Shown here: positions 1 through 56,342 of the stretch, one piece after another
Position numbering within the stretch: position 1 is the stretch's first letter
Layout: every line of letters begins with the position of its first letter
Notes under the pieces: generated by a model
Told to the model about the DNA's origin: nothing
The model's database searches: none
The model's input: only the letters and a program-made list of their open reading frames with translations
Assembly: GCA_944358625.1 (NCBI GenBank)
Contig: CALVRL010000001.1
Location: 1-56,342 of the forward strand
Direction of reading: 5' to 3'
Source of the DNA: an uncultured Bacilli bacterium
GTDB taxonomy: Bacteria; Bacillota_I; Bacilli_A; RF39; UBA660
DNA: 56,342 nucleotides
Made by a program: the position numbers and the translations under genes

Positions 1-2
1 AT

Positions 3-521
3 ACAAGACATAATGCAGGGTTTAAATTTATAGACAAATTTGCTAGTTCATTAAATTTAAATTTTAACAAAGAAAAATTTGGCGGACTATATACCGAGTT
101 TAATTATCAAAATGAAAAAATAATTTTATTAAAACCACAAAAATATATAAATCTATCAGGAGAAGTATTAATAAAATTTAAAGATTTTTACAAAATAGAT
201 ACAAAAGATATATTAATAATATGTGATGATTTAGACACAGAGTTAGGTCAAATAAAAATAAAATACAAAGGTTCATCAGGCGGACACAATGGACTAAAAA
301 ATATAGAATATCATCTTCATACAGTAGAATATAAAAGAATCAAAATTGGAATATCAAAAAACAGTAATGACAAAATAGATTATGTAATAGGAAAAATACC
401 CAAAGAAGAGTTAGAAAAATTAGAAAAAGTTACAGATAAAGCAAACGAAATATTAAAAGATTATTTAAACATGAATTTTGATAACCTAATGAACAAATAT
501 AACAAGGTGAATCTAATATGA
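3..521 (+). CDS. pth: peptidyl-tRNA hydrolase, C-terminal 172 codons (5' end outside window)
   Basis: Frame 3 is open from the window edge and translates TRHNAGFKFIDKF...KGSSGGHNGLKNI, matching Pth signatures. The TGA stop overlaps the mfd ATG (ATGA). pth-mfd synteny is typical. Confidence 0.85.
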   Translation, partial: TRHNAGFKFIDKFASSLNLNFNKEKFGGLYTEFNYQNEKIILLKPQKYINLSGEVLIKFKDFYKIDTKDILIICDDLDTELGQIKIKYKGSSGGHNGLKNIEYHLHTVEYKRIKIGISKNSNDKIDYVIGKIPKEELEKLEKVTDKANEILKDYLNMNFDNLMNKYNKVNLI

Positions 522-3500
522 GTTTTATAGATAAAATATTTGATAAAGTAGAAAATAAAGAATTAATTGGTTTAAATAACGAATTAAAAAGTATATATAT
601 TTATCAAAAATTCAAAAAAGAAAATAATTCTATTTTATTTGTAACATCTAACCTTCATGAAGCTGGTCTAATATATAATTCACTAACCCACTATACTGAT
701 AAAGTATGGTTTTTTCCCATGGATGATTTTATAACAAGTGAAGCTATAGCCATATCACCAGAATTTAAAATAACAAGATTAGAGACAATGAATTCAATAA
801 TCAAAGAAGATAAAGCCATTGTTATTACAACATTAATGGGATATTTAAGATACCTGCCATCAAAAGAAAAATTTAAAAACAGTCAAATAAAATTAAAAGT
901 AGGAGAAACAATAGAAATAGATAAATTAGTAGAAAAATTATTTGATTTAGGATACAAAAAAGAAGTAACAGTAAATATGACAGGCGAAATTGCAACAAGA
1001 GGTTATGTCATAGATATTTTTCCCATAAATAACGATAACCCAGTCAGAGTAGAATTTTGGGGAGATGAAATAGACTCCATCAGAACATTCGATGTAGAAA
1101 ATCAGTTAACACTAAAAAAAATAGATAAAATAGACATATTTCCAAACACAGAAACATTATTAGAAAAATATAAATTTGGCGCTAAACATAGAGAAATGCA
1201 ATATGAAAAAAACATAACAAACATCAAAGGATATTTAAATAATCCAGTTACTATATATAATAATTATCAAGCACTTTTAGTAAATTATAACCTACTTTTA
1301 GATGAAATAAAAAATTATAATATAAGTATAGAATTAGATTCAAACACAAAATATATGTTCGACTTTAAAGAAATAGAAGAAAAATCACCAATTATATTTG
1401 AAGAATTTCATAATCAAAATATTGAAAAAGCAAAAATATTTAAAAAAGTTGATATTCCAAATTTTCCAAATAACGCCAAAGAAATAAATGAAAGATTAAA
1501 CGTATATTTAAAACAAAATAAATTAGTTATTATTTGTCTAGAAAATAGATATCAAATAAATAAATTAATCGAATATTTAGAAAACCCAAATTTAACATTT
1601 ACAAATGAAAACGAATTATATAAAAACAAAGTAAATTTAATTATAAAGAAAATAAATGGCGGATTTATAACAGAAGAATATATAGTTATAACCGAAAAAG
1701 AATTATTTGGTAAAAAAGAAGAAGGAACATATAAAACAAAATTTAAATACGGAACGAGAATAAAAGATATCACAAAATTAGAAATTGGCGATTATGTAGT
1801 TCATGGAATACACGGTATAGGTAGATATGAAGGATTAAAAACAATAGTAAAAAACGGATTAAAAAAAGATTATTTAATGGTAGTATATAGAGATAACGAT
1901 AAACTTTATATACCAGTAGAAAAACTAGATTTAATCACAAAATATTCATCAAAAGATGGAATAGTACCAAAATTAAATAAATTAGGAACTCATGAATGGG
2001 AAAAGGCAAAAGCTAAAGCTAGAAAACATGCTGAAGACATAGCCGAAGATTTATTAAAAATGTATGCGATAAGAGAATCACAAAAAGGATATGCCTTTGC
2101 CAAAGATACAAAAGAACAAATAGAATTTGAAAAAGAATTTCCATATGAAGAAACAGCCGATCAATTAAGAGTAACAGAAGAAATAAAAAAAGATATGGAA
2201 TCAGATAAACCAATGGATAGATTATTATGTGGAGATGTAGGATATGGAAAAACAGAAGTAGCATTCAGAGCCATATTTAAAGCAATTATGTCAGGCAAAC
2301 AAGCAGCTATTCTCTGCCCTACTACAATTTTATCTTCCCAGCACTTTCAAAATGCTTTAGAAAGATTCAAATCATTTCCAGTAGATATTGCTCTATTAAA
2401 TAGATTTGTAAGCCCACAAAAAACGAAAGAAACACTAGAAAAACTAGAAAAAGGAACTATAGATTTATTGATAGGAACACATAGAATATTATCAGATGAT
2501 GTTAAATTCAAAGATTTAGGATTATTAGTAATAGATGAAGAACAAAGATTTGGAGTTAGACATAAAGAAAAAATAAAAAAATACAAAAACAACATAGACG
2601 TCTTAACCCTATCCGCAACCCCTATTCCAAGAACATTACAAATGTCGATAGCTGGAATTAGAAGTTTATCGTTAATAGAAACACCACCAATGGATAGATA
2701 CCCTATTCAAACATACGTCCTAGCCGAAAATAAACAAATTATAAAAGATGCTATTTATAAAGAAATGGCAAGATCAGGACAAGTATTTGTCTTATATAAT
2801 AGAGTTGAAAACATAGAAGGTAAAAAAGTAGAACTTCAAAACTTAATACCAGAAGCCAAAATAGGAGTTGCCCATGGCCAGATGAATAAGACACAGTTAG
2901 AAAACGTCATGATAGATTTTACAAATAAAAAATATGATATATTATTATGTACAACAATTATCGAAACAGGAATAGATATAGAATCAGCTAATACATTAAT
3001 CATAATAGATGCAGATAGATTTGGTTTGTCACAGTTATATCAAATCAGAGGAAGAATAGGTAGAAGTAATAAAATTGCATATTGTTACCTAATGTATTCC
3101 CCAACTAAAATATTAACCGAAGTAGCAACAAAAAGATTAAAAGTAATTAAAGACTTCACTGAATTAGGTAGTGGATTTGCTATAGCAATGCGAGATTTAT
3201 CAATAAGAGGAGCCGGTGATATTTTAGGTAGTGAGCAAGCCGGATTTATAGATAGCATAGGAATAGAATTATTTATGCAGATGCTTAATGAAGAAATAGC
3301 TAAATTAAAAGGCGAAAAACCAAAAGAAGAAACAAAAGATACACAGCCACTAATAGATGTATCAACTTCAATTAGTGATAATTTTGTAACAGATGAAGAT
3401 TTGAAAATAGAAATACACAAGAAAATTTCTACTATTGATTCTTATGAATCATTAAATAAAATTAAACAAGAATTAGAAGATAGATTTGGAAAACTATCAG

Positions 3501-3796
3501 AAGATATAATTATCTATATGTATGAAGAATTATTCGAACAAGAAGCAAAAAAATTAAATATAAAAAATATAAGGCAAACAAAAAATTCCATTGAAATAAC
3601 TTTAGATAAAGAAATAACAGAAAAATTAGATGGCGAAACATTATTCTTTGAAACAACAAAATTATCAAGAATGTTTAGGTTCAGCATGAAAATAGATAAA
3701 TTAATCATAACACTAGATATAGTAAAATTAGATAAACATTTTGTATATTATTTATTAGATTTCTTAAAAATATTAAAAAAATCATTAAAAAAATAA
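518..3796 (+). CDS. mfd: transcription-repair coupling factor
   Basis: 1092 aa. Walker A GDVGYGKTEVA, DEEQRFG box, helicase motif QLYQIRGRIGRS, and a CarD-like segment GDYVVHGIHGIGRY. Confidence 0.95.
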   Translation: MSFIDKIFDKVENKELIGLNNELKSIYIYQKFKKENNSILFVTSNLHEAGLIYNSLTHYTDKVWFFPMDDFITSEAIAISPEFKITRLETMNSIIKEDKAIVITTLMGYLRYLPSKEKFKNSQIKLKVGETIEIDKLVEKLFDLGYKKEVTVNMTGEIATRGYVIDIFPINNDNPVRVEFWGDEIDSIRTFDVENQLTLKKIDKIDIFPNTETLLEKYKFGAKHREMQYEKNITNIKGYLNNPVTIYNNYQALLVNYNLLLDEIKNYNISIELDSNTKYMFDFKEIEEKSPIIFEEFHNQNIEKAKIFKKVDIPNFPNNAKEINERLNVYLKQNKLVIICLENRYQINKLIEYLENPNLTFTNENELYKNKVNLIIKKINGGFITEEYIVITEKELFGKKEEGTYKTKFKYGTRIKDITKLEIGDYVVHGIHGIGRYEGLKTIVKNGLKKDYLMVVYRDNDKLYIPVEKLDLITKYSSKDGIVPKLNKLGTHEWEKAKAKARKHAEDIAEDLLKMYAIRESQKGYAFAKDTKEQIEFEKEFPYEETADQLRVTEEIKKDMESDKPMDRLLCGDVGYGKTEVAFRAIFKAIMSGKQAAILCPTTILSSQHFQNALERFKSFPVDIALLNRFVSPQKTKETLEKLEKGTIDLLIGTHRILSDDVKFKDLGLLVIDEEQRFGVRHKEKIKKYKNNIDVLTLSATPIPRTLQMSIAGIRSLSLIETPPMDRYPIQTYVLAENKQIIKDAIYKEMARSGQVFVLYNRVENIEGKKVELQNLIPEAKIGVAHGQMNKTQLENVMIDFTNKKYDILLCTTIIETGIDIESANTLIIIDADRFGLSQLYQIRGRIGRSNKIAYCYLMYSPTKILTEVATKRLKVIKDFTELGSGFAIAMRDLSIRGAGDILGSEQAGFIDSIGIELFMQMLNEEIAKLKGEKPKEETKDTQPLIDVSTSISDNFVTDEDLKIEIHKKISTIDSYESLNKIKQELEDRFGKLSEDIIIYMYEELFEQEAKKLNIKNIRQTKNSIEITLDKEITEKLDGETLFFETTKLSRMFRFSMKIDKLIITLDIVKLDKHFVYYLLDFLKILKKSLKK

Positions 3797-3835
3797 AATT
3801 TTTGTTATATAATATTAAAGAAAGAAGGAAAATGA

Positions 3836-4108
3836 ATGAAACAAAAATACAGCGAAGATTTAGAAATTGATCTAACAAAATTAATGGGAAAAGAATTTGA
3901 TAAATATAAAAATAAAAAATATAAACTATATTCAAATGATATAAAAGTAGCCATAATAACAATTCCAATATCTTTATTATTAACACAAATTACAGAAACA
4001 CCAATAAAAGAAAGTCTATTTATCATAAGTATAGGAAGTACATTATATACAGTAACAAGTTTATATAAAAATTCAAAAGAAAGTAAAAAAAGGTTCACAA
4101 TTAAGTGA
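3836..4108 (+). CDS. hypothetical small membrane protein (90 aa)
   Basis: ORF preceded by GAAGGAAAA. It has one or two hydrophobic segments and no recognisable family. Confidence 0.35.
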   Translation: MKQKYSEDLEIDLTKLMGKEFDKYKNKKYKLYSNDIKVAIITIPISLLLTQITETPIKESLFIISIGSTLYTVTSLYKNSKESKKRFTIK

Positions 4109-4138
4109 ATCTTTTAATATATCTTATTTATCAATAAA

Positions 4139-5380
4139 TTAATAATTCAAACTACCTTCATCTAAAAGAAAATCAGTAATTCCCATAATAACAATACCTT
4201 TATCGTCTCTCCATCTTTTAATATTATCTTTAACAATAATGATTTTTTTAAAAAAATCATTAACATTCATAAAAGATTTTTCTTCTTGTTCTCTTTTTTC
4301 TTTAGTGTCGATATTTAAAGCAGACTGAATATAAAATTTATTATTTCCCTTATTAGCAATAAAATCAATTTCGTATTGTTTTCTACCATCTTTATCTCTA
4401 GCTTCTACAACCCCAACATCAACTTTAAAACCTCTTCTTTTAAGTTCTATGTATATGATATTTTCCATAATATGATTTTCTTCTTGTTGTCTAAAATTTA
4501 GAAAAGCATTTCTAATTCCAATATCGGTAAAATAATATTTATAAGGAGTATCTATATATTTTTTACCTTTAATATCATATCTTAAGGTTTTTTCAATTAT
4601 AAAAGCATCTTCAAAATAAGATAAATAATTATAAATAGTTTTATCAGTTAACAAAGTGTTTTTATTATATGATTTAAAAGTTCTAGCAAGTTTCAAAGGG
4701 TTAGTAAGAGAACCGATACTAGAAGAAATAATTTCTATTAATTTTTCTAATTCTTCTTTATTTTTAATATTATTTCTTTCTATAACATCATTTAGATAAA
4801 CATTATCTTTCTGCATATCCAAATAATTCATTTTATCTTCTTCCTTAGTATAACTCATTATCAAAGGAAGGCCCCCATAAGTATAGTATTCTATCCAAGC
4901 CTCTTCTTTACTACCGTCATAACTAGAATAAAATTCTTTAAAAGATAATGGATAGACTCTAATTTCATCTCCCCTACCTCTAAATTCAGTAATAATATCA
5001 GAAGATAAAAACTTAGAATTACTTCCAGTAACATAAATATCCAAATTTTCTTTTCTAAGTAAACCATTTAATAATCCCTCAAAATTAGGAACCATTTGTA
5101 TTTCGTCTAAAAGTATATAATATAAATCATCATCTAAAATTTTATCATCAATATATTTTCTTAAATTTTTAGAATCAAGTAAATCAGAGTTACCATCATC
5201 ATCTAAAGCAATCATAATTATATGATTAGAACTAACACCATTATCTAATAAATAGTTTTTAAACAAATGATTTAATAAATAAGATTTACCACATCTTCTA
5301 ATACCAGTAATAATTTTTATTAAATGATTATTTTTTCTGTCAATCAACTTTTGTAAATAATAATCTCTTTTTATTTCCAC
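4139..5380 (-). CDS. AAA-family ATPase of the AAA_14/DUF4143 type (COG1373-like)
   Basis: Walker A GIRRCGKSYLL and Walker B ILLDEIQ. The likely start is GTG at 5380, 6 nt after AGGAGG (5392-5387). The ORF-track ATG at 5395 would lie inside that SD. Confidence 0.85.
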   Translation of the reverse strand: MEIKRDYYLQKLIDRKNNHLIKIITGIRRCGKSYLLNHLFKNYLLDNGVSSNHIIMIALDDDGNSDLLDSKNLRKYIDDKILDDDLYYILLDEIQMVPNFEGLLNGLLRKENLDIYVTGSNSKFLSSDIITEFRGRGDEIRVYPLSFKEFYSSYDGSKEEAWIEYYTYGGLPLIMSYTKEEDKMNYLDMQKDNVYLNDVIERNNIKNKEELEKLIEIISSSIGSLTNPLKLARTFKSYNKNTLLTDKTIYNYLSYFEDAFIIEKTLRYDIKGKKYIDTPYKYYFTDIGIRNAFLNFRQQEENHIMENIIYIELKRRGFKVDVGVVEARDKDGRKQYEIDFIANKGNNKFYIQSALNIDTKEKREQEEKSFMNVNDFFKKIIIVKDNIKRWRDDKGIVIMGITDFLLDEGSLNY

Positions 5381-5393
5381 ACTATTCCTCCTC

Positions 5394-5505
5394 ATTCCGA
5401 AAAAATGACATTTTTACCACAAATTCGTAATAATTATATCACAAAAATCAAATAAAATCAATTTTATTCCGAAAAAATGACATTTTTACCACAAATTCGT
5501 AATAA
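5394..5505. repeat. 40-bp perfect direct repeat in two copies (5394-5433 and 5466-5505), 72-bp period, upstream of the ATPase gene
   Basis: ATTCCGAAAAAATGACATTTTTACCACAAATTCGTAATAA occurs twice identically. Each unit is bounded by an imperfect 8-bp inverted repeat (ATTCCGAA / TTCGTAAT). Confidence 0.9.
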
Positions 5506-5528
5506 AAAAGTGATTTATAAAAAACCAC

Positions 5529-7148
5529 TTAATTATCAAGATAATTCATAAGTTTAGGTAAAATTTGTTTTTTCCTAGAAAGCATACCCTCAAAGAAGTA
5601 TCCTTCCTTTAAATTATCGACACCAAAAGCATTCTCTGCTATTTCTTTGCTATTTTCATTATAGAATATATAAGAACCCTTATTCCAAATATCAGTAACA
5701 AACAAAGAAATAAAAGCATAGTCTTCTTCTTTCGCAATTTGGTTTAAACATTCGATAATTTCGTTTTTCTTACCCATAATCTCATCAGTATTCATAGTTA
5801 AGAATTGACCAACACCAATTCTCTGATGATTAACCATAAATTTCTTAAAGTCACCATGAATAATTTCAGAAATAGTTTGACCTTTAATAGTAGAACCAGC
5901 TTTAAACATTTCAAAAGCAAATTTTTCATAATCAACTTCCGCAATACTAGCAAGTTCTTTTAAAGCATTCCTATCCAAATCAGTAGTAGTTGGTGAAGTC
6001 AAAAGAAGAGTATCAGAAATAATACCAGAAAGCATTAATCCTGCATAATTTTTAGGAATATCTATATTATTTTCTTTAAACATTAAATAAAGAATAGTAT
6101 TAGTACAGCCCACAGGCATATTTCTAAAATTAATAGGACTATTAGTACCAACATTGCCAATTCTATGATGATCGACAATTTCTAAAATTTCAGCTTCCTC
6201 TAAACCAATAACACTCTGCTCTTTCTCATTATGATCAACTAAAATAACTTGTTTAGGATGACGGCTATAAGCCATACTAACCCTAAATACACCAAGGCAG
6301 TGTCCCTTACTATCCAAAACAGGATAATTACTATATTTTTTCTTATTAGCCAAATCTAAAACATCAGTCAAATCATCATTTTCATTAATAAAAACAATAT
6401 CTTCAGTTTTAAGATTATCTTTAATATAATTACTCAAAACAACTAAATTTGCTGTTGTTAATCCATCATATTCAGTGCTTATAACATCGACATGATTTTT
6501 CCTAGCTATATCCAAATGTTCTTCTTTCATTTGAACACCATTAGTTAAAACAATTAAAGATGCAGAATTTTCAACCGCATATTCTATAATCGCATGTCTA
6601 TCACCAGTAATTAAAACACTTTCTTTATCTATTTTAATATTTTCCCTAAAAGTAGTACTTCTATAACTAGGAGAAATAACCTCACCCTTAATTTCCTCAT
6701 CAAACCTTAAAATTTCCTTACCATCTAAAGCCTCAAGCAAATTGTCATAAGAAGTATTTATTTTTCTAAGTTTATTATTAATTAAATTACCAGCCACATC
6801 TTTCATAGTAGCCGCACCAATATAAAAACCTTCATCATCGACAACAGGAATAGTACCAATACCAGTATTATTCATATGATTATATCCTTTAAAAATTGAA
6901 TCTTTTTCATGTAAGAAACAGTCTTTAGTATAATCGACATCTTTAATTTGAAGTTTAACATCATTCAAATATTTAGGTCTATCAAAATTAAAATACTTTA
7001 AAACAAATTTAGTTTCGTAATTTAAACTACCAATAGCTCTAGCTTCCGCATTCATTCCAAGTTTATTTTTCAAATAAGCCAAAACAATAGCCGAAGTAAT
7101 ACTATCAGTATCAGGTTGTTGATGTCCAAAAATTAAAACTTTACTCAT
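5529..7148 (-). CDS. ppaC: family II (DHH) manganese-dependent inorganic pyrophosphatase with CBS-pair insert
   Basis: Motifs FGHQQPDTDS, DHN and VDHHRIG (DHH), plus a DHHA2-like C-terminus and a central CBS/DRTGG-like region. Start ATG at 7148 lies 6 nt after GGAGG; the track start at 7166 has no SD. Confidence 0.85.
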   Translation of the reverse strand: MSKVLIFGHQQPDTDSITSAIVLAYLKNKLGMNAEARAIGSLNYETKFVLKYFNFDRPKYLNDVKLQIKDVDYTKDCFLHEKDSIFKGYNHMNNTGIGTIPVVDDEGFYIGAATMKDVAGNLINNKLRKINTSYDNLLEALDGKEILRFDEEIKGEVISPSYRSTTFRENIKIDKESVLITGDRHAIIEYAVENSASLIVLTNGVQMKEEHLDIARKNHVDVISTEYDGLTTANLVVLSNYIKDNLKTEDIVFINENDDLTDVLDLANKKKYSNYPVLDSKGHCLGVFRVSMAYSRHPKQVILVDHNEKEQSVIGLEEAEILEIVDHHRIGNVGTNSPINFRNMPVGCTNTILYLMFKENNIDIPKNYAGLMLSGIISDTLLLTSPTTTDLDRNALKELASIAEVDYEKFAFEMFKAGSTIKGQTISEIIHGDFKKFMVNHQRIGVGQFLTMNTDEIMGKKNEIIECLNQIAKEEDYAFISLFVTDIWNKGSYIFYNENSKEIAENAFGVDNLKEGYFFEGMLSRKKQILPKLMNYLDN

Positions 7149-7251
7149 AAAAACCTCCTTCCACAACGTAAATTATATCATTTTTTTCTTTATATTAAAA
7201 GTATAAATGTAACATTTAAGCACATAATAAATTCTAGAAAGAAGGTAAAAA

Positions 7252-7770
7252 ATGAACGTAAAAGGCATAGTAAGAAGAATAGATGAATTAGGAAGAGTCG
7301 TAGTTCCAAAAGAAATAAGAAAATCTCTGCACATTAAAAACGGTGAAAATTTAGAAATATTTGTAAATAATGATGAAATAATATTAAAAAAATATTCAGA
7401 AATAGGAAACATAAAAGAAATAAGTGATAATATATCAGAAACAATAAATACCTATTTAAAAGCAAATGTCTTAATATCAGATACCGATAAATATATAAGT
7501 ATAGCAGGATCCTTAAAAAATAAATATTTAAACAAAGAAATAAGTGAAAATGTTTTAAAATGTATAAATGAAAGAAAAATTAAAACATTAAATAGTCTAA
7601 AAATAACCAAAGAAGAAATGGAAAATCAAAATATAATTTTATGTCCAATAATATCAAACGGAGATTCTTTAGGAAGTATAATAGTAATAAGTAAAAAAGA
7701 AATAGATAAAAATCAAATAGAAATAGTAAACCTCCTTTCAAAAGTTTTAGCTAAACATATTGAACCATAA
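7252..7770 (+). CDS. spoVT: stage V sporulation regulator SpoVT (AbrB-type swapped hairpin plus GAF-like domain)
   Basis: N-terminus GIVRRIDELGRVVVPKEIRKSLHIKNGENLEIF closely resembles B. subtilis SpoVT. Length 172 aa, with C-terminal GDSLGSIIVISK. Confidence 0.8.
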   Translation: MNVKGIVRRIDELGRVVVPKEIRKSLHIKNGENLEIFVNNDEIILKKYSEIGNIKEISDNISETINTYLKANVLISDTDKYISIAGSLKNKYLNKEISENVLKCINERKIKTLNSLKITKEEMENQNIILCPIISNGDSLGSIIVISKKEIDKNQIEIVNLLSKVLAKHIEP

Positions 7771-7788
7771 AATAAAACATGCTATAAT
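7760..7788 (+). promoter_or_regulatory. sigma-A type promoter for the T-box leader
   Basis: TTGAAC (7760-7765), 17-nt spacer, TATAAT (7783-7788) with an upstream TGC extension. Confidence 0.45.
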
Positions 7789-7799
7789 AATTGCATAAA

Positions 7800-8010
7800 T
7801 GCAGTGAAAGAAAGAAAAGTAGGTAACTTTATAGAGAGTTTATGTTTGGTGGAAATAAACAAGGTGACTACTCCGAATGATTCTTGAAGCAGTCTAATCG
7901 ATATGTAGGTTAGAACGGGAAACAACCGTTATTTGTTTAAGGTAAGTTAAAAACTTATAAATTAAGGTGGTACCACGCTCACAAACGTCCTTATACTAAG
8001 GGCGTTTTTA
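7800..8010 (+). promoter_or_regulatory. T-box riboswitch leader with Met (AUG) specifier
   Basis: AGAGAG bulge motif (7833-7838), distal-loop-like TGGTGGAAA, and specifier-loop GAATGA with ATG at 7877-7879. Conserved T-box AATTAAGGTGGTACCACGC at 7961-7979. Terminator of 9 bp stem at 7985-8005 plus a T-run. Confidence 0.8.
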
Positions 8011-8024
8011 TTAAGGAGGAAAGA

Positions 8025-8498
8025 ATGCGAAAGTTTGAAAAAATATCATTAAAAGAGTTTATAAAAGATACGAAACTAACCGAAAATGAATATAATAATA
8101 TAATAATGCCAACAAGAGCAACACAAAATAGTGCAGGATATGATTTTTATTTATTAGAAGATTTAGTTTTAAAACCAGGAGAGATAAAAAAAGTTCCAAC
8201 AGGAATAAAAGCAGCAATGAATAATGACGAAGTATTAATGATCTATATAAGAAGTAGTTTAGGTTTTAAATATAATTTAAGACTATGCAACGGAACAGGA
8301 ATTATAGATAGTGATTATTATAATAATGTAGATAATGAAGGACATATTTTGATAGCCATCCAAAACGAAGGAACTAATTTTCTAAATCTAAAGAAAAATG
8401 ATAGATTTGTTCAAGGAATTTTCATGAAATATTTAACTGTAGATAATGAAAAAAACATAAAAGAAACAAGAACTGGCGGTATAGGCAGTACTAATTAG
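8025..8498 (+). CDS. dut: trimeric dUTP diphosphatase
   Basis: Motifs SAGYDF, RSSLG, GIIDSDYY and C-terminal RTGGIGST. SD AAGGAGGA lies upstream. Confidence 0.85.
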   Translation: MRKFEKISLKEFIKDTKLTENEYNNIIMPTRATQNSAGYDFYLLEDLVLKPGEIKKVPTGIKAAMNNDEVLMIYIRSSLGFKYNLRLCNGTGIIDSDYYNNVDNEGHILIAIQNEGTNFLNLKKNDRFVQGIFMKYLTVDNEKNIKETRTGGIGSTN

Positions 8499-8507
8499 GA
8501 GAAAAAA

Positions 8508-9371
8508 ATGAATGAAAAAGAAATACCTAGAATAAAAATTAGTGAAATAGATTTAAATAATGCATTATTTCATTTTCACCCAAAAGAATTTCATGAAGAA
8601 GTTAAACAAAAGGGATTAGAACCAAGAATAGGTTCAAATGCTAAAGGAATTGAACAAACAGAAAAAATATTTTTTAGCAAAGGGTTAGATGGCGTTTTAA
8701 AACTTTGGGATGTTTGGATTAAATGGGAAATGAAACATGCTTTTAATGGCGATGATAAATATCCAGAGTTATTTAATAATAATAATGAAATATTAATTAT
8801 GAAAGATTATTGGACTAAATATTATCCAGTAGATGGCAATGCTGAAGAAATAAAACTTTTTTTTCAAAATATTCCAAAAGAATATAAAGAAAAATTTTTT
8901 TCAATTTTAATTAAAAGCAAAATTGAAAATCAAGAATATTACATACTAGACATAGAAGATGGAAAAGAATATGATAGTAACGATATTGATGAAATAAAAC
9001 AAAAATTAAAAAATGATTATGATAAAATTGACAAACAAGATTATCCAAGTTTATTAAAGCAACAAAAAAAAATTAATCACGCGAGAGTTTTATATGGTAG
9101 TTATAGCAAGAATGACATCTATATGGATAACTGGAATATGCATACAAAGACAGGAATTAGTATTGATAAAGATAAAATAAAATTACTTCAAACAGAAACA
9201 GGAGCAACTGATGTTTTAACAATTTTAATAGAATTATATGATATTTCTAAATATATTTTTGAACCATCGTATTTTGAACAGTTTGATATTTTAGAAGTCT
9301 TTATTGATTATGCAAAAAAAGAATTAAACCAAGATTATAATAATGAACAAAATAAAAAAATACATAGATAA
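8508..9371 (+). CDS. hypothetical protein (287 aa), no family recognised
   Basis: Long ORF with SD AGGAGA, packed 9 nt after dut and 17 nt before metG. Confidence 0.6.
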   Translation: MNEKEIPRIKISEIDLNNALFHFHPKEFHEEVKQKGLEPRIGSNAKGIEQTEKIFFSKGLDGVLKLWDVWIKWEMKHAFNGDDKYPELFNNNNEILIMKDYWTKYYPVDGNAEEIKLFFQNIPKEYKEKFFSILIKSKIENQEYYILDIEDGKEYDSNDIDEIKQKLKNDYDKIDKQDYPSLLKQQKKINHARVLYGSYSKNDIYMDNWNMHTKTGISIDKDKIKLLQTETGATDVLTILIELYDISKYIFEPSYFEQFDILEVFIDYAKKELNQDYNNEQNKKIHR

Positions 9372-9388
9372 TATAAGGAGGAAAAATA

Positions 9389-10948
9389 ATGAAACCAAAA
9401 TTTTATATAACAACATCTATATTTTACGCATCATCAAAACCACATATAGGAAATACATATGAAGGAATACTAACAGACGCTATCGCACGTTACAAAAGAT
9501 TAATGGGCTATGACGTAATGTTTACAACAGGGACAGACGAACACGGCGAAAAAGTAGAAACAAAAGCTATAGAAGCAAATAAAAGTCCACAAGAATATGT
9601 AGATGATATATCACTAGAAGTAAGAAGAATAGATGATATCATGAATATAAGCTATGATAAATTTGTTAGAACAACAAATAATCATCATAAAGAAATAGTT
9701 GCAAAAATATTCAAAAAACTATATGAAAATGGAGATATTTACAAAGGAAAATATGAAGGTTTATACTGCACACCTTGTGAATCATTCTTTACCGAAAAAG
9801 AACTAGTAGATGGAAAATGTCCAGACTGCGGAAGAGAAGTTCATAAGACAAGTGAAGAAGCATATTTCTTAAAATTAAGTAAATACAACAAGTGGTTAGA
9901 AGAATATATCGAAAACCACCCAGATTTTATTAAACCAGAAAGTAGAAAAAATGAAATAGTAAATAATTTTATAAAACCAGGAGTTCAAGATTTATGTATT
10001 TCAAGAACAGCATTTGACTGGGGAGTTAAAGTTCCATTTGATGATAAGCACGTAATCTACGTATGGCTAGATGCCCTAACAAACTATATAACATTTATAG
10101 GATATGATCCGGATGGAAGCACAGAAGAATTCAAAAAATATTGGCCAGCAGATGTACACATAATAGGAAAAGATATATTAAGATTTCATACAATTTATTG
10201 GCCAGTAATTCTAAAAGCATTAGATTTACCAATGCCAAAATGTATATTCGGTCATCCATGGGTATTATCATCACAAAGCGATAAAATGAGTAAATCAAAA
10301 GGAAATGTTCTATATGCAGACGAACTAGCAAATCTATTTGGAGTAGATGAAATAAGATATTATGTACTACACGAAATACCATACGGTTATGACGGTGATA
10401 TCGGTTATGAATTAATTATCGATAGAGTAAATTCAGATTTAGCTAACACGTTAGGAAATCTAGTAAATAGAACAGTTAGTATGTCACATAAATATTTTGA
10501 TGGAATAGTCTATGAACAAACAAAAATAGAAGAAATAGACCAAAAATTAATCAAAAGTGCGACAAGATTAGGAGATAGGATAGAAGAAAAAATGGAAGAT
10601 TTAAAAGTAGCCGAAGCAATTGAAGAAATAATAGAATTATCTAGAAAATGTAATAAATACATAGATGAAACAACACCATGGATTTTAGCTAAAGATGAAT
10701 CACAAAAAGAAAGACTACAAACAGTTTTATATAATTTGCTAGAAACAGTAAGAATAATTGCTGTTTACCTATCTGCATTTTTACCAGAAACAGCAGATAA
10801 AATATTTAAACAATTAAATACTCAAAACCGTTCTATAGAATCTACAAAAACCTTTAAAGGAATGGATTCAGGAATAAAATTAAATAAACCAGAAATACTA
10901 TTTGCTAGAATAGATAAAGATAAATTTCAAGAAGAATTACAAAAGTAA
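9389..10948 (+). CDS. metG: methionine--tRNA ligase (short form, with Zn knuckle)
   Basis: Class I signatures PHIGN and KMSKS, and CTPCE...CPDCG. SD AAGGAGGA. Confidence 0.95.
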   Translation: MKPKFYITTSIFYASSKPHIGNTYEGILTDAIARYKRLMGYDVMFTTGTDEHGEKVETKAIEANKSPQEYVDDISLEVRRIDDIMNISYDKFVRTTNNHHKEIVAKIFKKLYENGDIYKGKYEGLYCTPCESFFTEKELVDGKCPDCGREVHKTSEEAYFLKLSKYNKWLEEYIENHPDFIKPESRKNEIVNNFIKPGVQDLCISRTAFDWGVKVPFDDKHVIYVWLDALTNYITFIGYDPDGSTEEFKKYWPADVHIIGKDILRFHTIYWPVILKALDLPMPKCIFGHPWVLSSQSDKMSKSKGNVLYADELANLFGVDEIRYYVLHEIPYGYDGDIGYELIIDRVNSDLANTLGNLVNRTVSMSHKYFDGIVYEQTKIEEIDQKLIKSATRLGDRIEEKMEDLKVAEAIEEIIELSRKCNKYIDETTPWILAKDESQKERLQTVLYNLLETVRIIAVYLSAFLPETADKIFKQLNTQNRSIESTKTFKGMDSGIKLNKPEILFARIDKDKFQEELQK

Positions 10949-11052
10949 CGTAAATTGTTGTAAATTGTCATACAAAAAACTATAAAAATACTTGTTTACA
11001 TATATAATAATATGGTATTTTAAAAAAGGACGGATATTAGAGAGGAAAAAAC

Positions 11053-11226
11053 ATGACCAAACATTTGAGTGGAATTGGTATGTTGTTTGTTATATCTATA
11101 ATTTATTTAAGTATGAATATTATTAATAATTTTAACTATCTAGACTTCGCATATTTACTATTTATGATTACCTGCTTCATTAGATTTATTCAAATTAAAA
11201 AGCAAGAACTTAAAGGAAAACTTTAG
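11053..11226 (+). CDS. small two-TM membrane protein (57 aa), absent from the ORF track
   Basis: ATG preceded by AGAGAGGAAAAAAC. Translates MTKHLSGIGMLFVISIIYLSMNIINNFNYLDFAYLLFMITCFIRFIQIKKQELKGKL. It sits in an otherwise empty 310-bp gap. Confidence 0.45.
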   Translation: MTKHLSGIGMLFVISIIYLSMNIINNFNYLDFAYLLFMITCFIRFIQIKKQELKGKL

Positions 11227-11268
11227 GTTCTTTTATTAAAAAATGTTATAATTAAAAAGGTGATAATT

Positions 11269-12021
11269 ATGTTAATAGATACACACTGCCATATAAGTGA
11301 TGAAGATTATGATAATAAAGAAGAAATCATAAAACATATGGAAGATAATATAATGATAGTAAGTACTGCTAGTCCAAAAGATATAAAAGAAGTAATTAAC
11401 ATCTGTGAAAAATATAAAAATATCTATGGAACTATCGGTATTCATCCCGAATTTGCAGATACCTATAAAGAAGATGACATAAAACAAATAAAAAAATATA
11501 TAAAACATCCCAAAATAGTAGGTATCGGTGAAATAGGATTAGACTACCATTATACAAAAGAAAATAAAGAAAAACAAAAAGAACTATTTATAAAACAAAT
11601 AAAGATTGCAAATAAATACAATAAAACCATAGTCATACATAGTAGAGATGCAATAGAAGATACATATAATATAATCAAAGAATATAGCAAAGTAAAATGC
11701 AATATGCACTGTTTTAGTGGTAGCCTAGAAATGGCAGAAAGATTCATAAAGTTAGGTGTAAAACTCGGTATAGGAGGTGTTCTAACCTTTAAAAATGAAA
11801 AGAAATTAAAGGAAATAGTAACAGCTTTAGATATCCATAATTTTATTTTAGAAACCGATAGTCCATATCTAACCCCAGAGCCATTAAGAGGACATAAAAA
11901 TGAACCAATAAACGTAAAATATGTAGCTACCAAAATATCCCAATTAAAGGGTATTTCATACGCAAAAACCGTTGAAATTACTAGCCAAACGGCTATTAAT
12001 CAATTTGACTTAAAACTATAA
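11269..12021 (+). CDS. tatD: TatD-family metal-dependent DNase/hydrolase
   Basis: Motifs DTHCH, GEIGLDY, IHSRDA and ETDSPYL. ATG at 11269 lies 5 nt after GGTGA. metG-tatD synteny is conserved. Confidence 0.9.
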   Translation: MLIDTHCHISDEDYDNKEEIIKHMEDNIMIVSTASPKDIKEVINICEKYKNIYGTIGIHPEFADTYKEDDIKQIKKYIKHPKIVGIGEIGLDYHYTKENKEKQKELFIKQIKIANKYNKTIVIHSRDAIEDTYNIIKEYSKVKCNMHCFSGSLEMAERFIKLGVKLGIGGVLTFKNEKKLKEIVTALDIHNFILETDSPYLTPEPLRGHKNEPINVKYVATKISQLKGISYAKTVEITSQTAINQFDLKL

Positions 12022-12068
12022 ATATGGTATACTTTAAATGGTTTCAATTTTGAAATATGAGGTGAAAT

Positions 12069-12767
12069 ATGAATAAAAATCACCTGAAATATTTAGGAGT
12101 ATCTTTACTAATAAGTATCCTAACTATTACAGGTATATTAACATCTGGAAACCTAATTTCAGAAAAGAAATTTGAAGTAAAAAATTTAAACCAAACAAAA
12201 AATTCTATAGCTTTTACTAAAGTTATAGAGTATGATACAGTCGAAACTTATAACAATAAAATACCTACAGGAGTCACGATAACAAGAAAGAAGGGGCATA
12301 ACGGACTAGCATACGTTGATGAAAATAACAATGAAACCATCATTGAAAGTCCAAAAAATGCGAAAATCGAAATTGGAACTGGTGACGAAGCAAATTATGT
12401 AGGTAAAATGACAGGTTATGGGGCCGACTGCGTAGGGTGCACAGGAACATTAGCTTGTAAAACAAAAAATGGAAGCTATCACAATTTAATAAAAGATGGA
12501 ACTACATATAATGATGAAGAATATGGAAATGTTAAAATAATAGCTGCAGCTTTAGAAAAATTTCCATGTGGTACAATTATAAAAGTAGAAAATCCAAACT
12601 TAGGCACCTTTAATGCTATAGTATTAGATACAGGTGGAGCTATGAAAAGTGCTTGGGTAAATGGAATAGTTCATATGGATTTAGCCTATGTAACTGAAAC
12701 CGATCCAGCTATTCATTTATCCACAAGTTCTAATGTAAAATATAGTGTGCAAAGATGGGGATTTTAA
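12069..12767 (+). CDS. membrane-anchored 3D-domain (MltA-like double-psi barrel) cell-wall protein with G5-like region
   Basis: N-terminal TM segment. MTGYGADCVGCTG...DTGGAM is typical of YabE/YuiC-type 3D domains. Confidence 0.75.
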   Translation: MNKNHLKYLGVSLLISILTITGILTSGNLISEKKFEVKNLNQTKNSIAFTKVIEYDTVETYNNKIPTGVTITRKKGHNGLAYVDENNNETIIESPKNAKIEIGTGDEANYVGKMTGYGADCVGCTGTLACKTKNGSYHNLIKDGTTYNDEEYGNVKIIAAALEKFPCGTIIKVENPNLGTFNAIVLDTGGAMKSAWVNGIVHMDLAYVTETDPAIHLSTSSNVKYSVQRWGF

Positions 12768-12782
12768 ACCCCATTTTTTTCT
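12755..12782 (+). terminator. intrinsic terminator
   Basis: ATGGGG (12755-12760) pairs with CCCCAT (12769-12774), followed by a T7 run. It overlaps the stop codon. Confidence 0.6.
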
Positions 12783-12870
12783 TAATTTTTTCTTAACATT
12801 TATTAATAAATAATTAAAAAAACTTATAATTAAATTGATTTGAGTTAATATTGCCTTAGAGGTGATATTA

Positions 12871-13515
12871 ATGAAAAAATTCTTAACACTAACCGTTGGA
12901 ATATTACTTATACTATGGATATACTACTTACAAAAACCATATATAAATACAAAAATAAATCCCATCAGTGAAATAGACCCTTTAATTTTAGTAAATAGCA
13001 ATAATTCATTTCCAGAAAATGTCAAATTAAATTTAGTAAGCTTTCAAAAAAAACAAGTAGCTGATATAATATACAATGATTTAATAGATATGTATAATTC
13101 TGCTTTAGATGATAACATAACTTTAAAAATAAATAATGCGTATCGCACTAAAAAAGAGCAAACGAAAATGTTTAATGATAAAATGCAAAGTTATATAAAT
13201 GATGGTTATTCCAAAGAAAAAGCTTATAATCAAACCATACTAACTGTTCAAAAACCAGGTTATTCTGAACACGAAACAGGACTAGCCATTGACTTTAGTA
13301 ATGAAGGACATTATGATGAAAATGAAAAAATGTGGGAGTGGTTAAAAAATAATGCTTATAAATATGGTTTCATTTTAAGATATCCATATAATAAATATGA
13401 AATAACCAAAATTGATTATGAACCATGGCATTACCGTTATGTTGGTAAAAAAGCAGCTAAAGAAATAACTAATCAAAATTTAACTTTAGAAGAATATGTG
13501 GGAGGAAATCTATGA
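12871..13515 (+). CDS. VanY-type D-alanyl-D-alanine carboxypeptidase (peptidase M15B)
   Basis: SEHETGLAIDF and EPWHYRYVG Zn-ligand motifs, with an N-terminal TM anchor. ATG at 12871 lies 5 nt after GAGGTGA. Confidence 0.85.
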   Translation: MKKFLTLTVGILLILWIYYLQKPYINTKINPISEIDPLILVNSNNSFPENVKLNLVSFQKKQVADIIYNDLIDMYNSALDDNITLKINNAYRTKKEQTKMFNDKMQSYINDGYSKEKAYNQTILTVQKPGYSEHETGLAIDFSNEGHYDENEKMWEWLKNNAYKYGFILRYPYNKYEITKIDYEPWHYRYVGKKAAKEITNQNLTLEEYVGGNL

Positions 13516-14189
13516 ATATACTAGTTGTCGATGACGAAATAGAAATTGCCGATTTAATAGAATTATATTTAAAAAATGAAGGCTACAATGTTTATAAAAC
13601 CTATAGTAGTGAAAAAGCCTTAAAAATAATTGAAAAAAGAAACATTGACCTTGCCTTATTAGATATCATGATGCCAGGTATTAATGGATTTACATTATGC
13701 CAAACTATCAGAAAAAAGCACAATTTTCCAATTATTATGGTTACCGCTAAAATAACTGATGCCGACAAAATAAAAGGGTTAAATATAGGTGCAGATGATT
13801 ACATAACAAAACCATTTATGCCCCTAGAACTTATAGCTAGAGTAAAAGCCCAATTAAGAAGATATAAAAGCTATAATCAAAGTCAAAACAAAATATTAGT
13901 TATTAAAGATTTAACCTTAGATAAAGATAAACACGAATGTTTAAAAAACGGAAAAAAAATAAATTTAACTCCAACCGAGTTTTCTATTTTATATCTTCTA
14001 GCTAATAATAAAGATAAAGTAATAACAACAAAAAGCCTATTTGAAGAAGTATGGAAAGAACCTTATCTAACATCTAGCAGTGCAACTATCATGGTCCATA
14101 TTCGCCATTTAAGAGAAAAATTAGGAGAAAATGATAAAATAAAATATATAAATACCATATGGGGAGTAGGTTATCAAATTGAAAAATAA
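13512..14189 (+). CDS. OmpR/PhoB-family response regulator (VanR-like)
   Basis: Receiver domain DLALLDIMMPG and a winged-helix C-terminus IWGVGY. ATGA overlap with the upstream gene. Confidence 0.9.
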   Translation: MNILVVDDEIEIADLIELYLKNEGYNVYKTYSSEKALKIIEKRNIDLALLDIMMPGINGFTLCQTIRKKHNFPIIMVTAKITDADKIKGLNIGADDYITKPFMPLELIARVKAQLRRYKSYNQSQNKILVIKDLTLDKDKHECLKNGKKINLTPTEFSILYLLANNKDKVITTKSLFEEVWKEPYLTSSSATIMVHIRHLREKLGENDKIKYINTIWGVGYQIEK

Positions 14190-15255
14190 ATATGGAAAAG
14201 AATTAACCTTTAAATTCTTAAAAAAACTTTTTAAAGTAACAATTTTATATACGATTTGTTTTATCATATTTTATATAGTTGGACATCACTTATGTTCCAT
14301 GGTTACCTGGTATGCTGAAGACCCATTATATATCATATTAACAAATATCTTTTATCAGGGTTTTTTCTTACTTATAATATGGTTTATAGGTTTTATTATA
14401 ATATTTACTATAACCTTAATGAAATCATTATCCTATATCGATGCCCTAGTTTCTGAAAGTAAAAAATTAATCACTAAAACAGATGAAAAAATAAATCTTC
14501 CAGAAGATTTAAAAGAAGCTGAAGAAACTATGAATCAAATAAAAAAGGAAGCTTTATTTAATGAACGATTAGCTAAAGAAAACGAACAAAAGAAAAATGA
14601 TTTAATAGTCTATTTAGCTCATGATTTAAAAACTCCCCTAACCTCTATAATTGGTTATCTATCTTTATTAGACGAAGAAAAAAAATTAAGTTCTAAACAA
14701 AAAAACAAATTTATTAAAATAGCCTTAGAAAAATCTAATAAATTAGAAGAATTAATAAACGAACTATTTGAAATAACTAAATATAATTCCGAAACTTTAA
14801 CCATTAAAAAAGCAAAAATTAATTTAACCTTATTAATTAATCAAGTTATCGACGAATTTTATCCAATATTAAAAGAGCAAAATAAAAAAATAAACTTTTC
14901 TATAGAAAAAGATATTTTTATAGAGGCTGATTCTATTAAAATGGCTAGAGTTTTTAATAATCTAATTAAAAATGCGATTAATTATAGTTATGAAAACACT
15001 TCTATTAATATAGATATAAAGGAAGAAAATGACTTAATTATAAATATTTCTAATAAAAGTAAAACTTTAAAAAAAGAAGAGTTAGATAAAATATTTGATA
15101 AATTTTATAGAGTAGATTATTCAAGAAATACCAAATTAGGTGGTTCTGGTCTAGGACTAGCCATAGCCAAAGAAATAATCAAATTACATAATGGCAATAT
15201 AACCATTAAAAGTGAAAATGAAGAAACAACAATTACAGTAAAATTACCAAAATAA
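14179..15255 (+). CDS. sensor histidine kinase (VanS-like)
   Basis: Two N-terminal TM segments, H-box LAHDLKTPLTSIIGY, N-box NLIKNAINYS and G-box GGSGLGLAIAK. Confidence 0.9.
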   Translation: MKNKYGKELTFKFLKKLFKVTILYTICFIIFYIVGHHLCSMVTWYAEDPLYIILTNIFYQGFFLLIIWFIGFIIIFTITLMKSLSYIDALVSESKKLITKTDEKINLPEDLKEAEETMNQIKKEALFNERLAKENEQKKNDLIVYLAHDLKTPLTSIIGYLSLLDEEKKLSSKQKNKFIKIALEKSNKLEELINELFEITKYNSETLTIKKAKINLTLLINQVIDEFYPILKEQNKKINFSIEKDIFIEADSIKMARVFNNLIKNAINYSYENTSINIDIKEENDLIINISNKSKTLKKEELDKIFDKFYRVDYSRNTKLGGSGLGLAIAKEIIKLHNGNITIKSENEETTITVKLPK

Positions 15256-15341
15256 AGTGTTAATATAAACAACATTACAATTTTTATCATCAATAAAATA
15301 TATTATAAATTCTTCTTTATATATAAATCATAAAATAATAT

Positions 15342-16211
15342 TTATATTTGTGACTGTTTATTAATATTAAAATTTTCTACAATCAAATTTTTAAACTTTG
15401 TTGCATATATATTTATATTTTCTTTATTTAAAATCAAATAAATGTCAGTAATCGCCACATCTTCTCTTATAATTTCTACTTTCTTATCGTTTAAATAATT
15501 ATTTACAAATTCTATTGGAATAACCCCTACTCCAACATTTTGTAAAACTAGTTCATATATTTGATAATAGTTATCCACTATTATAGTATTTTTATTTTCA
15601 ATCTTAAGGTTATTTATAATTTCTATATCATTACAAATAATTTTATTATTTTTTAAATCATTATAGCTAAAAGTAGTATTAGAAAATATATTTTTAATAA
15701 TACAAAAATGTAATTGAGTTAATTTAGTAATTTCAAAATTATTTTTATCAATATTATCTTTATTTAAAGTAGTAATAATAAAATCTATTTTTTCCTCCAT
15801 CATTTCATTTAGTAGTAAATTCGTAGAATGCTCGTGAATGCCAACTAAAACATTGCTATATTTTAATGTTAACTTTTTAAGGGCTTTAATAATATATTGC
15901 TGAAGAAACGCATCATTAATACCAATAATTAATTTTTTTTGCTTACTTTGTTTTAAAGATAAATTTTTTTCCGCACTTAATATTTGTTCTATAGCGGGCT
16001 TAATTTGTTTATAAAGTTCTTTACCAGTTTTTGTTAGTTTAGTTCCCTTAGTATTTCTAATAAACAATGTTGTATTTAATTGTTTTTCTAAATTATTTAT
16101 ACTTTGAGTAACTGCTGGTTGGGAAATAAATAATTTTTTAGCAGCTTCAGTAATAGTTTTAGAATTAGCTACAACAAAAAATATTTTATATAATTCATAG
16201 TTAACATTCAT
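15342..16211 (-). CDS. LysR-family transcriptional regulator
   Basis: HTH ITEAAKKLFISQPAVTQSINNLEKQL, about 290 aa. ATG at 16211 lies 5 nt after GGAGGG; the track start at 16256 lacks an SD. Confidence 0.85.
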   Translation of the reverse strand: MNVNYELYKIFFVVANSKTITEAAKKLFISQPAVTQSINNLEKQLNTTLFIRNTKGTKLTKTGKELYKQIKPAIEQILSAEKNLSLKQSKQKKLIIGINDAFLQQYIIKALKKLTLKYSNVLVGIHEHSTNLLLNEMMEEKIDFIITTLNKDNIDKNNFEITKLTQLHFCIIKNIFSNTTFSYNDLKNNKIICNDIEIINNLKIENKNTIIVDNYYQIYELVLQNVGVGVIPIEFVNNYLNDKKVEIIREDVAITDIYLILNKENINIYATKFKNLIVENFNINKQSQI

Positions 16212-16368
16212 ATTTGCCCTCCAATAAATAACAAACTCCAAGCAAATATACACCATATACTACTCGGAGTTTTTTTAACAAAAAATAAAATTATATCTAA
16301 ATTATATAGCTTAAAGGCTTTAAAGTCAATGAATTATATACCTATTATCCCCTATTAGCCATAAGCAA

Positions 16369-16388
16369 TTCTTATAATAATATAAGAA
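16369..16388. promoter_or_regulatory. perfect 8-4-8 palindrome overlapping a TATAAT box; candidate operator in the LysR/rSAM divergent region
   Basis: TTCTTATA-ATAA-TATAAGAA. TATAAT at 16373-16378 lies about 75 bp upstream of the rSAM ATG. Confidence 0.3.
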
Positions 16389-16452
16389 AATAATATTTTA
16401 TTTTTTAAAATATTATATATAAAATAAAGTCTAATAAAGGAAGTGTTAGCAA

Positions 16453-17967
16453 ATGAAATTAGTAAATCCAAATGTTAAATATAAAAATTCATATTTAGAT
16501 TTAGTTAAAGCAGCTAAAAAAAATGGCGATATAAATGAAATGGGTAATGCTTATAAAGAAAACGAAACTTTTGAGCAAATGATCAAAAGATTAAAAGACC
16601 GTTCCAAAGGCAAAAATATTTCAAAATTAGAAGTTCCATCATCAATGAAATGGATAATTGAAAATAATGAAGTAGTTGGAACAATAGATTTAAGGCATTT
16701 ACTAAATAAAAGTTATTTTGAAAGATTAGGTCATGTTGCTTACTATATCCATCCCCAAAAAAGAAATAAAGGATATGCCTCTAAAGCATTAGCTTTAGCC
16801 ATTAAATGGTATAAAAAAATGCCAATCAATAAAATTTTAATTACCTGTTATAGTGATAACGAAGCTTCCAAAAAAGTTATTTTAAAAAACGGTGGAAAAT
16901 TTGAAAAAAGTGTTAAGGACAAAATGAGTAATAAAACAATTAATCGTTACTTAATAGATATAAGCGATACAACCTTTCCCCGAGTAGCTTGGTTTACAAC
17001 TAATAGAAGTTGTAATTGTAAATGTACATGGTGTTATGCCAACGACTATAAAAATAAAAATTTATCTATGAATTATGAAACAGCCAAACAATACATAAAA
17101 ATATTACCCAAAATCGGTATCAGAAAAGTTATTTTAATAGGTGGAGAGCCCACAATATATAAAGATATTAATAAAATAATTAAAGCTATTAATAAAGAAA
17201 ATATAAATATATCTATGGCTAGTAATGGAATAAAGTTTTCTGACTACAAATTTGCTGAATCACTTGTAAATGCTGGATTAAAATCAGTAAATATATCCTT
17301 AAAAGGAACTAGTGAATCAGAATATTTAACAAATACTAAAATATATGGTTTAGAAAAAACTATAAAAGGTTATAAAAAGCTAAAACAACTTGGAATAAAT
17401 GTAAGTTTATCATATGTTCTTTGTTCCAATGATAATAAAAAAATTGATGAATTATATGAATTAATGAAAGAAAATAACTTAGATAATATTTCTTTCCAAT
17501 TATATAAACCTTCTATAAATAGTAAAGATGAAACAAATATAAATGATCTAGTTTCAATATGTGAATATGTTTATAATAAATTTGAAAATAGTTCTTTTAA
17601 TTATTCAATTGAAATGTCATTACCATTATGCTTACTACCAAATAAACTCCTAAAAGACTTAACCGATAAAAAAAGAATTACCACATGCTGCCATATAGGT
17701 AAAGGCTCAGGCATAATCTTTGATACAAACTTTAATATCCTTCCTTGTAATCATTTTTTAGATATATCTTTAAATAAAGAAAAAATAATGCCTAATCAAA
17801 TTATTAAATTTTGGAATTCAACCACTGCACAAACATTCAGAAATAAAATTAATACATTTCCTTTAAAACATTGTAATAAATGTGACAAATGGCAAATTTG
17901 TGGAGGAGGATGCTCTTTAAGATGGTTAAATCCATCATTAAAAAAATACATGAATGAAAGGAGGTGA
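16453..17967 (+). CDS. fusion protein: N-terminal GNAT acetyltransferase domain plus radical SAM/SPASM peptide-maturase domain
   Basis: GNAT motif A HPQKRNKGYASKALA and SKKVILKNGGKFE. CX3CX2C is CNCKCTWC (nt 17011-17034). SPASM elements are CCHIGKG...LPC and CX2CX5CX3C = CNKCDKWQICGGGC (nt 17872-17913). Confidence 0.85.
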   Translation: MKLVNPNVKYKNSYLDLVKAAKKNGDINEMGNAYKENETFEQMIKRLKDRSKGKNISKLEVPSSMKWIIENNEVVGTIDLRHLLNKSYFERLGHVAYYIHPQKRNKGYASKALALAIKWYKKMPINKILITCYSDNEASKKVILKNGGKFEKSVKDKMSNKTINRYLIDISDTTFPRVAWFTTNRSCNCKCTWCYANDYKNKNLSMNYETAKQYIKILPKIGIRKVILIGGEPTIYKDINKIIKAINKENINISMASNGIKFSDYKFAESLVNAGLKSVNISLKGTSESEYLTNTKIYGLEKTIKGYKKLKQLGINVSLSYVLCSNDNKKIDELYELMKENNLDNISFQLYKPSINSKDETNINDLVSICEYVYNKFENSSFNYSIEMSLPLCLLPNKLLKDLTDKKRITTCCHIGKGSGIIFDTNFNILPCNHFLDISLNKEKIMPNQIIKFWNSTTAQTFRNKINTFPLKHCNKCDKWQICGGGCSLRWLNPSLKKYMNERR

Positions 17968-17971
17968 GAAA

Positions 17972-18118
17972 ATGGACGCTTTAACATTCATTAATCAAAA
18001 TTATAATGGAACTAATATCGAAGCCACTAAAACTACCGGTATAAAAAGCATTTATGCTAATAATTTAGACTGCAATTGCGTAGATAGTGACTGTTCTACT
18101 GAAACATACGAATATTAA
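17972..18118 (+). CDS. candidate RiPP precursor peptide (48 aa), absent from the ORF track
   Basis: MDALTFINQNYNGTNIEATKTTGIKSIYANNLDCNCVDSDCSTETYEY. The SD AGGAGGTGA embeds the rSAM stop codon and the ATG follows 4 nt later. A hairpin terminator lies downstream. Confidence 0.6.
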   Translation: MDALTFINQNYNGTNIEATKTTGIKSIYANNLDCNCVDSDCSTETYEY

Positions 18119-18143
18119 TAAAGTCCATTTAATTTTAAGGGTT

Positions 18144-18171
18144 AAGACTGTAATTATTTCAGTCTTTTTAT
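18144..18171 (+). terminator. intrinsic terminator after the small peptide ORF
   Basis: AAGACTG (18144-18150) pairs with CAGTCTT (18160-18166) around a 9-nt loop, followed by TTTTA. Confidence 0.5.
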
Positions 18172-18188
18172 TATATATTATAACCATT

Positions 18189-18246
18189 AAAGTAAAAACT
18201 GATAGAAATGTCAAAGTAAAAACTGATAAAAATGTCAAAGTAAAAG
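18189..18246. repeat. 24-bp tandem direct repeat, 2.4 copies
   Basis: AAAGTAAAAACTGATAGAAATGTC, then AAAGTAAAAACTGATAAAAATGTC, then AAAGTAAAAG. There is one mismatch between the full copies. Confidence 0.85.
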
Positions 18247-18430
18247 TTTATAATTTTATAGTTTTTGTAATTTACATTTACATATATTTACAAAACAATT
18301 TTATAAGATTTTTAAGCATCCTTTTTAACATTAATCTCTATGTTAAAATAAAATCAAAGGAGGTCTTTTTATCTATGTAAATTCTAACGACTATTTAATA
18401 TACCAAAATCAAAATGGAGTTTATAGTTTA

Positions 18431-18808
18431 TTGTTAGGGGGGAATGGACTATCTGCACATAATTTAATAGATTTAATGAATAAATTAAAGGTAGAAAATA
18501 AAATTCCAATTACAGCGGAAATTATACCTACTATATTACCTTCAGCGCCAACACCAGAAATGAAAATGCAAAGAATAGATGAAATCACAACTCAAAGCGG
18601 AGATTTAATCATTACAACAATGGATGGGCAAAATTATATTTTTAAAGACAGTTATGGACACACAGTAGATTTAGTAATTTCCGGCCAATTTGAGCCAGAA
18701 AATATAGATTATGAGGATATAAGAAGACCTAATATATTTGAGGAAGATACTAATATGTTTGAAGATGGTATTAATTTAGATAATTCACACCATCACAAAA
18801 CCAGATAG
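18431..18808 (+). CDS. hypothetical protein (125 aa from TTG; frame open back to 18329)
   Basis: ORF with a protein-like, acidic C-terminal half and no recognised family. The start is uncertain: TTG at 18431 lies 11 nt after GGAG, while a strong SD at 18356-18364 is followed in-frame only by ATC at 18371. Confidence 0.5.
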   Translation: MLGGNGLSAHNLIDLMNKLKVENKIPITAEIIPTILPSAPTPEMKMQRIDEITTQSGDLIITTMDGQNYIFKDSYGHTVDLVISGQFEPENIDYEDIRRPNIFEEDTNMFEDGINLDNSHHHKTR

Positions 18809-18857
18809 CTAGCAAAAACTGGCTTTTTTTAGTATAATGAAAAAGGAGGTAAGACAT

Positions 18858-19697
18858 ATGGAATATTCTCCTAATAAAATGAAAGAAGAATTAACTAAGG
18901 AAAATTTTAATTTTAAAAAGAAATTTGGTCAAAATTTTATTGTGGATGAAAATATTATTAACAATATAATAAATAAATCGAATATTGATAAAGAAACATT
19001 AGTAATTGAAATAGGCCCAGGAGCAGGTTCATTAACCAGCGAATTAGGAAAAGTAGCTAAAAATGTTATAGCCTACGAGATAGATAAAACGCTAAAACCA
19101 ATATTAGAAAAAAACATTCAAAGTAATACAGAAATAATATATGAAGATTTCTTAAAAAGAAATATTTCAGAAGATTTAAAAAAATATAACTATAAAAAAA
19201 TATATGTAGTAGCTAACCTCCCCTATTATATTACAACACCAATAATAATCAAATTAATAGAAGATAAATTAAACATAGATAAAATAGTAGTAATGGTTCA
19301 AAAAGAAGTTGGAGATAGATTCAAAGCAAAACCAAACACCAAAGAATATAATTCTCTATCGATATTTTTAAATTATTACTATACTGTGGAAAAACTATTA
19401 GATGTTAGTAAAAATGTTTTCATACCAAAACCAAATGTCGATAGTATAGTCATATCACTTACTAAAAAAGAAGATAAAATAAAAGTTGATAATGAAAAAT
19501 TATTTTTTAAATTAGTAAGAGATTCATTCAAACAAAAAAGAAAAACATTAAAAAATAATCTAAAAGGATATAACTTAAAAAAAATAGAAGAAATTTTAAA
19601 AAAACACAATTTAGATTTAACAATAAGGGCCGAGGCCTTACCCATAGAAATATTTGCCGAAATAGCAAATAATTTAAAAGAAGGAGACGAAAAATGA
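18858..19697 (+). CDS. rsmA: 16S rRNA (adenine1518/1519-N6)-dimethyltransferase
   Basis: FGQNFI, EIGPGAGSLT and NLPYYITTPI motifs. ATG at 18858 follows AAGGAGGT. Confidence 0.9.
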   Translation: MEYSPNKMKEELTKENFNFKKKFGQNFIVDENIINNIINKSNIDKETLVIEIGPGAGSLTSELGKVAKNVIAYEIDKTLKPILEKNIQSNTEIIYEDFLKRNISEDLKKYNYKKIYVVANLPYYITTPIIIKLIEDKLNIDKIVVMVQKEVGDRFKAKPNTKEYNSLSIFLNYYYTVEKLLDVSKNVFIPKPNVDSIVISLTKKEDKIKVDNEKLFFKLVRDSFKQKRKTLKNNLKGYNLKKIEEILKKHNLDLTIRAEALPIEIFAEIANNLKEGDEK

Positions 19698-20029
19698 ATA
19701 TAAAAAAAGTAAATATAGCAGTAACAATACCTCCCCAATATTTAGAACAATTTAGAAAAAGCATATTAGAAGAAGGAGCGGGAATAATAGAAAATTATAC
19801 ATTTTGTTCAGTTAGTACAAAATGTACAGGAACATTTATTGCAAATGAACATGCCAACCCATATATCGGAGTAAAGGGAAAACTAATATATGTAGAAGAA
19901 GAAAAATTAGAAGTAATATGTGATATAAAAAACGTTAAAAAAGTTATAAAAAAAATAAAAGAAATTCATCCATATGAAACACCAGTTATTGATATCATAC
20001 CATTACTTGATGAAGAAGATTTTAAATGA
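19694..20029 (+). CDS. small PII-like/Nif3-insert-like protein (COG3323-type)
   Basis: 111 aa with HPYETPVIDIIPL near the C-terminus, as in YqfO/Nif3 cap-domain stand-alone proteins. ATGA overlap with rsmA. Confidence 0.6.
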   Translation: MNIKKVNIAVTIPPQYLEQFRKSILEEGAGIIENYTFCSVSTKCTGTFIANEHANPYIGVKGKLIYVEEEKLEVICDIKNVKKVIKKIKEIHPYETPVIDIIPLLDEEDFK

Positions 20030-20039
20030 AAGAATAAAT

Positions 20040-21245
20040 ATGGAAAATAAAATAAATAAATTTTTAAAAGTATATCCATGGTATTATGGTTTATCATGTT
20101 GGCTTATTTTTTATGATATTTTAAATACCATATATCTTACAGCAGTAAAAAATTTAACCGCCTCAGAATTTACATTACTAACTTCAATTGGTTTATTAAC
20201 AAGTATTATTCTTTTATCCCCTACTCTAAAAATAATAAAAAAAATAGGCAATACTATTTCACTTAGATTAGGAAATTTTATGTTTATTATAGCAACTATA
20301 CTTCTTATTTTCTGTAATTCATTTATAGGACTTTCTCTAGGTCAAATTTTATATGAAATTTCTTTCCTATTTAAGACAATGTTGTTAGTTGAATTAAGAA
20401 AAAATCTTATTTATATAAACAAAGAAAATAAATTTATAGAATATGGAAACAAAGCCTCTATGAAATATTATGTAGTAGCGCTCATCTCAGGTTTAATCGC
20501 AGGTCCTATATTTAATATAAATCACTATTTACCAATGTATATTTCACTTATTATAACTTTTATTTGTTTTTATCTATCATTTTATCTTTTTGATGTAACA
20601 GAATATGATAATACCTATAAAATAGAAAAAAACGCAAATATTAAAATAAAAAAAATTTGGTCAATTTTATCCATAATATTACTTATTACATTTGGATTAG
20701 AAACAGGAATAATTGATATAGGAATAGATCAAGCAAAACTTTTTATTCAATACAGTTTAACAAATAAAATAAATATTAAAATAATTGCCATAATTATAAG
20801 TATAGTAGTAGCATTATCTAATATACCAGCCATATTAGGTACTAAATTTTTTCCCAAAATATATGATAAAATAAAAGACAAATCAGGTTATTTATTAAGT
20901 TTCCTATTAATTTTATCATTCACTTTATTGTTAATAGGAGGTTTTATAAATGCCCCGCTTATTATAAAAATCATATTAATGGCTATAGGATACATCTTAA
21001 TAGTCATGTTAAAAGGTCCATACACAGTATATTTAGAAGATTTAATATTAAAAAATGGAAAAGGTTTAGAACAAGATTTAACTATGTATTTTACTTTAGC
21101 TAGAAATCTAGGAGGAGCTATCATAAGTGCGTTAGCATCCATAATATTAATTTATCATTCGATAACTCATGTAATATGGTTATTACTATTAATAAGTATA
21201 ATTGAAACATATTTATTTTATAAAGTTAATAAATTACTTAAATAA
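20040..21245 (+). CDS. polytopic membrane protein, MFS-like transporter
   Basis: About 11-12 hydrophobic helices. The start is ambiguous among 19974, 20010 and 20040; I chose 20040 because it does not overlap the upstream gene. Confidence 0.6.
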   Translation: MENKINKFLKVYPWYYGLSCWLIFYDILNTIYLTAVKNLTASEFTLLTSIGLLTSIILLSPTLKIIKKIGNTISLRLGNFMFIIATILLIFCNSFIGLSLGQILYEISFLFKTMLLVELRKNLIYINKENKFIEYGNKASMKYYVVALISGLIAGPIFNINHYLPMYISLIITFICFYLSFYLFDVTEYDNTYKIEKNANIKIKKIWSILSIILLITFGLETGIIDIGIDQAKLFIQYSLTNKINIKIIAIIISIVVALSNIPAILGTKFFPKIYDKIKDKSGYLLSFLLILSFTLLLIGGFINAPLIIKIILMAIGYILIVMLKGPYTVYLEDLILKNGKGLEQDLTMYFTLARNLGGAIISALASIILIYHSITHVIWLLLLISIIETYLFYKVNKLLK

Positions 21246-21319
21246 TTACCCAAAAGGTAGTTTTTTTCTTTTATTTTAAAATAAAAAATGTTACAATATA
21301 TCCCGAAAGAGGTGTTTCC

Positions 21320-21985
21320 ATGATTAATAAAAAATGGGATGAATTATTAAAAGATGAATTTAAAAAACCATATTTTAAAAAATTAGGTATATTTGTTAAA
21401 AATGAATATGGAAAAAAGATCGTATATCCAGAATATAAAAATATATTTAATGCTTTAAGATTCACAGATTATGACGAAGTAAAAGTAGTAATTTTAGGTC
21501 AAGACCCATATCACGGACCCAAAGAAGCACATGGACTATCATTTTCAGTAGAAGAAGGAGTAAAAAGACCCCCATCATTAGATAATATATTCAAAGAATT
21601 AAAAAACGATTTAGGAGTAACTAGAACAAATAACAACCTAACAGACTGGGCTAAACAAGGAGTATTCTTACTAAACTCAATCATGACAGTTGTCAAAGAT
21701 ACTCCCCTATCCCACAAAGACAAAGGCTGGGAAACATTCACCGATAACCTAATAAAATTATTAAACAAAAGAGAAAAACCAATAGTCTTTATATTATGGG
21801 GTAGCTATGCCAGAAGTAAAAAAGTATTAATTACAAATCCAAATCATTATATTGTGGAAAGTCCTCATCCTTCTCCCCTATCCGCCCATAGAGGTTTCTT
21901 TGGAAGTAAACCATTTTCTAAAACCAACAACTTTTTAGTATCCAAAGGAATTAAACCAATAAAATGGGGTGATGAAGATGAATGA
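21320..21985 (+). CDS. ung: uracil-DNA glycosylase (family 1)
   Basis: VVILGQDPYHG, GVFLLN and HPSPLSA motifs. SD AGAGGTG. Confidence 0.92.
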   Translation: MINKKWDELLKDEFKKPYFKKLGIFVKNEYGKKIVYPEYKNIFNALRFTDYDEVKVVILGQDPYHGPKEAHGLSFSVEEGVKRPPSLDNIFKELKNDLGVTRTNNNLTDWAKQGVFLLNSIMTVVKDTPLSHKDKGWETFTDNLIKLLNKREKPIVFILWGSYARSKKVLITNPNHYIVESPHPSPLSAHRGFFGSKPFSKTNNFLVSKGIKPIKWGDEDE

Positions 21986-23303
21986 TATTTTAGAAAAATT
22001 AAAAAACTTACCAAATGATATTTCCATAGTTATAGCCGTATCAGGTGGTCCAGATTCCATGGCTTTATTAAATCTCTTAAATGTTATAAAAAAAGAAAAA
22101 AACATAAAAATAATATGTGCTCATGTCAATCATAATTTAAGAAAAGAAAGTAAAGCAGAAGCCAAAATGGTAAAAGATTACTGCAAACAAAAAAGTATCA
22201 TCTATGAATATATGGAAATAAAAGAATACAAAGGAAACACCGAAAACTATGCCAGAGAAAAAAGATACGAATTTTTTGAAAATTTACTAAAAAAATATAA
22301 TTCAAAATATTTATTCACCGCCCATCACGGAGATGATCTAATAGAAACAGTCATTATGCGTTTAATCAGAAGTTCATCACTAAAAGGTTATAGCGCTTTT
22401 AGTGAAATAACAGAAAAAAAAGATTACAAAATATATAGACCATTAATCACAAAAACCAAAGAAGAAATATTTAACTATGTAAAAAATAATAATCTCCCCT
22501 ACGCTATAGACAAAACAAACGATAGTGATTTTTTCACAAGAAATAGAATAAGAAAATACATCTTACCAAGACTAAAAGAAGAAAACAAAAACGTACATTT
22601 AAAATTTTTAGAATTTAGTAAAACATTAAATGAAACCGAAAAATATTTAAAAAAACAAACCGAAAAAGCCTTATCAAAAATATATATAGCTAAAAAAATA
22701 GATATAAATTCATTTAAAAAAGAAGATTTATTAGTGCAAAAAAGAATAATACACCATATTTTAAATGAAACATATAAAGAAAACATCACAAAAATAAAAG
22801 ATGTACATGTCAATAACATTTTATCCACAGTAAAAAATAGTACCTCAAACAGTAAAATAAATCTGCCAGATAATAAAATATTTATAAAATCATATAATAA
22901 TGCATGGATAGAAGAAAACAAAGAAACAAAAAATTATGATATCATTTTAAATGATATTGTAGAGTTACCAAACGGTTATATAATAGAAATAATTAAAGAA
23001 ACAGAAAATAATTCAAATTATGTTACAAAAATAAACACCCAAGAAATAAACATGCCAATTCATATAAGAACAAGAAAAGAAGGTGACAAACTAACACTAA
23101 AAGGTTTAAACAAAGAAAAAAAACTAAAAGATATATTCATTGATGAAAAAGTGCCTATAGAAAAAAGAAAAACATGGCCAGTAGTAACCGATGATAAAGA
23201 TAATATAATTTGGCTTCCAGGCTTAAAAAAAACTAAATTTGATAGAGCAAAAACAAAAAACTATGATATAATAATTAGGTATCGAAAGAAAGGAAGTTTG
23301 TAA
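21978..23303 (+). CDS. tilS: tRNA(Ile)-lysidine synthase
   Basis: PP-loop AVSGGPDSMAL and TAHHGDD. ATG at 21978 lies 5 nt after GGGGTGA. Confidence 0.9.
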   Translation: MNDILEKLKNLPNDISIVIAVSGGPDSMALLNLLNVIKKEKNIKIICAHVNHNLRKESKAEAKMVKDYCKQKSIIYEYMEIKEYKGNTENYAREKRYEFFENLLKKYNSKYLFTAHHGDDLIETVIMRLIRSSSLKGYSAFSEITEKKDYKIYRPLITKTKEEIFNYVKNNNLPYAIDKTNDSDFFTRNRIRKYILPRLKEENKNVHLKFLEFSKTLNETEKYLKKQTEKALSKIYIAKKIDINSFKKEDLLVQKRIIHHILNETYKENITKIKDVHVNNILSTVKNSTSNSKINLPDNKIFIKSYNNAWIEENKETKNYDIILNDIVELPNGYIIEIIKETENNSNYVTKINTQEINMPIHIRTRKEGDKLTLKGLNKEKKLKDIFIDEKVPIEKRKTWPVVTDDKDNIIWLPGLKKTKFDRAKTKNYDIIIRYRKKGSL

Positions 23304-25333
23304 TGAATAAAAAAGTTGTTAAAAGAGGATTATTTCCTTATTTATTTCTAGCAGTTTTCTTATTTTGTATGTATTTATTAGTAGGTACAATGAATACAAA
23401 AGTAAATGAACTAACATATGGTGAGTTCATGGAAGCTGTCGAAAATAAAGAAGTAAAAGAAATAAATGTCACACCAAATAGTCAAAGTACAGTTTATACA
23501 ATTAGAGGTAAATTAAAAGACTATGCTGAAAATGAAACATTCTCATTTAATATGCCTTTAACAAACGAGACTATGGTAAAACTATTAGACGCCGAAGACC
23601 AAGCCGGGTTTAAATTAACAACATCAACAGACCCAAGTTCTTCACCATTCTTATTATTTTTAATAAACATATTACCAATGGTAATAATAGTAGGAGTAGG
23701 ATTCTACTTCATAACAAAACAAATGGGTTCAGGAAGTAAATCAATGGATTTCGGTAGATCTAAAGCCAGATTAAGCGGTGGAGAGACAAAAGTAACATTC
23801 AAAGATGTTGCTGGACTAGAAGAAGAAAAAGAAGAAATGTCAGAACTAATCGATTTCTTAAAAAGCCCTAAAAAATTCCAAAAAATGGGAGCTAGAATTC
23901 CAAAAGGAGTTTTATTAGTAGGTCCTCCAGGAACAGGTAAAACCTTACTAGCAAAAGCCGTAGCCGGAGAAGCAAACGTACCATTTTATTTCATAAGTGG
24001 TTCAGAGTTTGTCGAATTATTCGTAGGTGTAGGAGCATCAAGAGTAAGAGACATGTTCAAACAAGCCAAACAAAGTGCCCCTTGTCTAGTATTCATAGAC
24101 GAAATAGACGCTGTAGGTAGACAAAGAGGAGCAGGTTTAGGCGGTGGACATGATGAAAGAGAGCAAACATTAAACCAATTATTAACCGAAATGGATGGAT
24201 TTGGAGCAAACGAAGGAATAATAATTATAGCTGCAACTAATAGACCAGACGTTTTAGATCCAGCCCTTTTAAGACCAGGAAGATTTGATAGACAAGTTAC
24301 AGTTAATTATCCAGACGCTAAAGGAAGAGAAGAAATACTAGCAGTTCATGCTAAAGGAAAAACATTTGCGCCAAACATAACTTTAAAAAATATTGCCAAA
24401 CGTACAGTAGGTTTTAGTGGAGCAGATCTAGAAAACTTACTTAACGAAGCAGCTTTACTAACAGTTAGAAGAAATAAAAACGCTATTACAATGGCTGAAA
24501 TAGACGAAGCACATGATAGAGTATTAATGGGACCAGCCAAGAAAAGTCACAAATATACAGAAAAAGAAAAACGTACAGTTGCTTATCACGAAGCCGGTCA
24601 TGCCGTAGTTGGTATAAAATTAGATGGTGCTAACGATGTTCAAAAAATAACAATAATACCAAGAGGAAGAGCAGGAGGATACAACCTAATGCTTCCAAAA
24701 GAAGAGACATATTTAAGAACAAAGAAAGAATTATTAGATTCAATAAGTGGTTTTCTAGCAGGACGTGTTGCCGAAGAAATAATGTTCAATGAAGTAACAA
24801 CAGGAGCTCAAAACGATTTTGAACAAGCAACTAAAATAGCTAGAGCTATGGTTACCGAATACGGTATGAGTGATTTAGGACCAATTCAATTTGAAGAAGA
24901 GCAATCAAGTGTATTTTTAGGAAGAGATTACAACAAAGCTCAAAATTTCTCACACGAAGTTGCTAAACAAATAGATGAAGAAGTTAGAAAAATAATCACA
25001 AATCAATATCAAGTAACGAAAAAGATAATCAAAGAAAATTTAGATTTATTAAAATTAATAGCCGAAACCTTACTTGAATATGAAACAATTACTAAAGAAC
25101 AAATCGATTATTTAGTTAAAAATGGTAAAATGCCAGAAGATGATATCAAAGCTCACGAAGAATTCAAAAAAGAAATAAAAGAAGAAACAAAAGAAGATAT
25201 CCAAGTAGCTAAATTAGAAGATTTAACTTTAGAAGATTTAAAAGATATAGCTAAAGAAGAAGGAATAAAAGACTATTACAAATTAAATAAAAAAGAATTA
25301 CTTGATAAATTAAAAGAAAAGCAAGACAAATAG
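23303..25333 (+). CDS. ftsH: ATP-dependent zinc metalloprotease FtsH
   Basis: Walker [12 protein letters not shown] region, Zn motif HEAGHA, and two N-terminal TM segments. tilS-ftsH synteny is conserved. Confidence 0.97.
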
Positions 25334-25344
25334 TCTTGTTTTTT
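25322..25344 (+). terminator. intrinsic terminator after ftsH
   Basis: CAAGAC-AAATA-GTCTTG followed by T6. It overlaps the stop codon. Confidence 0.7.
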
Positions 25345-25369
25345 GGTACAATATTATAGGTGATTAAAG

Positions 25370-26758
25370 ATGTACGATGTAATTATAGTAGGAGCAGGAC
25401 CAGCAGGTTTATTTACAGCTTACGAATTGATTAAAAATAATAAAAAATTAAATATCTTATTATTAGATGAAGGAAAATTTGCAGAAAAAAGATTCTGCCC
25501 AATGTCTAAAACAGGTAAATGTGTAAATTGTAATCCATGTAATATACTATCAGGCTATGGTGGAGCCGGAACATTTTCAGATGGAAAGTTAAACTTCATA
25601 CCCAAATTAGGGAAAAGTGATTTATTCAAATACATGGATGAAAACGAAGCAAATAAATTAATAGATGACTGTGAAGAAATATTTAAAGAATTTAAAATGG
25701 ATAGTAAAATATATCCATCAAATCAAGAAGAAGCAAACGAAATAAAAAGTAAAGTTGCCCTAGCAGGAGCTAGATTACTATTGATAAAACAAAAACATTT
25801 AGGAAGTGACAAATTACCAGGATATATCGAAAGTTTTACAAAATATTTAAAAGAAAAAGGCATTCACTTACTAGATCAAACAAAAGTAGAAGACATAAAA
25901 AGTATCTCTAAAAATGAACACGAATTAATATGCAAAAATAAAAATAAAAAAGAAACATATAAAGCAAGAAAAGTAGTAATAGCCCCAGGAAGAACAGGAG
26001 CTAAATGGGTTCAAACATTAGCCGATAAATACAAAATACCATATCTATCACAAAGTATAGAAATAGGAGTTAGAGTAGAAGTCAGAAAAGAAATATTAGA
26101 AAAACTATGTAGTGTCATATATGATCCAACCATTTTTATAAAAACAGATACATATAATGATGAAATAAGAACGTTCTGTACAAATCCAGGAGGTTTTGTA
26201 GCTAAAGAAAATTACTATGGTTATATATGTGTTAATGGACATGCCCTAAAAGACATAAAATCAAATAACAGTAATTTTGCATTCATATCAAAAGTAAATT
26301 TAACAGAACCAGTTACAAATACAAGAGAATACGGAGAAAGTATTGCTCATATAGCCAACGTACTAGGTGATGGAAAACCAATTATCCAAACATTAAAAGA
26401 TTTAAAACAAGGAAGAAGAAGTAATTGGAATAGAATAAATAAAGGATTTATTACCCCTACCCTAAAAGACTGTGTAGCTGGTGATCTAGCGCTCATTTTA
26501 CCATATAGAATAATAAAAAATATCATAGAAGGATTAGATAAATTAAATGAAATAGTTCCAGGAGTTAACAACGGAGAAACATTACTATATGGACCAGAAA
26601 TAAAATTCTTCAGTAACGAAATAGAAACAAATAATAAATTTAAATTAAAAGATTATGATGTTTACTTTATAGGAGATGGAGCTGGAAAAGCTGGAAATAT
26701 TGTAACAGCAGCTGCCACAGGTTTAGTAGCTGCAAGAGATATATTAGACCAAAATTAA
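25370..26758 (+). CDS. FAD-dependent oxidoreductase (COG2509-like)
   Basis: N-terminal Rossmann motif VIIVGAGPAGLF and C-terminal GDGAGKAGNIVTAAATG. Confidence 0.8.
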   Translation: MYDVIIVGAGPAGLFTAYELIKNNKKLNILLLDEGKFAEKRFCPMSKTGKCVNCNPCNILSGYGGAGTFSDGKLNFIPKLGKSDLFKYMDENEANKLIDDCEEIFKEFKMDSKIYPSNQEEANEIKSKVALAGARLLLIKQKHLGSDKLPGYIESFTKYLKEKGIHLLDQTKVEDIKSISKNEHELICKNKNKKETYKARKVVIAPGRTGAKWVQTLADKYKIPYLSQSIEIGVRVEVRKEILEKLCSVIYDPTIFIKTDTYNDEIRTFCTNPGGFVAKENYYGYICVNGHALKDIKSNNSNFAFISKVNLTEPVTNTREYGESIAHIANVLGDGKPIIQTLKDLKQGRRSNWNRINKGFITPTLKDCVAGDLALILPYRIIKNIIEGLDKLNEIVPGVNNGETLLYGPEIKFFSNEIETNNKFKLKDYDVYFIGDGAGKAGNIVTAAATGLVAARDILDQN

Positions 26759-26774
26759 CTTTTTGGTTTTTTTT
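26749..26774 (+). terminator. weak AT-rich hairpin plus T8 after the FAD protein gene
   Basis: CCAAAA (26749-26754) pairs with TTTTGG (26761-26766), then T8. Confidence 0.45.
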
Positions 26775-26777
26775 AAA

Positions 26778-26800
26778 TAAAAAAAGGGTCAAAACCCTTT
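26778..26800 (-). terminator. intrinsic terminator for the nitroreductase gene
   Basis: AAAGGG (26783-26788) pairs with CCCTTT (26795-26800). A T-run follows on the minus strand. Confidence 0.6.
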
Positions 26801-27284
26801 AAATATAATTAACATCAATTTTATGTTCAGTAATATGACTACCATCCGCATAACCCAAACCAACACCAACGATAGGAACAAAACCAAGAGGTAAGTTAAG
26901 TTTATTTAAAATATCACTATTTTTAATTAAACCAATAACCAAATTTAAATAAATGGAAGCCAAACCCAAATCAGTAGCCGCAAGAAGCATATTCATAGCA
27001 ACGCAAGCACTATTTTCCTTATCCAAACCATGACCATCATCTTTAGCAGAAATAATCACTAAAGTAGGGGCATTATAAAATACACTTCTATCAACAAGTT
27101 TATTAATTTCATCTAATAAATTTTTATCTTGAATAACAGTAATATGCATATCTTCATATCTACCTCTACCAACAGGAGCTTGCATTCCCGCTTTCAAAAT
27201 CCTATCTAAATCTTCGTTACCTATTTGTTTTTCTAAAAATTTTCTATTAGAAAAACGCTTATTAATTACATCAAACAATTCCAT
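26799..27284 (-). CDS. nitroreductase-family protein
   Basis: N-terminal KRFSNRKF motif (RxSxRxF type), 161 aa, typical of the small NfnB/NfsA-fold family. Confidence 0.8.
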   Translation of the reverse strand: MELFDVINKRFSNRKFLEKQIGNEDLDRILKAGMQAPVGRGRYEDMHITVIQDKNLLDEINKLVDRSVFYNAPTLVIISAKDDGHGLDKENSACVAMNMLLAATDLGLASIYLNLVIGLIKNSDILNKLNLPLGFVPIVGVGLGYADGSHITEHKIDVNYI

Positions 27285-27334
27285 AGTATCACTCTCCTAC
27301 TCTAATTATATTACTAAAGAACAATAAATGCATT

Positions 27335-27682
27335 TTAATTATGATTTATAATATATAATATTTCTTTTCCATTTCTTCCAATTTCAACACCATTGTTTTT
27401 TTGAACTATTCTTTGCATTTTAAAATTTTCAAACGGAACTGAACATGTAAAAGAATCATTAATTTTAGATACTAATAATTTAAATATAGCACTACCATAT
27501 CCTTTATTTTGATATTTTTCAGCAATAATTATAAATATTTTGTTATTTCTTTCGCTGCGTATAATGGCATAACCTATTTTAATATTATCCAAATAACACT
27601 CATACAATTGATCTTCTTTTGATAATTTAAACTCTTGAATTAAATCATCACCTATTTCATTTATTTCAATTAAATTTATCAT
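27335..27682 (-). CDS. minimal GNAT-family N-acetyltransferase (115 aa)
   Basis: Motif A YQNKGYGSAIFKLL. ATGA overlap with the upstream 681-aa ORF. Confidence 0.65.
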   Translation of the reverse strand: MINLIEINEIGDDLIQEFKLSKEDQLYECYLDNIKIGYAIIRSERNNKIFIIIAEKYQNKGYGSAIFKLLVSKINDSFTCSVPFENFKMQRIVQKNNGVEIGRNGKEILYIINHN

Positions 27683-29724
27683 AATTTAATACTCTCCTCA
27701 CTTTTTATCTCAAATTTATCTAATAATTGAGGTATATACTTATCTATAAAATCATGAAATGAAGCAATCTTTTTATAAAAATCTTGAACTTCCAATAAAT
27801 AATATCCATTTAACATATCGATAGATTCTATAGCCAGATTTAATAATGTTTCTTCATTAATAATTTTATCTTCTGAATTATAATGAACAATAATTTCGTT
27901 TTCATTATAAAATGATATGGATGAAATTTCTGGATTAGCTATTTTTATTAAATAATTACAATAAGTTTTCATATAATTTGTTTTTGAGTCTATAGTCACG
28001 GGAATTTTATATAATTCTCTAAGTTCATCCTTACTTTTTTCTTTTTTCATACAGTCTAATAAATAATGAAAACGCAAAACGGTAAATCTATGTAAGCCAT
28101 TACCAAAAACAATATATTTTCCATCTTCTATTTCACGTATTTTCATATCAATAGTATCTTGATTTCTCATTTTTAATTCTTCTAATAACTCTTCTCCAGA
28201 TTTATATTCTAATAAACCTAATGCTCTAGTATGATATCCATCTCCATTTTTTTTAAAAAAATTTTCAAAAGTATATAATATATTTTTACCTTTATAACCT
28301 TCCCAATTCCAAGGTCCATCATGCCCTAATAAATCTGCTACACTAACTATAGCGCTTTCATTTAAATAATCAAAAACACCATATCTATCAACAATGGGAT
28401 TAATATTAAAAGATGTTTTATAGTCATTACTTGGATCAGACATAAATGCTTCAATATCAAAATTAAGTGATTTAATAAAATCAATGGTTGTTGGAGATAA
28501 CCTTGTAGAAAAAATATATATAAGTTCTTTTAATTGCTCTTCATTTAATTTATCTGATATATTCAATTTATTTAGTATTCTTGGGTTTTGTAAAATAGTA
28601 AGTTTTAAATTTTCTGGTAACCAGTTAATCTGACTAATCACATCATCTATAGACATATTATCTAAATTTGGAAAATTTTCATCTATAAAGAAATTTATAT
28701 TAAATGCAGGTCTCTCGATATTTTTTTGTATATATTTTTCAATGTTTTGCTCAAATTCATCGGTTAATTTTTTTATTTCCTCAATATCTAAATCTTTTAA
28801 AAAAGAAATTATTTTGTCATTTATTTCAACATCCAAATAATGTTTATTATCTGTATACATATTTTTAATCTTATATAATAATTTTTCTTTTAATTCACTA
28901 TCCAATGATGAATTTTCAATTATATAAATAAGATGATTATATTTTACAAGATTATAATCAATATCATTTTTTATTTGACCGTCTATTTTAATATCTTCAG
29001 AAATAACTATTTTACAATTAGAAATTTTATCGATAACTGATTCATCTAGAAAACAAAAAGTAGAATAAAGCATTTGAATAACAACTTTTTCATTTAATTC
29101 AATATTTCCAGTAATAAAATTTTCGAAATCATGAGTTACAATTTTATGTTCAGAACTTGGAAAACACAATATAAAACTAGAGGATATTGGTAATTTTGTT
29201 AATATTTCATTACCTAAATTTATTTTAATATCTGGTATAAATGAATCAATTTCATTATGAAAATCTATTGTTTCAAAATTTTTATTTAAATCAACATAAC
29301 ATTTTTGATAACTATCATCAATATCATTTTCACTAATTATATTTTTTAATAATGATACTAATTTTTGAGTTTCTTCATCTAAATCAAAAAATTCAATAAA
29401 CTTTAACTCTTCCTCATCAAAAGGTAGATAATCTAATTTTTCAGTATAACTTAATGAAGAAACAATATCTTTTGGAATACTGCAACTTAATAATAAATCA
29501 ACTAATTTAGGATGTTTTTCCATTCGTCTAATCAACAAATCGTTAATATATTTTATGTTGTTTATTTTCATTATTTTTTCTATAATTTCATTAGGAATAA
29601 TATCGGAGTAGCTGTTTACGTTATTAGCATTTTCAAATGATGTTGGTATCTCCTCAATATGTGTATGATTTTGTTCCACTTTATAATCGTCTTTCTTTTT
29701 TCTAAATATATCAAATAATCCCAT
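27679..29724 (-). CDS. large hypothetical protein with C-terminal ParB/Srx-like (DGQQR/DGHHR-type) domain
   Basis: 681 aa from ATG at 29724, which lies 7 nt after GGTGAT. C-terminal region has MKIREIEDGKYIVFGNGLHRFTVLRF, resembling the ParB/sulfiredoxin/DUF262 core. The N-terminal ~480 aa are unrecognised. Confidence 0.7.
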   Translation of the reverse strand: MGLFDIFRKKKDDYKVEQNHTHIEEIPTSFENANNVNSYSDIIPNEIIEKIMKINNIKYINDLLIRRMEKHPKLVDLLLSCSIPKDIVSSLSYTEKLDYLPFDEEELKFIEFFDLDEETQKLVSLLKNIISENDIDDSYQKCYVDLNKNFETIDFHNEIDSFIPDIKINLGNEILTKLPISSSFILCFPSSEHKIVTHDFENFITGNIELNEKVVIQMLYSTFCFLDESVIDKISNCKIVISEDIKIDGQIKNDIDYNLVKYNHLIYIIENSSLDSELKEKLLYKIKNMYTDNKHYLDVEINDKIISFLKDLDIEEIKKLTDEFEQNIEKYIQKNIERPAFNINFFIDENFPNLDNMSIDDVISQINWLPENLKLTILQNPRILNKLNISDKLNEEQLKELIYIFSTRLSPTTIDFIKSLNFDIEAFMSDPSNDYKTSFNINPIVDRYGVFDYLNESAIVSVADLLGHDGPWNWEGYKGKNILYTFENFFKKNGDGYHTRALGLLEYKSGEELLEELKMRNQDTIDMKIREIEDGKYIVFGNGLHRFTVLRFHYLLDCMKKEKSKDELRELYKIPVTIDSKTNYMKTYCNYLIKIANPEISSISFYNENEIIVHYNSEDKIINEETLLNLAIESIDMLNGYYLLEVQDFYKKIASFHDFIDKYIPQLLDKFEIKSEESIKL

Positions 29725-29842
29725 AACTATCATCACCTACTATAATTATAACTTACTTTAATTAATTTGGATATAATTAATGATTTATTTTTCAACTAAA
29801 TTATAACATAATCATTAATTATTGGTTTTAAATTTTAAGAGA

Positions 29843-30295
29843 CTAAAAATTTAAATTTTTAATATCACTTTTTCCAGTAAGCCAGTCCAAAGAAATATTA
29901 TATTTTCTAGCAATTTGATAAGCAAAAGCAGTTAAAATTAAAGTTTTCCCAGTTTCATAAGCAGAGATAGTAGAAGAAGTTGTATTAAGTTCTTTAGCTA
30001 AACTTCTAAGAGTTAAATTATTTATAGAGCGAATAATTTTAATATTATGCCCTATTTTTTTCTTATCCAAAATTATCTTTTTTCCACAGTAAAGGTTTTT
30101 ATCAGTAAGACCTAAAATATAGTCGATACTTACCTTATAATAATCACATAGTTCATTTAAATGTTTTAAAGGAATAATTTTAGTTCCAACTTCCCAAGTA
30201 GAATATGTTTGCTGACTAACACCAATTATATCAGCCACTTCTTTTTGCTTTAAATTATTTTTTTCTCTAAATAAAAATAGTCTTTCAAAATTCAT
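29843..30295 (-). CDS. XRE-family regulator with two tandem HTH_3 domains
   Basis: NLKQKEVADIIGVSQQTYSTWEVG and NLTLRSLAKELNTTSSTISAYETG, each followed by an ...YILGLTD / ...DWLTGKSD tail. Confidence 0.85.
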   Translation of the reverse strand: MNFERLFLFREKNNLKQKEVADIIGVSQQTYSTWEVGTKIIPLKHLNELCDYYKVSIDYILGLTDKNLYCGKKIILDKKKIGHNIKIIRSINNLTLRSLAKELNTTSSTISAYETGKTLILTAFAYQIARKYNISLDWLTGKSDIKNLNF

Positions 30296-30395
30296 ATCAT
30301 CACCATGAATTTATTGTCCCATTAAAAATAAGAAATAAAAATTCATACTACCAAATACGAGCAAAATGTGATATTATAAAACTGGTGATAGAAAA

Positions 30396-31496
30396 ATGAG
30401 AAACATAGGAAAATATAGAAGAAAAAAACAAAAGAAAATATTAATAATAGGAAGTTTATCAATACTTTTATTTTTATGTGTGGGATATGCGGCTTTTAGT
30501 ACTAATTTAAAGGTAATGACTAAAGCAAACAGCAAAGAGAGATCAGACTATTATGTCTCAAGTAATGGTAGTGATACTACCGGAAAAGGAACTAAAAATA
30601 GTCCATATCAAACTATTCAAAAAGCCTATGATGTAGCTTTAGACTATAAAGAAGTAACAATTCATGTAATGGATAATTTAACAGTAACAAAAACAATTGA
30701 TTTTGATAAAAATAAGATTATTAAAATAACAAGTTATAGTAAAGAAGGTTTAACAAATTCTATAATAAGAGACAACAATTTAACAACGTCATTGTTATAT
30801 CAAACTTCTGGAAATTTAACTTTAGAAAATATTATTTTAGACGGCAATAATGTACATGCAGAGTCACCAATCTTATTCTTAAATGAAAATACATATACAT
30901 TATTATCAAATAATACAACTATAAAAAATGGATATAATAATTCAGGAGAAGGGGGAGGAATTAAAGTTACTAGTAATGGTAAAATTTTTGATGAGAACAC
31001 AGTCTTGGTTATTGACGGAGCTACAATAACTAATAATATAGCTAAACAAAGCGGTGGTGGAATTTCAGGCTCTGGAGCTATAATTAATCTTATTAGCGGG
31101 AATATAACAAGCAATAGTATGTTAACGTCAAACACACAAGGAGATGGTGGAGGAATACATACTTGGGGAAGCAATTTGACTATAAGTGGGGGAACAATAA
31201 ATAATAATGAAGGAAGACATGGCTCTGCTATAATAGCCTCTCAATCACAAATTACAATGACAGGAGGCATAATAGAAAAGAATACAGCAGTAGATGGCAC
31301 TGTAACTATATGGAATAGTAGTTCGTTTATATTAGAAGGAGGAATTATAAAAAATAATAAGGCATCTTCTAATAAAAATGGAGGGTTATGGATAAACCCT
31401 GCGAGTCCAGCAGGAAAATACACCTATAAATCAGGAGTAGTATGTGGAAATATTCCAGCAAATCAATATGAAACATCCAGCACTTGTCCAAGTTAA
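30396..31496 (+). CDS. secreted right-handed beta-helix repeat protein (Pmp-like GGGI repeats)
   Basis: N-terminal basic region plus TM ending GYAAFSTNL, resembling a SipW-type signal. Repeated GEGGGIKV, QSGGGISG and GDGGGIHT units alternate with N-rich turns. Confidence 0.75.
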   Translation: MRNIGKYRRKKQKKILIIGSLSILLFLCVGYAAFSTNLKVMTKANSKERSDYYVSSNGSDTTGKGTKNSPYQTIQKAYDVALDYKEVTIHVMDNLTVTKTIDFDKNKIIKITSYSKEGLTNSIIRDNNLTTSLLYQTSGNLTLENIILDGNNVHAESPILFLNENTYTLLSNNTTIKNGYNNSGEGGGIKVTSNGKIFDENTVLVIDGATITNNIAKQSGGGISGSGAIINLISGNITSNSMLTSNTQGDGGGIHTWGSNLTISGGTINNNEGRHGSAIIASQSQITMTGGIIEKNTAVDGTVTIWNSSSFILEGGIIKNNKASSNKNGGLWINPASPAGKYTYKSGVVCGNIPANQYETSSTCPS

Positions 31497-31513
31497 GTCA
31501 AAAATGTTATAAT
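31484..31513 (+). promoter_or_regulatory. candidate sigma-A promoter inside the 3' end of the beta-helix gene
   Basis: TTGTCC (31484-31489), 18-nt spacer, then TG-T-TATAAT (31505-31513). Confidence 0.35.
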
Positions 31514-31534
31514 ATATACGAAAGGATGATATTT

Positions 31535-32083
31535 ATGGACTCTAAAAAAGTAGATATAGCTTCATATGTAAAAGAAGGGTTAGAAAATGGAACATTAACT
31601 CCTGTAGTAGCAGAAAAATTTGCTAGAATAATTGCTGTTCAAGGAAATGTCGGTGATATAGTAACCTCATGGAGTGAAAGTAAAGAAGGAAACGAAATTC
31701 AAGAAAAGAAAGATGAAAAAGTAATTCTTGATGAAAAAACAAATGAACCAGGGTGGATAGCTACTAAAGTAGATGAAAATGGAGAGCCAATAATAGATTC
31801 ACACGGACATTTAAACCAATGGATAATTTCTGATTCAGTATTTAAATCTAAATACGAAAAAGACGAAGAAAATTTAGGACTATTTAAGCCTAAAGGAGGT
31901 CCTCAAGTTTTTGTCCAAATAAGTGAAGATATTATTTTAAATCAGTGGGGTTCTGATATGGTGATAGATAGTGGCGGATATATAAACATAACAAATCCAG
32001 ATGATTTATATGGAATTCAAGAAAGAGATTTTTTAGATACCTATAAAATAGTAAGTGGTTTAGAAAAAGGAAAGACTTTATAA
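31535..32083 (+). CDS. hypothetical cytoplasmic protein (possibly PGDYG-domain-like)
   Basis: ATG at 31535 follows AAAGGA. The C-terminal NITNPDDLYGIQERDFLDTYKIV resembles the PGDYG motif. This assignment is from memory only. Confidence 0.55.
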   Translation: MDSKKVDIASYVKEGLENGTLTPVVAEKFARIIAVQGNVGDIVTSWSESKEGNEIQEKKDEKVILDEKTNEPGWIATKVDENGEPIIDSHGHLNQWIISDSVFKSKYEKDEENLGLFKPKGGPQVFVQISEDIILNQWGSDMVIDSGGYINITNPDDLYGIQERDFLDTYKIVSGLEKGKTL

Positions 32084-32415
32084 TGAGAAAATATCTGGAA
32101 GAATATACAAAAGAAATAGATGATAAAATAAAAAGTAAAAATATAAAAGAAAAAGATATAAAAGATCATTTAATAAAAATTAAATTTTTCCAGCACGAAC
32201 GTCTCATTCACTTATTAGTAACATTATCTTATGGATTATTTTTATTCCTATCCGTAATGATATTTACTAAAGTTTTATTATTTATAATAATAACTTATAT
32301 AGTTTTAATAGTATTACTTTTCTATGTAAGACACTATTTCTTTTTAGAAAATCACGTTCAATATTTATACAAACAGTATGATAGTATGAAAAAACTTATA
32401 GAAAATGCTAAATAA
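32083..32415 (+). CDS. small membrane protein (110 aa, two TM segments)
   Basis: TAATG overlap with the upstream gene. It has a charged N-terminal half followed by two hydrophobic helices. Confidence 0.55.
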   Translation: MRKYLEEYTKEIDDKIKSKNIKEKDIKDHLIKIKFFQHERLIHLLVTLSYGLFLFLSVMIFTKVLLFIIITYIVLIVLLFYVRHYFFLENHVQYLYKQYDSMKKLIENAK

Positions 32416-32547
32416 AAGTGTTTTCTATAATTTTTATAAAAAAAGAAAATTTAACCATAGAATTTTAATTTTAAAAATATACATAGATTTATTTCAGCCA
32501 ATGTGTTAAAATGTATATAGCTATAATTATAGAAACTGGTGGTACAA

Positions 32548-33333
32548 ATGGGAAAAACAATAGCACTTGTCAATCAAAAAGGCGGAGTTGGAAAAACAAC
32601 ATCAAGCATTAATCTAGCAGCCTCATTAGGCTATTTAGGGAAAAAATCTTTATTAATAGATTTAGATCCACAAGGAAATAGTACAACAGGCCTAGGAATT
32701 GACAAAGGAGATATTAAAAAAAGTATATATGATTTATTAATTGGAAGTGCAGATGTAAAAGAAGTAATAAAAAAGACAAAATTCAAAAACCTATATATTA
32801 TTCCAGCAACCATTTCACTAGCAGGAGCCGATTTAGAATTAGCCGAAAAAGCTAGAATGGACCCAGAATTTTCAAAAAATAGACAATTAAAAATAGGGTT
32901 AGAAGAAGTAAAAGAAGTTTTTGATTATATCATCATCGACTGTCCACCATCACTAGGACTTTTAACAACAAATGCCCTAACAGCAGCCGATTCAGTTATA
33001 ATACCAGTCCAATGTGAATTTTTTGCTTTAGAAGGAATAATGCAATTATTAAATTCAATTATGCTTGCACAAAAGACATTAAATCCAAATCTAGATATAG
33101 AAGGAGTATTACTTACAATGCTTGATAATAGAACGAACCTAGGATTAGAAGTAGTACAAGATATCAAAAGTTATTTTAAAGAAAGAGTATATGATACAAT
33201 AATACCTAGGCTAGTTAGATTATCAGAAGCTCCAAGTCATGGAAAACCAATAATAAATTATGATCCAAAAAGTAGAGGAGCAGAAGCATATATAAATTTA
33301 GCAAAAGAGGTGATTAGAAGAAATGGAAAGTAG
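32548..33333 (+). CDS. soj: chromosome partitioning ATPase ParA/Soj
   Basis: Deviant Walker A NQKGGVGKTT. ParA-ParB gene pair. Confidence 0.93.
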   Translation: MGKTIALVNQKGGVGKTTSSINLAASLGYLGKKSLLIDLDPQGNSTTGLGIDKGDIKKSIYDLLIGSADVKEVIKKTKFKNLYIIPATISLAGADLELAEKARMDPEFSKNRQLKIGLEEVKEVFDYIIIDCPPSLGLLTTNALTAADSVIIPVQCEFFALEGIMQLLNSIMLAQKTLNPNLDIEGVLLTMLDNRTNLGLEVVQDIKSYFKERVYDTIIPRLVRLSEAPSHGKPIINYDPKSRGAEAYINLAKEVIRRNGK

Positions 33334-34198
33334 AAGAGCGCTTGGAAAAGGATTAGAACAGTTATTCGATTTAGATAATTTAAATGTAAACAATGTCAGC
33401 GATTTCGAAAAAAACATCTATGAAGATACAAAACATGAAGAAATAGTAGAATTAGATATAAACGAATTAAGGCCAAATCCATATCAACCAAGAACAATAT
33501 TCGATGAAGATTCATTAAAAGAATTAGCCGAATCAATAAAAGAAAATGGAGTCTTTCAACCAATAATTGTTAAAAAAAGCATCAAAGGTTATGACGTAAT
33601 AGCAGGTGAAAGAAGACTAAGAGCCAGTAAATTAGCCGGTAAAAAAACAATACCAGCTATAATAAGACAAATAAGCGATGAAAAAATGGCCGAAATAGCT
33701 TTATTAGAAAACTTACAAAGAGAAAATTTAAATCCATTAGAAGAAGCAAAAGCCTATAAAAGTCTAATAGAAAAATTAAATTTAACCCAAGAGCAGTTAG
33801 CGCAAAAAGTAAGTAAAAGTAGAAGTCATATAACCAATATGTTAGGACTTTTAAGATTACCAGGAGAAGTGCAAGACATGGTAACAACAGGAAAACTTAC
33901 AATGGGACACGCAAGAGCTTTAAGTAAAATAGAAGATAAAGAGCAAATAGTAAAATTAGCCGAAGATATTCAAGATAAAGGACTAACAGTAAGAGACGTC
34001 GAAGAAAAAAGTGAATATGTTCCAAAAAAACATCAAACAATAAGAAAACCAAAAAATAATGAATTTACATATGTTCAAGATTTATTAAGAGAAAAACTAG
34101 ATACAAAAGTAAAAATAAAAGACAAAAAAATAGAAATATCCTTTACAAACACCGCAGATTTGAATAGAATATTAGAAATATTAAATGTGAAGGAGTAA
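33323..34198 (+). CDS. spo0J: chromosome partitioning protein ParB/Spo0J
   Basis: ParB box GERRLRA, HTH LTQEQLAQKVSKSRSHITNMLGLL. Overlaps soj by 11 nt. Confidence 0.93.
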   Translation: MESRRALGKGLEQLFDLDNLNVNNVSDFEKNIYEDTKHEEIVELDINELRPNPYQPRTIFDEDSLKELAESIKENGVFQPIIVKKSIKGYDVIAGERRLRASKLAGKKTIPAIIRQISDEKMAEIALLENLQRENLNPLEEAKAYKSLIEKLNLTQEQLAQKVSKSRSHITNMLGLLRLPGEVQDMVTTGKLTMGHARALSKIEDKEQIVKLAEDIQDKGLTVRDVEEKSEYVPKKHQTIRKPKNNEFTYVQDLLREKLDTKVKIKDKKIEISFTNTADLNRILEILNVKE

Positions 34199-34203
34199 TG
34201 TAA

Positions 34204-34989
34204 ATGGAAAAAATATTAACCAAAGAAGTTATAACAACCATATGCATAATCTTATTTGCTTTTCTTTTTTATGTATTAATCAAACAAATAATAAGTAAAG
34301 TATTTTTAAAAAAAGCAAGACACCATTCAAATAAAAAAGTTATAACACTATTAACAATTTTAACCAATATTGTTAAATATATTATTTTAATAATAGCCTT
34401 GCTTATGATACTCGCAACATGGGGAGTAGATACCAAAGCCCTAGTCGCATCATTAGGAGTAGCCGGAGCTGTAGCCGGATTAGCTATGCAAGACATGTTA
34501 AAAGACTTTATTGGTGGTGCAGATATTTTAACCGAAGACCAATTTAAAGTAGGAGATAATATCGAAATAAATGGTTTTAGAGGAAATGTAATATATTTAG
34601 GAATGAAAGTCACAAAAATAAGAGCATACACAGGAGAAGTAAAAATAATAGCCAACAGAAACATCAATGCCGTAACAAATTATAGTATGATGTCAGCTAT
34701 ATGTGTAATAGATATAGGTCTTTCCTATGATAATAAAATAGAAAAGGCCGAAGAAGTATTACAAAGAGCCATAGAAAATGCCAAAAAGAAAGTCACATAT
34801 TTAAAAAACATAACAATATTAGGTATAGAAGAGTTAAAAAACGATGCAATTATATTTAGAATAGAAGCAGAAGTAGAACCAATGAAAAATTTTGAGTTCA
34901 ATAGAATTTTATTAAAAGAAGTATTAAAAGAAGCCGAAGCAAATAACCTAACCTTATCATATAACAAAGTAGATGTGAAAAATGTCTGA
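34204..34989 (+). CDS. small-conductance mechanosensitive channel (MscS family)
   Basis: Three TM segments followed by the beta-domain FKVGDNIEINGFRGNVIYLGMKVTKIR. Confidence 0.85.
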   Translation: MEKILTKEVITTICIILFAFLFYVLIKQIISKVFLKKARHHSNKKVITLLTILTNIVKYIILIIALLMILATWGVDTKALVASLGVAGAVAGLAMQDMLKDFIGGADILTEDQFKVGDNIEINGFRGNVIYLGMKVTKIRAYTGEVKIIANRNINAVTNYSMMSAICVIDIGLSYDNKIEKAEEVLQRAIENAKKKVTYLKNITILGIEELKNDAIIFRIEAEVEPMKNFEFNRILLKEVLKEAEANNLTLSYNKVDVKNV

Positions 34990-35164
34990 ATATAAATTAG
35001 GTAGTATTGTTATAATGAAAAAACCCCATCCATGCGGAAAAAACGAATGGGAAATAACAAGGTTAGGAGCCGATATAAAAATAAAATGTTTAGGCTGTGG
35101 AAGAAGTATAATGCTTCCAAGAATAGATTTCAATAAAAAATTAAAAAAAATCATTAAACTATAA
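34982..35164 (+). CDS. DUF951-family small protein
   Basis: 60 aa with KKPHPCG...CLGCGR (4-Cys). It occupies the conserved position near ychF in Firmicutes. Confidence 0.75.
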   Translation: MSEYKLGSIVIMKKPHPCGKNEWEITRLGADIKIKCLGCGRSIMLPRIDFNKKLKKIIKL

Positions 35165-35175
35165 GGAGGACATCC

Positions 35176-36690
35176 ATGAAAAAAAGAAAAAAATTACTAT
35201 TAGGTCCAGTAATAACCATAATAATTTTAACAATTATAATTATGGTTATCAGTAGTATATGTGCTGTTTTAGGTGTTCAAGGAGACGTAACAAACATAAA
35301 TAATCAAAGTCTAGAAACATCAATAGTAACAGTAAGAAGTGTATTTTCAGAAGAAGGATTAAAATATTTCTTTTCTTCACCAGTAGAGACATTCAAAACC
35401 TTTGAACCACTAGTACTTCTAATAATTTCATTAATGGCCGTATCTATAGGAAAAGCAAGTGGATTATTCAAAGCCATATTTACTCCATTAAAAAGATTAA
35501 AACCAGCAGTAGTAACCTTTTTAACCCTATTTGCTGGAATTATATCATCATTCCTAGGAGAATATGGATTTATATTAGTACTCCCACTATCAGCCGTAAT
35601 ATATCAATATTTAGGTCGCAATTCCATGCTTGGAATATTAACCGCATTTGTCGGAGTAAGTATGGGATATGGAGCAGGATTAGTATTCAATTATGACGAT
35701 TATCAATTAGGATTACTAACAAAAGCAGCTGCTACAGTAGATGTTGATGAAAATTATGTATTTAATGCTTGGTCAAATTCATATGCCATGGTAGCATCTA
35801 CATTTATACTATCCATAATAGGAACAATAATAATAGAAAACATATTAAAACCAAAAGTAAAAGAATCTATAAAAGAAGAAGACGAGCTAGTAATATCTAA
35901 AAAAGGATTATTATATAGTCTAGTAGCTTTTATCGTATTAATTTTAATATTTATTTATACTATAATACCAGGCTTACCAGGATCAGGAATATTATTAGAT
36001 AATTCGCAAAGAGATTATGTTGCCCAGTTATTAGGACCCAAAGCTCCATTTACTGATGCTTTCGCCTTTGTATTCTTAATAATAATGATGATTTGTTCAG
36101 GAATTTATGGATTTATATCTAAAAACATTAAAAACACAAACGATTTCAGTGTAGGATTATCAAAAGAATTTGATAATCTAGGATACATATTTATTTTAAT
36201 GTTCTTCGCATCATTACTCGTAAGTATACTAAATTGGACAAATTTAGGAACAGTAGTAGCTTCTTGGTTAATTAGTTTTATGAGTAATTTAGAATTTACA
36301 GGAATACCATTAATAATAACAATGTTCCTAGTTGTAATTATAATATCATTCCTAATACCAGATGCCATTACAAAATGGACACTAATATCACCAGTATTAG
36401 TACCATTATTTATGAAAGCCAATATTACACCAGATTTCACACAGTTTATCTTCAAAGCAGCCGATAGTGTAGGAAAAGGAATAACACCATTTTTCGTATA
36501 CTTTATAGTAATGCTTGCCTTTTTAGAAAAGTATAACAATAAAGAAAGTAATAAAATAACAGTATTTGGAACATTAAAACTACTTAGACCAACAGTTTTA
36601 ATATTCGCAGTCGTATGGTTTATAATAGTAATAGGTTTCTTTGTAATAGGTCTTCCTTTAGGACCAACAGCCACAGCTCCAACTTTATAG
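35176..36690 (+). CDS. AbgT-family (p-aminobenzoyl-glutamate/antimetabolite) transporter
   Basis: 504 aa polytopic protein. The N-terminal KKLLLGPVITI region and overall topology are typical of the AbgT family. Confidence 0.8.
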   Translation: MKKRKKLLLGPVITIIILTIIIMVISSICAVLGVQGDVTNINNQSLETSIVTVRSVFSEEGLKYFFSSPVETFKTFEPLVLLIISLMAVSIGKASGLFKAIFTPLKRLKPAVVTFLTLFAGIISSFLGEYGFILVLPLSAVIYQYLGRNSMLGILTAFVGVSMGYGAGLVFNYDDYQLGLLTKAAATVDVDENYVFNAWSNSYAMVASTFILSIIGTIIIENILKPKVKESIKEEDELVISKKGLLYSLVAFIVLILIFIYTIIPGLPGSGILLDNSQRDYVAQLLGPKAPFTDAFAFVFLIIMMICSGIYGFISKNIKNTNDFSVGLSKEFDNLGYIFILMFFASLLVSILNWTNLGTVVASWLISFMSNLEFTGIPLIITMFLVVIIISFLIPDAITKWTLISPVLVPLFMKANITPDFTQFIFKAADSVGKGITPFFVYFIVMLAFLEKYNNKESNKITVFGTLKLLRPTVLIFAVVWFIIVIGFFVIGLPLGPTATAPTL

Positions 36691-36737
36691 TTGGAGTTTT
36701 TAAAATCTTTTGATAAAATTAAATTAAGAGGTGTCAT

Positions 36738-37955
36738 ATGAAAAAGAAAGTAATAGCAATATTAATATTAATTATTGGAATAACTATTTTAATAATTTAT
36801 TTAAATAATAGAGTAGTTGATGATAATAGCGGTTTTACTTTAAAAGAAAACTTAAAAACAGAAATATATACTAAAGCAAATATAAATGACTATATAAAAA
36901 ATATCGAAGGAAAAATAATAGAAAAGCCACAAATTAATACTAAAAAATTAGGTAAACAAGAAATATCATTCATCTATTTAAATAAAGATAATAAAAAAAG
37001 AAGAGGAACTATTGAAATAGAAATAGTTGATACCGAAAAACCTTTAGTATGGTTAAGTAATAATTATAATACTAAAATAGGAGAAGAAATAAATTTAAAA
37101 GATAAAATAATATGTATAGATAATTATGATAAAAATCCAAGCTGTGAAATAAAAGGAGAATATGATATTAATAAAGAAGGAATATATCCTTTAACCTATA
37201 AAGCTATAGACAGTAGTGGTAATACATTTGAAAAAGAATTTACTTTAACAGTATATACACTAGTTACAAAAAGTGAAAATGAAAATACATCTCAACCTCA
37301 AATAGAACCAAAGTATACAGACTTTCAAGAAGTTATAAAAAATTATAAAGATGAAAATAATGAAATAGGAATAGATGTTTCTAAATGGCAAGGAGATATA
37401 GATTTTAAAAAAGTAAAAAATGCAGGTGCGACATTTGTTATGATAAGAGTAGGTTCGCAAAATGGTGTAAAAGGAGATTATGTATTAGATCCATATTTTA
37501 AACAAAATATAGAAAACGCTTTAAAAAATGATTTAAAAGTAGGAATATATTTTTATTCATATGCAGATAGTGAAAAAGAAGCAACAAAACAAGCTAACTG
37601 GGTGATCAAACAAATAAAAGAATATGATATAAATTTGCCAGTGGTTTTTGATTTTGAAAGTTTTGATATTTTAAATGATATGGAGCTTAGTATATATGGT
37701 TTAAATGAAATAGCCCATTCATTTATAAATACTTTAGAAGAAAAAGGATATAATGGAATGTTATATGGTAGCAAAAATTATTTAATATCACTTTGGAAAT
37801 ATCATACTAACCCAGTATGGCTCGCACATTATACAGATAATACAAACTATGGAGGAGAATATTTTATGTGGCAAATGTGTAATGATGGTAAAATAGATGG
37901 AATAGAAGGATATGTAGATATAGATATACTTTATAAAAATTCTAGTGAAAACTAG
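36738..37955 (+). CDS. membrane-anchored GH25 lysozyme/muramidase with Ig-like (DUF5011-type) domain
   Basis: GIDVSKWQGDIDFKKVKNAGATFVMIRVG and VGIYFYSYA (GH25). Upstream Ig-like segment CIDNYDKNPSCEIKGEYDINKEGIYPLTYKAIDSSGN. Confidence 0.85.
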   Translation: MKKKVIAILILIIGITILIIYLNNRVVDDNSGFTLKENLKTEIYTKANINDYIKNIEGKIIEKPQINTKKLGKQEISFIYLNKDNKKRRGTIEIEIVDTEKPLVWLSNNYNTKIGEEINLKDKIICIDNYDKNPSCEIKGEYDINKEGIYPLTYKAIDSSGNTFEKEFTLTVYTLVTKSENENTSQPQIEPKYTDFQEVIKNYKDENNEIGIDVSKWQGDIDFKKVKNAGATFVMIRVGSQNGVKGDYVLDPYFKQNIENALKNDLKVGIYFYSYADSEKEATKQANWVIKQIKEYDINLPVVFDFESFDILNDMELSIYGLNEIAHSFINTLEEKGYNGMLYGSKNYLISLWKYHTNPVWLAHYTDNTNYGGEYFMWQMCNDGKIDGIEGYVDIDILYKNSSEN

Positions 37956-37998
37956 ACTTTTTTCTCATAATAAATTATAATACTAACTGGTGATGTAA

Positions 37999-39096
37999 AT
38001 GAGTTTAACAGCAGGAATTGTAGGTTTACCTAACGTTGGTAAATCAACCTTATTTAATGCAATAACAAAACAAAATATTCTAGCCGCAAACTATCCTTTC
38101 GCAACAATTGAACCTAATGTTGGAATGGTAACCGTACCAGATGATAGAGTAACATTTTTAGAAAACTTATATAAACCAAAAAAAATCATTCCAGCCACAT
38201 TTGAATTTACAGATATAGCAGGACTAGTAGAAGGAGCATCTAAAGGAGAAGGATTAGGAAATAAATTTCTATCACATATTAGAGAAGTAGATGCCATATG
38301 TGAAGTAGTTAGATGTTTTATAGACGAAAATATTACCCATGTATCAGGTAATATTGATCCTATTAAAGATGTAGAAGTAATAAATGTCGAATTACAATTA
38401 GCAGACCTAGAAGTAATAGAAAATAGATTAAATAGAATGGGAAAAAAAGCAAGACTTGCAAATGATAAAGAAGCCATGAAAGAAGCAGAATTATTAGAAA
38501 AGGTAAAAGAAAATCTAGAAAAAAATATTAATCCTAGAAATTTAGAATTAACAGAAGAAGAATTAAAAATTTTAAAACCATTTAATTTATTAACATTAAA
38601 ACCAATTATTTATGTGGCAAACGTCAATGAAGATGAAATAAATACTGAAAATGAATATGTAAAAAAATTAAAACAATATGCTTCAAAAGAGAAGACTGAA
38701 GTAGTAGTAATATGTGCGAAAATAGAATCTGAATTATCCGAATTAGATGATGAAGATAAAAAAGAATTTTTAAAAGATATAGGAATAGAAGAAAGCGGTT
38801 TAGATAAACTAATCAAATCATCATATAAATTATTAGGTTTATCAACATATCTAACAGCAGGGCCAGATGAAGTAAGAGCCTGGACCTATAAACAAGGAAT
38901 GAAAGCCCCAGAGTGTGCAGGTATAATCCATACAGATTTTCAAAAAGGATTTATTAAAGCAGAAATAATGAGTTTTGATGACTTAAAGAAATATGGCAAT
39001 GAGTTAAAAGTAAAAGAAGCCGGTAAATTAAGATTAGAAGGAAAAGACTATATCATGCAAGATGGAGATATATGCCACTTTAGATTTAATGTTTAA
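37999..39096 (+). CDS. ychF: ribosome-binding ATPase YchF
   Basis: GIVGLPNVGKSTLFNA, DIAGLV and a C-terminal TGS-like domain. Confidence 0.95.
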   Translation: MSLTAGIVGLPNVGKSTLFNAITKQNILAANYPFATIEPNVGMVTVPDDRVTFLENLYKPKKIIPATFEFTDIAGLVEGASKGEGLGNKFLSHIREVDAICEVVRCFIDENITHVSGNIDPIKDVEVINVELQLADLEVIENRLNRMGKKARLANDKEAMKEAELLEKVKENLEKNINPRNLELTEEELKILKPFNLLTLKPIIYVANVNEDEINTENEYVKKLKQYASKEKTEVVVICAKIESELSELDDEDKKEFLKDIGIEESGLDKLIKSSYKLLGLSTYLTAGPDEVRAWTYKQGMKAPECAGIIHTDFQKGFIKAEIMSFDDLKKYGNELKVKEAGKLRLEGKDYIMQDGDICHFRFNV

Positions 39097-39134
39097 AAAC
39101 AGTAAAAAAATACATAATAATATTGGTGATTAAT

Positions 39135-39638
39135 ATGTATTTACTCAACTGTTTTTTTATTTATTCTATTTTAGGTTTTCTTTTAGAAGGAACGTTTACT
39201 TTAATAACAAAAAATAATTTTTCAAGTGGTATATTATATGGTCCATGGACGCCAGTATATGGATTTGGAGCTATATTAACAATTATAATATCAAATAAAA
39301 TATTTAAAAATATGCACAAAAATAGAAAAGTAGAAACAATAGTAACCTTTATAATTTTATCCATAGTATTAACACTCATAGAATGGCTTGGTGGAATACT
39401 AATAGAAAAACTATTTAATGAAACGATGTGGAATTATCAAAACTATAAATTTAATATAGGTAAATATATATCATTAGAAATGGCAATAATATGGGGAATA
39501 ATAAGTATTTTTACAATTTATTTTATAAAACCAGTTATAGATAAAATAGAAAACAAAATTCCAAAATATATAACCATAATTTTAACTATTTTATTTGCAA
39601 TAGATTTAATTATAACAACAGTAATAAAATTAAACTAA
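39135..39638 (+). CDS. polytopic membrane protein (DUF1113, 'putative ABC-transporter type IV' family)
   Basis: ILGFLLEG...GPWTPVYGFGA motif. ATG at 39135 lies 5 nt after GGTGA. Confidence 0.6.
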   Translation: MYLLNCFFIYSILGFLLEGTFTLITKNNFSSGILYGPWTPVYGFGAILTIIISNKIFKNMHKNRKVETIVTFIILSIVLTLIEWLGGILIEKLFNETMWNYQNYKFNIGKYISLEMAIIWGIISIFTIYFIKPVIDKIENKIPKYITIILTILFAIDLIITTVIKLN

Positions 39639-39681
39639 AAGAAGTACTATCACTTAAAACCATAATATAAATTAATTACAA

Positions 39682-39708
39682 AAGTAAACATAAATTGTTT
39701 ACTTTTAT
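39682..39708 (+). terminator. intrinsic terminator
   Basis: AAGTAAACA-TAAAT-TGTTTACTT followed by TTT. Confidence 0.6.
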
Positions 39709-39726
39709 AATATAATTTGCTATAAT
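39698..39726 (+). promoter_or_regulatory. sigma-A promoter of the rpsF-ssb-rpsR operon
   Basis: TTTACT (39698-39703), 17-nt spacer, TGC-TATAAT (39718-39726). Confidence 0.5.
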
Positions 39727-39797
39727 CTATAGCGAGTAATTAAATTACTCCTTGCTTTTATATTAAAAGCCGAATAAGACCACAAGGAGGTGTAAAA
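39727..39797 (+). promoter_or_regulatory. rpsF 5' leader with hairpin (possible S6:S18 autoregulatory leader)
   Basis: Hairpin GAGTAAT (39734-39740) pairs with ATTACTC (39744-39750) ahead of SD AAGGAGGTG. S6:S18-binding rpsF leaders are known in Firmicutes, but identity was not verified here. Confidence 0.3.
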
Positions 39798-40088
39798 ATG
39801 AGAAACTATGAAATCATGTTTATTGTAAGACCAACATTAGGTGAAGATGATGTAAAAAAAGTAGTAAAAACATTCAAAGACATCATAACTAAAAATGAAG
39901 GTAAAGTAACAAAAGAAGAAAACATGGGACAAAGAGAATTAGCTTATGAAATAAAAGATTTCAAAAGCGGATACTACTATGTATTTGAAGTAGAAGCTAA
40001 AAGCGATAAAGCAGTTAAAGAATTTGACCGTCTAGCACTTATCAACAATGACATCGTCCGTCATTTAATTACAAAAGTAGAAGATTAA
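39798..40088 (+). CDS. rpsF: 30S ribosomal protein S6
   Basis: MRNYEIMFIVRP... is a typical S6 N-terminus. rpsF-ssb-rpsR operon. Confidence 0.95.
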   Translation: MRNYEIMFIVRPTLGEDDVKKVVKTFKDIITKNEGKVTKEENMGQRELAYEIKDFKSGYYYVFEVEAKSDKAVKEFDRLALINNDIVRHLITKVED

Positions 40089-40104
40089 GAAAAGAGGTAG
40101 TTTT

Positions 40105-40560
40105 ATGAACAGAGTATGTTTAGTTGGTAGAATAACAGCAAAACCAGAATTAAGATATACTGGAGGAAATATCCCATATACAAGATTTTCACTCGCAGTC
40201 AATAGAACTTTTAATAATGCGCAAGGTGAAAGAGAGACAGACTTCATCAATATAGTAGTATGGCGTAGACAAGCAGAAAACATTGCTAATTATTTAGATA
40301 AAGGTAGTAGAGTATCAGTAGAAGGAAGAATACAAACAGGAAGTTATACAGCTAGTGACGGAAGTAAGAGATATACAACAGATGTAGTTGCCGATAGTGT
40401 TCAATTTTTAGATACAAAAAGAGAATCACAAGCAAGAGCACAAACCCCATATGACTACCAAGATGCCCCTACTCCACCTACAAATAATGTTGATGTTGAT
40501 AATGATCCTTTCGCAGATTTTGGCGACAATGTCGCAATTGATGATAATTTTTTAGATTAG
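40105..40560 (+). CDS. ssb: single-stranded DNA-binding protein
   Basis: OB-fold [19 protein letters not shown]...[15 protein letters not shown], with an acidic C-terminal tail. Confidence 0.95.
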
Positions 40561-40570
40561 GAGGATAGAC

Positions 40571-40786
40571 ATGGCAGAATTTCGTAGAAAAAGAAAAAAA
40601 GTATGTCAAATGTGTGCTGGAAAACATGTAAGTTATAAAGATGATACTGTAAAAAAATATGTCAGTTTAGATAAAGGTAAAATTTTACCAAGAAGAATTA
40701 CAGGAGCATGTGCAAAGCATCAAAGATATATTGCTAACGAAGTAAAAAAAGCTAGATTTATGGCTTTACTTCCATTCGTAAAATAA
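40571..40786 (+). CDS. rpsR: 30S ribosomal protein S18
   Basis: ILPRRITG...KHQR...[10 protein letters not shown] is a typical S18 sequence. Confidence 0.95.
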
Positions 40787-40788
40787 GC

Positions 40789-40816
40789 ATTTACAAATAA
40801 GTAAATGTTTTTTTCT
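40789..40816 (+). terminator. intrinsic terminator after rpsR
   Basis: CATTTAC-AAATAA-GTAAATG followed by T8. Confidence 0.7.
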
Positions 40817-40864
40817 TAAATTTTTCACAAAAGAATGTTATAATCAAAATGGAGGGATGAAAAA

Positions 40865-41380
40865 ATGGAAGAAGCATCATTAAAAGACATAGTAAAAAAT
40901 GATTATCAAGGAAAGACAATAGTAGATTTAAATATACCAGATAACAAAATAGGAATAGCAAGTGACCATAGAGGTTTTAAATTAAAACAAAAACTAACAA
41001 AATATTTAACCAAAAAAGGATATACTGTCATTGATTATGGCTGTGATGATAGAGCCAGTCATGACTATCCAGAATATGGTTTTAAACTAGGAAAAGCAGT
41101 TAGAGATAACAAAGTAGAAAAAGGAATAGCTATTTGTGGAAGTGGTATCGGTATAAGTATCGCATGTAACAAAGTAGAAAAAGTAAGATGCGCCAAAGTA
41201 AATAACATAAAAGAAGCAAAATATACTAGAACAGATAACGATGCCAACATAATAGCCATAAATGGAAATATGCCATTATTTAGAGCTAAAGATATTACCG
41301 ATGTTTTTTTAAAAACACCATTCAGTAATCAAGAGCGTCATCAAAGACGTATAGAAATGTTAGACAATTACAAAAACTAA
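40865..41380 (+). CDS. rpiB: ribose-5-phosphate isomerase B (LacAB/RpiB family)
   Basis: KIGIASDHRGFKLK and GIAICGSGIGISIACNK motifs, with a ~25-aa N-terminal extension. Confidence 0.85.
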   Translation: MEEASLKDIVKNDYQGKTIVDLNIPDNKIGIASDHRGFKLKQKLTKYLTKKGYTVIDYGCDDRASHDYPEYGFKLGKAVRDNKVEKGIAICGSGIGISIACNKVEKVRCAKVNNIKEAKYTRTDNDANIIAINGNMPLFRAKDITDVFLKTPFSNQERHQRRIEMLDNYKN

Positions 41381-41578
41381 ATGTTTTTAAAAGGATTTAT
41401 ATATATTGTCACGGTAATAATAACCATATGGGCTTTAGAAAGTTTAAATATATCAGGCATATTTAAAAAAAACAGATACTATTCATCAAGGATACTATAT
41501 CTAATAGTCGCTATGGCTTTATCATATTTAGTCGTAAATTTTTTCTATGATTTCTTCGAAAGTACGAAATTCATATAG
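41381..41578 (+). CDS. DUF1146 (YwzB-like) small membrane protein
   Basis: 65 aa with two TM segments. It starts immediately after the rpiB stop and sits next to spoIID, as in Bacillus. Confidence 0.6.
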   Translation: MFLKGFIYIVTVIITIWALESLNISGIFKKNRYYSSRILYLIVAMALSYLVVNFFYDFFESTKFI

Positions 41579-41592
41579 AAAGGACATAAAAT

Positions 41593-42504
41593 ATGAAAAA
41601 GTTAGTAGCGCTCACTCTATTAGTTATAATAGTACCCTTTTTATTTGTCAAAATTTTCATAAAAACAGACAACATAAAATTCAAATATGTGACAAATAAT
41701 ATGATTAGAGTAAAAGATGAAAAGACAAATCAAATAAAAGAAATACCCTTTGAAGATTATATCAAAGGAGTAGTAGCTGGAGAAATGCCTGTAACTTTTG
41801 AAAAAGAAGCATTAAAAGCCCAAGCAGTAGCGTCAAGAAGTTATGCAATGTATCAAATGACAAATACAAAAGATAAAGAATACGATGTCGTAAATACAAC
41901 CACAAATCAAGTATATTTAACAGACGAAAAATTAAAAGAAAATTGGAAAGATGAATATCCCCAAAAAATAAACAAAATAAAAGAAGCAATAATAGAAACA
42001 AAAGGCGAATATTTAACATATCAAGGAAATATAGTAAATGCCATGTTCTTTTCAACAAGTGTAGGAAAAACAGAAAATAGCGAAGAAGTATTTGTAAGCG
42101 CCTTACCATATTTAAGAAGTGTAGATAGTAAATGGGATGAAAGCTCCCCAGTTTATGAAGACACATATACATTCACATTAAAAGATTTTTATCAAAAATT
42201 AAATTTACCATATAACGAAAATTTAAAAATAGAAATATTAGAAAAAACAGTAACAGGAAGGATAAGAACATTAAAAATAAATGAACAAGAAATGAAAGGA
42301 AGAGATTTTCAAAATAAATTATCATTAAGATCAAATTATTTTGAAATAATTCAAGATAAAGAAAAAATAACCATCAATACCAAAGGATTTGGTCACGGAG
42401 TAGGAATGAGTCAATATGGTGCGAACGGTATGGCCAAAGAAGGATATACATATGAAGAAATATTAAAACATTACTATAAAGGAGTAGAAATTAAAAAAAA
42501 TTAG
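41593..42504 (+). CDS. spoIID: stage II sporulation protein D (lytic transglycosylase)
   Basis: GEMPVTFEKEALKAQAVASRSYA, FFSTSVGKTE and GHGVGMSQYGA motifs. Confidence 0.88.
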   Translation: MKKLVALTLLVIIVPFLFVKIFIKTDNIKFKYVTNNMIRVKDEKTNQIKEIPFEDYIKGVVAGEMPVTFEKEALKAQAVASRSYAMYQMTNTKDKEYDVVNTTTNQVYLTDEKLKENWKDEYPQKINKIKEAIIETKGEYLTYQGNIVNAMFFSTSVGKTENSEEVFVSALPYLRSVDSKWDESSPVYEDTYTFTLKDFYQKLNLPYNENLKIEILEKTVTGRIRTLKINEQEMKGRDFQNKLSLRSNYFEIIQDKEKITINTKGFGHGVGMSQYGANGMAKEGYTYEEILKHYYKGVEIKKN

Positions 42505-42551
42505 TATAAAAAAACCAAAACTATCCAAAATGATAGTAGAGGTGAAAAAAT

Positions 42552-43190
42552 ATGGAAAAATTAAAATTAAACAAACCGGCAATATATGCATTATGTATAG
42601 GAACAGCATCTATCCTATTAGGAGGACTATGGTATGCCTATTCATCACAAGAAAAATTAAGCCCCAAAGAAGATTACAAATACGTCTCAAGTTTATTTGA
42701 AGATAATGTTCAGTCAGTCGTCAGCACTCAAAATGTCATTCAAAAACCATACACAAACGAATCAGTAAAAGTATTAAACAGTTTTTATGACTATAAAGCA
42801 GATGAAAAGACACAGCAAAACTCAATAATAAACTATGATACAACCTACATACAAAATAGCGGTATAGCTTATGGTGGAATAAATGATACATTTGATGTAG
42901 TAAGCGTTTTACCAGGAACAGTAACAAGCGTTAAAGAAGATAAACTAATGGGTAAAATAGTTACCATTGAGCACGAAAATAACATTATTACCACATATCA
43001 AAGTTTAAGTGAAACAACAGTCAAAGAAGGAGATGTAGTAGCAAGTGCAACAGTTATAGGTAAAGCCGGAGAATCGAATTTAGAAAAAGATTTAGGAAAA
43101 CACGTTTTATTTGAAATAACTGTAGACGGAAAATATATAAATCCAGAAACAAGTTATAATAAAACCATAGAACAGTTAAAGAGTAACTAA
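42552..43190 (+). CDS. SpoIIQ-like membrane protein with degenerate LytM (M23) domain
   Basis: N-terminal TM segment. The LytM fold is recognisable (GKIVTIEHENNIITTYQSL, GDVVASATVIGKAG), but the HxxxD and HxH Zn-ligand positions are substituted (SGIAYGG; KHVLFE). Confidence 0.6.
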   Translation: MEKLKLNKPAIYALCIGTASILLGGLWYAYSSQEKLSPKEDYKYVSSLFEDNVQSVVSTQNVIQKPYTNESVKVLNSFYDYKADEKTQQNSIINYDTTYIQNSGIAYGGINDTFDVVSVLPGTVTSVKEDKLMGKIVTIEHENNIITTYQSLSETTVKEGDVVASATVIGKAGESNLEKDLGKHVLFEITVDGKYINPETSYNKTIEQLKSN

Positions 43191-43202
43191 CTCTTTTTTT
43201 CT
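43179..43202 (+). terminator. intrinsic terminator
   Basis: AAGAGT-AACTA-ACTCTT followed by a T-run. It overlaps the stop codon. Confidence 0.65.
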
Positions 43203-43299
43203 TTCAAAAAATGACAAAAAAAGTATTAAAAAAACACTAATATTAATACCCAAAACAAAACATGTATGATATAATATTTTAAGGAAAAAAGGTGATATT

Positions 43300-44307
43300 A
43301 TGTTTTCAAAAGATATAGGAATAGATTTAGGAACGGCTAACGTTCTTATTTATATTAAAGGCCAAGGAATAGTTCTAAACGAACCAAGTGTAGTTGCTAT
43401 AGATGAAGAGACAAAAAGACCAGTAGCCGTAGGAACAGTAGCCAAAGAAATGTTAGGAAGAACCCCAGGACAAGTAAAAGCTATAAGACCAATGAAAGAC
43501 GGAGTAATAGCCGATTTTGAAATAACCGAAATAATGTTAAATAACTTTATTAGAAAAGTAAATGGCAAAAGTTTTTTTGGTAGACCTAGAATATTAATAT
43601 GCTGTCCATCAAATATTACACAAGTAGAAAAAAATGCTATTAGAGAAGCAGCCGAAAAAACAGGAGCTAGAAAAGTATATCTAGAAGAAGAGCCAAAAGT
43701 AGCAGCCGTAGGAGCCGGTATGGATATTTCAAAACCAAGCGGAAATATGGTAATAGATATAGGCGGAGGAACAACCGATGTAGCCGTATTATCATTAGGA
43801 GGAATAGTAACATCTTCATCAATTAAAGTAGCAGGAAATACATTTGATAATGATATTATAAAGTATATAAGAGAAAAATATAAATTATTAATAGGAGATA
43901 GAACAGCCGAAGAAATAAAATTTGAAATAGGAACAGTATTCCCAGGAGCCAGAAATGAAAAAATGGAAGTTAGAGGTAGAGATTTAGTTACAGGCCTGCC
44001 ACACACTATAACACTAACATCAGATGAAGTAGAAGAAGCCTTAAGAGAAAGCGCTTACATCATAGTAAATACAGCCAAATCAGTTTTAGAACAAACACCA
44101 CCAGAATTATCAGCCGATATAATAGATAAAGGAATAGTAATAACAGGAGGAGGAGCTTTATTAAACGGCGTAGACCAATTACTATCACACGAATTAAAAG
44201 TTCCAGTATTTGTAGCCGAAAGCCCATTAACCTGTGTCGTTGAAGGAACAGGAGTATTACTAGAAAACATACCATTATTAGAAAGTGGTTTAAATAAAAA
44301 TTATTAG
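43300..44307 (+). CDS. mreB: rod-shape determining actin homologue MreB/Mbl
   Basis: IGIDLGTANVL, DIGGGTTDVAV and ITGGGALL motifs. Confidence 0.93.
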   Translation: MFSKDIGIDLGTANVLIYIKGQGIVLNEPSVVAIDEETKRPVAVGTVAKEMLGRTPGQVKAIRPMKDGVIADFEITEIMLNNFIRKVNGKSFFGRPRILICCPSNITQVEKNAIREAAEKTGARKVYLEEEPKVAAVGAGMDISKPSGNMVIDIGGGTTDVAVLSLGGIVTSSSIKVAGNTFDNDIIKYIREKYKLLIGDRTAEEIKFEIGTVFPGARNEKMEVRGRDLVTGLPHTITLTSDEVEEALRESAYIIVNTAKSVLEQTPPELSADIIDKGIVITGGGALLNGVDQLLSHELKVPVFVAESPLTCVVEGTGVLLENIPLLESGLNKNY

Positions 44308-44336
44308 ACCATAATATAACTAGAAAGGGGTTAAAT

Positions 44337-45737
44337 ATGGAAGCTAAAGAATTAGAAAAGAAGTTATTTAGACCAAAGAAAAATGGTTGGGAAAATTTAA
44401 ATGAAGAAGAAAGAAAAAACATATTTGAATTTTCTAACAAATATATAGACTTTATAAACAAAGCCAAAACAGAAAGAGAAAGCGTTAAAGAAATAGAAAA
44501 AATATTAAAAGAAAATAATTTTCAAAACATTTTAGAAAAAGAAAATCTAAAAGCAAAAGACAAAGTATATTATATCAATAGAGAAAAAAATATATATGCA
44601 GCCATAATAGGAGAAGAAGATTTATCTTTAGGATTTAATATAATAGGAGCTCACATCGATAGCCCAAGATTAGATTTAAAACCAAATCCACTATATGAAA
44701 ATAAAGAACTCGCACTTTTTAAAACACATTATTACGGTGGAATAAAAAAATATCAATGGGTCAACATACCATTAAGTATGCACGGTGTAATAGTTACCAA
44801 AGATAAAAAAATAGAAATAAACATTGGTGAAAAAGAAGAAGAACCAGTATTTACCATAGCCGATTTACTTCCACATCTATCCAGCAAACAAGAAGAAAAG
44901 AAATTAAAAGACGCTATCGAAGGAGAAGATTTAAACATCGTAGTAGGAAGCATACCATATGAATCAGAAGACATAAAAGAAAAAGTTAAATTAAATATAC
45001 TAAATCTTTTAAATAAAAAATATGATATAACCGAAAGAGACTTCGTTAGTAGTGAAATAGAATTTGTACCAGCCATGAAAGCCAAAAGTTTAGGTTTTGA
45101 TGAAAGTTTAGTAGCCGGATATGGACAAGATGATAGAGTTTGTGCATACACAAGTTTAAAAGCATTAATAAATTTAGACAAAGTTAAAAAAACCTCTATT
45201 TGCTTATTAGCTGATAAAGAAGAAATAGGAAGTATGGGAAATACCGGAATGTCATCAAAAGTATTCGAATATTTCATAAACGAATTATTAGAAAAAACAA
45301 TAGGAAACAAACCAGGATTACTAGATAAATGTTTAAAAAATTCAAAAATCCTATCAGCCGATGTAACAGCAGGATATAACCCAAACTTTCCAAGTATATA
45401 TGAAGAAAATAACGAATCATATATAGGTCATGGTATATCAATAATAAAATATACAGGAAGTGCTTCAAAAGGAGGAGCTTCAGATGCCAATGCCGAATTT
45501 GTAGGATATGTTAGAAACCTATTTGAAAGAAACAATATCGCATATCAAAATAGCGAAATGGGGAAAATAGGCGTAGGAGGAGGCGGAACAATAGCCTACA
45601 TACTAGCCGATAAAGGTGCGGATGTATTAGACTGTGGTGTTCCAGTATTATCAATGCACTCACCATACGAAATAACAAGCAAATTTGATATATATAATGC
45701 ATACAAAGCATATAAAGTTTTCTATAAAGGCGAGTAA
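44337..45737 (+). CDS. M18-family aminopeptidase
   Basis: IIGAHIDSPRLDLKPNP, GYGQDDRVC and SMHSPYE motifs. Confidence 0.85.
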   Translation: MEAKELEKKLFRPKKNGWENLNEEERKNIFEFSNKYIDFINKAKTERESVKEIEKILKENNFQNILEKENLKAKDKVYYINREKNIYAAIIGEEDLSLGFNIIGAHIDSPRLDLKPNPLYENKELALFKTHYYGGIKKYQWVNIPLSMHGVIVTKDKKIEINIGEKEEEPVFTIADLLPHLSSKQEEKKLKDAIEGEDLNIVVGSIPYESEDIKEKVKLNILNLLNKKYDITERDFVSSEIEFVPAMKAKSLGFDESLVAGYGQDDRVCAYTSLKALINLDKVKKTSICLLADKEEIGSMGNTGMSSKVFEYFINELLEKTIGNKPGLLDKCLKNSKILSADVTAGYNPNFPSIYEENNESYIGHGISIIKYTGSASKGGASDANAEFVGYVRNLFERNNIAYQNSEMGKIGVGGGGTIAYILADKGADVLDCGVPVLSMHSPYEITSKFDIYNAYKAYKVFYKGE

Positions 45738-45778
45738 TTCGTCTTTTTCTATGGTATAATGTTAGTGGAGGGATAACA

Positions 45779-46294
45779 ATGGACATAGTTAATATAATAA
45801 CAATAGTAATAGCTTTAGCCACATGTTTCTTTGGCTACAAATTAAACAAAATATTAATAGCCATATTTGGATTAATAATAGGCTTTAATCTAGGGGTAAC
45901 ATACTTACCAAATCTATTAACAGATCAAACAGTAATTTATATTGTCTCAGCAATAATAGCTATAGTTGTTGGAATAATATCATACAATTTATATTTAGTA
46001 GGAGTATTTCTATTATGTGCTTTAGCTGCATTCATATTATGTGAAAATTTAAATCTAGAAGAAAATATTCAAATGATAATAAGCATAATTGCAGGACTTA
46101 TAGCAGGAATATTAGGAGTCAAATTTACAAGACCAATAATGATTATATCAACATCACTAGCCGGAGCATCCGCACTATCAGAAAAAGCTTTAACCCTATT
46201 TAATTTTCAAAATAACACATTAGAAATCATATTATTTATAGTTGTTGCTATATTAGGAATGGTATATCAATTTAAACAAAAAGAAGTAGATTAA
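45779..46294 (+). CDS. polytopic membrane protein (DUF4203-like)
   Basis: 171 aa with five or six hydrophobic helices. SD GGAGGG. Confidence 0.55.
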   Translation: MDIVNIITIVIALATCFFGYKLNKILIAIFGLIIGFNLGVTYLPNLLTDQTVIYIVSAIIAIVVGIISYNLYLVGVFLLCALAAFILCENLNLEENIQMIISIIAGLIAGILGVKFTRPIMIISTSLAGASALSEKALTLFNFQNNTLEIILFIVVAILGMVYQFKQKEVD

Positions 46295-46343
46295 ATTATA
46301 TAAAATATGATAAAATATTACTAACTTAAGAGGTGAAAAAAAT

Positions 46344-47399
46344 ATGGAACAAAGCGAAATAATAAGAATATTTTCAATGATTATAACGACATTTTTATTC
46401 GTTGTCATAATAATTCCATTTATCAAAAAAATAGCAATTCATGTAGGAGCATTAGACATACCAAACAAAAGAAAAGTACATAGCAAACCAATGCCAAGGC
46501 TAGGCGGTTTAGGAATATTTTTAGGATTTTTATTCGGATATATTTTATTCGGTGAACCAAGTAGTACCATGAATTCAATATTAATAGGAAGTTTTATAAT
46601 AGTATTAACAGGAGCAATAGATGATATAAAACCATTAAAAGCTTCAGTTAAATTTACAGCTCAATTAATGGCCGCCATAGTAGTAACATGTTATGGAAAA
46701 CTATTAATACAAGATATTACAGCTTTCGGATTATATTTAGATTTAGGAATATTTGCCTATCCTATTACCATTTTCTTTATATTAGGTTGTTTAAACTGTA
46801 TAAATTTAATAGATGGATTAGATGGATTAGCAGCAGGTATCAGTTCAATTTATTTTGCAACCATTGGTATAATAGCAATTATCATGGGAAAAACAGGATT
46901 AGATTTTGTTTTAACATTTATAATGTTAGGATCAGTTTTAGGATTTTTAGTTCATAATTTCCATCCAGCAAGTATATTTGCAGGAGATTCAGGATCCTTA
47001 TTTATGGGATTTATGATAGCAATCATCGCCTTACTTGGATTTAAAAGTGTTACCTTAACATCATTAATAATACCATTACTTATACTAGCAATACCAATAT
47101 TAGATACCGTATTTGCAATTATAAGAAGATTATTAAAAGGAGAAAAAATATCCAAACCAGACAAATCACATCTTCACCATCAATTATTGAACAAAAACTT
47201 TTCACATAAAGCAACCGTATTAATAATTTATGGAATAGATATTTTATTCGCAGCCGCATCAATTATATATGCACTGCACGACCCAAAACTAGGATACATC
47301 ATATATGCAGTGCTTACGGTAATAGTTATAATATTCGTATTAAAAACAGACATTATAGTCGATAAAGCAGCTTTCCACAAGAAACACAAAGAAAAATAA
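46344..47399 (+). CDS. tagO: glycosyltransferase family 4 (MraY/WecA/TagO-like) undecaprenyl-phosphate sugar-1-phosphate transferase
   Basis: NLIDGLDGLA and GDSGSLFMGF motifs, about 10 TM segments. The gene symbol is tentative. Confidence 0.85.
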   Translation: MEQSEIIRIFSMIITTFLFVVIIIPFIKKIAIHVGALDIPNKRKVHSKPMPRLGGLGIFLGFLFGYILFGEPSSTMNSILIGSFIIVLTGAIDDIKPLKASVKFTAQLMAAIVVTCYGKLLIQDITAFGLYLDLGIFAYPITIFFILGCLNCINLIDGLDGLAAGISSIYFATIGIIAIIMGKTGLDFVLTFIMLGSVLGFLVHNFHPASIFAGDSGSLFMGFMIAIIALLGFKSVTLTSLIIPLLILAIPILDTVFAIIRRLLKGEKISKPDKSHLHHQLLNKNFSHKATVLIIYGIDILFAAASIIYALHDPKLGYIIYAVLTVIVIIFVLKTDIIVDKAAFHKKHKEK

Positions 47400-47453
47400 T
47401 TATCAAAAAGTATAATTATTTTTTTTAATCCCATAATATAAATGGTGATTTAA

Positions 47454-48173
47454 GTGGGAAAAGAAATAATAGAAATTTTAGACGTTATTTTAAGATGTTT
47501 AATCTCTTTAGTAACATTATTTTTCGTAACCAAAATGATAGGAAAAAAACAAGTATCACAGTTCAGTTTATTTGACTATGTAATAGGAATATCTATAGGT
47601 AATTTTGCAGCCGAAATGGCTTTAAATTTAGATTCAGATTATATGCACGGAACAATAGCCGTTATCGTATTTGGTATAGTTGCCTATTTAGTATCCTTTA
47701 TAACATTAAAAAATTTAAAATTAAGAAGATTTTTCATAGGAGATCCCACAATTATCATAGAAGATGGGAAAATACTATACAAAAATTTAAAAAAAACAAA
47801 ATTCGATATCAACGATTTATTAGAAGAATGCCGTATAAACGGCTATTTTGATATATCACAAATAGATTATGCCCTAATGGAAGCAAATGGAAAAATAAGT
47901 TTTCTAGCCAAACCAGATTATCAAACACCAACAAATAAAGATTTAAAAATAAACAAACAAAAAACAGGTTTATGTGCGAACTTAATAATAGATGGAGAAA
48001 TTATCTATGAATCATTAAAAATAATGCACAAAGATAAAAAATGGTTGATGCATGAGATAAACATTAAAGGATATAAATTAGAAGACATCATTTTAGCAAC
48101 CCTAGATTTAGAAGAAACACTCAAAGTTTACGGAAAAAATGTCAATTCCAAAAGCTATGACATATTAAACTAG
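47454..48173 (+). CDS. DUF421 (YetF/YdfS-like) membrane protein
   Basis: N-terminal TM segments plus a soluble domain IIEDGKILYKNLKK...DLLEECR. GTG start lies 5 nt after GGTGA. Confidence 0.75.
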   Translation: MGKEIIEILDVILRCLISLVTLFFVTKMIGKKQVSQFSLFDYVIGISIGNFAAEMALNLDSDYMHGTIAVIVFGIVAYLVSFITLKNLKLRRFFIGDPTIIIEDGKILYKNLKKTKFDINDLLEECRINGYFDISQIDYALMEANGKISFLAKPDYQTPTNKDLKINKQKTGLCANLIIDGEIIYESLKIMHKDKKWLMHEINIKGYKLEDIILATLDLEETLKVYGKNVNSKSYDILN

Positions 48174-48215
48174 TAAATAAACAAAATAACTGATATAATT
48201 ACTTAGGTGATAAAA

Positions 48216-48656
48216 ATGAGACACTTTTGCGCGTCAGCTTACATAATTAATCCAGAAAACAAAAAACTATTATTAGTAAAACACAAAAAATATAACAAAT
48301 GGCTTCAACCAGGAGGACACATCGAAGATAATGAAACACCAGAAGAAGCCGCAACAAGAGAAGTATACGAAGAAACTGGAATAAAGTCAACATTAATAGG
48401 TGAGCACTTTCCAAGAGAAGACGATTTAATAAGACCACTCGGAATACAATACAATAGAAAAGATAATGGGGATAGAATGGTAGACATAGTTTATCTAGGT
48501 AAGCCAAATAATCCAAATGAAGAGTTAAAAGTAAGTGATGAAAGTAATGATATTGGTTGGTTTTCAAGACACGATCTAGAAGAAATGTCAGTATTTCCAG
48601 ATGTTAAAATAACATTTGACTATATTTTAAGGACATATTTTGCACAAAATGATTAA
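48216..48656 (+). CDS. NUDIX hydrolase
   Basis: Nudix box GGHIEDNETPEEAATREVYEETGI. ATG at 48216 lies 5 nt after GGTGA. Confidence 0.85.
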   Translation: MRHFCASAYIINPENKKLLLVKHKKYNKWLQPGGHIEDNETPEEAATREVYEETGIKSTLIGEHFPREDDLIRPLGIQYNRKDNGDRMVDIVYLGKPNNPNEELKVSDESNDIGWFSRHDLEEMSVFPDVKITFDYILRTYFAQND

Positions 48657-49209
48657 AATAGAAAACAAAAAAGCTTTAGATAAATTTTATCATAGGCTCT
48701 TTTTTTATAAACATTGTAAAAATATAGAAACAAATTACAAAGAATTAAAACCAATTATCAAAGCTATAAATATTAAAAAAAGAAAAGAAAAAATCACTTA
48801 CATATATGATGAAGCATGTAAACAAATAGATAATCATTATAAAAATAAAGACATATGCGGCTTTAAAAATAACAAATGTTATGTTCAGCAAAAACTAAAT
48901 AACGGTAATATTAATGGGTGCTGTAGAATGTGCATATATCAAAGTACGAAAGGATGCATGACAAAAAATTTAACCTGCAAATTATTTACCTGTTCAGAAG
49001 TAGAAAAAAGATGTAAGATAATCAAATTTGATGATTTAAAAATATTAAAGCTCCTATCATTTAGAAATAGATTAATTTTAAAACACGATTATTTTTCAAA
49101 AAGAGAAGATGTCATTAACGATTTATATTATGGAAGCATAATTCTATGGACATTAAGAATAATTATCAGACTAATAAATAACTTTTATACATTAAAATAT
49201 AAGAAATAG
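48649..49209 (+). CDS. hypothetical Cys-cluster protein with C-terminal hydrophobic helix
   Basis: ATG at 48649 overlaps the NUDIX stop by 8 nt (the track uses TTG at 48640). Eight Cys lie within ~47 aa: CGFKNNKC...GCCRMC...GC...LTCKLFTC. Confidence 0.5.
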   Translation: MIKIENKKALDKFYHRLFFYKHCKNIETNYKELKPIIKAINIKKRKEKITYIYDEACKQIDNHYKNKDICGFKNNKCYVQQKLNNGNINGCCRMCIYQSTKGCMTKNLTCKLFTCSEVEKRCKIIKFDDLKILKLLSFRNRLILKHDYFSKREDVINDLYYGSIILWTLRIIIRLINNFYTLKYKK

Positions 49210-49274
49210 CAAAGTATTTACAATTAAAAACAATAGTGCTATAATTAACCGAGTGACGAAAAGAGGGAGTATTT

Positions 49275-51092
49275 ATGAAACAAAGAAATATTGCAATTAT
49301 AGCTCACGTTGACCATGGAAAAACAACATTAGTCGATCAGTTATTAAAACAGTCTGGAACATTTAGAGATAATGAAACAGTAGTTAAAAGAGTTATGGAT
49401 TCTAACGATTTAGAAAGAGAAAGAGGAATAACAATTTTAGCTAAAACTACAGCCATCAATTACAAAGGGTACAAAATAAATATATTAGATACACCAGGAC
49501 ATGCAGATTTTGGCGGTGAAGTAGAAAGAATAATGAATATGGTAGATGGTGTTTTATTAGTAGTAGACGCCTATGAAGGAACAATGCCACAAACAAGATT
49601 TGTTCTAAAAAAAGCCTTAGCCGCAGGAGTAACCCCAATAGTAGTTGTAAATAAAATAGATAAACCATCCGCTAGACCAAGTGAAGTAGTAGACGAAGTT
49701 ATGGATTTATTTATAGAACTAGGTGCATCAATAGAACAGTTAGAATTTCCAGTATTATACGCATCCGCATTAAATGGAACATCAAGTACATCACCAGATA
49801 TAAACACCCAAGAAAACACAATGGATCCAATATTAGATGCTGTTATTGAAAATATACCAGAGCCAAACGTTGACGAAAATGGACCATTCCAATTTCAACC
49901 CGCCTTATTAGACTATAATGACTTTGTCGGAAGAATAGGAATAGGAGTAGTAAAAAGAGGACATATCAAAGTAAATTCAATGGTTACCTGTATGAGACTA
50001 GACGGAACAAAAAAACAATTTAGAATTCAAAAAATATTTGGTTATTTAGGATTAAATAAAATAGAAGTTGAAGTCGCACATGCAGGAGATATAGTAGCCA
50101 TTGCAGGACTTCCAGATATATCAGTAGGAGAAACAGTATGTGAAATAGGCCATGAAGAGGCCCTAGAACCATTAAGAATAGATGAACCAACTTTACAAAT
50201 GACATTTGGAGTAAATACAAGTCCATTCAGTGGTAAAGATGGTAAATTTTTAACCGCCAGACAAATAGAAGATAGATTAATGAAAGAAACAGAAAAAGAC
50301 GTATCTTTAAAAGTTAAACAAATAGATTCAGAGTCTTGGATGGTATCAGGTAGAGGAGAATTACATCTATCAATATTAATAGAAACAATGCGCAGAGAAG
50401 GATACGAAATAGAAGTATCAAAACCAGAAATAATTATTAAAGAGATAGACGCAGTTAAATGTGAACCATATGAAGAAGTAGAAATAGAAGTTCCAGAAGA
50501 ATATGTAGGACCAGTTATCGAATCATTAGGAAATCGTGGTGGAAATATGGAAAACATGCATCCATTTGGTGATCAAACAAAATTATTATATACAATTCCA
50601 TCAAGAGGACTAATTGGTTTTACTACAGAATTTATGACATTAACAAAAGGATATGGAATATTATCACATGCTTTTAAATCCTATGAACCAATGTCAACAA
50701 GCAACATAGGAGAAAGAAAAGCCGGAGTTTTAGTATCAATAGATAATGGAAAAGCAACCGCATATGCTTTAGGATCATTAGAAGATAGAGGAATTATGTT
50801 TATTGAACCAGGAACAGAAGTATATGAAGGAATGATAGTAGGAGAAAACAACCATGAAAACGATTTAGCTGTTAATGTTACCAAAGGAAAACAATTAACC
50901 AATACAAGAAGTGCGACTAAAGATCATACAGTAGTATTAAAAAGACCAAGAGAGATGAGTCTAGAAGTATGTTTAGACTATATAAATGAAGATGAATTAG
51001 TCGAAGTTACACCTTTAAATTATAGGTTAAGAAAGAAAATATTAAATACAAACGAAAGAAAAAAATATGAAAATAAGAAAAATCCAAAATAA
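49275..51092 (+). CDS. typA: translational GTPase TypA/BipA
   Basis: [21 protein letters not shown] and NKID motifs, 605 aa. Confidence 0.96.
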
Positions 51093-51116
51093 AATCTCGA
51101 TAAGAGATTTTATTTT
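51091..51116. terminator. bidirectional intrinsic terminator between the convergent typA and lipoprotein genes
   Basis: AAAATCTC-GATAA-GAGATTTT with T-runs on both strands. Confidence 0.65.
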
Positions 51117-51775
51117 GCTATTAAATTAGTTTTAAATTCTAATTTTTCATCATCGTAAAAAGGAATAATTGAAAAAGTATATCCATATTCATTTTTAAAA
51201 GAAATTCTAATATCAGGATTATCATAATCAATAGTTTTTCTAATAATGACCTTATCACCAACATCTTTTAAAGTGTAAAGTAAATCTATATCCGTATATT
51301 TGTCATTATTAATCTCAATTTCATTAATTTTCAAATTACTTACCTTTTTACCAAAGTTAATAACTATATAATTAGAAGTCTTATCTAACAAAATAGTATC
51401 ATCATCGTTATTAGATTCATAATTTTTCATATAATCTATAGTAAAAAAATCTTTATCAGTATACTTTTTAGTCAAATCTTGTAAATAAGTGTTAAGCTTG
51501 TCATTTTTAGAACTTTTATCACCATATTTTATATTTTCATTATCTAAAGAAAAATAATAAATATCTTTAGTAGTCTTAATAGTAAGTTTATTAACCAAAT
51601 CCTTATCTTCATTTTTATTATAATCTATATTAATTAAATCAATAACTTTATCATAATCTTTTGAATTAATTAAAACATCATTATATTTTATTTCCGTAAT
51701 TTTACCTTTGATTTCCAAGTTTTTTGAGCACCCACATAAACAAAGAAAAATAAATAAAATAATTATTTTGCGCAT
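51110..51775 (-). CDS. hypothetical lipoprotein
   Basis: Signal peptide with lipobox LCLCGC. The mature part is Asn/Asp/Lys-rich. Confidence 0.7.
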   Translation of the reverse strand: MRKIIILFIFLCLCGCSKNLEIKGKITEIKYNDVLINSKDYDKVIDLINIDYNKNEDKDLVNKLTIKTTKDIYYFSLDNENIKYGDKSSKNDKLNTYLQDLTKKYTDKDFFTIDYMKNYESNNDDDTILLDKTSNYIVINFGKKVSNLKINEIEINNDKYTDIDLLYTLKDVGDKVIIRKTIDYDNPDIRISFKNEYGYTFSIIPFYDDEKLEFKTNLIAK

Positions 51776-51865
51776 AATAAATCACCTAACTTTATTATGC
51801 TTTTTTTTAAACAAAAAATACTTTTAAAATTATAATGTATAAAAAAACACATTAGAATTAAACAT

Positions 51866-52426
51866 CTAACGCGTTTTCATTTTTAAATAATAATCTCTTA
51901 ACTCTTTAAATCTCTGATAGTGAACAATTTCCCTTTCCCTTAAAAAAGATAGAGGAGCTAAAATATCAGGATCATCAGTCAAATCCATCAAATGTTCATA
52001 AGTAGCTCTAGCTCTTTGTTCAGCTCCCATATTACTTTCAATATCAGCAATATAGTCACCTGCTACTTTGATATATGTCATATTAAATGGATTACCAAAA
52101 CTATCTGATGGAAATAAATCCATGCCAAACTGCGCATACTGTCCATCTAAACCAGCCTCTTTTAATTCTTCTTTAGTCGCATCTTTCATAAGTTGATAAA
52201 GCATAGCAGAAATAATTTCCACATGAGCAAGTTCTTCAGTACCAATATCTGTTAGTAATGCTTTTCCCCTATCATCAGGCATAATATATCTTTGATCCAA
52301 ATATTGCCACGCAGCCGCAAGTTCACCAGCTGGTCCACCATACTGCGTTAAAATACATTTAGCCATTTTTAAATTTTTCTTCTTAATATTTACAGGATAC
52401 TGTAATTTTTTTTCATATTTCCACAT
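51866..52426 (-). CDS. cotJC: spore coat protein CotJC (manganese-catalase/ferritin-like)
   Basis: GGPAGELAAAWQYLDQ, EELAHVE and REREIVHYQRF motifs. Confidence 0.88.
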   Translation of the reverse strand: MWKYEKKLQYPVNIKKKNLKMAKCILTQYGGPAGELAAAWQYLDQRYIMPDDRGKALLTDIGTEELAHVEIISAMLYQLMKDATKEELKEAGLDGQYAQFGMDLFPSDSFGNPFNMTYIKVAGDYIADIESNMGAEQRARATYEHLMDLTDDPDILAPLSFLREREIVHYQRFKELRDYYLKMKTR

Positions 52427-52435
52427 ATAAACCTC

Positions 52436-52942
52436 CTACCTATTTTCCCAAGGCCAAGGTTCATTATTCCAAGACCAAGGATATCCTTCATTAGAATTTA
52501 CAAAAATAGGACCAAATTTACTTTCGTATTCATTAATGATTTTTTTAGAATCCGCACTGAATTCATTATATAAATCAATCATGGCCTTATCATCAGGATG
52601 TGTATCCAAATATAAATTGAGATCATGTGCCGCAAAGCAGTAAGCATTAACCTTATTTAAAAGTTCATTTCTCTCATTATCACCCTTAACGTCGTATGGT
52701 CTACTTAATTTATATTGATTAAATAGATTAGGAAACATATTTCCTCTAATAAAACCATTATAAACATCATACAGATTATCAGGATTAATTTTACCGTCAA
52801 AACCACATTTATTAAAATTCATATTATCACCAGCTTGTTTACTAAGTTTCATACTTAGCTCATTAACATTTCCAGGTTTAATAGCTTCAGGATAAGCCAT
52901 CATAAATTCATTAGGAAACATATTATTAATATAGTTATTCAT
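52436..52942 (-). CDS. cotJB: CotJA-CotJB fusion-like spore coat protein
   Basis: N-terminal part has the CotJA-like FIRGNMFPNL. C-terminal part has the CotJB-like NAYCFAAHDLNLYLDTHPDD...YESKFGP. It lies directly upstream of cotJC. Confidence 0.7.
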   Translation of the reverse strand: MNNYINNMFPNEFMMAYPEAIKPGNVNELSMKLSKQAGDNMNFNKCGFDGKINPDNLYDVYNGFIRGNMFPNLFNQYKLSRPYDVKGDNERNELLNKVNAYCFAAHDLNLYLDTHPDDKAMIDLYNEFSADSKKIINEYESKFGPIFVNSNEGYPWSWNNEPWPWENR

Positions 52943-53050
52943 CTAATCTTCCCCTTCCAAAATATACTATGAATATTTTTATTCAAAGTATAGGCTAAAA
53001 ACTTGTAATTATAAAAAAACTTTAGTATGATAAATAATTGAGGTGATTCT

Positions 53051-56000
53051 ATGCGACTTTATGACAAAGTAATAAGAATATGTGGAACAACAGATTTTAT
53101 GAAAGGTTTAAATTATCAAGCAAACAAAATAAAATTAATTAAAACCATAGACGATGAAAATTATAGAAGAGCATATTTCAATATCACTTCAGAAAGAATC
53201 AGTAAAGATTACAAAGTAGAAGTTTTAGTAGATAAAGATGATGAAAGCATAGAAGATTTTTTTTGTACATGTCCTCAATATGAAAAAATGGATACCTGTA
53301 AACATGTTGCCGCATGTATTTTAAAATATGAAGATGCTTTATTTAATGATGAAGAAATAGATGAAAAAGAATATCAGTTAAATCTAGGAAGTCAAATATT
53401 AAACAAATTTTATAAACCAAAAACTAATAATATAAAAAAGAAATTAAATTTAGAAGTAATATTAGAAAAAGCAGACAGTTATTATTATGATAACTATTTA
53501 AAAGTAACATATAAACTAGGTTTAGATAGAATGTATACTTTAAATAACAAATACCACAATTTTATGTATGCTTATTCACAAAATAGATCATACAAATTAT
53601 CTACTAAATTTACCTATGATCCATCAGAATATTTTTTAGATAAAATAGACAAAGAAATATTAGATTTTAACATTCATATATTCCAAAGAGGATATTATGA
53701 ATGTATTATAAGAGAAAACGATATAGATGGATTTATGGAAACACTAAAAGACAAAGACTATACCATGTATGGAAATACTTATCATGGATACTATGAAGAA
53801 AATCCATTTAAAATAAATTTAACAAAAGAAGGAGAAGATTATCATCTATCCATTGATAATATAAAAGAAATTGATCAACTAATAGAAAATAAAAATTATT
53901 TTTATGATAGTAAAAAAATATACAAAGTAGATGAAAATATCCTTAAATTATATCAAGTTTTAGAAAATAACGATATAGATAATTTTATCTTTTCTAAAAA
54001 AGATTTAGGAAAATTTACAGGAGGTCTACTTTCACTTTTAAAAGAAAATATTCATCTAGCAGACAATATAACAGAAATAACATTGCCAACGGCCCCTAAA
54101 GCAAAACTATATTTTGATTTTTATTATAGCGCCATTGAATGTCAAATAAAATTAACCTACGGCAATAAAGAGATAGACTATTTTTCAAAAGATCCTAGTA
54201 TAGCCCGTGATAACGAATATGAAAGTAACATAATCCAAAAATTATCAGAATTTGGCTATAGTGTAAATGAAATGCATATAGTATTAGAAGATATAGACGA
54301 AATAGGAGAATTTTTAGAAAAAGGAATATATGAAATAAGTGAAGAATATGAAGTATTTACCTCTAAAAAAATAAAAGATACAAACATTATAAAACAAACA
54401 CAAAATAGCGTATCATTCTCTATTGGAAAAGATAACATATTATCATATAATTTTAATTTAGACGGTATTGATCAAAAAGAATTAAACGAAGTTTTAACAT
54501 CTTTAAAAACAAAGAAACATTATCATAGACTAAAAAATGGAAATATAATCGATTTAATGAAAGATACCAACTTACAAGAGCTAGGAGAAATCACAGAAAA
54601 TTTAGATTTAACAAAAAAGGAAATTACAGAAGGCGAAGGAACAATACCAAAATTTAGAGCCTTATATTTAGATAGTTTAAAACAAAACTACCATAATTTG
54701 ATAAATACAAATGAAAATTTCAACAATTTAATCAATCAATTTTTAACATACAAAGATAAAGAAATATCTTTAGATAAAAAAGAACTAAAAGTATTAAGAG
54801 ATTATCAATTAACAGGAGTTAAATGGCTATACAATATATATAAATCAGGCTTTGGAGGAATACTAGCAGATGAAATGGGGCTAGGAAAATCAGTACAGTT
54901 AATATATTTATGTAAATTAATAATAAAAGAAAATCCAAAGTCAAAAATATTAATCATCACCCCTACATCACTTGTTTATAACTGGCAAAAAGAATTTGAT
55001 AAATTCGGCTCAGAATTAAAATATAAAGTATTTGCTGAAAACAAAACACAAAGATTAAACGAATTAGAAAATATAAGTGATATAAATATTTTAATTACAA
55101 CATATGGTTTAGTTAGAAATGATTTAGATAAATATAAAGAAATACCATTTGAACTAGTAGCCATAGATGAAGCCCAAAATATCAAAAATCCAAATACAGG
55201 AATATCTAAAGCAGTTAAGAGTTTAAATGCTAATGTCAAGTTTGCTCTAACCGGAACGCCAATTGAAAATAGTCTAATAGAACTTTGGAGTATATTTGAT
55301 TTTATAATGCCAGGCTATCTAGCAAGTCGTGACAGATTTAATTCACTATATAGTGTTAAAGATATGGATAAAGAAGATAGTAATTTAAATAGGCTAAATA
55401 CTCAAATAAAATACTTTATTTTAAGAAGAAAGAAAAAAGATGTAGTTAAAGATTTACCTGATAAATTAGAAAATAATATCTATATTGAATTAGGCAAAAC
55501 CCAAAAAAAAGTATATATGGCAGAAGTGCAAAAAACGAAAGAAGAATTAGATGAGTTGATAAAATTAGAAGGATGGAGTAAAGCCAGATTTAAAATCTTA
55601 CAGTTACTTACTAAACTAAGACAAATTTGTATAGATCCATCGATTATATTTGATAATTATAAAGGTGAAAGTGCAAAAATAGATGAACTTTTAAAAATAG
55701 TGGAAGAAACCAAAGCCAATGGTCATAAGATGTTAATATTTACAACATATAAAAAAGCCTTAGACTTAATTATTCCAAAATTAAATAACATAGGAATTTC
55801 TTCATATTATATAGATGGATCAGTATCTTCTAAAAAAAGAATGGAATTAGTTGAAAAATTCAATAATGATAATACTGATGTCTTCATTATAACCCTAAAA
55901 GCCGGAGGAACAGGTTTAAACTTAACATCTGCAACAGTTGTTATACATTTAGATTTATGGTGGAATCCACAAACCGAAAATCAAGCAACTGATAGAGCTC

Positions 56001-56200
56001 ATAGAATTGGCCAAAAAAACACAGTAGAAGTTATTAGATTAATTACCAAAGGAACTATAGAAGAAAGAATTCTAGAACTACAAAACAAAAAAAGAAAATT
56101 AGCAGAATTATTAATTGATAATGAAAATAGTAACGAGAACAACTTTTCTAAACTTACAGAAGATGATATTAAAATGTTGCTATCTATGGATAATGAGTAA
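53051..56200 (+). CDS. SNF2-family helicase with N-terminal SWIM zinc finger (YwqA-like)
   Basis: SWIM CTCPQYEKMDTCKHVAAC. SNF2 motifs ILADEMGLGKS, DEAQNIKN and LTGTPIEN, with helicase-C QATDRAHRIGQ. Confidence 0.9.
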   Translation: MRLYDKVIRICGTTDFMKGLNYQANKIKLIKTIDDENYRRAYFNITSERISKDYKVEVLVDKDDESIEDFFCTCPQYEKMDTCKHVAACILKYEDALFNDEEIDEKEYQLNLGSQILNKFYKPKTNNIKKKLNLEVILEKADSYYYDNYLKVTYKLGLDRMYTLNNKYHNFMYAYSQNRSYKLSTKFTYDPSEYFLDKIDKEILDFNIHIFQRGYYECIIRENDIDGFMETLKDKDYTMYGNTYHGYYEENPFKINLTKEGEDYHLSIDNIKEIDQLIENKNYFYDSKKIYKVDENILKLYQVLENNDIDNFIFSKKDLGKFTGGLLSLLKENIHLADNITEITLPTAPKAKLYFDFYYSAIECQIKLTYGNKEIDYFSKDPSIARDNEYESNIIQKLSEFGYSVNEMHIVLEDIDEIGEFLEKGIYEISEEYEVFTSKKIKDTNIIKQTQNSVSFSIGKDNILSYNFNLDGIDQKELNEVLTSLKTKKHYHRLKNGNIIDLMKDTNLQELGEITENLDLTKKEITEGEGTIPKFRALYLDSLKQNYHNLINTNENFNNLINQFLTYKDKEISLDKKELKVLRDYQLTGVKWLYNIYKSGFGGILADEMGLGKSVQLIYLCKLIIKENPKSKILIITPTSLVYNWQKEFDKFGSELKYKVFAENKTQRLNELENISDINILITTYGLVRNDLDKYKEIPFELVAIDEAQNIKNPNTGISKAVKSLNANVKFALTGTPIENSLIELWSIFDFIMPGYLASRDRFNSLYSVKDMDKEDSNLNRLNTQIKYFILRRKKKDVVKDLPDKLENNIYIELGKTQKKVYMAEVQKTKEELDELIKLEGWSKARFKILQLLTKLRQICIDPSIIFDNYKGESAKIDELLKIVEETKANGHKMLIFTTYKKALDLIIPKLNNIGISSYYIDGSVSSKKRMELVEKFNNDNTDVFIITLKAGGTGLNLTSATVVIHLDLWWNPQTENQATDRAHRIGQKNTVEVIRLITKGTIEERILELQNKKRKLAELLIDNENSNENNFSKLTEDDIKMLLSMDNE

Positions 56201-56227
56201 TATTTTAGACAAATCATACAAAATTAC

Positions 56228-56256
56228 TTGAAAAAAGGCGGATTTATTGATAAAAT
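56228..56256 (+). promoter_or_regulatory. sigma-A promoter for the tRNA gene(s)
   Basis: TTGAAA (56228-56233), 17-nt spacer, TAAAAT (56251-56256), 19 nt before the tRNA 5' end. Confidence 0.5.
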
Positions 56257-56274
56257 ATATTTGTCTTTTCAAAT

Positions 56275-56342
56275 GGCGGAATTGGTGAAGTGGTTAACAC
56301 GGCGGATTGTGGTTCCGTTATGCATCGGTTCGATCCCGATAT
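56275..56342 (+). tRNA. tRNA-His (GTG), 3' end truncated by the window edge
   Basis: Hand-folded cloverleaf. Extra G-1 before acceptor GCGGAAT, anticodon stem GCGGA/TCCGT with loop TTGTGGT (anticodon GTG), and T-arm ATCGG-TTCGATC-CCGAT. Confidence 0.8.

What the first reader, a model, noticed from the sequence alone, without database searches (positions are those of the whole stretch)
16453..17967. GNAT acetyltransferase fused to a radical SAM/SPASM maturase: unusual RiPP-enzyme architecture
Seen in the sequence: a single 504-aa ORF carries two distinct domains.
- Residues ~60-170 look like a GNAT fold (motif A HPQKRNKGYASKALA; ASKKVILKNGGKFE).
- From residue ~185 there is a radical SAM core, CX3CX2C = CNCKCTWC at nt 17011-17034.
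- The C-terminus is a SPASM domain, with CCHIGKG...LPC and CX2CX5CX3C = CNKCDKWQICGGGC at nt 17872-17913.

Established knowledge: SPASM enzymes such as AlbA, SkfB, ThnB, CteB, PapB, PqqE and MftC install crosslinks in ribosomal peptides. They usually carry or recruit a PqqD-like RRE at the N-terminal position.

Inference: here a GNAT sits where the RRE normally is. One polypeptide would then both crosslink and acetylate a peptide, or acetylate for self-protection. From memory I know of no characterised maturase with this fusion. No sulfatase, quinohemoprotein or PQQ genes are nearby that would suggest a non-RiPP role.
Basis: partly seen in the sequence, partly recalled or inferred. Interest (0 to 1): 0.85.

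Follow-up and report, generated by a model that had tools for sequence, protein, structure and literature searches.

The report
GNAT-fused radical SAM peptide maturase cassette
A real two-gene cassette from an uncultured gut bacterium encodes a short cysteine/aspartate-rich peptide and the iron-sulfur enzyme that probably cross-links it; the enzyme carries an acetyltransferase at its front end that is an optional add-on, not a replacement for the usual peptide-docking domain.

Summary
ORF 16453-17967 (504 aa) is a GNAT acetyltransferase (res 1-170) fused to a radical SAM core and a 7-Cys SPASM-type C-terminus, at the stated coordinates.

A 48-aa peptide gene (17972-18118) follows 4 nt later, behind a strong ribosome-binding site. 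A peptide of this family lies next to every one of 43 related loci. It has a conserved leader and a Cys/Asp-rich core (LDCxCVDxDC), and dN/dS is 0.07-0.18. This is an undescribed RiPP-type maturase/precursor family in gut Bacilli, Clostridia and CPR bacteria.

The RRE-replacement idea is not supported:
- Most family members are ~335-aa enzymes that start about 10 residues before CX3CX2C, so the family has no RRE.
- N-terminal GNAT fusions form one clade of gut Bacilli.
- The same GNAT also occurs as a separate downstream gene.
- It repeatedly survives alone after the rSAM and peptide are lost.
- It is also fused to an unrelated unknown domain.

Best reading: the rSAM/SPASM half cross-links the core, probably through Cys-Asp thioethers. 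The GNAT is a separable accessory acetyltransferase acting on the peptide product for tailoring or self-protection. The chemistry is untested. This is a new variant of a known kind, of moderate interest.

The parts
16453..17967 (+). Bifunctional ORF (504 aa): GNAT acetyltransferase fused to a radical SAM/SPASM peptide maturase
   Evidence: ORF listed. Pfam GNAT and Radical_SAM hits. About 27 clusters share the same architecture at 49-94% identity. AF2 model has pLDDT 93.2 and pTM 0.89.
16453..16962 (+). GNAT domain (res 1-170), RimL/RimJ/SpeG/MccE-like (Acetyltransf_3). Motif A RNKGYA lies at nt 16762-16779.
   Evidence: The domain boundary is defined by GNAT-only alleles that end at ...RYLIDI.
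16984..17502 (+). Radical SAM core (res 178-350), with CX3CX2C at nt 17011-17034 and the GGEP motif (I229-P233)
   Evidence: Pfam PF04055, E 1.7e-25. Invariant C187/C191/C194 and IGGEP. Secondary structure from the model.
17623..17925 (+). SPASM-type auxiliary Fe-S region (res 391-491). Invariant C393, C413, C432, and CX2CX5CX3C at nt 17872-17913.
   Evidence: alignment to SuiB; the Pfam SPASM model is sub-threshold at 14.9 bits.
17956..17967 (+). Shine-Dalgarno sequence GAAAGGAGGTGA for the peptide gene, overlapping the end of the enzyme ORF
   Evidence: Read directly from the sequence.
17972..18118 (+). Precursor peptide gene (48 aa): MDALTFINQNYNGTNIEATKTTGIKSIYANN-LDCNCVDSDCSTETYEY. Leader is about res 1-31; the Cys/Asp-rich core is about res 32-48 (nt 18065-18115).
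   Evidence: A peptide of this family is adjacent in 43/43 related loci. The peptide profile finds 91 unnamed clusters. dN/dS is 0.07-0.18, and core dN is about 0-0.02.
18144..18166 (+). Weak hairpin followed by a T-run; a possible operon terminator
   Evidence: Fold energy -7 kcal/mol, z-score -0.69. Not called by the terminator scan. Low confidence.
15342..16256 (-). Divergently transcribed LysR-family regulator; a possible local regulator, conserved only in close relatives
   Evidence: Pfam HTH_1 and LysR_substrate. Present in syntenic L001. Absent from other family loci and deleted in L061.

Best explanation
This is a minimal, self-contained RiPP-type cassette. One promoter region drives a bifunctional enzyme gene and, 4 nt after its stop, a translationally well-signalled 48-aa precursor gene.

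Shown:
- The enzyme's C-terminal two-thirds belongs to a large family of compact (~335 aa), RRE-less radical SAM/SPASM proteins.
- Every member of that family examined is paired with a precursor of one family. The precursors share a conserved leader (L..L(L/I)..Y.GT.I..(AP).A.G[ILV]) and a core of about 20% Cys and 20% Asp, built on D-C-x-C-(x)n-D-C.

Inferred mechanism:
- The leader docks directly on the rSAM/SPASM body.
- The SAM cluster generates a 5'-deoxyadenosyl radical that abstracts an H atom from a core residue.
- A Cys thiolate, probably held at an auxiliary cluster, captures the carbon radical to form intramolecular thioether rings.
- These are most likely Cys-S to Asp (or Asn) side-chain carbon links, as in ranthipeptides. 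C36-x3-D40 is a CX3D unit.

The GNAT:
- The N-terminal GNAT is a catalytically intact-looking acetyl-CoA-dependent acetyltransferase.
- It became fused in one clade of gut Bacilli.
- It is not needed for substrate recognition by the rSAM half.
- I propose that it acetylates the peptide product or a processed form of it. The only candidate amine is an alpha-amino group, because GNAT-associated cores contain no Lys.
- Self-protection (MccE-like) and tailoring are about equally likely.

Sub-confidences: RiPP-type maturase plus precursor pair 0.9; thioether chemistry 0.5; GNAT acts on the peptide or its product 0.55.
For: Domain architecture and motifs.

Precursor gene:
- A precursor is adjacent in all 43 intact family loci, 41 downstream and 2 upstream, across at least 5 unrelated genomic contexts.
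- There is bipartite conservation of leader and core.
- Purifying selection is strongest on the core.
- The peptide family has 91 clusters, all unnamed.

No RRE: standalone enzymes start at about AWLTTN, there is no PqqD hit, and the model leaves no space for one.

The GNAT-rSAM link is recurrent:
- a monophyletic N-terminal fusion clade;
- rSAM-GNAT-peptide order in L032;
- rSAM-peptide-GNAT order in L041, whose rSAM sits in a distant clade;
- a different RimL-like GNAT after the peptide in L031.

Other support:
- GNAT motif A and motif B residues are conserved.
- The GNAT resembles the peptide N-alpha-acetyltransferases RimL and RimJ and the immunity enzyme MccE.
- PapB forms Cys-Asp beta-thioethers at CX3D motifs and tolerates X0-X6 spacing (PMC9413430).
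- Candidate leader peptidases (HExxH) directly follow the peptide in some family loci.
Against: - No chemistry was tested.
- No NCBIfam maturase model is passed: PapB 55 bits vs 340, StsB 61 vs 625, anSME 66 vs 349. The crosslink type is therefore an analogy from core composition only.
- CPR members have CxCxC cores with few Asp, so Asp may not be the universal acceptor.
- The window's cassette has no protease or exporter.
- GNAT-only alleles at 74-91% identity are at least as diverse as fused ones and are interleaved with them in the GNAT tree. A near-identical strain keeps the GNAT but lacks the rSAM and peptide. The same GNAT is also fused to an unrelated domain. The GNAT therefore clearly has a life independent of this peptide.
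- GNAT-associated cores have no Lys.
Confidence: 0.55

Rival explanations
1. The GNAT is purely a self-immunity or resistance module, like the MccE C-terminal domain. It neutralises the mature or processed peptide by N-acetylation and is not part of the product's structure. Non-producer strains keep it as an orphan immunity gene.
For: - GNAT-only alleles are interleaved with nearly every fused lineage.
- L061 is a near-identical strain with the GNAT kept and the rSAM and peptide deleted.
- L065 keeps the GNAT with a '...KTV-stop-LTTN' remnant of the fusion.
- P0260 keeps an intact-looking GNAT next to a decayed rSAM domain.
- MccE, ArsN and phosphinothricin acetyltransferases are among the closest folds.
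- Most producers in the wider family lack any GNAT, so it is not needed to make the product.
Against: - An acetyl-CoA enzyme can protect only against an intracellular target or a re-imported toxin, and no uptake or toxicity data exist.
- The cassette has no exporter, so it is unclear that the peptide is a weapon at all.
- The pattern fits a GNAT with a general cellular substrate equally well.
Confidence: 0.3
2. The fusion is functionally incidental. A common general-purpose GNAT of these Bacilli happened to lie upstream of an rSAM-peptide cassette and was joined to it. The two halves work on unrelated substrates.
For: - Standalone orthologues are abundant.
- The same GNAT is fused at the same boundary to an unrelated ~185-aa domain.
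- There are triple-GNAT proteins and several GNAT paralogues in these genomes.
Against: - The fusion has been maintained across 49-94% identity and at least 5 genomic contexts.
- GNATs, including a different subfamily, have become associated independently in other gene orders.
- The high pTM (0.89) of the two-domain model suggests a fixed interface.
Confidence: 0.12
3. The GNAT fold acts as a surrogate leader-binding (RRE-like) domain, possibly non-catalytic.
For: It occupies the N-terminal position where PapB-, SuiB- and AlbA-type enzymes carry an RRE. P0260 (GNAT plus a dead rSAM domain) shows the two domains can stay together without radical chemistry.
Against: - About 140 of the top 150 family representatives have no N-terminal domain, and the relatives examined in genomic context still sit next to the same kind of precursor.
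- The GNAT can be encoded as a separate gene after the rSAM.
- The acetyl-CoA motif is conserved.
- GNAT-only genes persist without any peptide.
Confidence: 0.05
4. This is not a RiPP system. The rSAM acts on a small molecule or cofactor (MoaA-, NirJ- or AhbD-like), and the small ORF is not its substrate.
For: The top NCBIfam scores are to MoaA, NirJ and AhbC/D models.
Against: - All those scores are far below the cut-offs (105 bits vs 325).
- No cofactor pathway genes are nearby.
- The only gene universally linked to the enzyme is the peptide, and it is under strong purifying selection.
Confidence: 0.03

Closest known systems
PapB/PapA (freyrasin) and other ranthipeptide rSAM-SPASM maturases
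   Same: An rSAM with a SPASM domain acts on a leader-bearing precursor whose core is rich in Cys and Asp. PapB links Cys-S to Asp C-beta at CX3D motifs and tolerates X0-X6 spacing (PMC9413430). The core here contains C36-x3-D40 and C34-x3-D38.
   Different: - PapB has an N-terminal RRE; this family has none.
- The NCBIfam PapB model scores 55 bits against a cut-off of 340.
- The precursor families are unrelated.
- PapB has no GNAT.
- The crosslink here is unproven.
SCIFF peptide with its maturase (CteB/Tte1186 type)
   Same: From my own knowledge: a two-gene cassette of a ~45-aa Cys-rich peptide plus a SPASM maturase, widespread in Clostridia, without a dedicated protease or exporter and of unknown biological role. 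The window's cassette is equally minimal.
   Different: The peptides here match no NCBIfam or Pfam precursor model. The enzyme lacks the RRE that CteB has. The core motif and leader differ.
SuiB/StrB (streptide Lys-Trp cyclase)
   Same: It is the closest solved RiPP maturase by sequence (5v1q, E 3.8e-11) and among the top fold matches. The SPASM cysteine motifs align residue by residue.
   Different: Identity is 17-20%. SuiB has an RRE. It forms a C-C Lys-Trp link at KxxxW, a motif absent here. The KxxxW maturase model scores 60 bits against a cut-off of 500.
MccE of the microcin C pathway
   Same: One polypeptide joins a biosynthetic domain to a RimL-like GNAT that acetylates the toxic product for self-immunity (established knowledge). 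The MccE acetyltransferase is among the best fold and sequence matches of this GNAT (3r95; TM 0.68).
   Different: In MccE the GNAT is C-terminal, the partner domain is not an rSAM, and the substrate is an aminoacyl-nucleotide. Sequence identity is about 17%.
GNAT tailoring enzymes of RiPP pathways (selidamide PhaN/KspN; from memory also microviridin MdnD and goadsporin GodH)
   Same: These are GNAT-superfamily enzymes encoded in RiPP clusters that acylate the peptide (PMC8784127).
   Different: They are free-standing proteins acting on Lys/Orn side chains or on the N-terminus. Here the GNAT is fused to the maturase, the cores lack Lys, and the GNAT belongs to the Acetyltransf_3 RimL/SpeG-like group.
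Elp3
   Same: A radical SAM domain and a GNAT domain in one polypeptide (from my own knowledge).
   Different: The domain order is reversed (rSAM N-terminal, GNAT C-terminal). Elp3 has no SPASM domain, its substrate is tRNA, and it has no linked peptide. It is not related beyond the superfamily level.

Membership tests
Radical SAM superfamily | CX3CX2C cluster motif plus a significant match to PF04055 | tested here: met
   C187/C191/C194 are invariant. PF04055 scores 90.5 bits against a cut-off of 29.5. The GGEP SAM-binding motif is invariant.
SPASM subfamily of radical SAM enzymes | C-terminal 7-Cys motif including CX2CX5CX3C, for two auxiliary [4Fe-4S] clusters | tested here: met
   C393, C413, C432, C474, C477, C483 and C487 are invariant. 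They align to the SuiB SPASM motifs. The fold matches SuiB and anSME.
SPASM subfamily of radical SAM enzymes | Match to the Pfam SPASM model PF13186 above its gathering score | tested here: not met
   No hit at E<=1 on the full protein. The isolated C-terminus scores 14.9 bits against a cut-off of 21.5. This is a divergent SPASM.
GNAT superfamily | Pfam GNAT model above cut-off, motif A (R/Q-x-x-G-x-G/A), and the GNAT fold | tested here: met
   PF13302 scores 50.1 bits against 25.4. R104-N-K-G107-Y-A109 is nearly invariant. TM-scores to SpeG, MccE and RimL are 0.6-0.7.
GNAT superfamily | Acetyl-CoA-dependent acyl transfer activity | not testable with these tools
   Requires an enzyme assay.
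RiPP maturase/precursor pair | A small precursor gene genetically linked to the enzyme, with a conserved leader and a core region | tested here: met
   43/43 loci have an adjacent peptide. Leader and core are both conserved. dN/dS is 0.07-0.18.
RiPP maturase/precursor pair | RiPP recognition element (PqqD-like wHTH), in the enzyme or as a partner protein | tested here: not met
   No PqqD or RRE family hit. The model and alignment leave no unassigned domain. There is no conserved small partner gene.
RiPP maturase/precursor pair | Demonstrated post-translational modification of the peptide | not testable with these tools
   Needs co-expression and HR-MS/MS.
Ranthipeptide maturases (PapB family) | Passes NCBIfam NF047865; forms Cys-S to non-alpha-carbon thioethers | tested here: not met
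   Scores 55.3 bits against a cut-off of 340. The chemistry is not testable. Only the Cys/Asp-rich, CX3D-containing core resembles PapA.
Sactipeptide maturases (StsB/AlbA/SkfB type) | Passes the curated family model; forms Cys-S to C-alpha links | tested here: not met
   The StsB model scores 61 bits against a cut-off of 625. SkfB matches only over the rSAM core.
Anaerobic sulfatase-maturating enzymes | Passes TIGR03942; substrate has a C/S-x-P/A-x-R sulfatase motif; a sulfatase gene is nearby | tested here: not met
   Scores 65.6 bits against a cut-off of 349. The peptide has no such motif and no sulfatase gene is nearby.
MoaA (GTP 3',8-cyclase) | Passes the TIGR02666/02668 cut-offs; lies in a molybdopterin gene context | tested here: not met
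   This is the best NCBIfam score, but 105.6 bits against a cut-off of 325, covering the N-terminal core only. No moa genes are present.

The most novel reading that the evidence does not exclude
The GNAT is the stable, portable element of a polymorphic locus, and the rSAM-peptide pair is a frequently lost add-on.
- Under this reading the GNAT is a protective acetyltransferase against a Cys/Asp-crosslinked peptide made by sibling strains.
- It is kept as orphan immunity after producers lose the cassette.
- It is re-used with other C-terminal partner domains.
- This would be a new kind of RiPP producer/immunity polymorphism in genome-reduced, uncultured gut Bacilli, carried out by a single bifunctional protein.
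- A further possibility is that the peptide is not exported at all, but is an intracellular crosslinked Cys/Asp metal- or redox-active peptide, shared with CPR bacteria.
Probability: 0.2. Interest if true: 0.75.

Novelty: new variant of a known kind. Interest (0 to 1): 0.55.

Why it matters
It defines an undescribed RiPP-type family, from three lines of evidence:
- No curated precursor model matches the peptides and no curated enzyme model reaches its cut-off.
- Every database entry for the peptides is 'hypothetical'.
- I found no paper describing it.

Why the family is useful to study:
- It consists of a very compact, RRE-less rSAM/SPASM enzyme and a Cys/Asp-rich peptide.
- It occurs in organisms that cannot yet be cultured: gut Bacilli of the CAG:594/CAG:710 type, Clostridia and CPR bacteria. 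One precursor was seen on 786 contigs.
- An RRE-less, ~330-aa maturase with a short leader is an attractive minimal system for studying leader recognition and for peptide-stapling tools of the PapB type.

The GNAT fusion is a natural experiment on how accessory tailoring or immunity functions are recruited to RiPP maturases. Its repeated survival after the maturase is lost gives a testable hypothesis about orphan immunity in the gut microbiome.

Tried and rejected
- **Hidden RRE.** No PqqD or RRE hit in Pfam or NCBIfam, and no unassigned segment in the model. Rejected.
- **anSME-, MoaA-, NirJ- or AhbD-like roles.** All curated models score far below their cut-offs, and no matching pathway genes are nearby. 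Rejected.
- **Known precursor family.** Seven family peptides gave no NCBIfam hit at E<=5. The window peptide gave no Pfam or NCBIfam hit.
- **Conserved protease, exporter or third gene.** All-vs-all clustering of neighbours in 41 loci found none that is universal. HExxH peptidases and a TraG-D_C-like membrane protein occur only in some clades, and none is in the window.
- **Riboswitch or other RNA element around the operon.** No Rfam hit at E<=0.1.
- **Intrinsic terminator.** There is only a weak hairpin (-7 kcal/mol, z -0.69), and the scanner does not call it.
- **UGA=Trp recoding as the explanation for the in-frame TGA at Trp180 in L011/L028.** Neighbouring genes are intact under code 11, and L065 has TAA at the same site followed by deletion. 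I read it as gene splitting or decay. Low-level readthrough is not excluded.
- **An alternative genetic code for the fragmented L054 gene.** The pieces lie in three different frames, so it is a frameshifted pseudogene.
- **Literature.** Six full-text searches combining radical SAM, SPASM, GNAT, acetyltransferase, RiPP and ranthipeptide found no description of this fusion or peptide family. The library is incomplete, so this is absence of evidence only.
- **Identity of the alternative ~185-aa partner domain of the GNAT.** No Pfam, NCBIfam or PDB match.
- **A correction to my own notes.** The one search hit 5v1q is SuiB, not CteB.
Full report
**1. Observation**

The window is ~25% GC.
- ORF 16453-17967 (+) encodes 504 aa.
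- Pfam finds Acetyltransf_3 at res 47-148 (50.1 bits, cut-off 25.4), Acetyltransf_1, and Radical_SAM at res 185-337 (90.5 bits, cut-off 29.5).
CX3CX2C is C187/C191/C194 at nt 17011-17034, and CX2CX5CX3C is C474-C487 at nt 17872-17913.
- In a 31-sequence alignment spanning 30-94% identity, C187, C191, C194, C393, C413, C432, C474, C477, C483 and C487 are invariant, as is IGGEP.
- The Pfam SPASM model itself is sub-threshold: no hit on the full protein and 14.9 bits against 21.5 on the C-terminus alone.
- The SPASM cysteines nevertheless align residue by residue to SuiB (5v1q, E 3.8e-11).
- Several NCBIfam SPASM families align over the full length but below their cut-offs.
- An AF2 model (pLDDT 93.2, pTM 0.89) has BlsE, SuiB, anSME and MoaA as its best fold matches.
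- The GNAT domain modelled alone (pLDDT 95) matches SpeG, MccE, RimL, ArsN and phosphinothricin acetyltransferases at TM 0.6-0.7. The profile-sequence search finds the same set.
- Motif A (R104-x-x-G107-x-A109) and the DN..S..VI.KNGG motif are conserved.

**2. The peptide gene is real and is the only universally linked gene**

- The enzyme's TGA stop is at 17965-17967, and an ATG follows at 17972. GAAAGGAGGTGA precedes that ATG. The 48-aa reading is therefore the right one, not the 54-aa ORF from 17954.
- Homologous enzymes were recovered from metagenome contigs and from a scan of 185,579 species genomes.
- In all 43 loci with an intact family rSAM gene, a small ORF of the same family lies beside it. 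It is directly downstream in 41 loci and directly upstream in L033 and L036.
- The surrounding genes are unrelated from locus to locus: metG...ksgA, UvrD/NUDIX, teichoic-acid glycosyltransferases, relA/spoT, rnf/dnaG, transposases and ribosomal genes.
- The peptides share a leader (L..L(L/I)..Y.GT.I..AP.A.G[ILV]; in the fusion clade M[DNTS]AL..[IV]......[ST].[IL].....G[IL]).
- They share a core built on D-C-x-C-(x)n-D-C. Their C-terminal halves are 19.6% Cys and 19.2% Asp.
- Variants include threefold CHCSSDDC repeats, CDCDCDCECDCDCD runs, SEYCQ repeats, and CQGQCPCKCxCQCDC in CPR bacteria.
- Among the five closest relatives, dN/dS for the ORF is 0.07-0.18. The core has dN of about 0-0.02 while synonymous sites are near saturation.
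- A profile of the peptides finds 91 clusters of 39-81 aa. None has a Pfam domain, and every name given is 'unknown' or 'hypothetical'. One cluster was seen on 786 contigs.
- No NCBIfam or Pfam precursor model matches.

**3. What the enzyme family is**

- A full-database phmmer search returned 191 representatives at E<=1e-30.
- About 140 of the best 150 are 330-360 aa proteins aligned to residues ~177-495 only. The typical family member is therefore a bare rSAM-SPASM protein starting about 10 residues before CX3CX2C.
- No RRE is present in the fused or unfused forms. There is no PqqD hit, and the model passes from GNAT strand 161-169 to rSAM strand 178-182.
- No curated maturase, anSME or MoaA model is passed.
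- Taxonomically, the fusions come from uncultured gut Bacilli and 'Mollicutes' MAGs, including Clostridium sp. CAG:594 and CAG:710.
- Unfused members come from Clostridia, Lachnospiraceae and CPR/Patescibacteria.
- Some loci carry an HExxH peptidase immediately after the peptide (L034, L037, L039; a different HExxH protein in CPR loci L048 and L052). These are plausible leader peptidases. The window has none.

**4. How the GNAT relates to the cassette**

(a) N-terminal fusions form a single clade in a tree of rSAM domains. One nested member, L014, has lost the GNAT.

(b) The link has arisen in other arrangements too:
- L032 has rSAM, then a GNAT of the same subfamily, then the peptide.
- L041 sits in a distant Clostridia rSAM clade and has rSAM, peptide, then GNAT. 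Its core (..DCNCIDCGDDADCSTPW) is almost the same as those of the fusion loci L002 and L022.
- L031 has a different RimL-like GNAT after the peptide.

(c) The GNAT also exists without the cassette:
- There are 22 or more clusters of 170-178-aa GNAT-only proteins at 73-91% identity to the window's domain.
- In a GNAT tree, nearly every fused lineage has a GNAT-only sister.
- L061 is a near-identical strain (93-98.5% nt identity in the flanks). Window 16964-18857 (rSAM domain, peptide and a 125-aa ORF) is missing there, and the GNAT ends at the domain boundary.
- In L065 the GNAT ends ...VPKTV-TAA-LTTN and then runs into intergenic DNA. That is a visible scar of a former fusion.
- In L011 and L028 an in-frame TGA replaces the invariant Trp180 codon.
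- P0260 has an intact-looking GNAT fused to a full-length rSAM-like domain that has lost CX3CX2C, GGEP and several SPASM cysteines.

(d) The same GNAT (71-80% identity) is fused at the same boundary to an unrelated ~185-aa domain with no detectable family.

Taken together:
- The GNAT is optional for the RiPP family.
- It is recurrently recruited to the family.
- It is the most persistent component once recruited.

**5. Mechanism (inferred)**

- The leader binds the rSAM/SPASM body directly.
- Reductive SAM cleavage at the C187/C191/C194 cluster yields the 5'-deoxyadenosyl radical, which abstracts an H atom from a core residue.
- A Cys sulfur then captures the carbon radical, assisted by the auxiliary clusters. 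This is the general scheme established for sacti- and ranthipeptide synthases.
- The invariant core positions are D33, C34, C36 and C41, with D40 nearly invariant.
- C36-x3-D40 and C34-x3-D38 are CX3D units. PapB links Cys to Asp C-beta at CX3D and tolerates spacings of 0-6 residues (PMC9413430).
- I therefore favour Cys-Asp (or Asn) thioethers, at about 0.5. CPR cores with few Asp argue that the acceptor may differ across the family.
- For the GNAT, GNAT-associated cores contain no Lys. An alpha-amino group, either of the precursor or of the core after leader removal, is the only obvious nucleophile. This is the chemistry of RimL, RimJ and MccE.
- All fusion-clade cores share DCS[TV] followed by an aromatic or acidic tail. 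This may mark the GNAT-dependent subclass, but it could equally be phylogenetic signal.
- Retention of the GNAT after the rSAM and peptide are lost fits an immunity or resistance role (orphan immunity; MccE is a precedent for a biosynthetic enzyme fused to an immunity GNAT). It also fits a general cellular role, and fits a dedicated tailoring step less well.
- The repeated independent recruitment argues against a purely incidental fusion.

**6. Comparison and novelty**

- By function, it looks like a ranthipeptide- or SCIFF-type minimal cassette.
- By membership, it fails every curated maturase model tested, lacks an RRE, and has an unrelated precursor.
- RiPP clusters with free-standing GNATs are known, for example the selidamides (PMC8784127).
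- A GNAT fused to an rSAM/SPASM maturase did not turn up in six literature searches.
- Verdict: a new variant of a known kind. It is a real, undescribed RiPP-type family, and the window holds a member of its GNAT-fused subclade.
- Interest is moderate. Uncharacterised rSAM-RiPP families are numerous. This one stands out for its compact RRE-less enzyme, its presence in uncultured gut and CPR lineages, and the producer/GNAT-only polymorphism.

Noticed in passing
L011 4986-4988 (also L028); L065 3131-3145: The invariant Trp180 codon at the GNAT/rSAM junction is an in-frame TGA in L011 and L028 (...KTV-TGA-LTTNMNCN). In L065 it is TAA, followed by an LTTN remnant and then intergenic DNA. This is either splitting and decay of the fusion exactly at the domain boundary, or possibly leaky UGA readthrough that yields both products.
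   Followed up: partly
L061 versus window 12001-24000: A strain with 93-98.5% nt identity lacks four stretches: window 13088-14595 (VanY C-terminus, response regulator, kinase N-terminus), the LysR gene, 16964-18857 (rSAM domain, peptide, 125-aa ORF) and ~19679-21223. The GNAT region is only 89% identical, which hints at allele exchange at this locus.
   Followed up: partly
P0050/P0057/P0060/P0065; loci L063 2142-3224 and L064 1633-2715: The same GNAT (71-80% identity) is fused at the same boundary to an unrelated ~185-aa C-terminal domain (YVYHGS...LYLYPNRP...). That domain has no Pfam, NCBIfam or PDB match. The gene lies in a UMPH-1/ASCH neighbourhood. In syntenic L062 the GNAT and a 152-aa ORF are separate.
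   Followed up: partly
P0260 (519 aa; no locus available): A GNAT with an intact motif A is fused to a full-length rSAM/SPASM-like domain that has lost CX3CX2C, GGEP and PCNH. It is a possible pseudo-enzyme or a decay intermediate.
   Followed up: no
L054 4000-5900: A GNAT-rSAM gene is broken into pieces in three reading frames, so it is a pseudogene. The downstream precursor is still intact (MSALELIKKLYQGTEISSEFTKRIKNNSSANMLDCNCIDCGSDANCSTID).
   Followed up: yes
L047 3962-6494: Two tandem paralogous rSAM/SPASM genes flank one precursor with SEYCQ repeats (5056-5307).
   Followed up: no
L034 ~5277-5951, L037 ~5294-5941, L039 5194-5845; L048 1707-2084, L052 5263-5676: Small HExxH metallopeptidase-like genes (Peptidase_MA_2-like in Clostridia, a different family in CPR) lie immediately after the precursor. 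They are candidate leader peptidases and are absent from the window.
   Followed up: partly
L016, L038, L042-L045 (e.g. L016 7222-9552, minus strand): A ~776-aa membrane protein with a TraG-D_C-like domain is conserved next to cassettes of the clade whose precursors carry repeated CHCSSDDC-type cores. It may be an export component for that clade.
   Followed up: no
window 18189-18245: A 24-nt tandem repeat (AAAGTAAAAACTGATAAAAATGTC, 2.4 copies, 96% match) lies just downstream of the cassette, in the intergenic region before an unconserved 125-aa ORF (18431-18808).
   Followed up: partly
window 12862-15255; L052 1061-3684: A VanY-like carboxypeptidase plus a response regulator/histidine kinase pair lies just upstream of the LysR gene and the cassette, and is partly co-deleted in L061. 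A kinase/regulator pair also lies directly upstream of the rSAM gene in CPR locus L052. A regulatory or immunity link is possible but untested.
   Followed up: no

What the first reader, a model, noticed from the sequence alone, without database searches (positions are those of the whole stretch)
17972..18118. Unannotated 48-codon ORF with a CX3D/CX3D/CX3T C-terminus, translationally coupled to the rSAM gene: candidate precursor peptide
Seen in the sequence:
- The ATG at 17972 lies 4 nt after the rSAM stop codon.
- That stop is embedded in a strong SD, AGGAGGTGA.
- A hairpin plus T-run follows at 18144-18171.
- The ORF is below the 60-aa cutoff of the supplied track.
- It translates to MDALTFINQNYNGTNIEATKTTGIKSIYANNLDCNCVDSDCSTETYEY.

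All three Cys lie in the last 15 residues and form overlapping motifs: C34-X3-D38, C36-X3-D40 and C41-X3-T45.

Established knowledge: the ranthipeptide maturase PapB links Cys sulfur to Asp side-chain carbons within CX3D motifs of freyrasin. Sactisynthases link Cys to alpha-carbons.

Inference: residues 1 to ~31 are a leader and DCNCVDSDCSTETYEY is a core receiving up to three thioethers. An alternative is suggested by the terminal E44-X3-Y48 and the C-terminal Tyr, which recall PqqA (E-X3-Y) and MftA (C-terminal Tyr) chemistry. The crosslink type cannot be determined from sequence.
Basis: partly seen in the sequence, partly recalled or inferred. Interest (0 to 1): 0.85.

Follow-up and report, generated by a model that had tools for sequence, protein, structure and literature searches.

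The report
Cys-rich precursor peptide beside GNAT-radical-SAM enzyme
A tiny 48-codon gene immediately after a radical-SAM enzyme gene is real and conserved, and is most likely the peptide that enzyme modifies, which defines an unnamed family of modified peptides common in uncultured gut bacteria.

Summary
The 48-codon ORF (17972-18118) starts 4 nt after the stop of a 504-aa GNAT + radical-SAM + SPASM fusion gene, and that stop lies inside AGGAGGTGA.

It is a real gene. An equivalent peptide lies beside the enzyme homologue in every locus inspected that holds one. pN/pS is 0.14-0.24 overall and 0.00-0.04 in the C-terminal 17 residues, with synonymous sites near saturation.

About 64 distinct relatives share a 28-32-aa leader and an acidic core, [LI]-D-C-[ND]-C-[VI]-D ... 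[DN]-C. In five closely related genomes the rSAM domain and the peptide are missing together, while the GNAT stays as a stand-alone gene.

The precursor-peptide reading is supported. Cys-to-carbon thioethers (ranthipeptide- or sactipeptide-like) are the likeliest chemistry, but this is inferred. Only the first CX3D motif is widely conserved (55/64).

The PqqA/MftA-like alternative is not supported. A C-terminal Tyr occurs in 13/64 peptides and ExxxY in 7/64.

The family matches no Pfam or NCBIfam model and carries no informative name. No paper in the searched library prints its motif. It lacks an RRE and is often fused or adjacent to a GNAT. I rate it a new variant of a known kind.

The parts
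16453..17967 (+). Gene for a 504-aa fusion enzyme with three parts: an N-terminal GNAT acetyltransferase domain, a radical-SAM core and a C-terminal SPASM domain.
   Evidence: Pfam finds Radical_SAM (aa 185-337, 1.7e-25), Acetyltransf_3 (aa 47-148, 6e-13) and Fer4_12. No NCBIfam equivalog reaches its cut-off. In an alignment of 55 homologues, C191, C194, GGE 230-232 and the SPASM Cys C393, C413 and C432 are invariant, and C187, C474, C477, C483 and C487 are at least 90% conserved. The AF2 model has pLDDT 91 and pTM 0.87, and shows GNAT, barrel and SPASM with no RRE-like domain.
16453..16968 (+). GNAT domain (aa 1-172), with an intact RxxGxA acetyl-CoA motif (KRNKGYA).
   Evidence: Pfam and NCBIfam give weak RimL-like and ArsN1-like matches. 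The same module occurs as a stand-alone 178-aa gene in the same slot in L004-L008, at 81-82% identity. It is also fused to an unrelated ~185-aa domain in P0050, P0057, P0060 and P0065.
17011..17034 (+). CX3CX2C radical-SAM cluster motif (C187, C191, C194; sequence CNCKCTWC).
   Evidence: Seen in the translation and the motif scan. C191 and C194 are invariant and C187 is at least 90% conserved.
17959..17967 (+). Shine-Dalgarno AGGAGG (17959-17964) fused to the enzyme's TGA stop (17965-17967). This is the translational coupling signal for the peptide gene.
   Evidence: Sequence. The same GGAGGTGA context precedes the peptide ATG in L001, L002, L009 and L018. ATGA stop/start overlaps occur in L020 and L034-L041.
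17972..18118 (+). 48-codon precursor-type peptide gene (stop TAA at 18116-18118).
   Evidence: Translation. Orthologues. The profile search finds 42 clusters at 90% identity and 31 clusters at 50% identity among 1.84 billion representatives. pN/pS is 0.14-0.24.
17972..18064 (+). Leader region (aa 1-31), motif M-x-A-L-x5-6-Y-x-G-T-x-I-x5-6-G-[IL]-K.
   Evidence: Alignments A1, A2 and A4. Leader length is 28-32 aa in 62/64 peptides. pN/pS is 0.21-0.40.
18065..18115 (+). Core region (aa 32-48), LDCNCVDSDCSTETYEY. The conserved module is [LI]-D-C-[ND]-C-[VI]-D-x-D-C, followed by a variable tail.
   Evidence: pN/pS is 0.00-0.04 while pS is 0.5-0.9. The same CxCx4C unit is repeated three times in the 86-aa precursor of L044.
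18144..18169 (+). Terminator-like hairpin (aagactg / cagtctt) plus T-run, marking the end of the bicistronic unit.
   Evidence: Weak alone. The position is conserved, with a stem-loop plus T-run in about 9/12 loci.
15342..16256 (-). Divergent LysR-family regulator. It is an optional neighbour and not a conserved part of the cassette.
   Evidence: Pfam HTH_1 plus LysR_substrate. It is present with the cassette in the window and L002. It was not detected in L003 or L001, which have the cassette. It is also absent from L004-L008, which lack the rSAM domain and peptide.

Best explanation
The ORF 17972-18118 encodes a ribosomal precursor peptide that is the substrate of the enzyme encoded just upstream.

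Shown:
- The two genes form one bicistronic, translationally coupled unit that ends at a terminator-like hairpin.
- The peptide has a moderately conserved ~31-aa leader and an almost invariant, strongly acidic, Lys/Arg-free core, [LI]-D-C-[ND]-C-[VI]-D...[DN]-C.
- The enzyme has an intact radical-SAM site and a SPASM domain with eight conserved Cys, enough for two auxiliary clusters.
- There is no RRE. A GNAT domain sits where RRE-containing maturases carry theirs. In relatives the GNAT is a separate gene before or after the pair, or is absent.

Inferred:
- The enzyme binds the leader directly.
- It abstracts an H atom from a core residue and joins the Cys sulfurs to carbon atoms of neighbouring residues. 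The flanking Asp is the most probable acceptor, giving two or three intramolecular thioether rings, as ranthipeptide and sactipeptide synthases do.
- The GNAT adds an acyl group to the peptide, or protects the producer.
- No conserved protease or exporter accompanies the pair, so the final form and destination of the product are unknown.
For: Co-occurrence:
- A peptide of this family lies immediately 3' of the rSAM homologue in L001-L003, L009, L012, L018, L020, L022, L034-L041 and L046, and 5' of it in L042/L043. A divergent Cys-rich peptide with a similar leader is seen in L024 and L044. Enzyme identity across these loci runs from 36 to 94%.
- A degenerate DNA pattern for the core found 8 sites in the metagenome collection. 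Six were true peptide ORFs, and all six had the rSAM gene directly upstream.
- Sister genomes L004-L008 keep the GNAT in the same slot but lack the rSAM domain and the peptide together.

Selection:
- pN/pS is 0.14-0.24 overall and at most 0.04 in the core.
- The exact 49-aa peptide P0133 is indexed in more than 1500 blocks of the collection.

Family anatomy:
- The tandem triplication of the CxCx4C unit is seen in L044.

Enzyme:
- Pfam, NCBIfam, the homologue alignment and AF2.
- The nearest solved structures are peptide- or protein-modifying SPASM/twitch enzymes: SuiB, anSME, ChlB, SkfB and EpeE.

Chemistry precedent:
- PapB links Cys S to Asp C-beta or Glu C-gamma, and tolerates CXnD with n = 0-6 (PMC9413430).
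- SCIFF peptides, NxxcA and QhpD form non-alpha thioethers to Thr, Asn, Asp and Glu (PMC8326336).

GNAT link:
- It is found fused, separate upstream (L020), and separate downstream (L046, L033).
Against: - There is no direct evidence of transcription, translation or modification.
- No family-specific model assigns the enzyme to a thioether-forming clade. PapB scores 55 bits against a cut-off of 340, and StsB scores 61 against 625. CteB is not among the top 50 structural matches.
- Only the first CX3D is well conserved. A few members lack Cys1 or Cys2 (P0171, P0174, P0179, L042).
- No RRE, leader protease or dedicated exporter is conserved nearby.
- The enzyme-then-peptide, stoichiometrically coupled layout is atypical for bacteriocin-type RiPPs.
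- One lineage (L015-L017) keeps an intact enzyme while the peptide has lost its start codon and SD and carries a frameshift in its tail.
- The GNAT persists without the rSAM domain and peptide in five genomes. It is also fused to an unrelated domain elsewhere, so its role may be independent of the peptide.
Confidence: 0.72

Rival explanations
1. The substrate is the same but the chemistry is different. The rSAM modifies the peptide by something other than Cys-to-carbon thioethers. Options include anSME-like oxidation of Cys to formylglycine, a C-C or C-S crosslink involving the tail Tyr/Trp, or epimerisation.
For: - anSME gives the best-fitting structural superposition (rmsd 4.3-4.7 A over about 355 columns), and like this rSAM domain it has no RRE.
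- An aromatic residue follows the last Cys in 49/64 peptides.
- The enzyme is roughly equidistant from many SPASM families.
Against: - The Cys residues and their flanking Asp are the invariant features, whereas the aromatic tail is absent in the ...TNCD class and in the tail-less allele P0196.
- There is no C/S-x-P/A-x-R sulfatase motif.
- Cys-rich acidic cores next to SPASM enzymes have so far proved to be thioether substrates (PMC8326336).
Confidence: 0.13
2. The peptide is a sacrificial scaffold for an intracellular cofactor or small molecule, following PQQ or mycofactocin logic, rather than a secreted peptide product.
For: - It is a minimal two-gene unit with no conserved protease or exporter.
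- It is embedded among housekeeping genes: next to ksgA here, and just downstream of relA/spoT in L009 and L018.
- The coupled, roughly 1:1 expression layout fits this idea.
- Close relatives have small genomes. The sister genomes L004 and L005 are 1.34 and 1.52 Mb.
Against: - ExxxY is present in 7/64 peptides and a C-terminal Tyr in 13/64.
- No PqqB/C/D-, MftB/D/E-like or peptidase genes accompany the pair.
- The cassette is an accessory, absent from close relatives.
- The core unit is tandemly triplicated in L044, which is typical of peptide products.
Confidence: 0.09
3. The peptide is a genuine small protein but not the enzyme's substrate. It could be a Cys/Asp-rich metal- or Fe-S-binding accessory, or a regulator, co-translated with an rSAM that acts on another molecule.
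For: - The CxCx4C core with flanking Asp could bind metal.
- The best partial NCBIfam matches include MoaA and NirJ/AhbD-type enzymes, which are not RiPP enzymes.
Against: - The leader/core asymmetry of selection, the repeat expansion of the core, the variable tails, and the strict pairing across 36-94% enzyme identity are the hallmarks of a RiPP precursor.
- No other candidate substrate gene is conserved nearby.
Confidence: 0.05
4. The ORF is a chance open frame in a terminator-containing 3' UTR.
For: It is short and has no database annotation beyond 'unknown'.
Against: - pN/pS is far below 1, with saturated synonymous sites.
- The frame, start and SD are conserved across divergent loci.
- P(open by chance) is 0.009.
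Confidence: 0.01

Closest known systems
Ranthipeptides: freyrasin (PapA/PapB), and SCIFF peptides such as thermocellin (CteA/CteB)
   Same: - A short precursor with an N-terminal leader and a Cys- and Asp-rich C-terminal core.
- A radical-SAM/SPASM maturase encoded adjacently.
- A CX3D motif, as in PapA.
- Like SCIFF, a minimal gene pair found widely in anaerobic Firmicutes without an obvious protease or exporter, which argues against a classical bacteriocin role (PMC8326336; PMC9413430).
   Different: - The peptides match no NCBIfam model, SCIFF included. The enzyme is far below the PapB cut-off (55 vs 340 bits), and no SCIFF-maturase model is among its 25 best hits.
- There is no RRE. A GNAT domain is fused at the N-terminus or encoded alongside.
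- The enzyme gene precedes the peptide gene and is translationally coupled to it.
- The core signature is D-C-x-C-x-D-x-D-C rather than repeated CX3D or the six-Cys SCIFF pattern.
- The crosslinks have not been determined.
Sactipeptides (e.g. subtilosin/AlbA, SkfA/SkfB, ruminococcin C, StsA/StsB)
   Same: rSAM-SPASM/twitch enzymes make Cys-S-to-carbon thioethers in a leader-dependent way. SkfB is among the sequence and structure hits.
   Different: - The StsB model scores 61 bits against a cut-off of 625.
- Sactipeptide cores usually place donor Cys and acceptor residues on opposite arms of a hairpin. Here three Cys sit within 8 residues, each preceded by Asp or Asn.
- There is no RRE.
NxxcA/NxxcB and QhpC/QhpD (beta/gamma-thioethers to Asn, Asp, Glu)
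   Same: Cys sulfur is linked to a side-chain carbon of a nearby Asn, Asp or Glu by a SPASM rSAM. D33-x-x-C36 and D38-x-x-C41 in the window peptide resemble the N-x-x-C spacing.
   Different: - The D-x-x-C spacing is not kept in the four-Cys class (...CVDCGDSADC...).
- There is no Rgg/SHP quorum-sensing context.
- QhpC is an enzyme subunit, not a small peptide.
PqqA/PqqE and MftA/MftC (peptide-derived cofactors)
   Same: A small peptide sits next to an rSAM-SPASM enzyme. The window peptide happens to have E44-x3-Y48 and a C-terminal Tyr.
   Different: These residues are not conserved in the family (7/64 and 13/64). There is no PqqD/MftB-type RRE and no downstream pathway genes. PqqE is only a distant structural hit (rank 38).
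GNAT-containing RiPP clusters (selidamides; PasC in the daropeptide pas cluster)
   Same: A GNAT is encoded with a RiPP maturase. In the pas cluster it accompanies an rSAM-SPASM enzyme and its role is unknown (PMC10849128).
   Different: - Here the GNAT is covalently fused to the rSAM in many members.
- The core has no Lys to acylate (K/R in 1/64 cores).
- The GNAT also exists alone in sister genomes.

Membership tests
RiPP precursor / rSAM-SPASM maturase pair (generic) | A short ORF is adjacent to, and co-conserved with, the modifying enzyme. | tested here: met
   The peptide is adjacent to the rSAM homologue in every enzyme-bearing locus inspected. It is also adjacent in 6/6 true hits of the enzyme-independent pattern scan. 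Both are lost together in L004-L008.
RiPP precursor / rSAM-SPASM maturase pair (generic) | Bipartite peptide: a recognisable leader plus a core carrying the modified residues. | tested here: met
   Leader motif and length are conserved (28-32 aa in 62/64). The core motif is near-invariant. pN/pS is 0.21-0.40 in the leader against 0.00-0.04 in the core.
RiPP precursor / rSAM-SPASM maturase pair (generic) | The enzyme has CX3CX2C, a SAM-binding GGE motif and SPASM auxiliary-cluster Cys. | tested here: met
   Of the CX3CX2C Cys, C191 and C194 are invariant and C187 is at least 90% conserved. GGE 230-232 is invariant. C393/412/413/432/474/477/483/487 are conserved. AF2 gives pLDDT 91.
RiPP precursor / rSAM-SPASM maturase pair (generic) | The peptide is actually modified by the enzyme. 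| not testable with these tools
   This needs co-expression and mass spectrometry.
Ranthipeptides / SCIFF | The precursor matches the curated SCIFF or other Cys-rich precursor models. | tested here: not met
   No NCBIfam or Pfam hit for the window peptide. Among the 36 family members there was only one stray, unrelated weak match.
Ranthipeptides / SCIFF | The maturase belongs to the PapB / SCIFF-maturase equivalogs. | tested here: not met
   PapB model: 55.3 bits against a cut-off of 340. No SCIFF-maturase model is among the 25 best hits, and every listed hit is far below its cut-off.
Ranthipeptides / SCIFF | A leader-binding RRE (PqqD-like) domain, fused or discrete. | tested here: not met
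   The N-terminal 172 aa are a GNAT fold. No RRE/PqqD-type Pfam family is listed for any called neighbour gene in the loci fetched with the look-up of encoding contigs.
Ranthipeptides / SCIFF | A thioether from Cys S to a non-alpha carbon (Asp C-beta, Thr C-gamma, etc.). | not testable with these tools
   Only the substrate prerequisite could be checked. Cys1-x3-[DE] occurs in 55/64 and Cys2-x3-[DE] in 39/64.
Sactipeptides | A sactisynthase equivalog and Cys-S-to-C-alpha links. | tested here: not met
   The StsB model scores 61 bits against a cut-off of 625. The linkage type itself is not testable here.
PqqA / MftA-type cofactor precursors | Conserved Glu-x3-Tyr (PqqA) or a C-terminal Val-Tyr (MftA). 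| tested here: not met
   ExxxY in 7/64 and a C-terminal Tyr in 13/64. The classes ending in STPW and TNCD, and the tail-less allele P0196, lack these features.
anSME substrates | A C/S-x-P/A-x-R motif in a sulfatase. | tested here: not met
   The motif is absent from the peptide. anSME is only a structural neighbour, and the anSME model scores 65.6 bits against a cut-off of 349.
Anti-phage defence rSAM (pVip) | A full-length match to viperin-type models. | tested here: not met
   Only the generic rSAM core (aa 179-344) matches, at 48-50 bits.

The most novel reading that the evidence does not exclude
The GNAT-rSAM fusion and its D-C-x-C-x-D-x-D-C peptide make a product of a kind not yet described. 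One possibility is a compact, acylated, multiply S-C-bridged acidic knot. Another is a peptide-derived intracellular factor made without leader protease or exporter. In this reading the GNAT domain replaces the RRE as the leader-handling or tailoring module. The system would be abundant in uncultured, small-genome gut Bacilli.
Probability: 0.2. Interest if true: 0.8.

Novelty: new variant of a known kind. Interest (0 to 1): 0.62.

Why it matters
- It adds an unnamed, RRE-less precursor/maturase family to the radical-SAM RiPPs. RRE-based compendia, such as the 15,108 RRE-associated rSAMs of PMC10288494, are expected to miss it by construction.
- It is very common in human-gut metagenomes. One exact peptide sequence is indexed in more than 1500 blocks of the collection, and its database entry counts 786 contigs.
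- The bacteria that carry it are uncultured, have small genomes, and their chemistry is essentially unknown.
- The short invariant core and the natural GNAT fusion give a compact, directly testable system for three questions: how SPASM enzymes recognise substrates without an RRE, what a GNAT does in such pathways, and what SCIFF-like minimal cassettes are for.

Tried and rejected
I replaced it with a hand-made degenerate DNA pattern.
- The viral-contig scan gave no hits, so there is no sign that the cassette is phage-borne.
- Rfam found nothing in 15000-19000, so no riboswitch or leader RNA is evident.
- The promoter scan was no better than shuffles, 33 sites against 32 expected, so I make no promoter claim.
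- PADLOC gave only generic rSAM-core similarity to viperins. I rejected the defence-system idea.
- AF2 of the alternative GNAT + unknown-domain fusion failed (pLDDT 53; C-domain below 50), so I ran no fold search and that partner domain stays unidentified.
- Five literature searches (GNAT + rSAM/SPASM/RiPP combinations, plus the motif strings DCNCVD, DCDCVD and CVDGDCS) found no description of the family.
- P0190 and P0207, long 'members' of the peptide clusters, are unrelated proteins and clustering artefacts.
- I could not decide whether the GNAT-only state of L004-L008 arose by deletion or is ancestral. No rSAM remnants are left there.
Full report
**1. Observation**

- A 504-codon ORF (16453-17967, +) ends in a TGA that is the last triplet of AGGAGGTGA (17959-17967).
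- Four bases later an ATG (17972) opens a 48-codon frame ending at TAA 18116-18118.
- The product is MDALTFINQNYNGTNIEATKTTGIKSIYANNLDCNCVDSDCSTETYEY.
- The three Cys (34, 36, 41) and the C-x3-D / C-x3-D / C-x3-T / E-x3-Y spacings are all there.

An in-frame ATG at 17954 lies upstream of the SD. It has no counterpart in L002 (in-frame TAA) or L003, so 17972 is the real start.

The downstream hairpin (18144-18150 / 18160-18166, T-run to 18169) is not significant alone (z = -0.36) and was missed by the terminator scan. A stem-loop plus T-run nevertheless follows the peptide stop in about 9 of 12 related loci. The window's stem is homologous to those in L002 and L003.

At 26.6% GC, a 48-codon open stretch has a probability of about 0.009.

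**2. The enzyme**

- Pfam finds a GNAT domain (aa 47-148), a radical-SAM core (aa 185-337) and Fer4_12.
- An alignment of 55 homologues shows invariant C191, C194 and GGE 230-232, a near-invariant C187, and eight conserved C-terminal Cys with the SPASM CX2CX5CX3C signature.
- AF2 gives a confident model (pLDDT 91, pTM 0.87) with GNAT, partial TIM barrel and SPASM, and no RRE-like winged helix.
- No NCBIfam equivalog comes near its cut-off. The best are MoaA-type core matches. Among full-length matches: GeoRSP rSAM 87 bits vs 400, StsB 61 vs 625, KxxxW maturase 60 vs 500, PapB 55 vs 340.
- The closest solved proteins by sequence and fold are GDGT-MAS, BlsE, SuiB, anSME, MoaA, ChlB, SkfB, EpeE and PqqE.
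- So it is a SPASM peptide/protein-modifying type of enzyme, but a member of no named family.

**3. The small ORF is a gene, tied to the enzyme**

Orthologous loci with 74-78% enzyme identity (L001-L003) carry the same 48-aa ORF in the same place. The C-terminus LDCNCVD[SG]DCSTETYEY is invariant and the leader varies.

Nei-Gojobori counts give pN/pS of 0.14-0.24 overall, 0.21-0.40 for residues 1-31 and 0.00-0.04 for residues 32-48. pS is 0.5-0.9.

More distant enzymes (36-58% identity) are likewise followed, or in L042/L043 preceded, by a related peptide. The gap between the enzyme stop and the peptide start ranges from an ATGA overlap to about 30 nt. A GGAGG lies in the enzyme's last codons.

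A profile of the peptides finds 42 clusters at 90% identity. An exhaustive HMMER pass over 1.84 billion representatives finds only 31 clusters at 50% identity. Apart from two long mis-called or truncated ORFs (77 and 81 aa, excluded from the statistics), these are 41-55 aa. The family is therefore small and specific.

As a reciprocal test I scanned the metagenome collection with a degenerate DNA pattern for L-D-C-[ND]-C-V-D-x-D-C. This gave 8 hits, of which 2 were chance. All 6 real peptide ORFs sit directly 3' of an rSAM homologue.

The exact 49-aa peptide P0133 is indexed in more than 1500 blocks of the collection. In all eight places shown it overlaps the end of a 515-aa GNAT-rSAM gene.

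Five sister genomes share the window's synteny, with neighbouring proteins 77-98% identical. They have yabE-VanY-RR-HK-GNAT-ksgA with a stand-alone 178-aa GNAT, and lack the rSAM domain, the peptide and the LysR gene. The rSAM domain and the peptide are thus gained or lost as a pair.

**4. Family anatomy (64 distinct peptides)**

| Feature | Count |
|---|---|
| Leader length 28-32 aa | 62/64 |
| Asp before Cys1 | 64/64 |
| Cys1 | 63/64 |
| N/D after Cys1 | 61/64 |
| Cys2 | 58/64 |
| V/I | 57/64 |
| Asp after V/I | 55/64 |
| A later [DN]-C | 63/64 |
| K/R in core | 1/64 |
| 4-6 acidic residues in core | 59/64 |

- The leader motif is M-x-A-L ... Y-x-G-T-x-I ... G-[IL]-K.
- Tails fall into classes...STETYEY / STDGYES / STGGYEW...ETYCEG; a four-Cys class ...CVDCGDSADCSTPW; and ...GDCTNCD.
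- L044 has an 86-aa precursor in which the unit Y-[ND]-C-H-C-S-S-D-D-C-x-G-N-N-C is repeated three times. The C-x-C-x4-C spacing is the same as C34/C36/C41 in the window. This identifies that unit as the functional module.

**5.

- Cys1-x3-[DE] holds in 55/64 peptides and Cys2-x3-[DE] in 39/64. C41-x3-T is specific to the window's subclass.
- ExxxY (7/64) and a C-terminal Tyr (13/64) are not family features.
- A tail-less allele (...DCDCVDGDCSH, P0196) with an intact start circulates on 24 contigs.
- PqqA/MftA-type chemistry on the terminal Tyr is therefore unlikely to be the family's function.
- Cys-centred chemistry on the D-C-x-C-x-D-x-D-C unit is the best inference. PapB links Cys S to Asp C-beta (or Glu C-gamma) and tolerates CXnD with n = 0-6 (PMC9413430). 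SCIFF maturases, NxxcB and QhpD make related non-alpha thioethers (PMC8326336). Alpha-carbon (sacti) links cannot be excluded.

**6. The GNAT**

It has an intact RxxGxA motif and weak RimL-like and ArsN1-like similarity. Its arrangements are:
- fused to the rSAM in the window and in P0001-P0027;
- split but adjacent upstream in L020, with fused 515-aa versions in the same 90% cluster;
- a separate and more divergent GNAT downstream of the peptide in L046 and L033;
- not found within 4 kb by similarity to the window's GNAT in L018, L022, L024, L042 or L044 (L018 has an unrelated GNAT-family gene about 3.4 kb upstream);
- alone in L004-L008, and fused to an unrelated ~185-aa domain in P0050, P0057, P0060 and P0065.

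The association with the pair is therefore frequent but not obligatory, and the GNAT can function without it. Tailoring acylation, a leader-handling role in place of an RRE, and self-protection all remain open. GNATs are known in other RiPP clusters, including an rSAM-SPASM daropeptide cluster where the role is also unknown (PMC10849128).

**7. Evidence that cuts the other way**

In L015-L017 the enzyme ORF is intact but the peptide gene is damaged. The ATGA overlap is mutated (ATG to ATT), the SD is lost, and a +1 insertion right after Cys3-Ser truncates the tail.

It is a minority allele of a species in which the intact peptide is found on hundreds of contigs. It leaves the conserved core intact, and looks like recent decay via the P0196 allele.

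No protease, exporter or RRE is conserved near the pair. The ABC-2 transporter next to the CAG:710-type locus sits beside glycosyltransferase genes, which may point to a cell-envelope role; I did not test this. LysR, VanY and the two-component genes in the window are not conserved partners. Expression is untested.

**8. Novelty**

- The peptides hit nothing in Pfam or NCBIfam.
- The only source name for any peptide of the family is 'unknown [Clostridium sp. CAG:710]'. The few enzyme homologues that carry a name are called only 'radical SAM protein' or 'hypothetical protein'.
- No paper in the library prints the core motif or describes a GNAT-rSAM RiPP pair.
- RRE-centred compendia are expected to miss it by design (PMC10288494).
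- It works like a ranthipeptide/sactipeptide system but fails the testable membership criteria (models, RRE). I file it as a new variant of a known kind, not as a member of those families.

**9. Verdict**

The finding is real and its main interpretation is right. The detailed crosslink proposal and the Tyr-based alternative are, respectively, only partly supported and not supported.

Confidence that this is the enzyme's precursor peptide is about 0.85. Confidence that the chemistry is Cys-to-carbon thioether formation is about 0.5-0.6. The confidence of 0.72 given for the best explanation reflects the combined statement.

Noticed in passing
window 16453-16968; L004 5995-6531 (likewise L005-L008); P0050/P0057/P0060/P0065: The same GNAT module (71-84% identical) occurs in three states in this lineage. 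It is fused to rSAM-SPASM, it stands alone in the identical HK-GNAT-ksgA slot, and it is fused to an unknown ~185-aa C-terminal domain with no Pfam or NCBIfam match. AF2 could not fold that domain (pLDDT below 50).
   Followed up: partly
L015 5540-5690 (also L016, L017), compared with L026, L027, L031; P0196: These are decaying alleles of the precursor beside an intact enzyme. A +1 C after Cys3-Ser truncates the tail (P0196, 24 contigs). In L015-L017 the ATG start is additionally mutated to ATT (which also removes the enzyme's TGA stop) and the SD is lost.
   Followed up: yes
L044 5036-5296: An 86-aa precursor with three tandem copies of the CxCx4C core unit, next to a 40%-identical stand-alone rSAM. 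It is flanked by Transposase_31, Y1_Tnp and TraG-like genes, so the cassette may be on a mobile element there.
   Followed up: partly
L024, uncalled ORF downstream of the rSAM gene (4001-5032): A distant rSAM (36% identity) is followed by an uncalled ORF, MFRLMLLLKTYHRGTNKIAPVPSGLTPRNESFCQGQCPCKCACQCDCKCD. It has a family-like leader and an alternating C-x-C-x-C core, so it may be a sister family.
   Followed up: no
window 18189-18245: A 24-nt tandem repeat (AAAGTAAAAACTGATAAAAATGTC, 2.4 copies, 96% match) lies in the spacer between the peptide terminator and the next ORF. Its function is unknown.
   Followed up: no
window 18431-18808: This 125-aa ORF with no family match lies upstream of ksgA. 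Its N-terminal ~100 residues are 65% identical to part of a 229-aa ORF that lies downstream of ksgA in L004 (7589-8278). This implies a local rearrangement or truncation in the window's genome.
   Followed up: partly
window 12862-15255: A VanY-type D,D-carboxypeptidase plus a response regulator and histidine kinase cassette sits between yabE and the rSAM locus. It is present in L002 and L004-L008 but absent from L003, so it is another variable insert in the same yabE-ksgA slot.
   Followed up: partly
L008 6001-6515: The stand-alone GNAT shows an apparent frameshift between aa 66 and 68. This is either a sequencing error or a pseudogene in that MAG.
   Followed up: no
L009 2555-5705 and L018 2553-5254: In two divergent lineages the rSAM-peptide pair sits immediately downstream of a relA/spoT-family gene, with gaps of 6 and 11 nt. 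Co-transcription with the stringent-response gene is possible.
   Followed up: no
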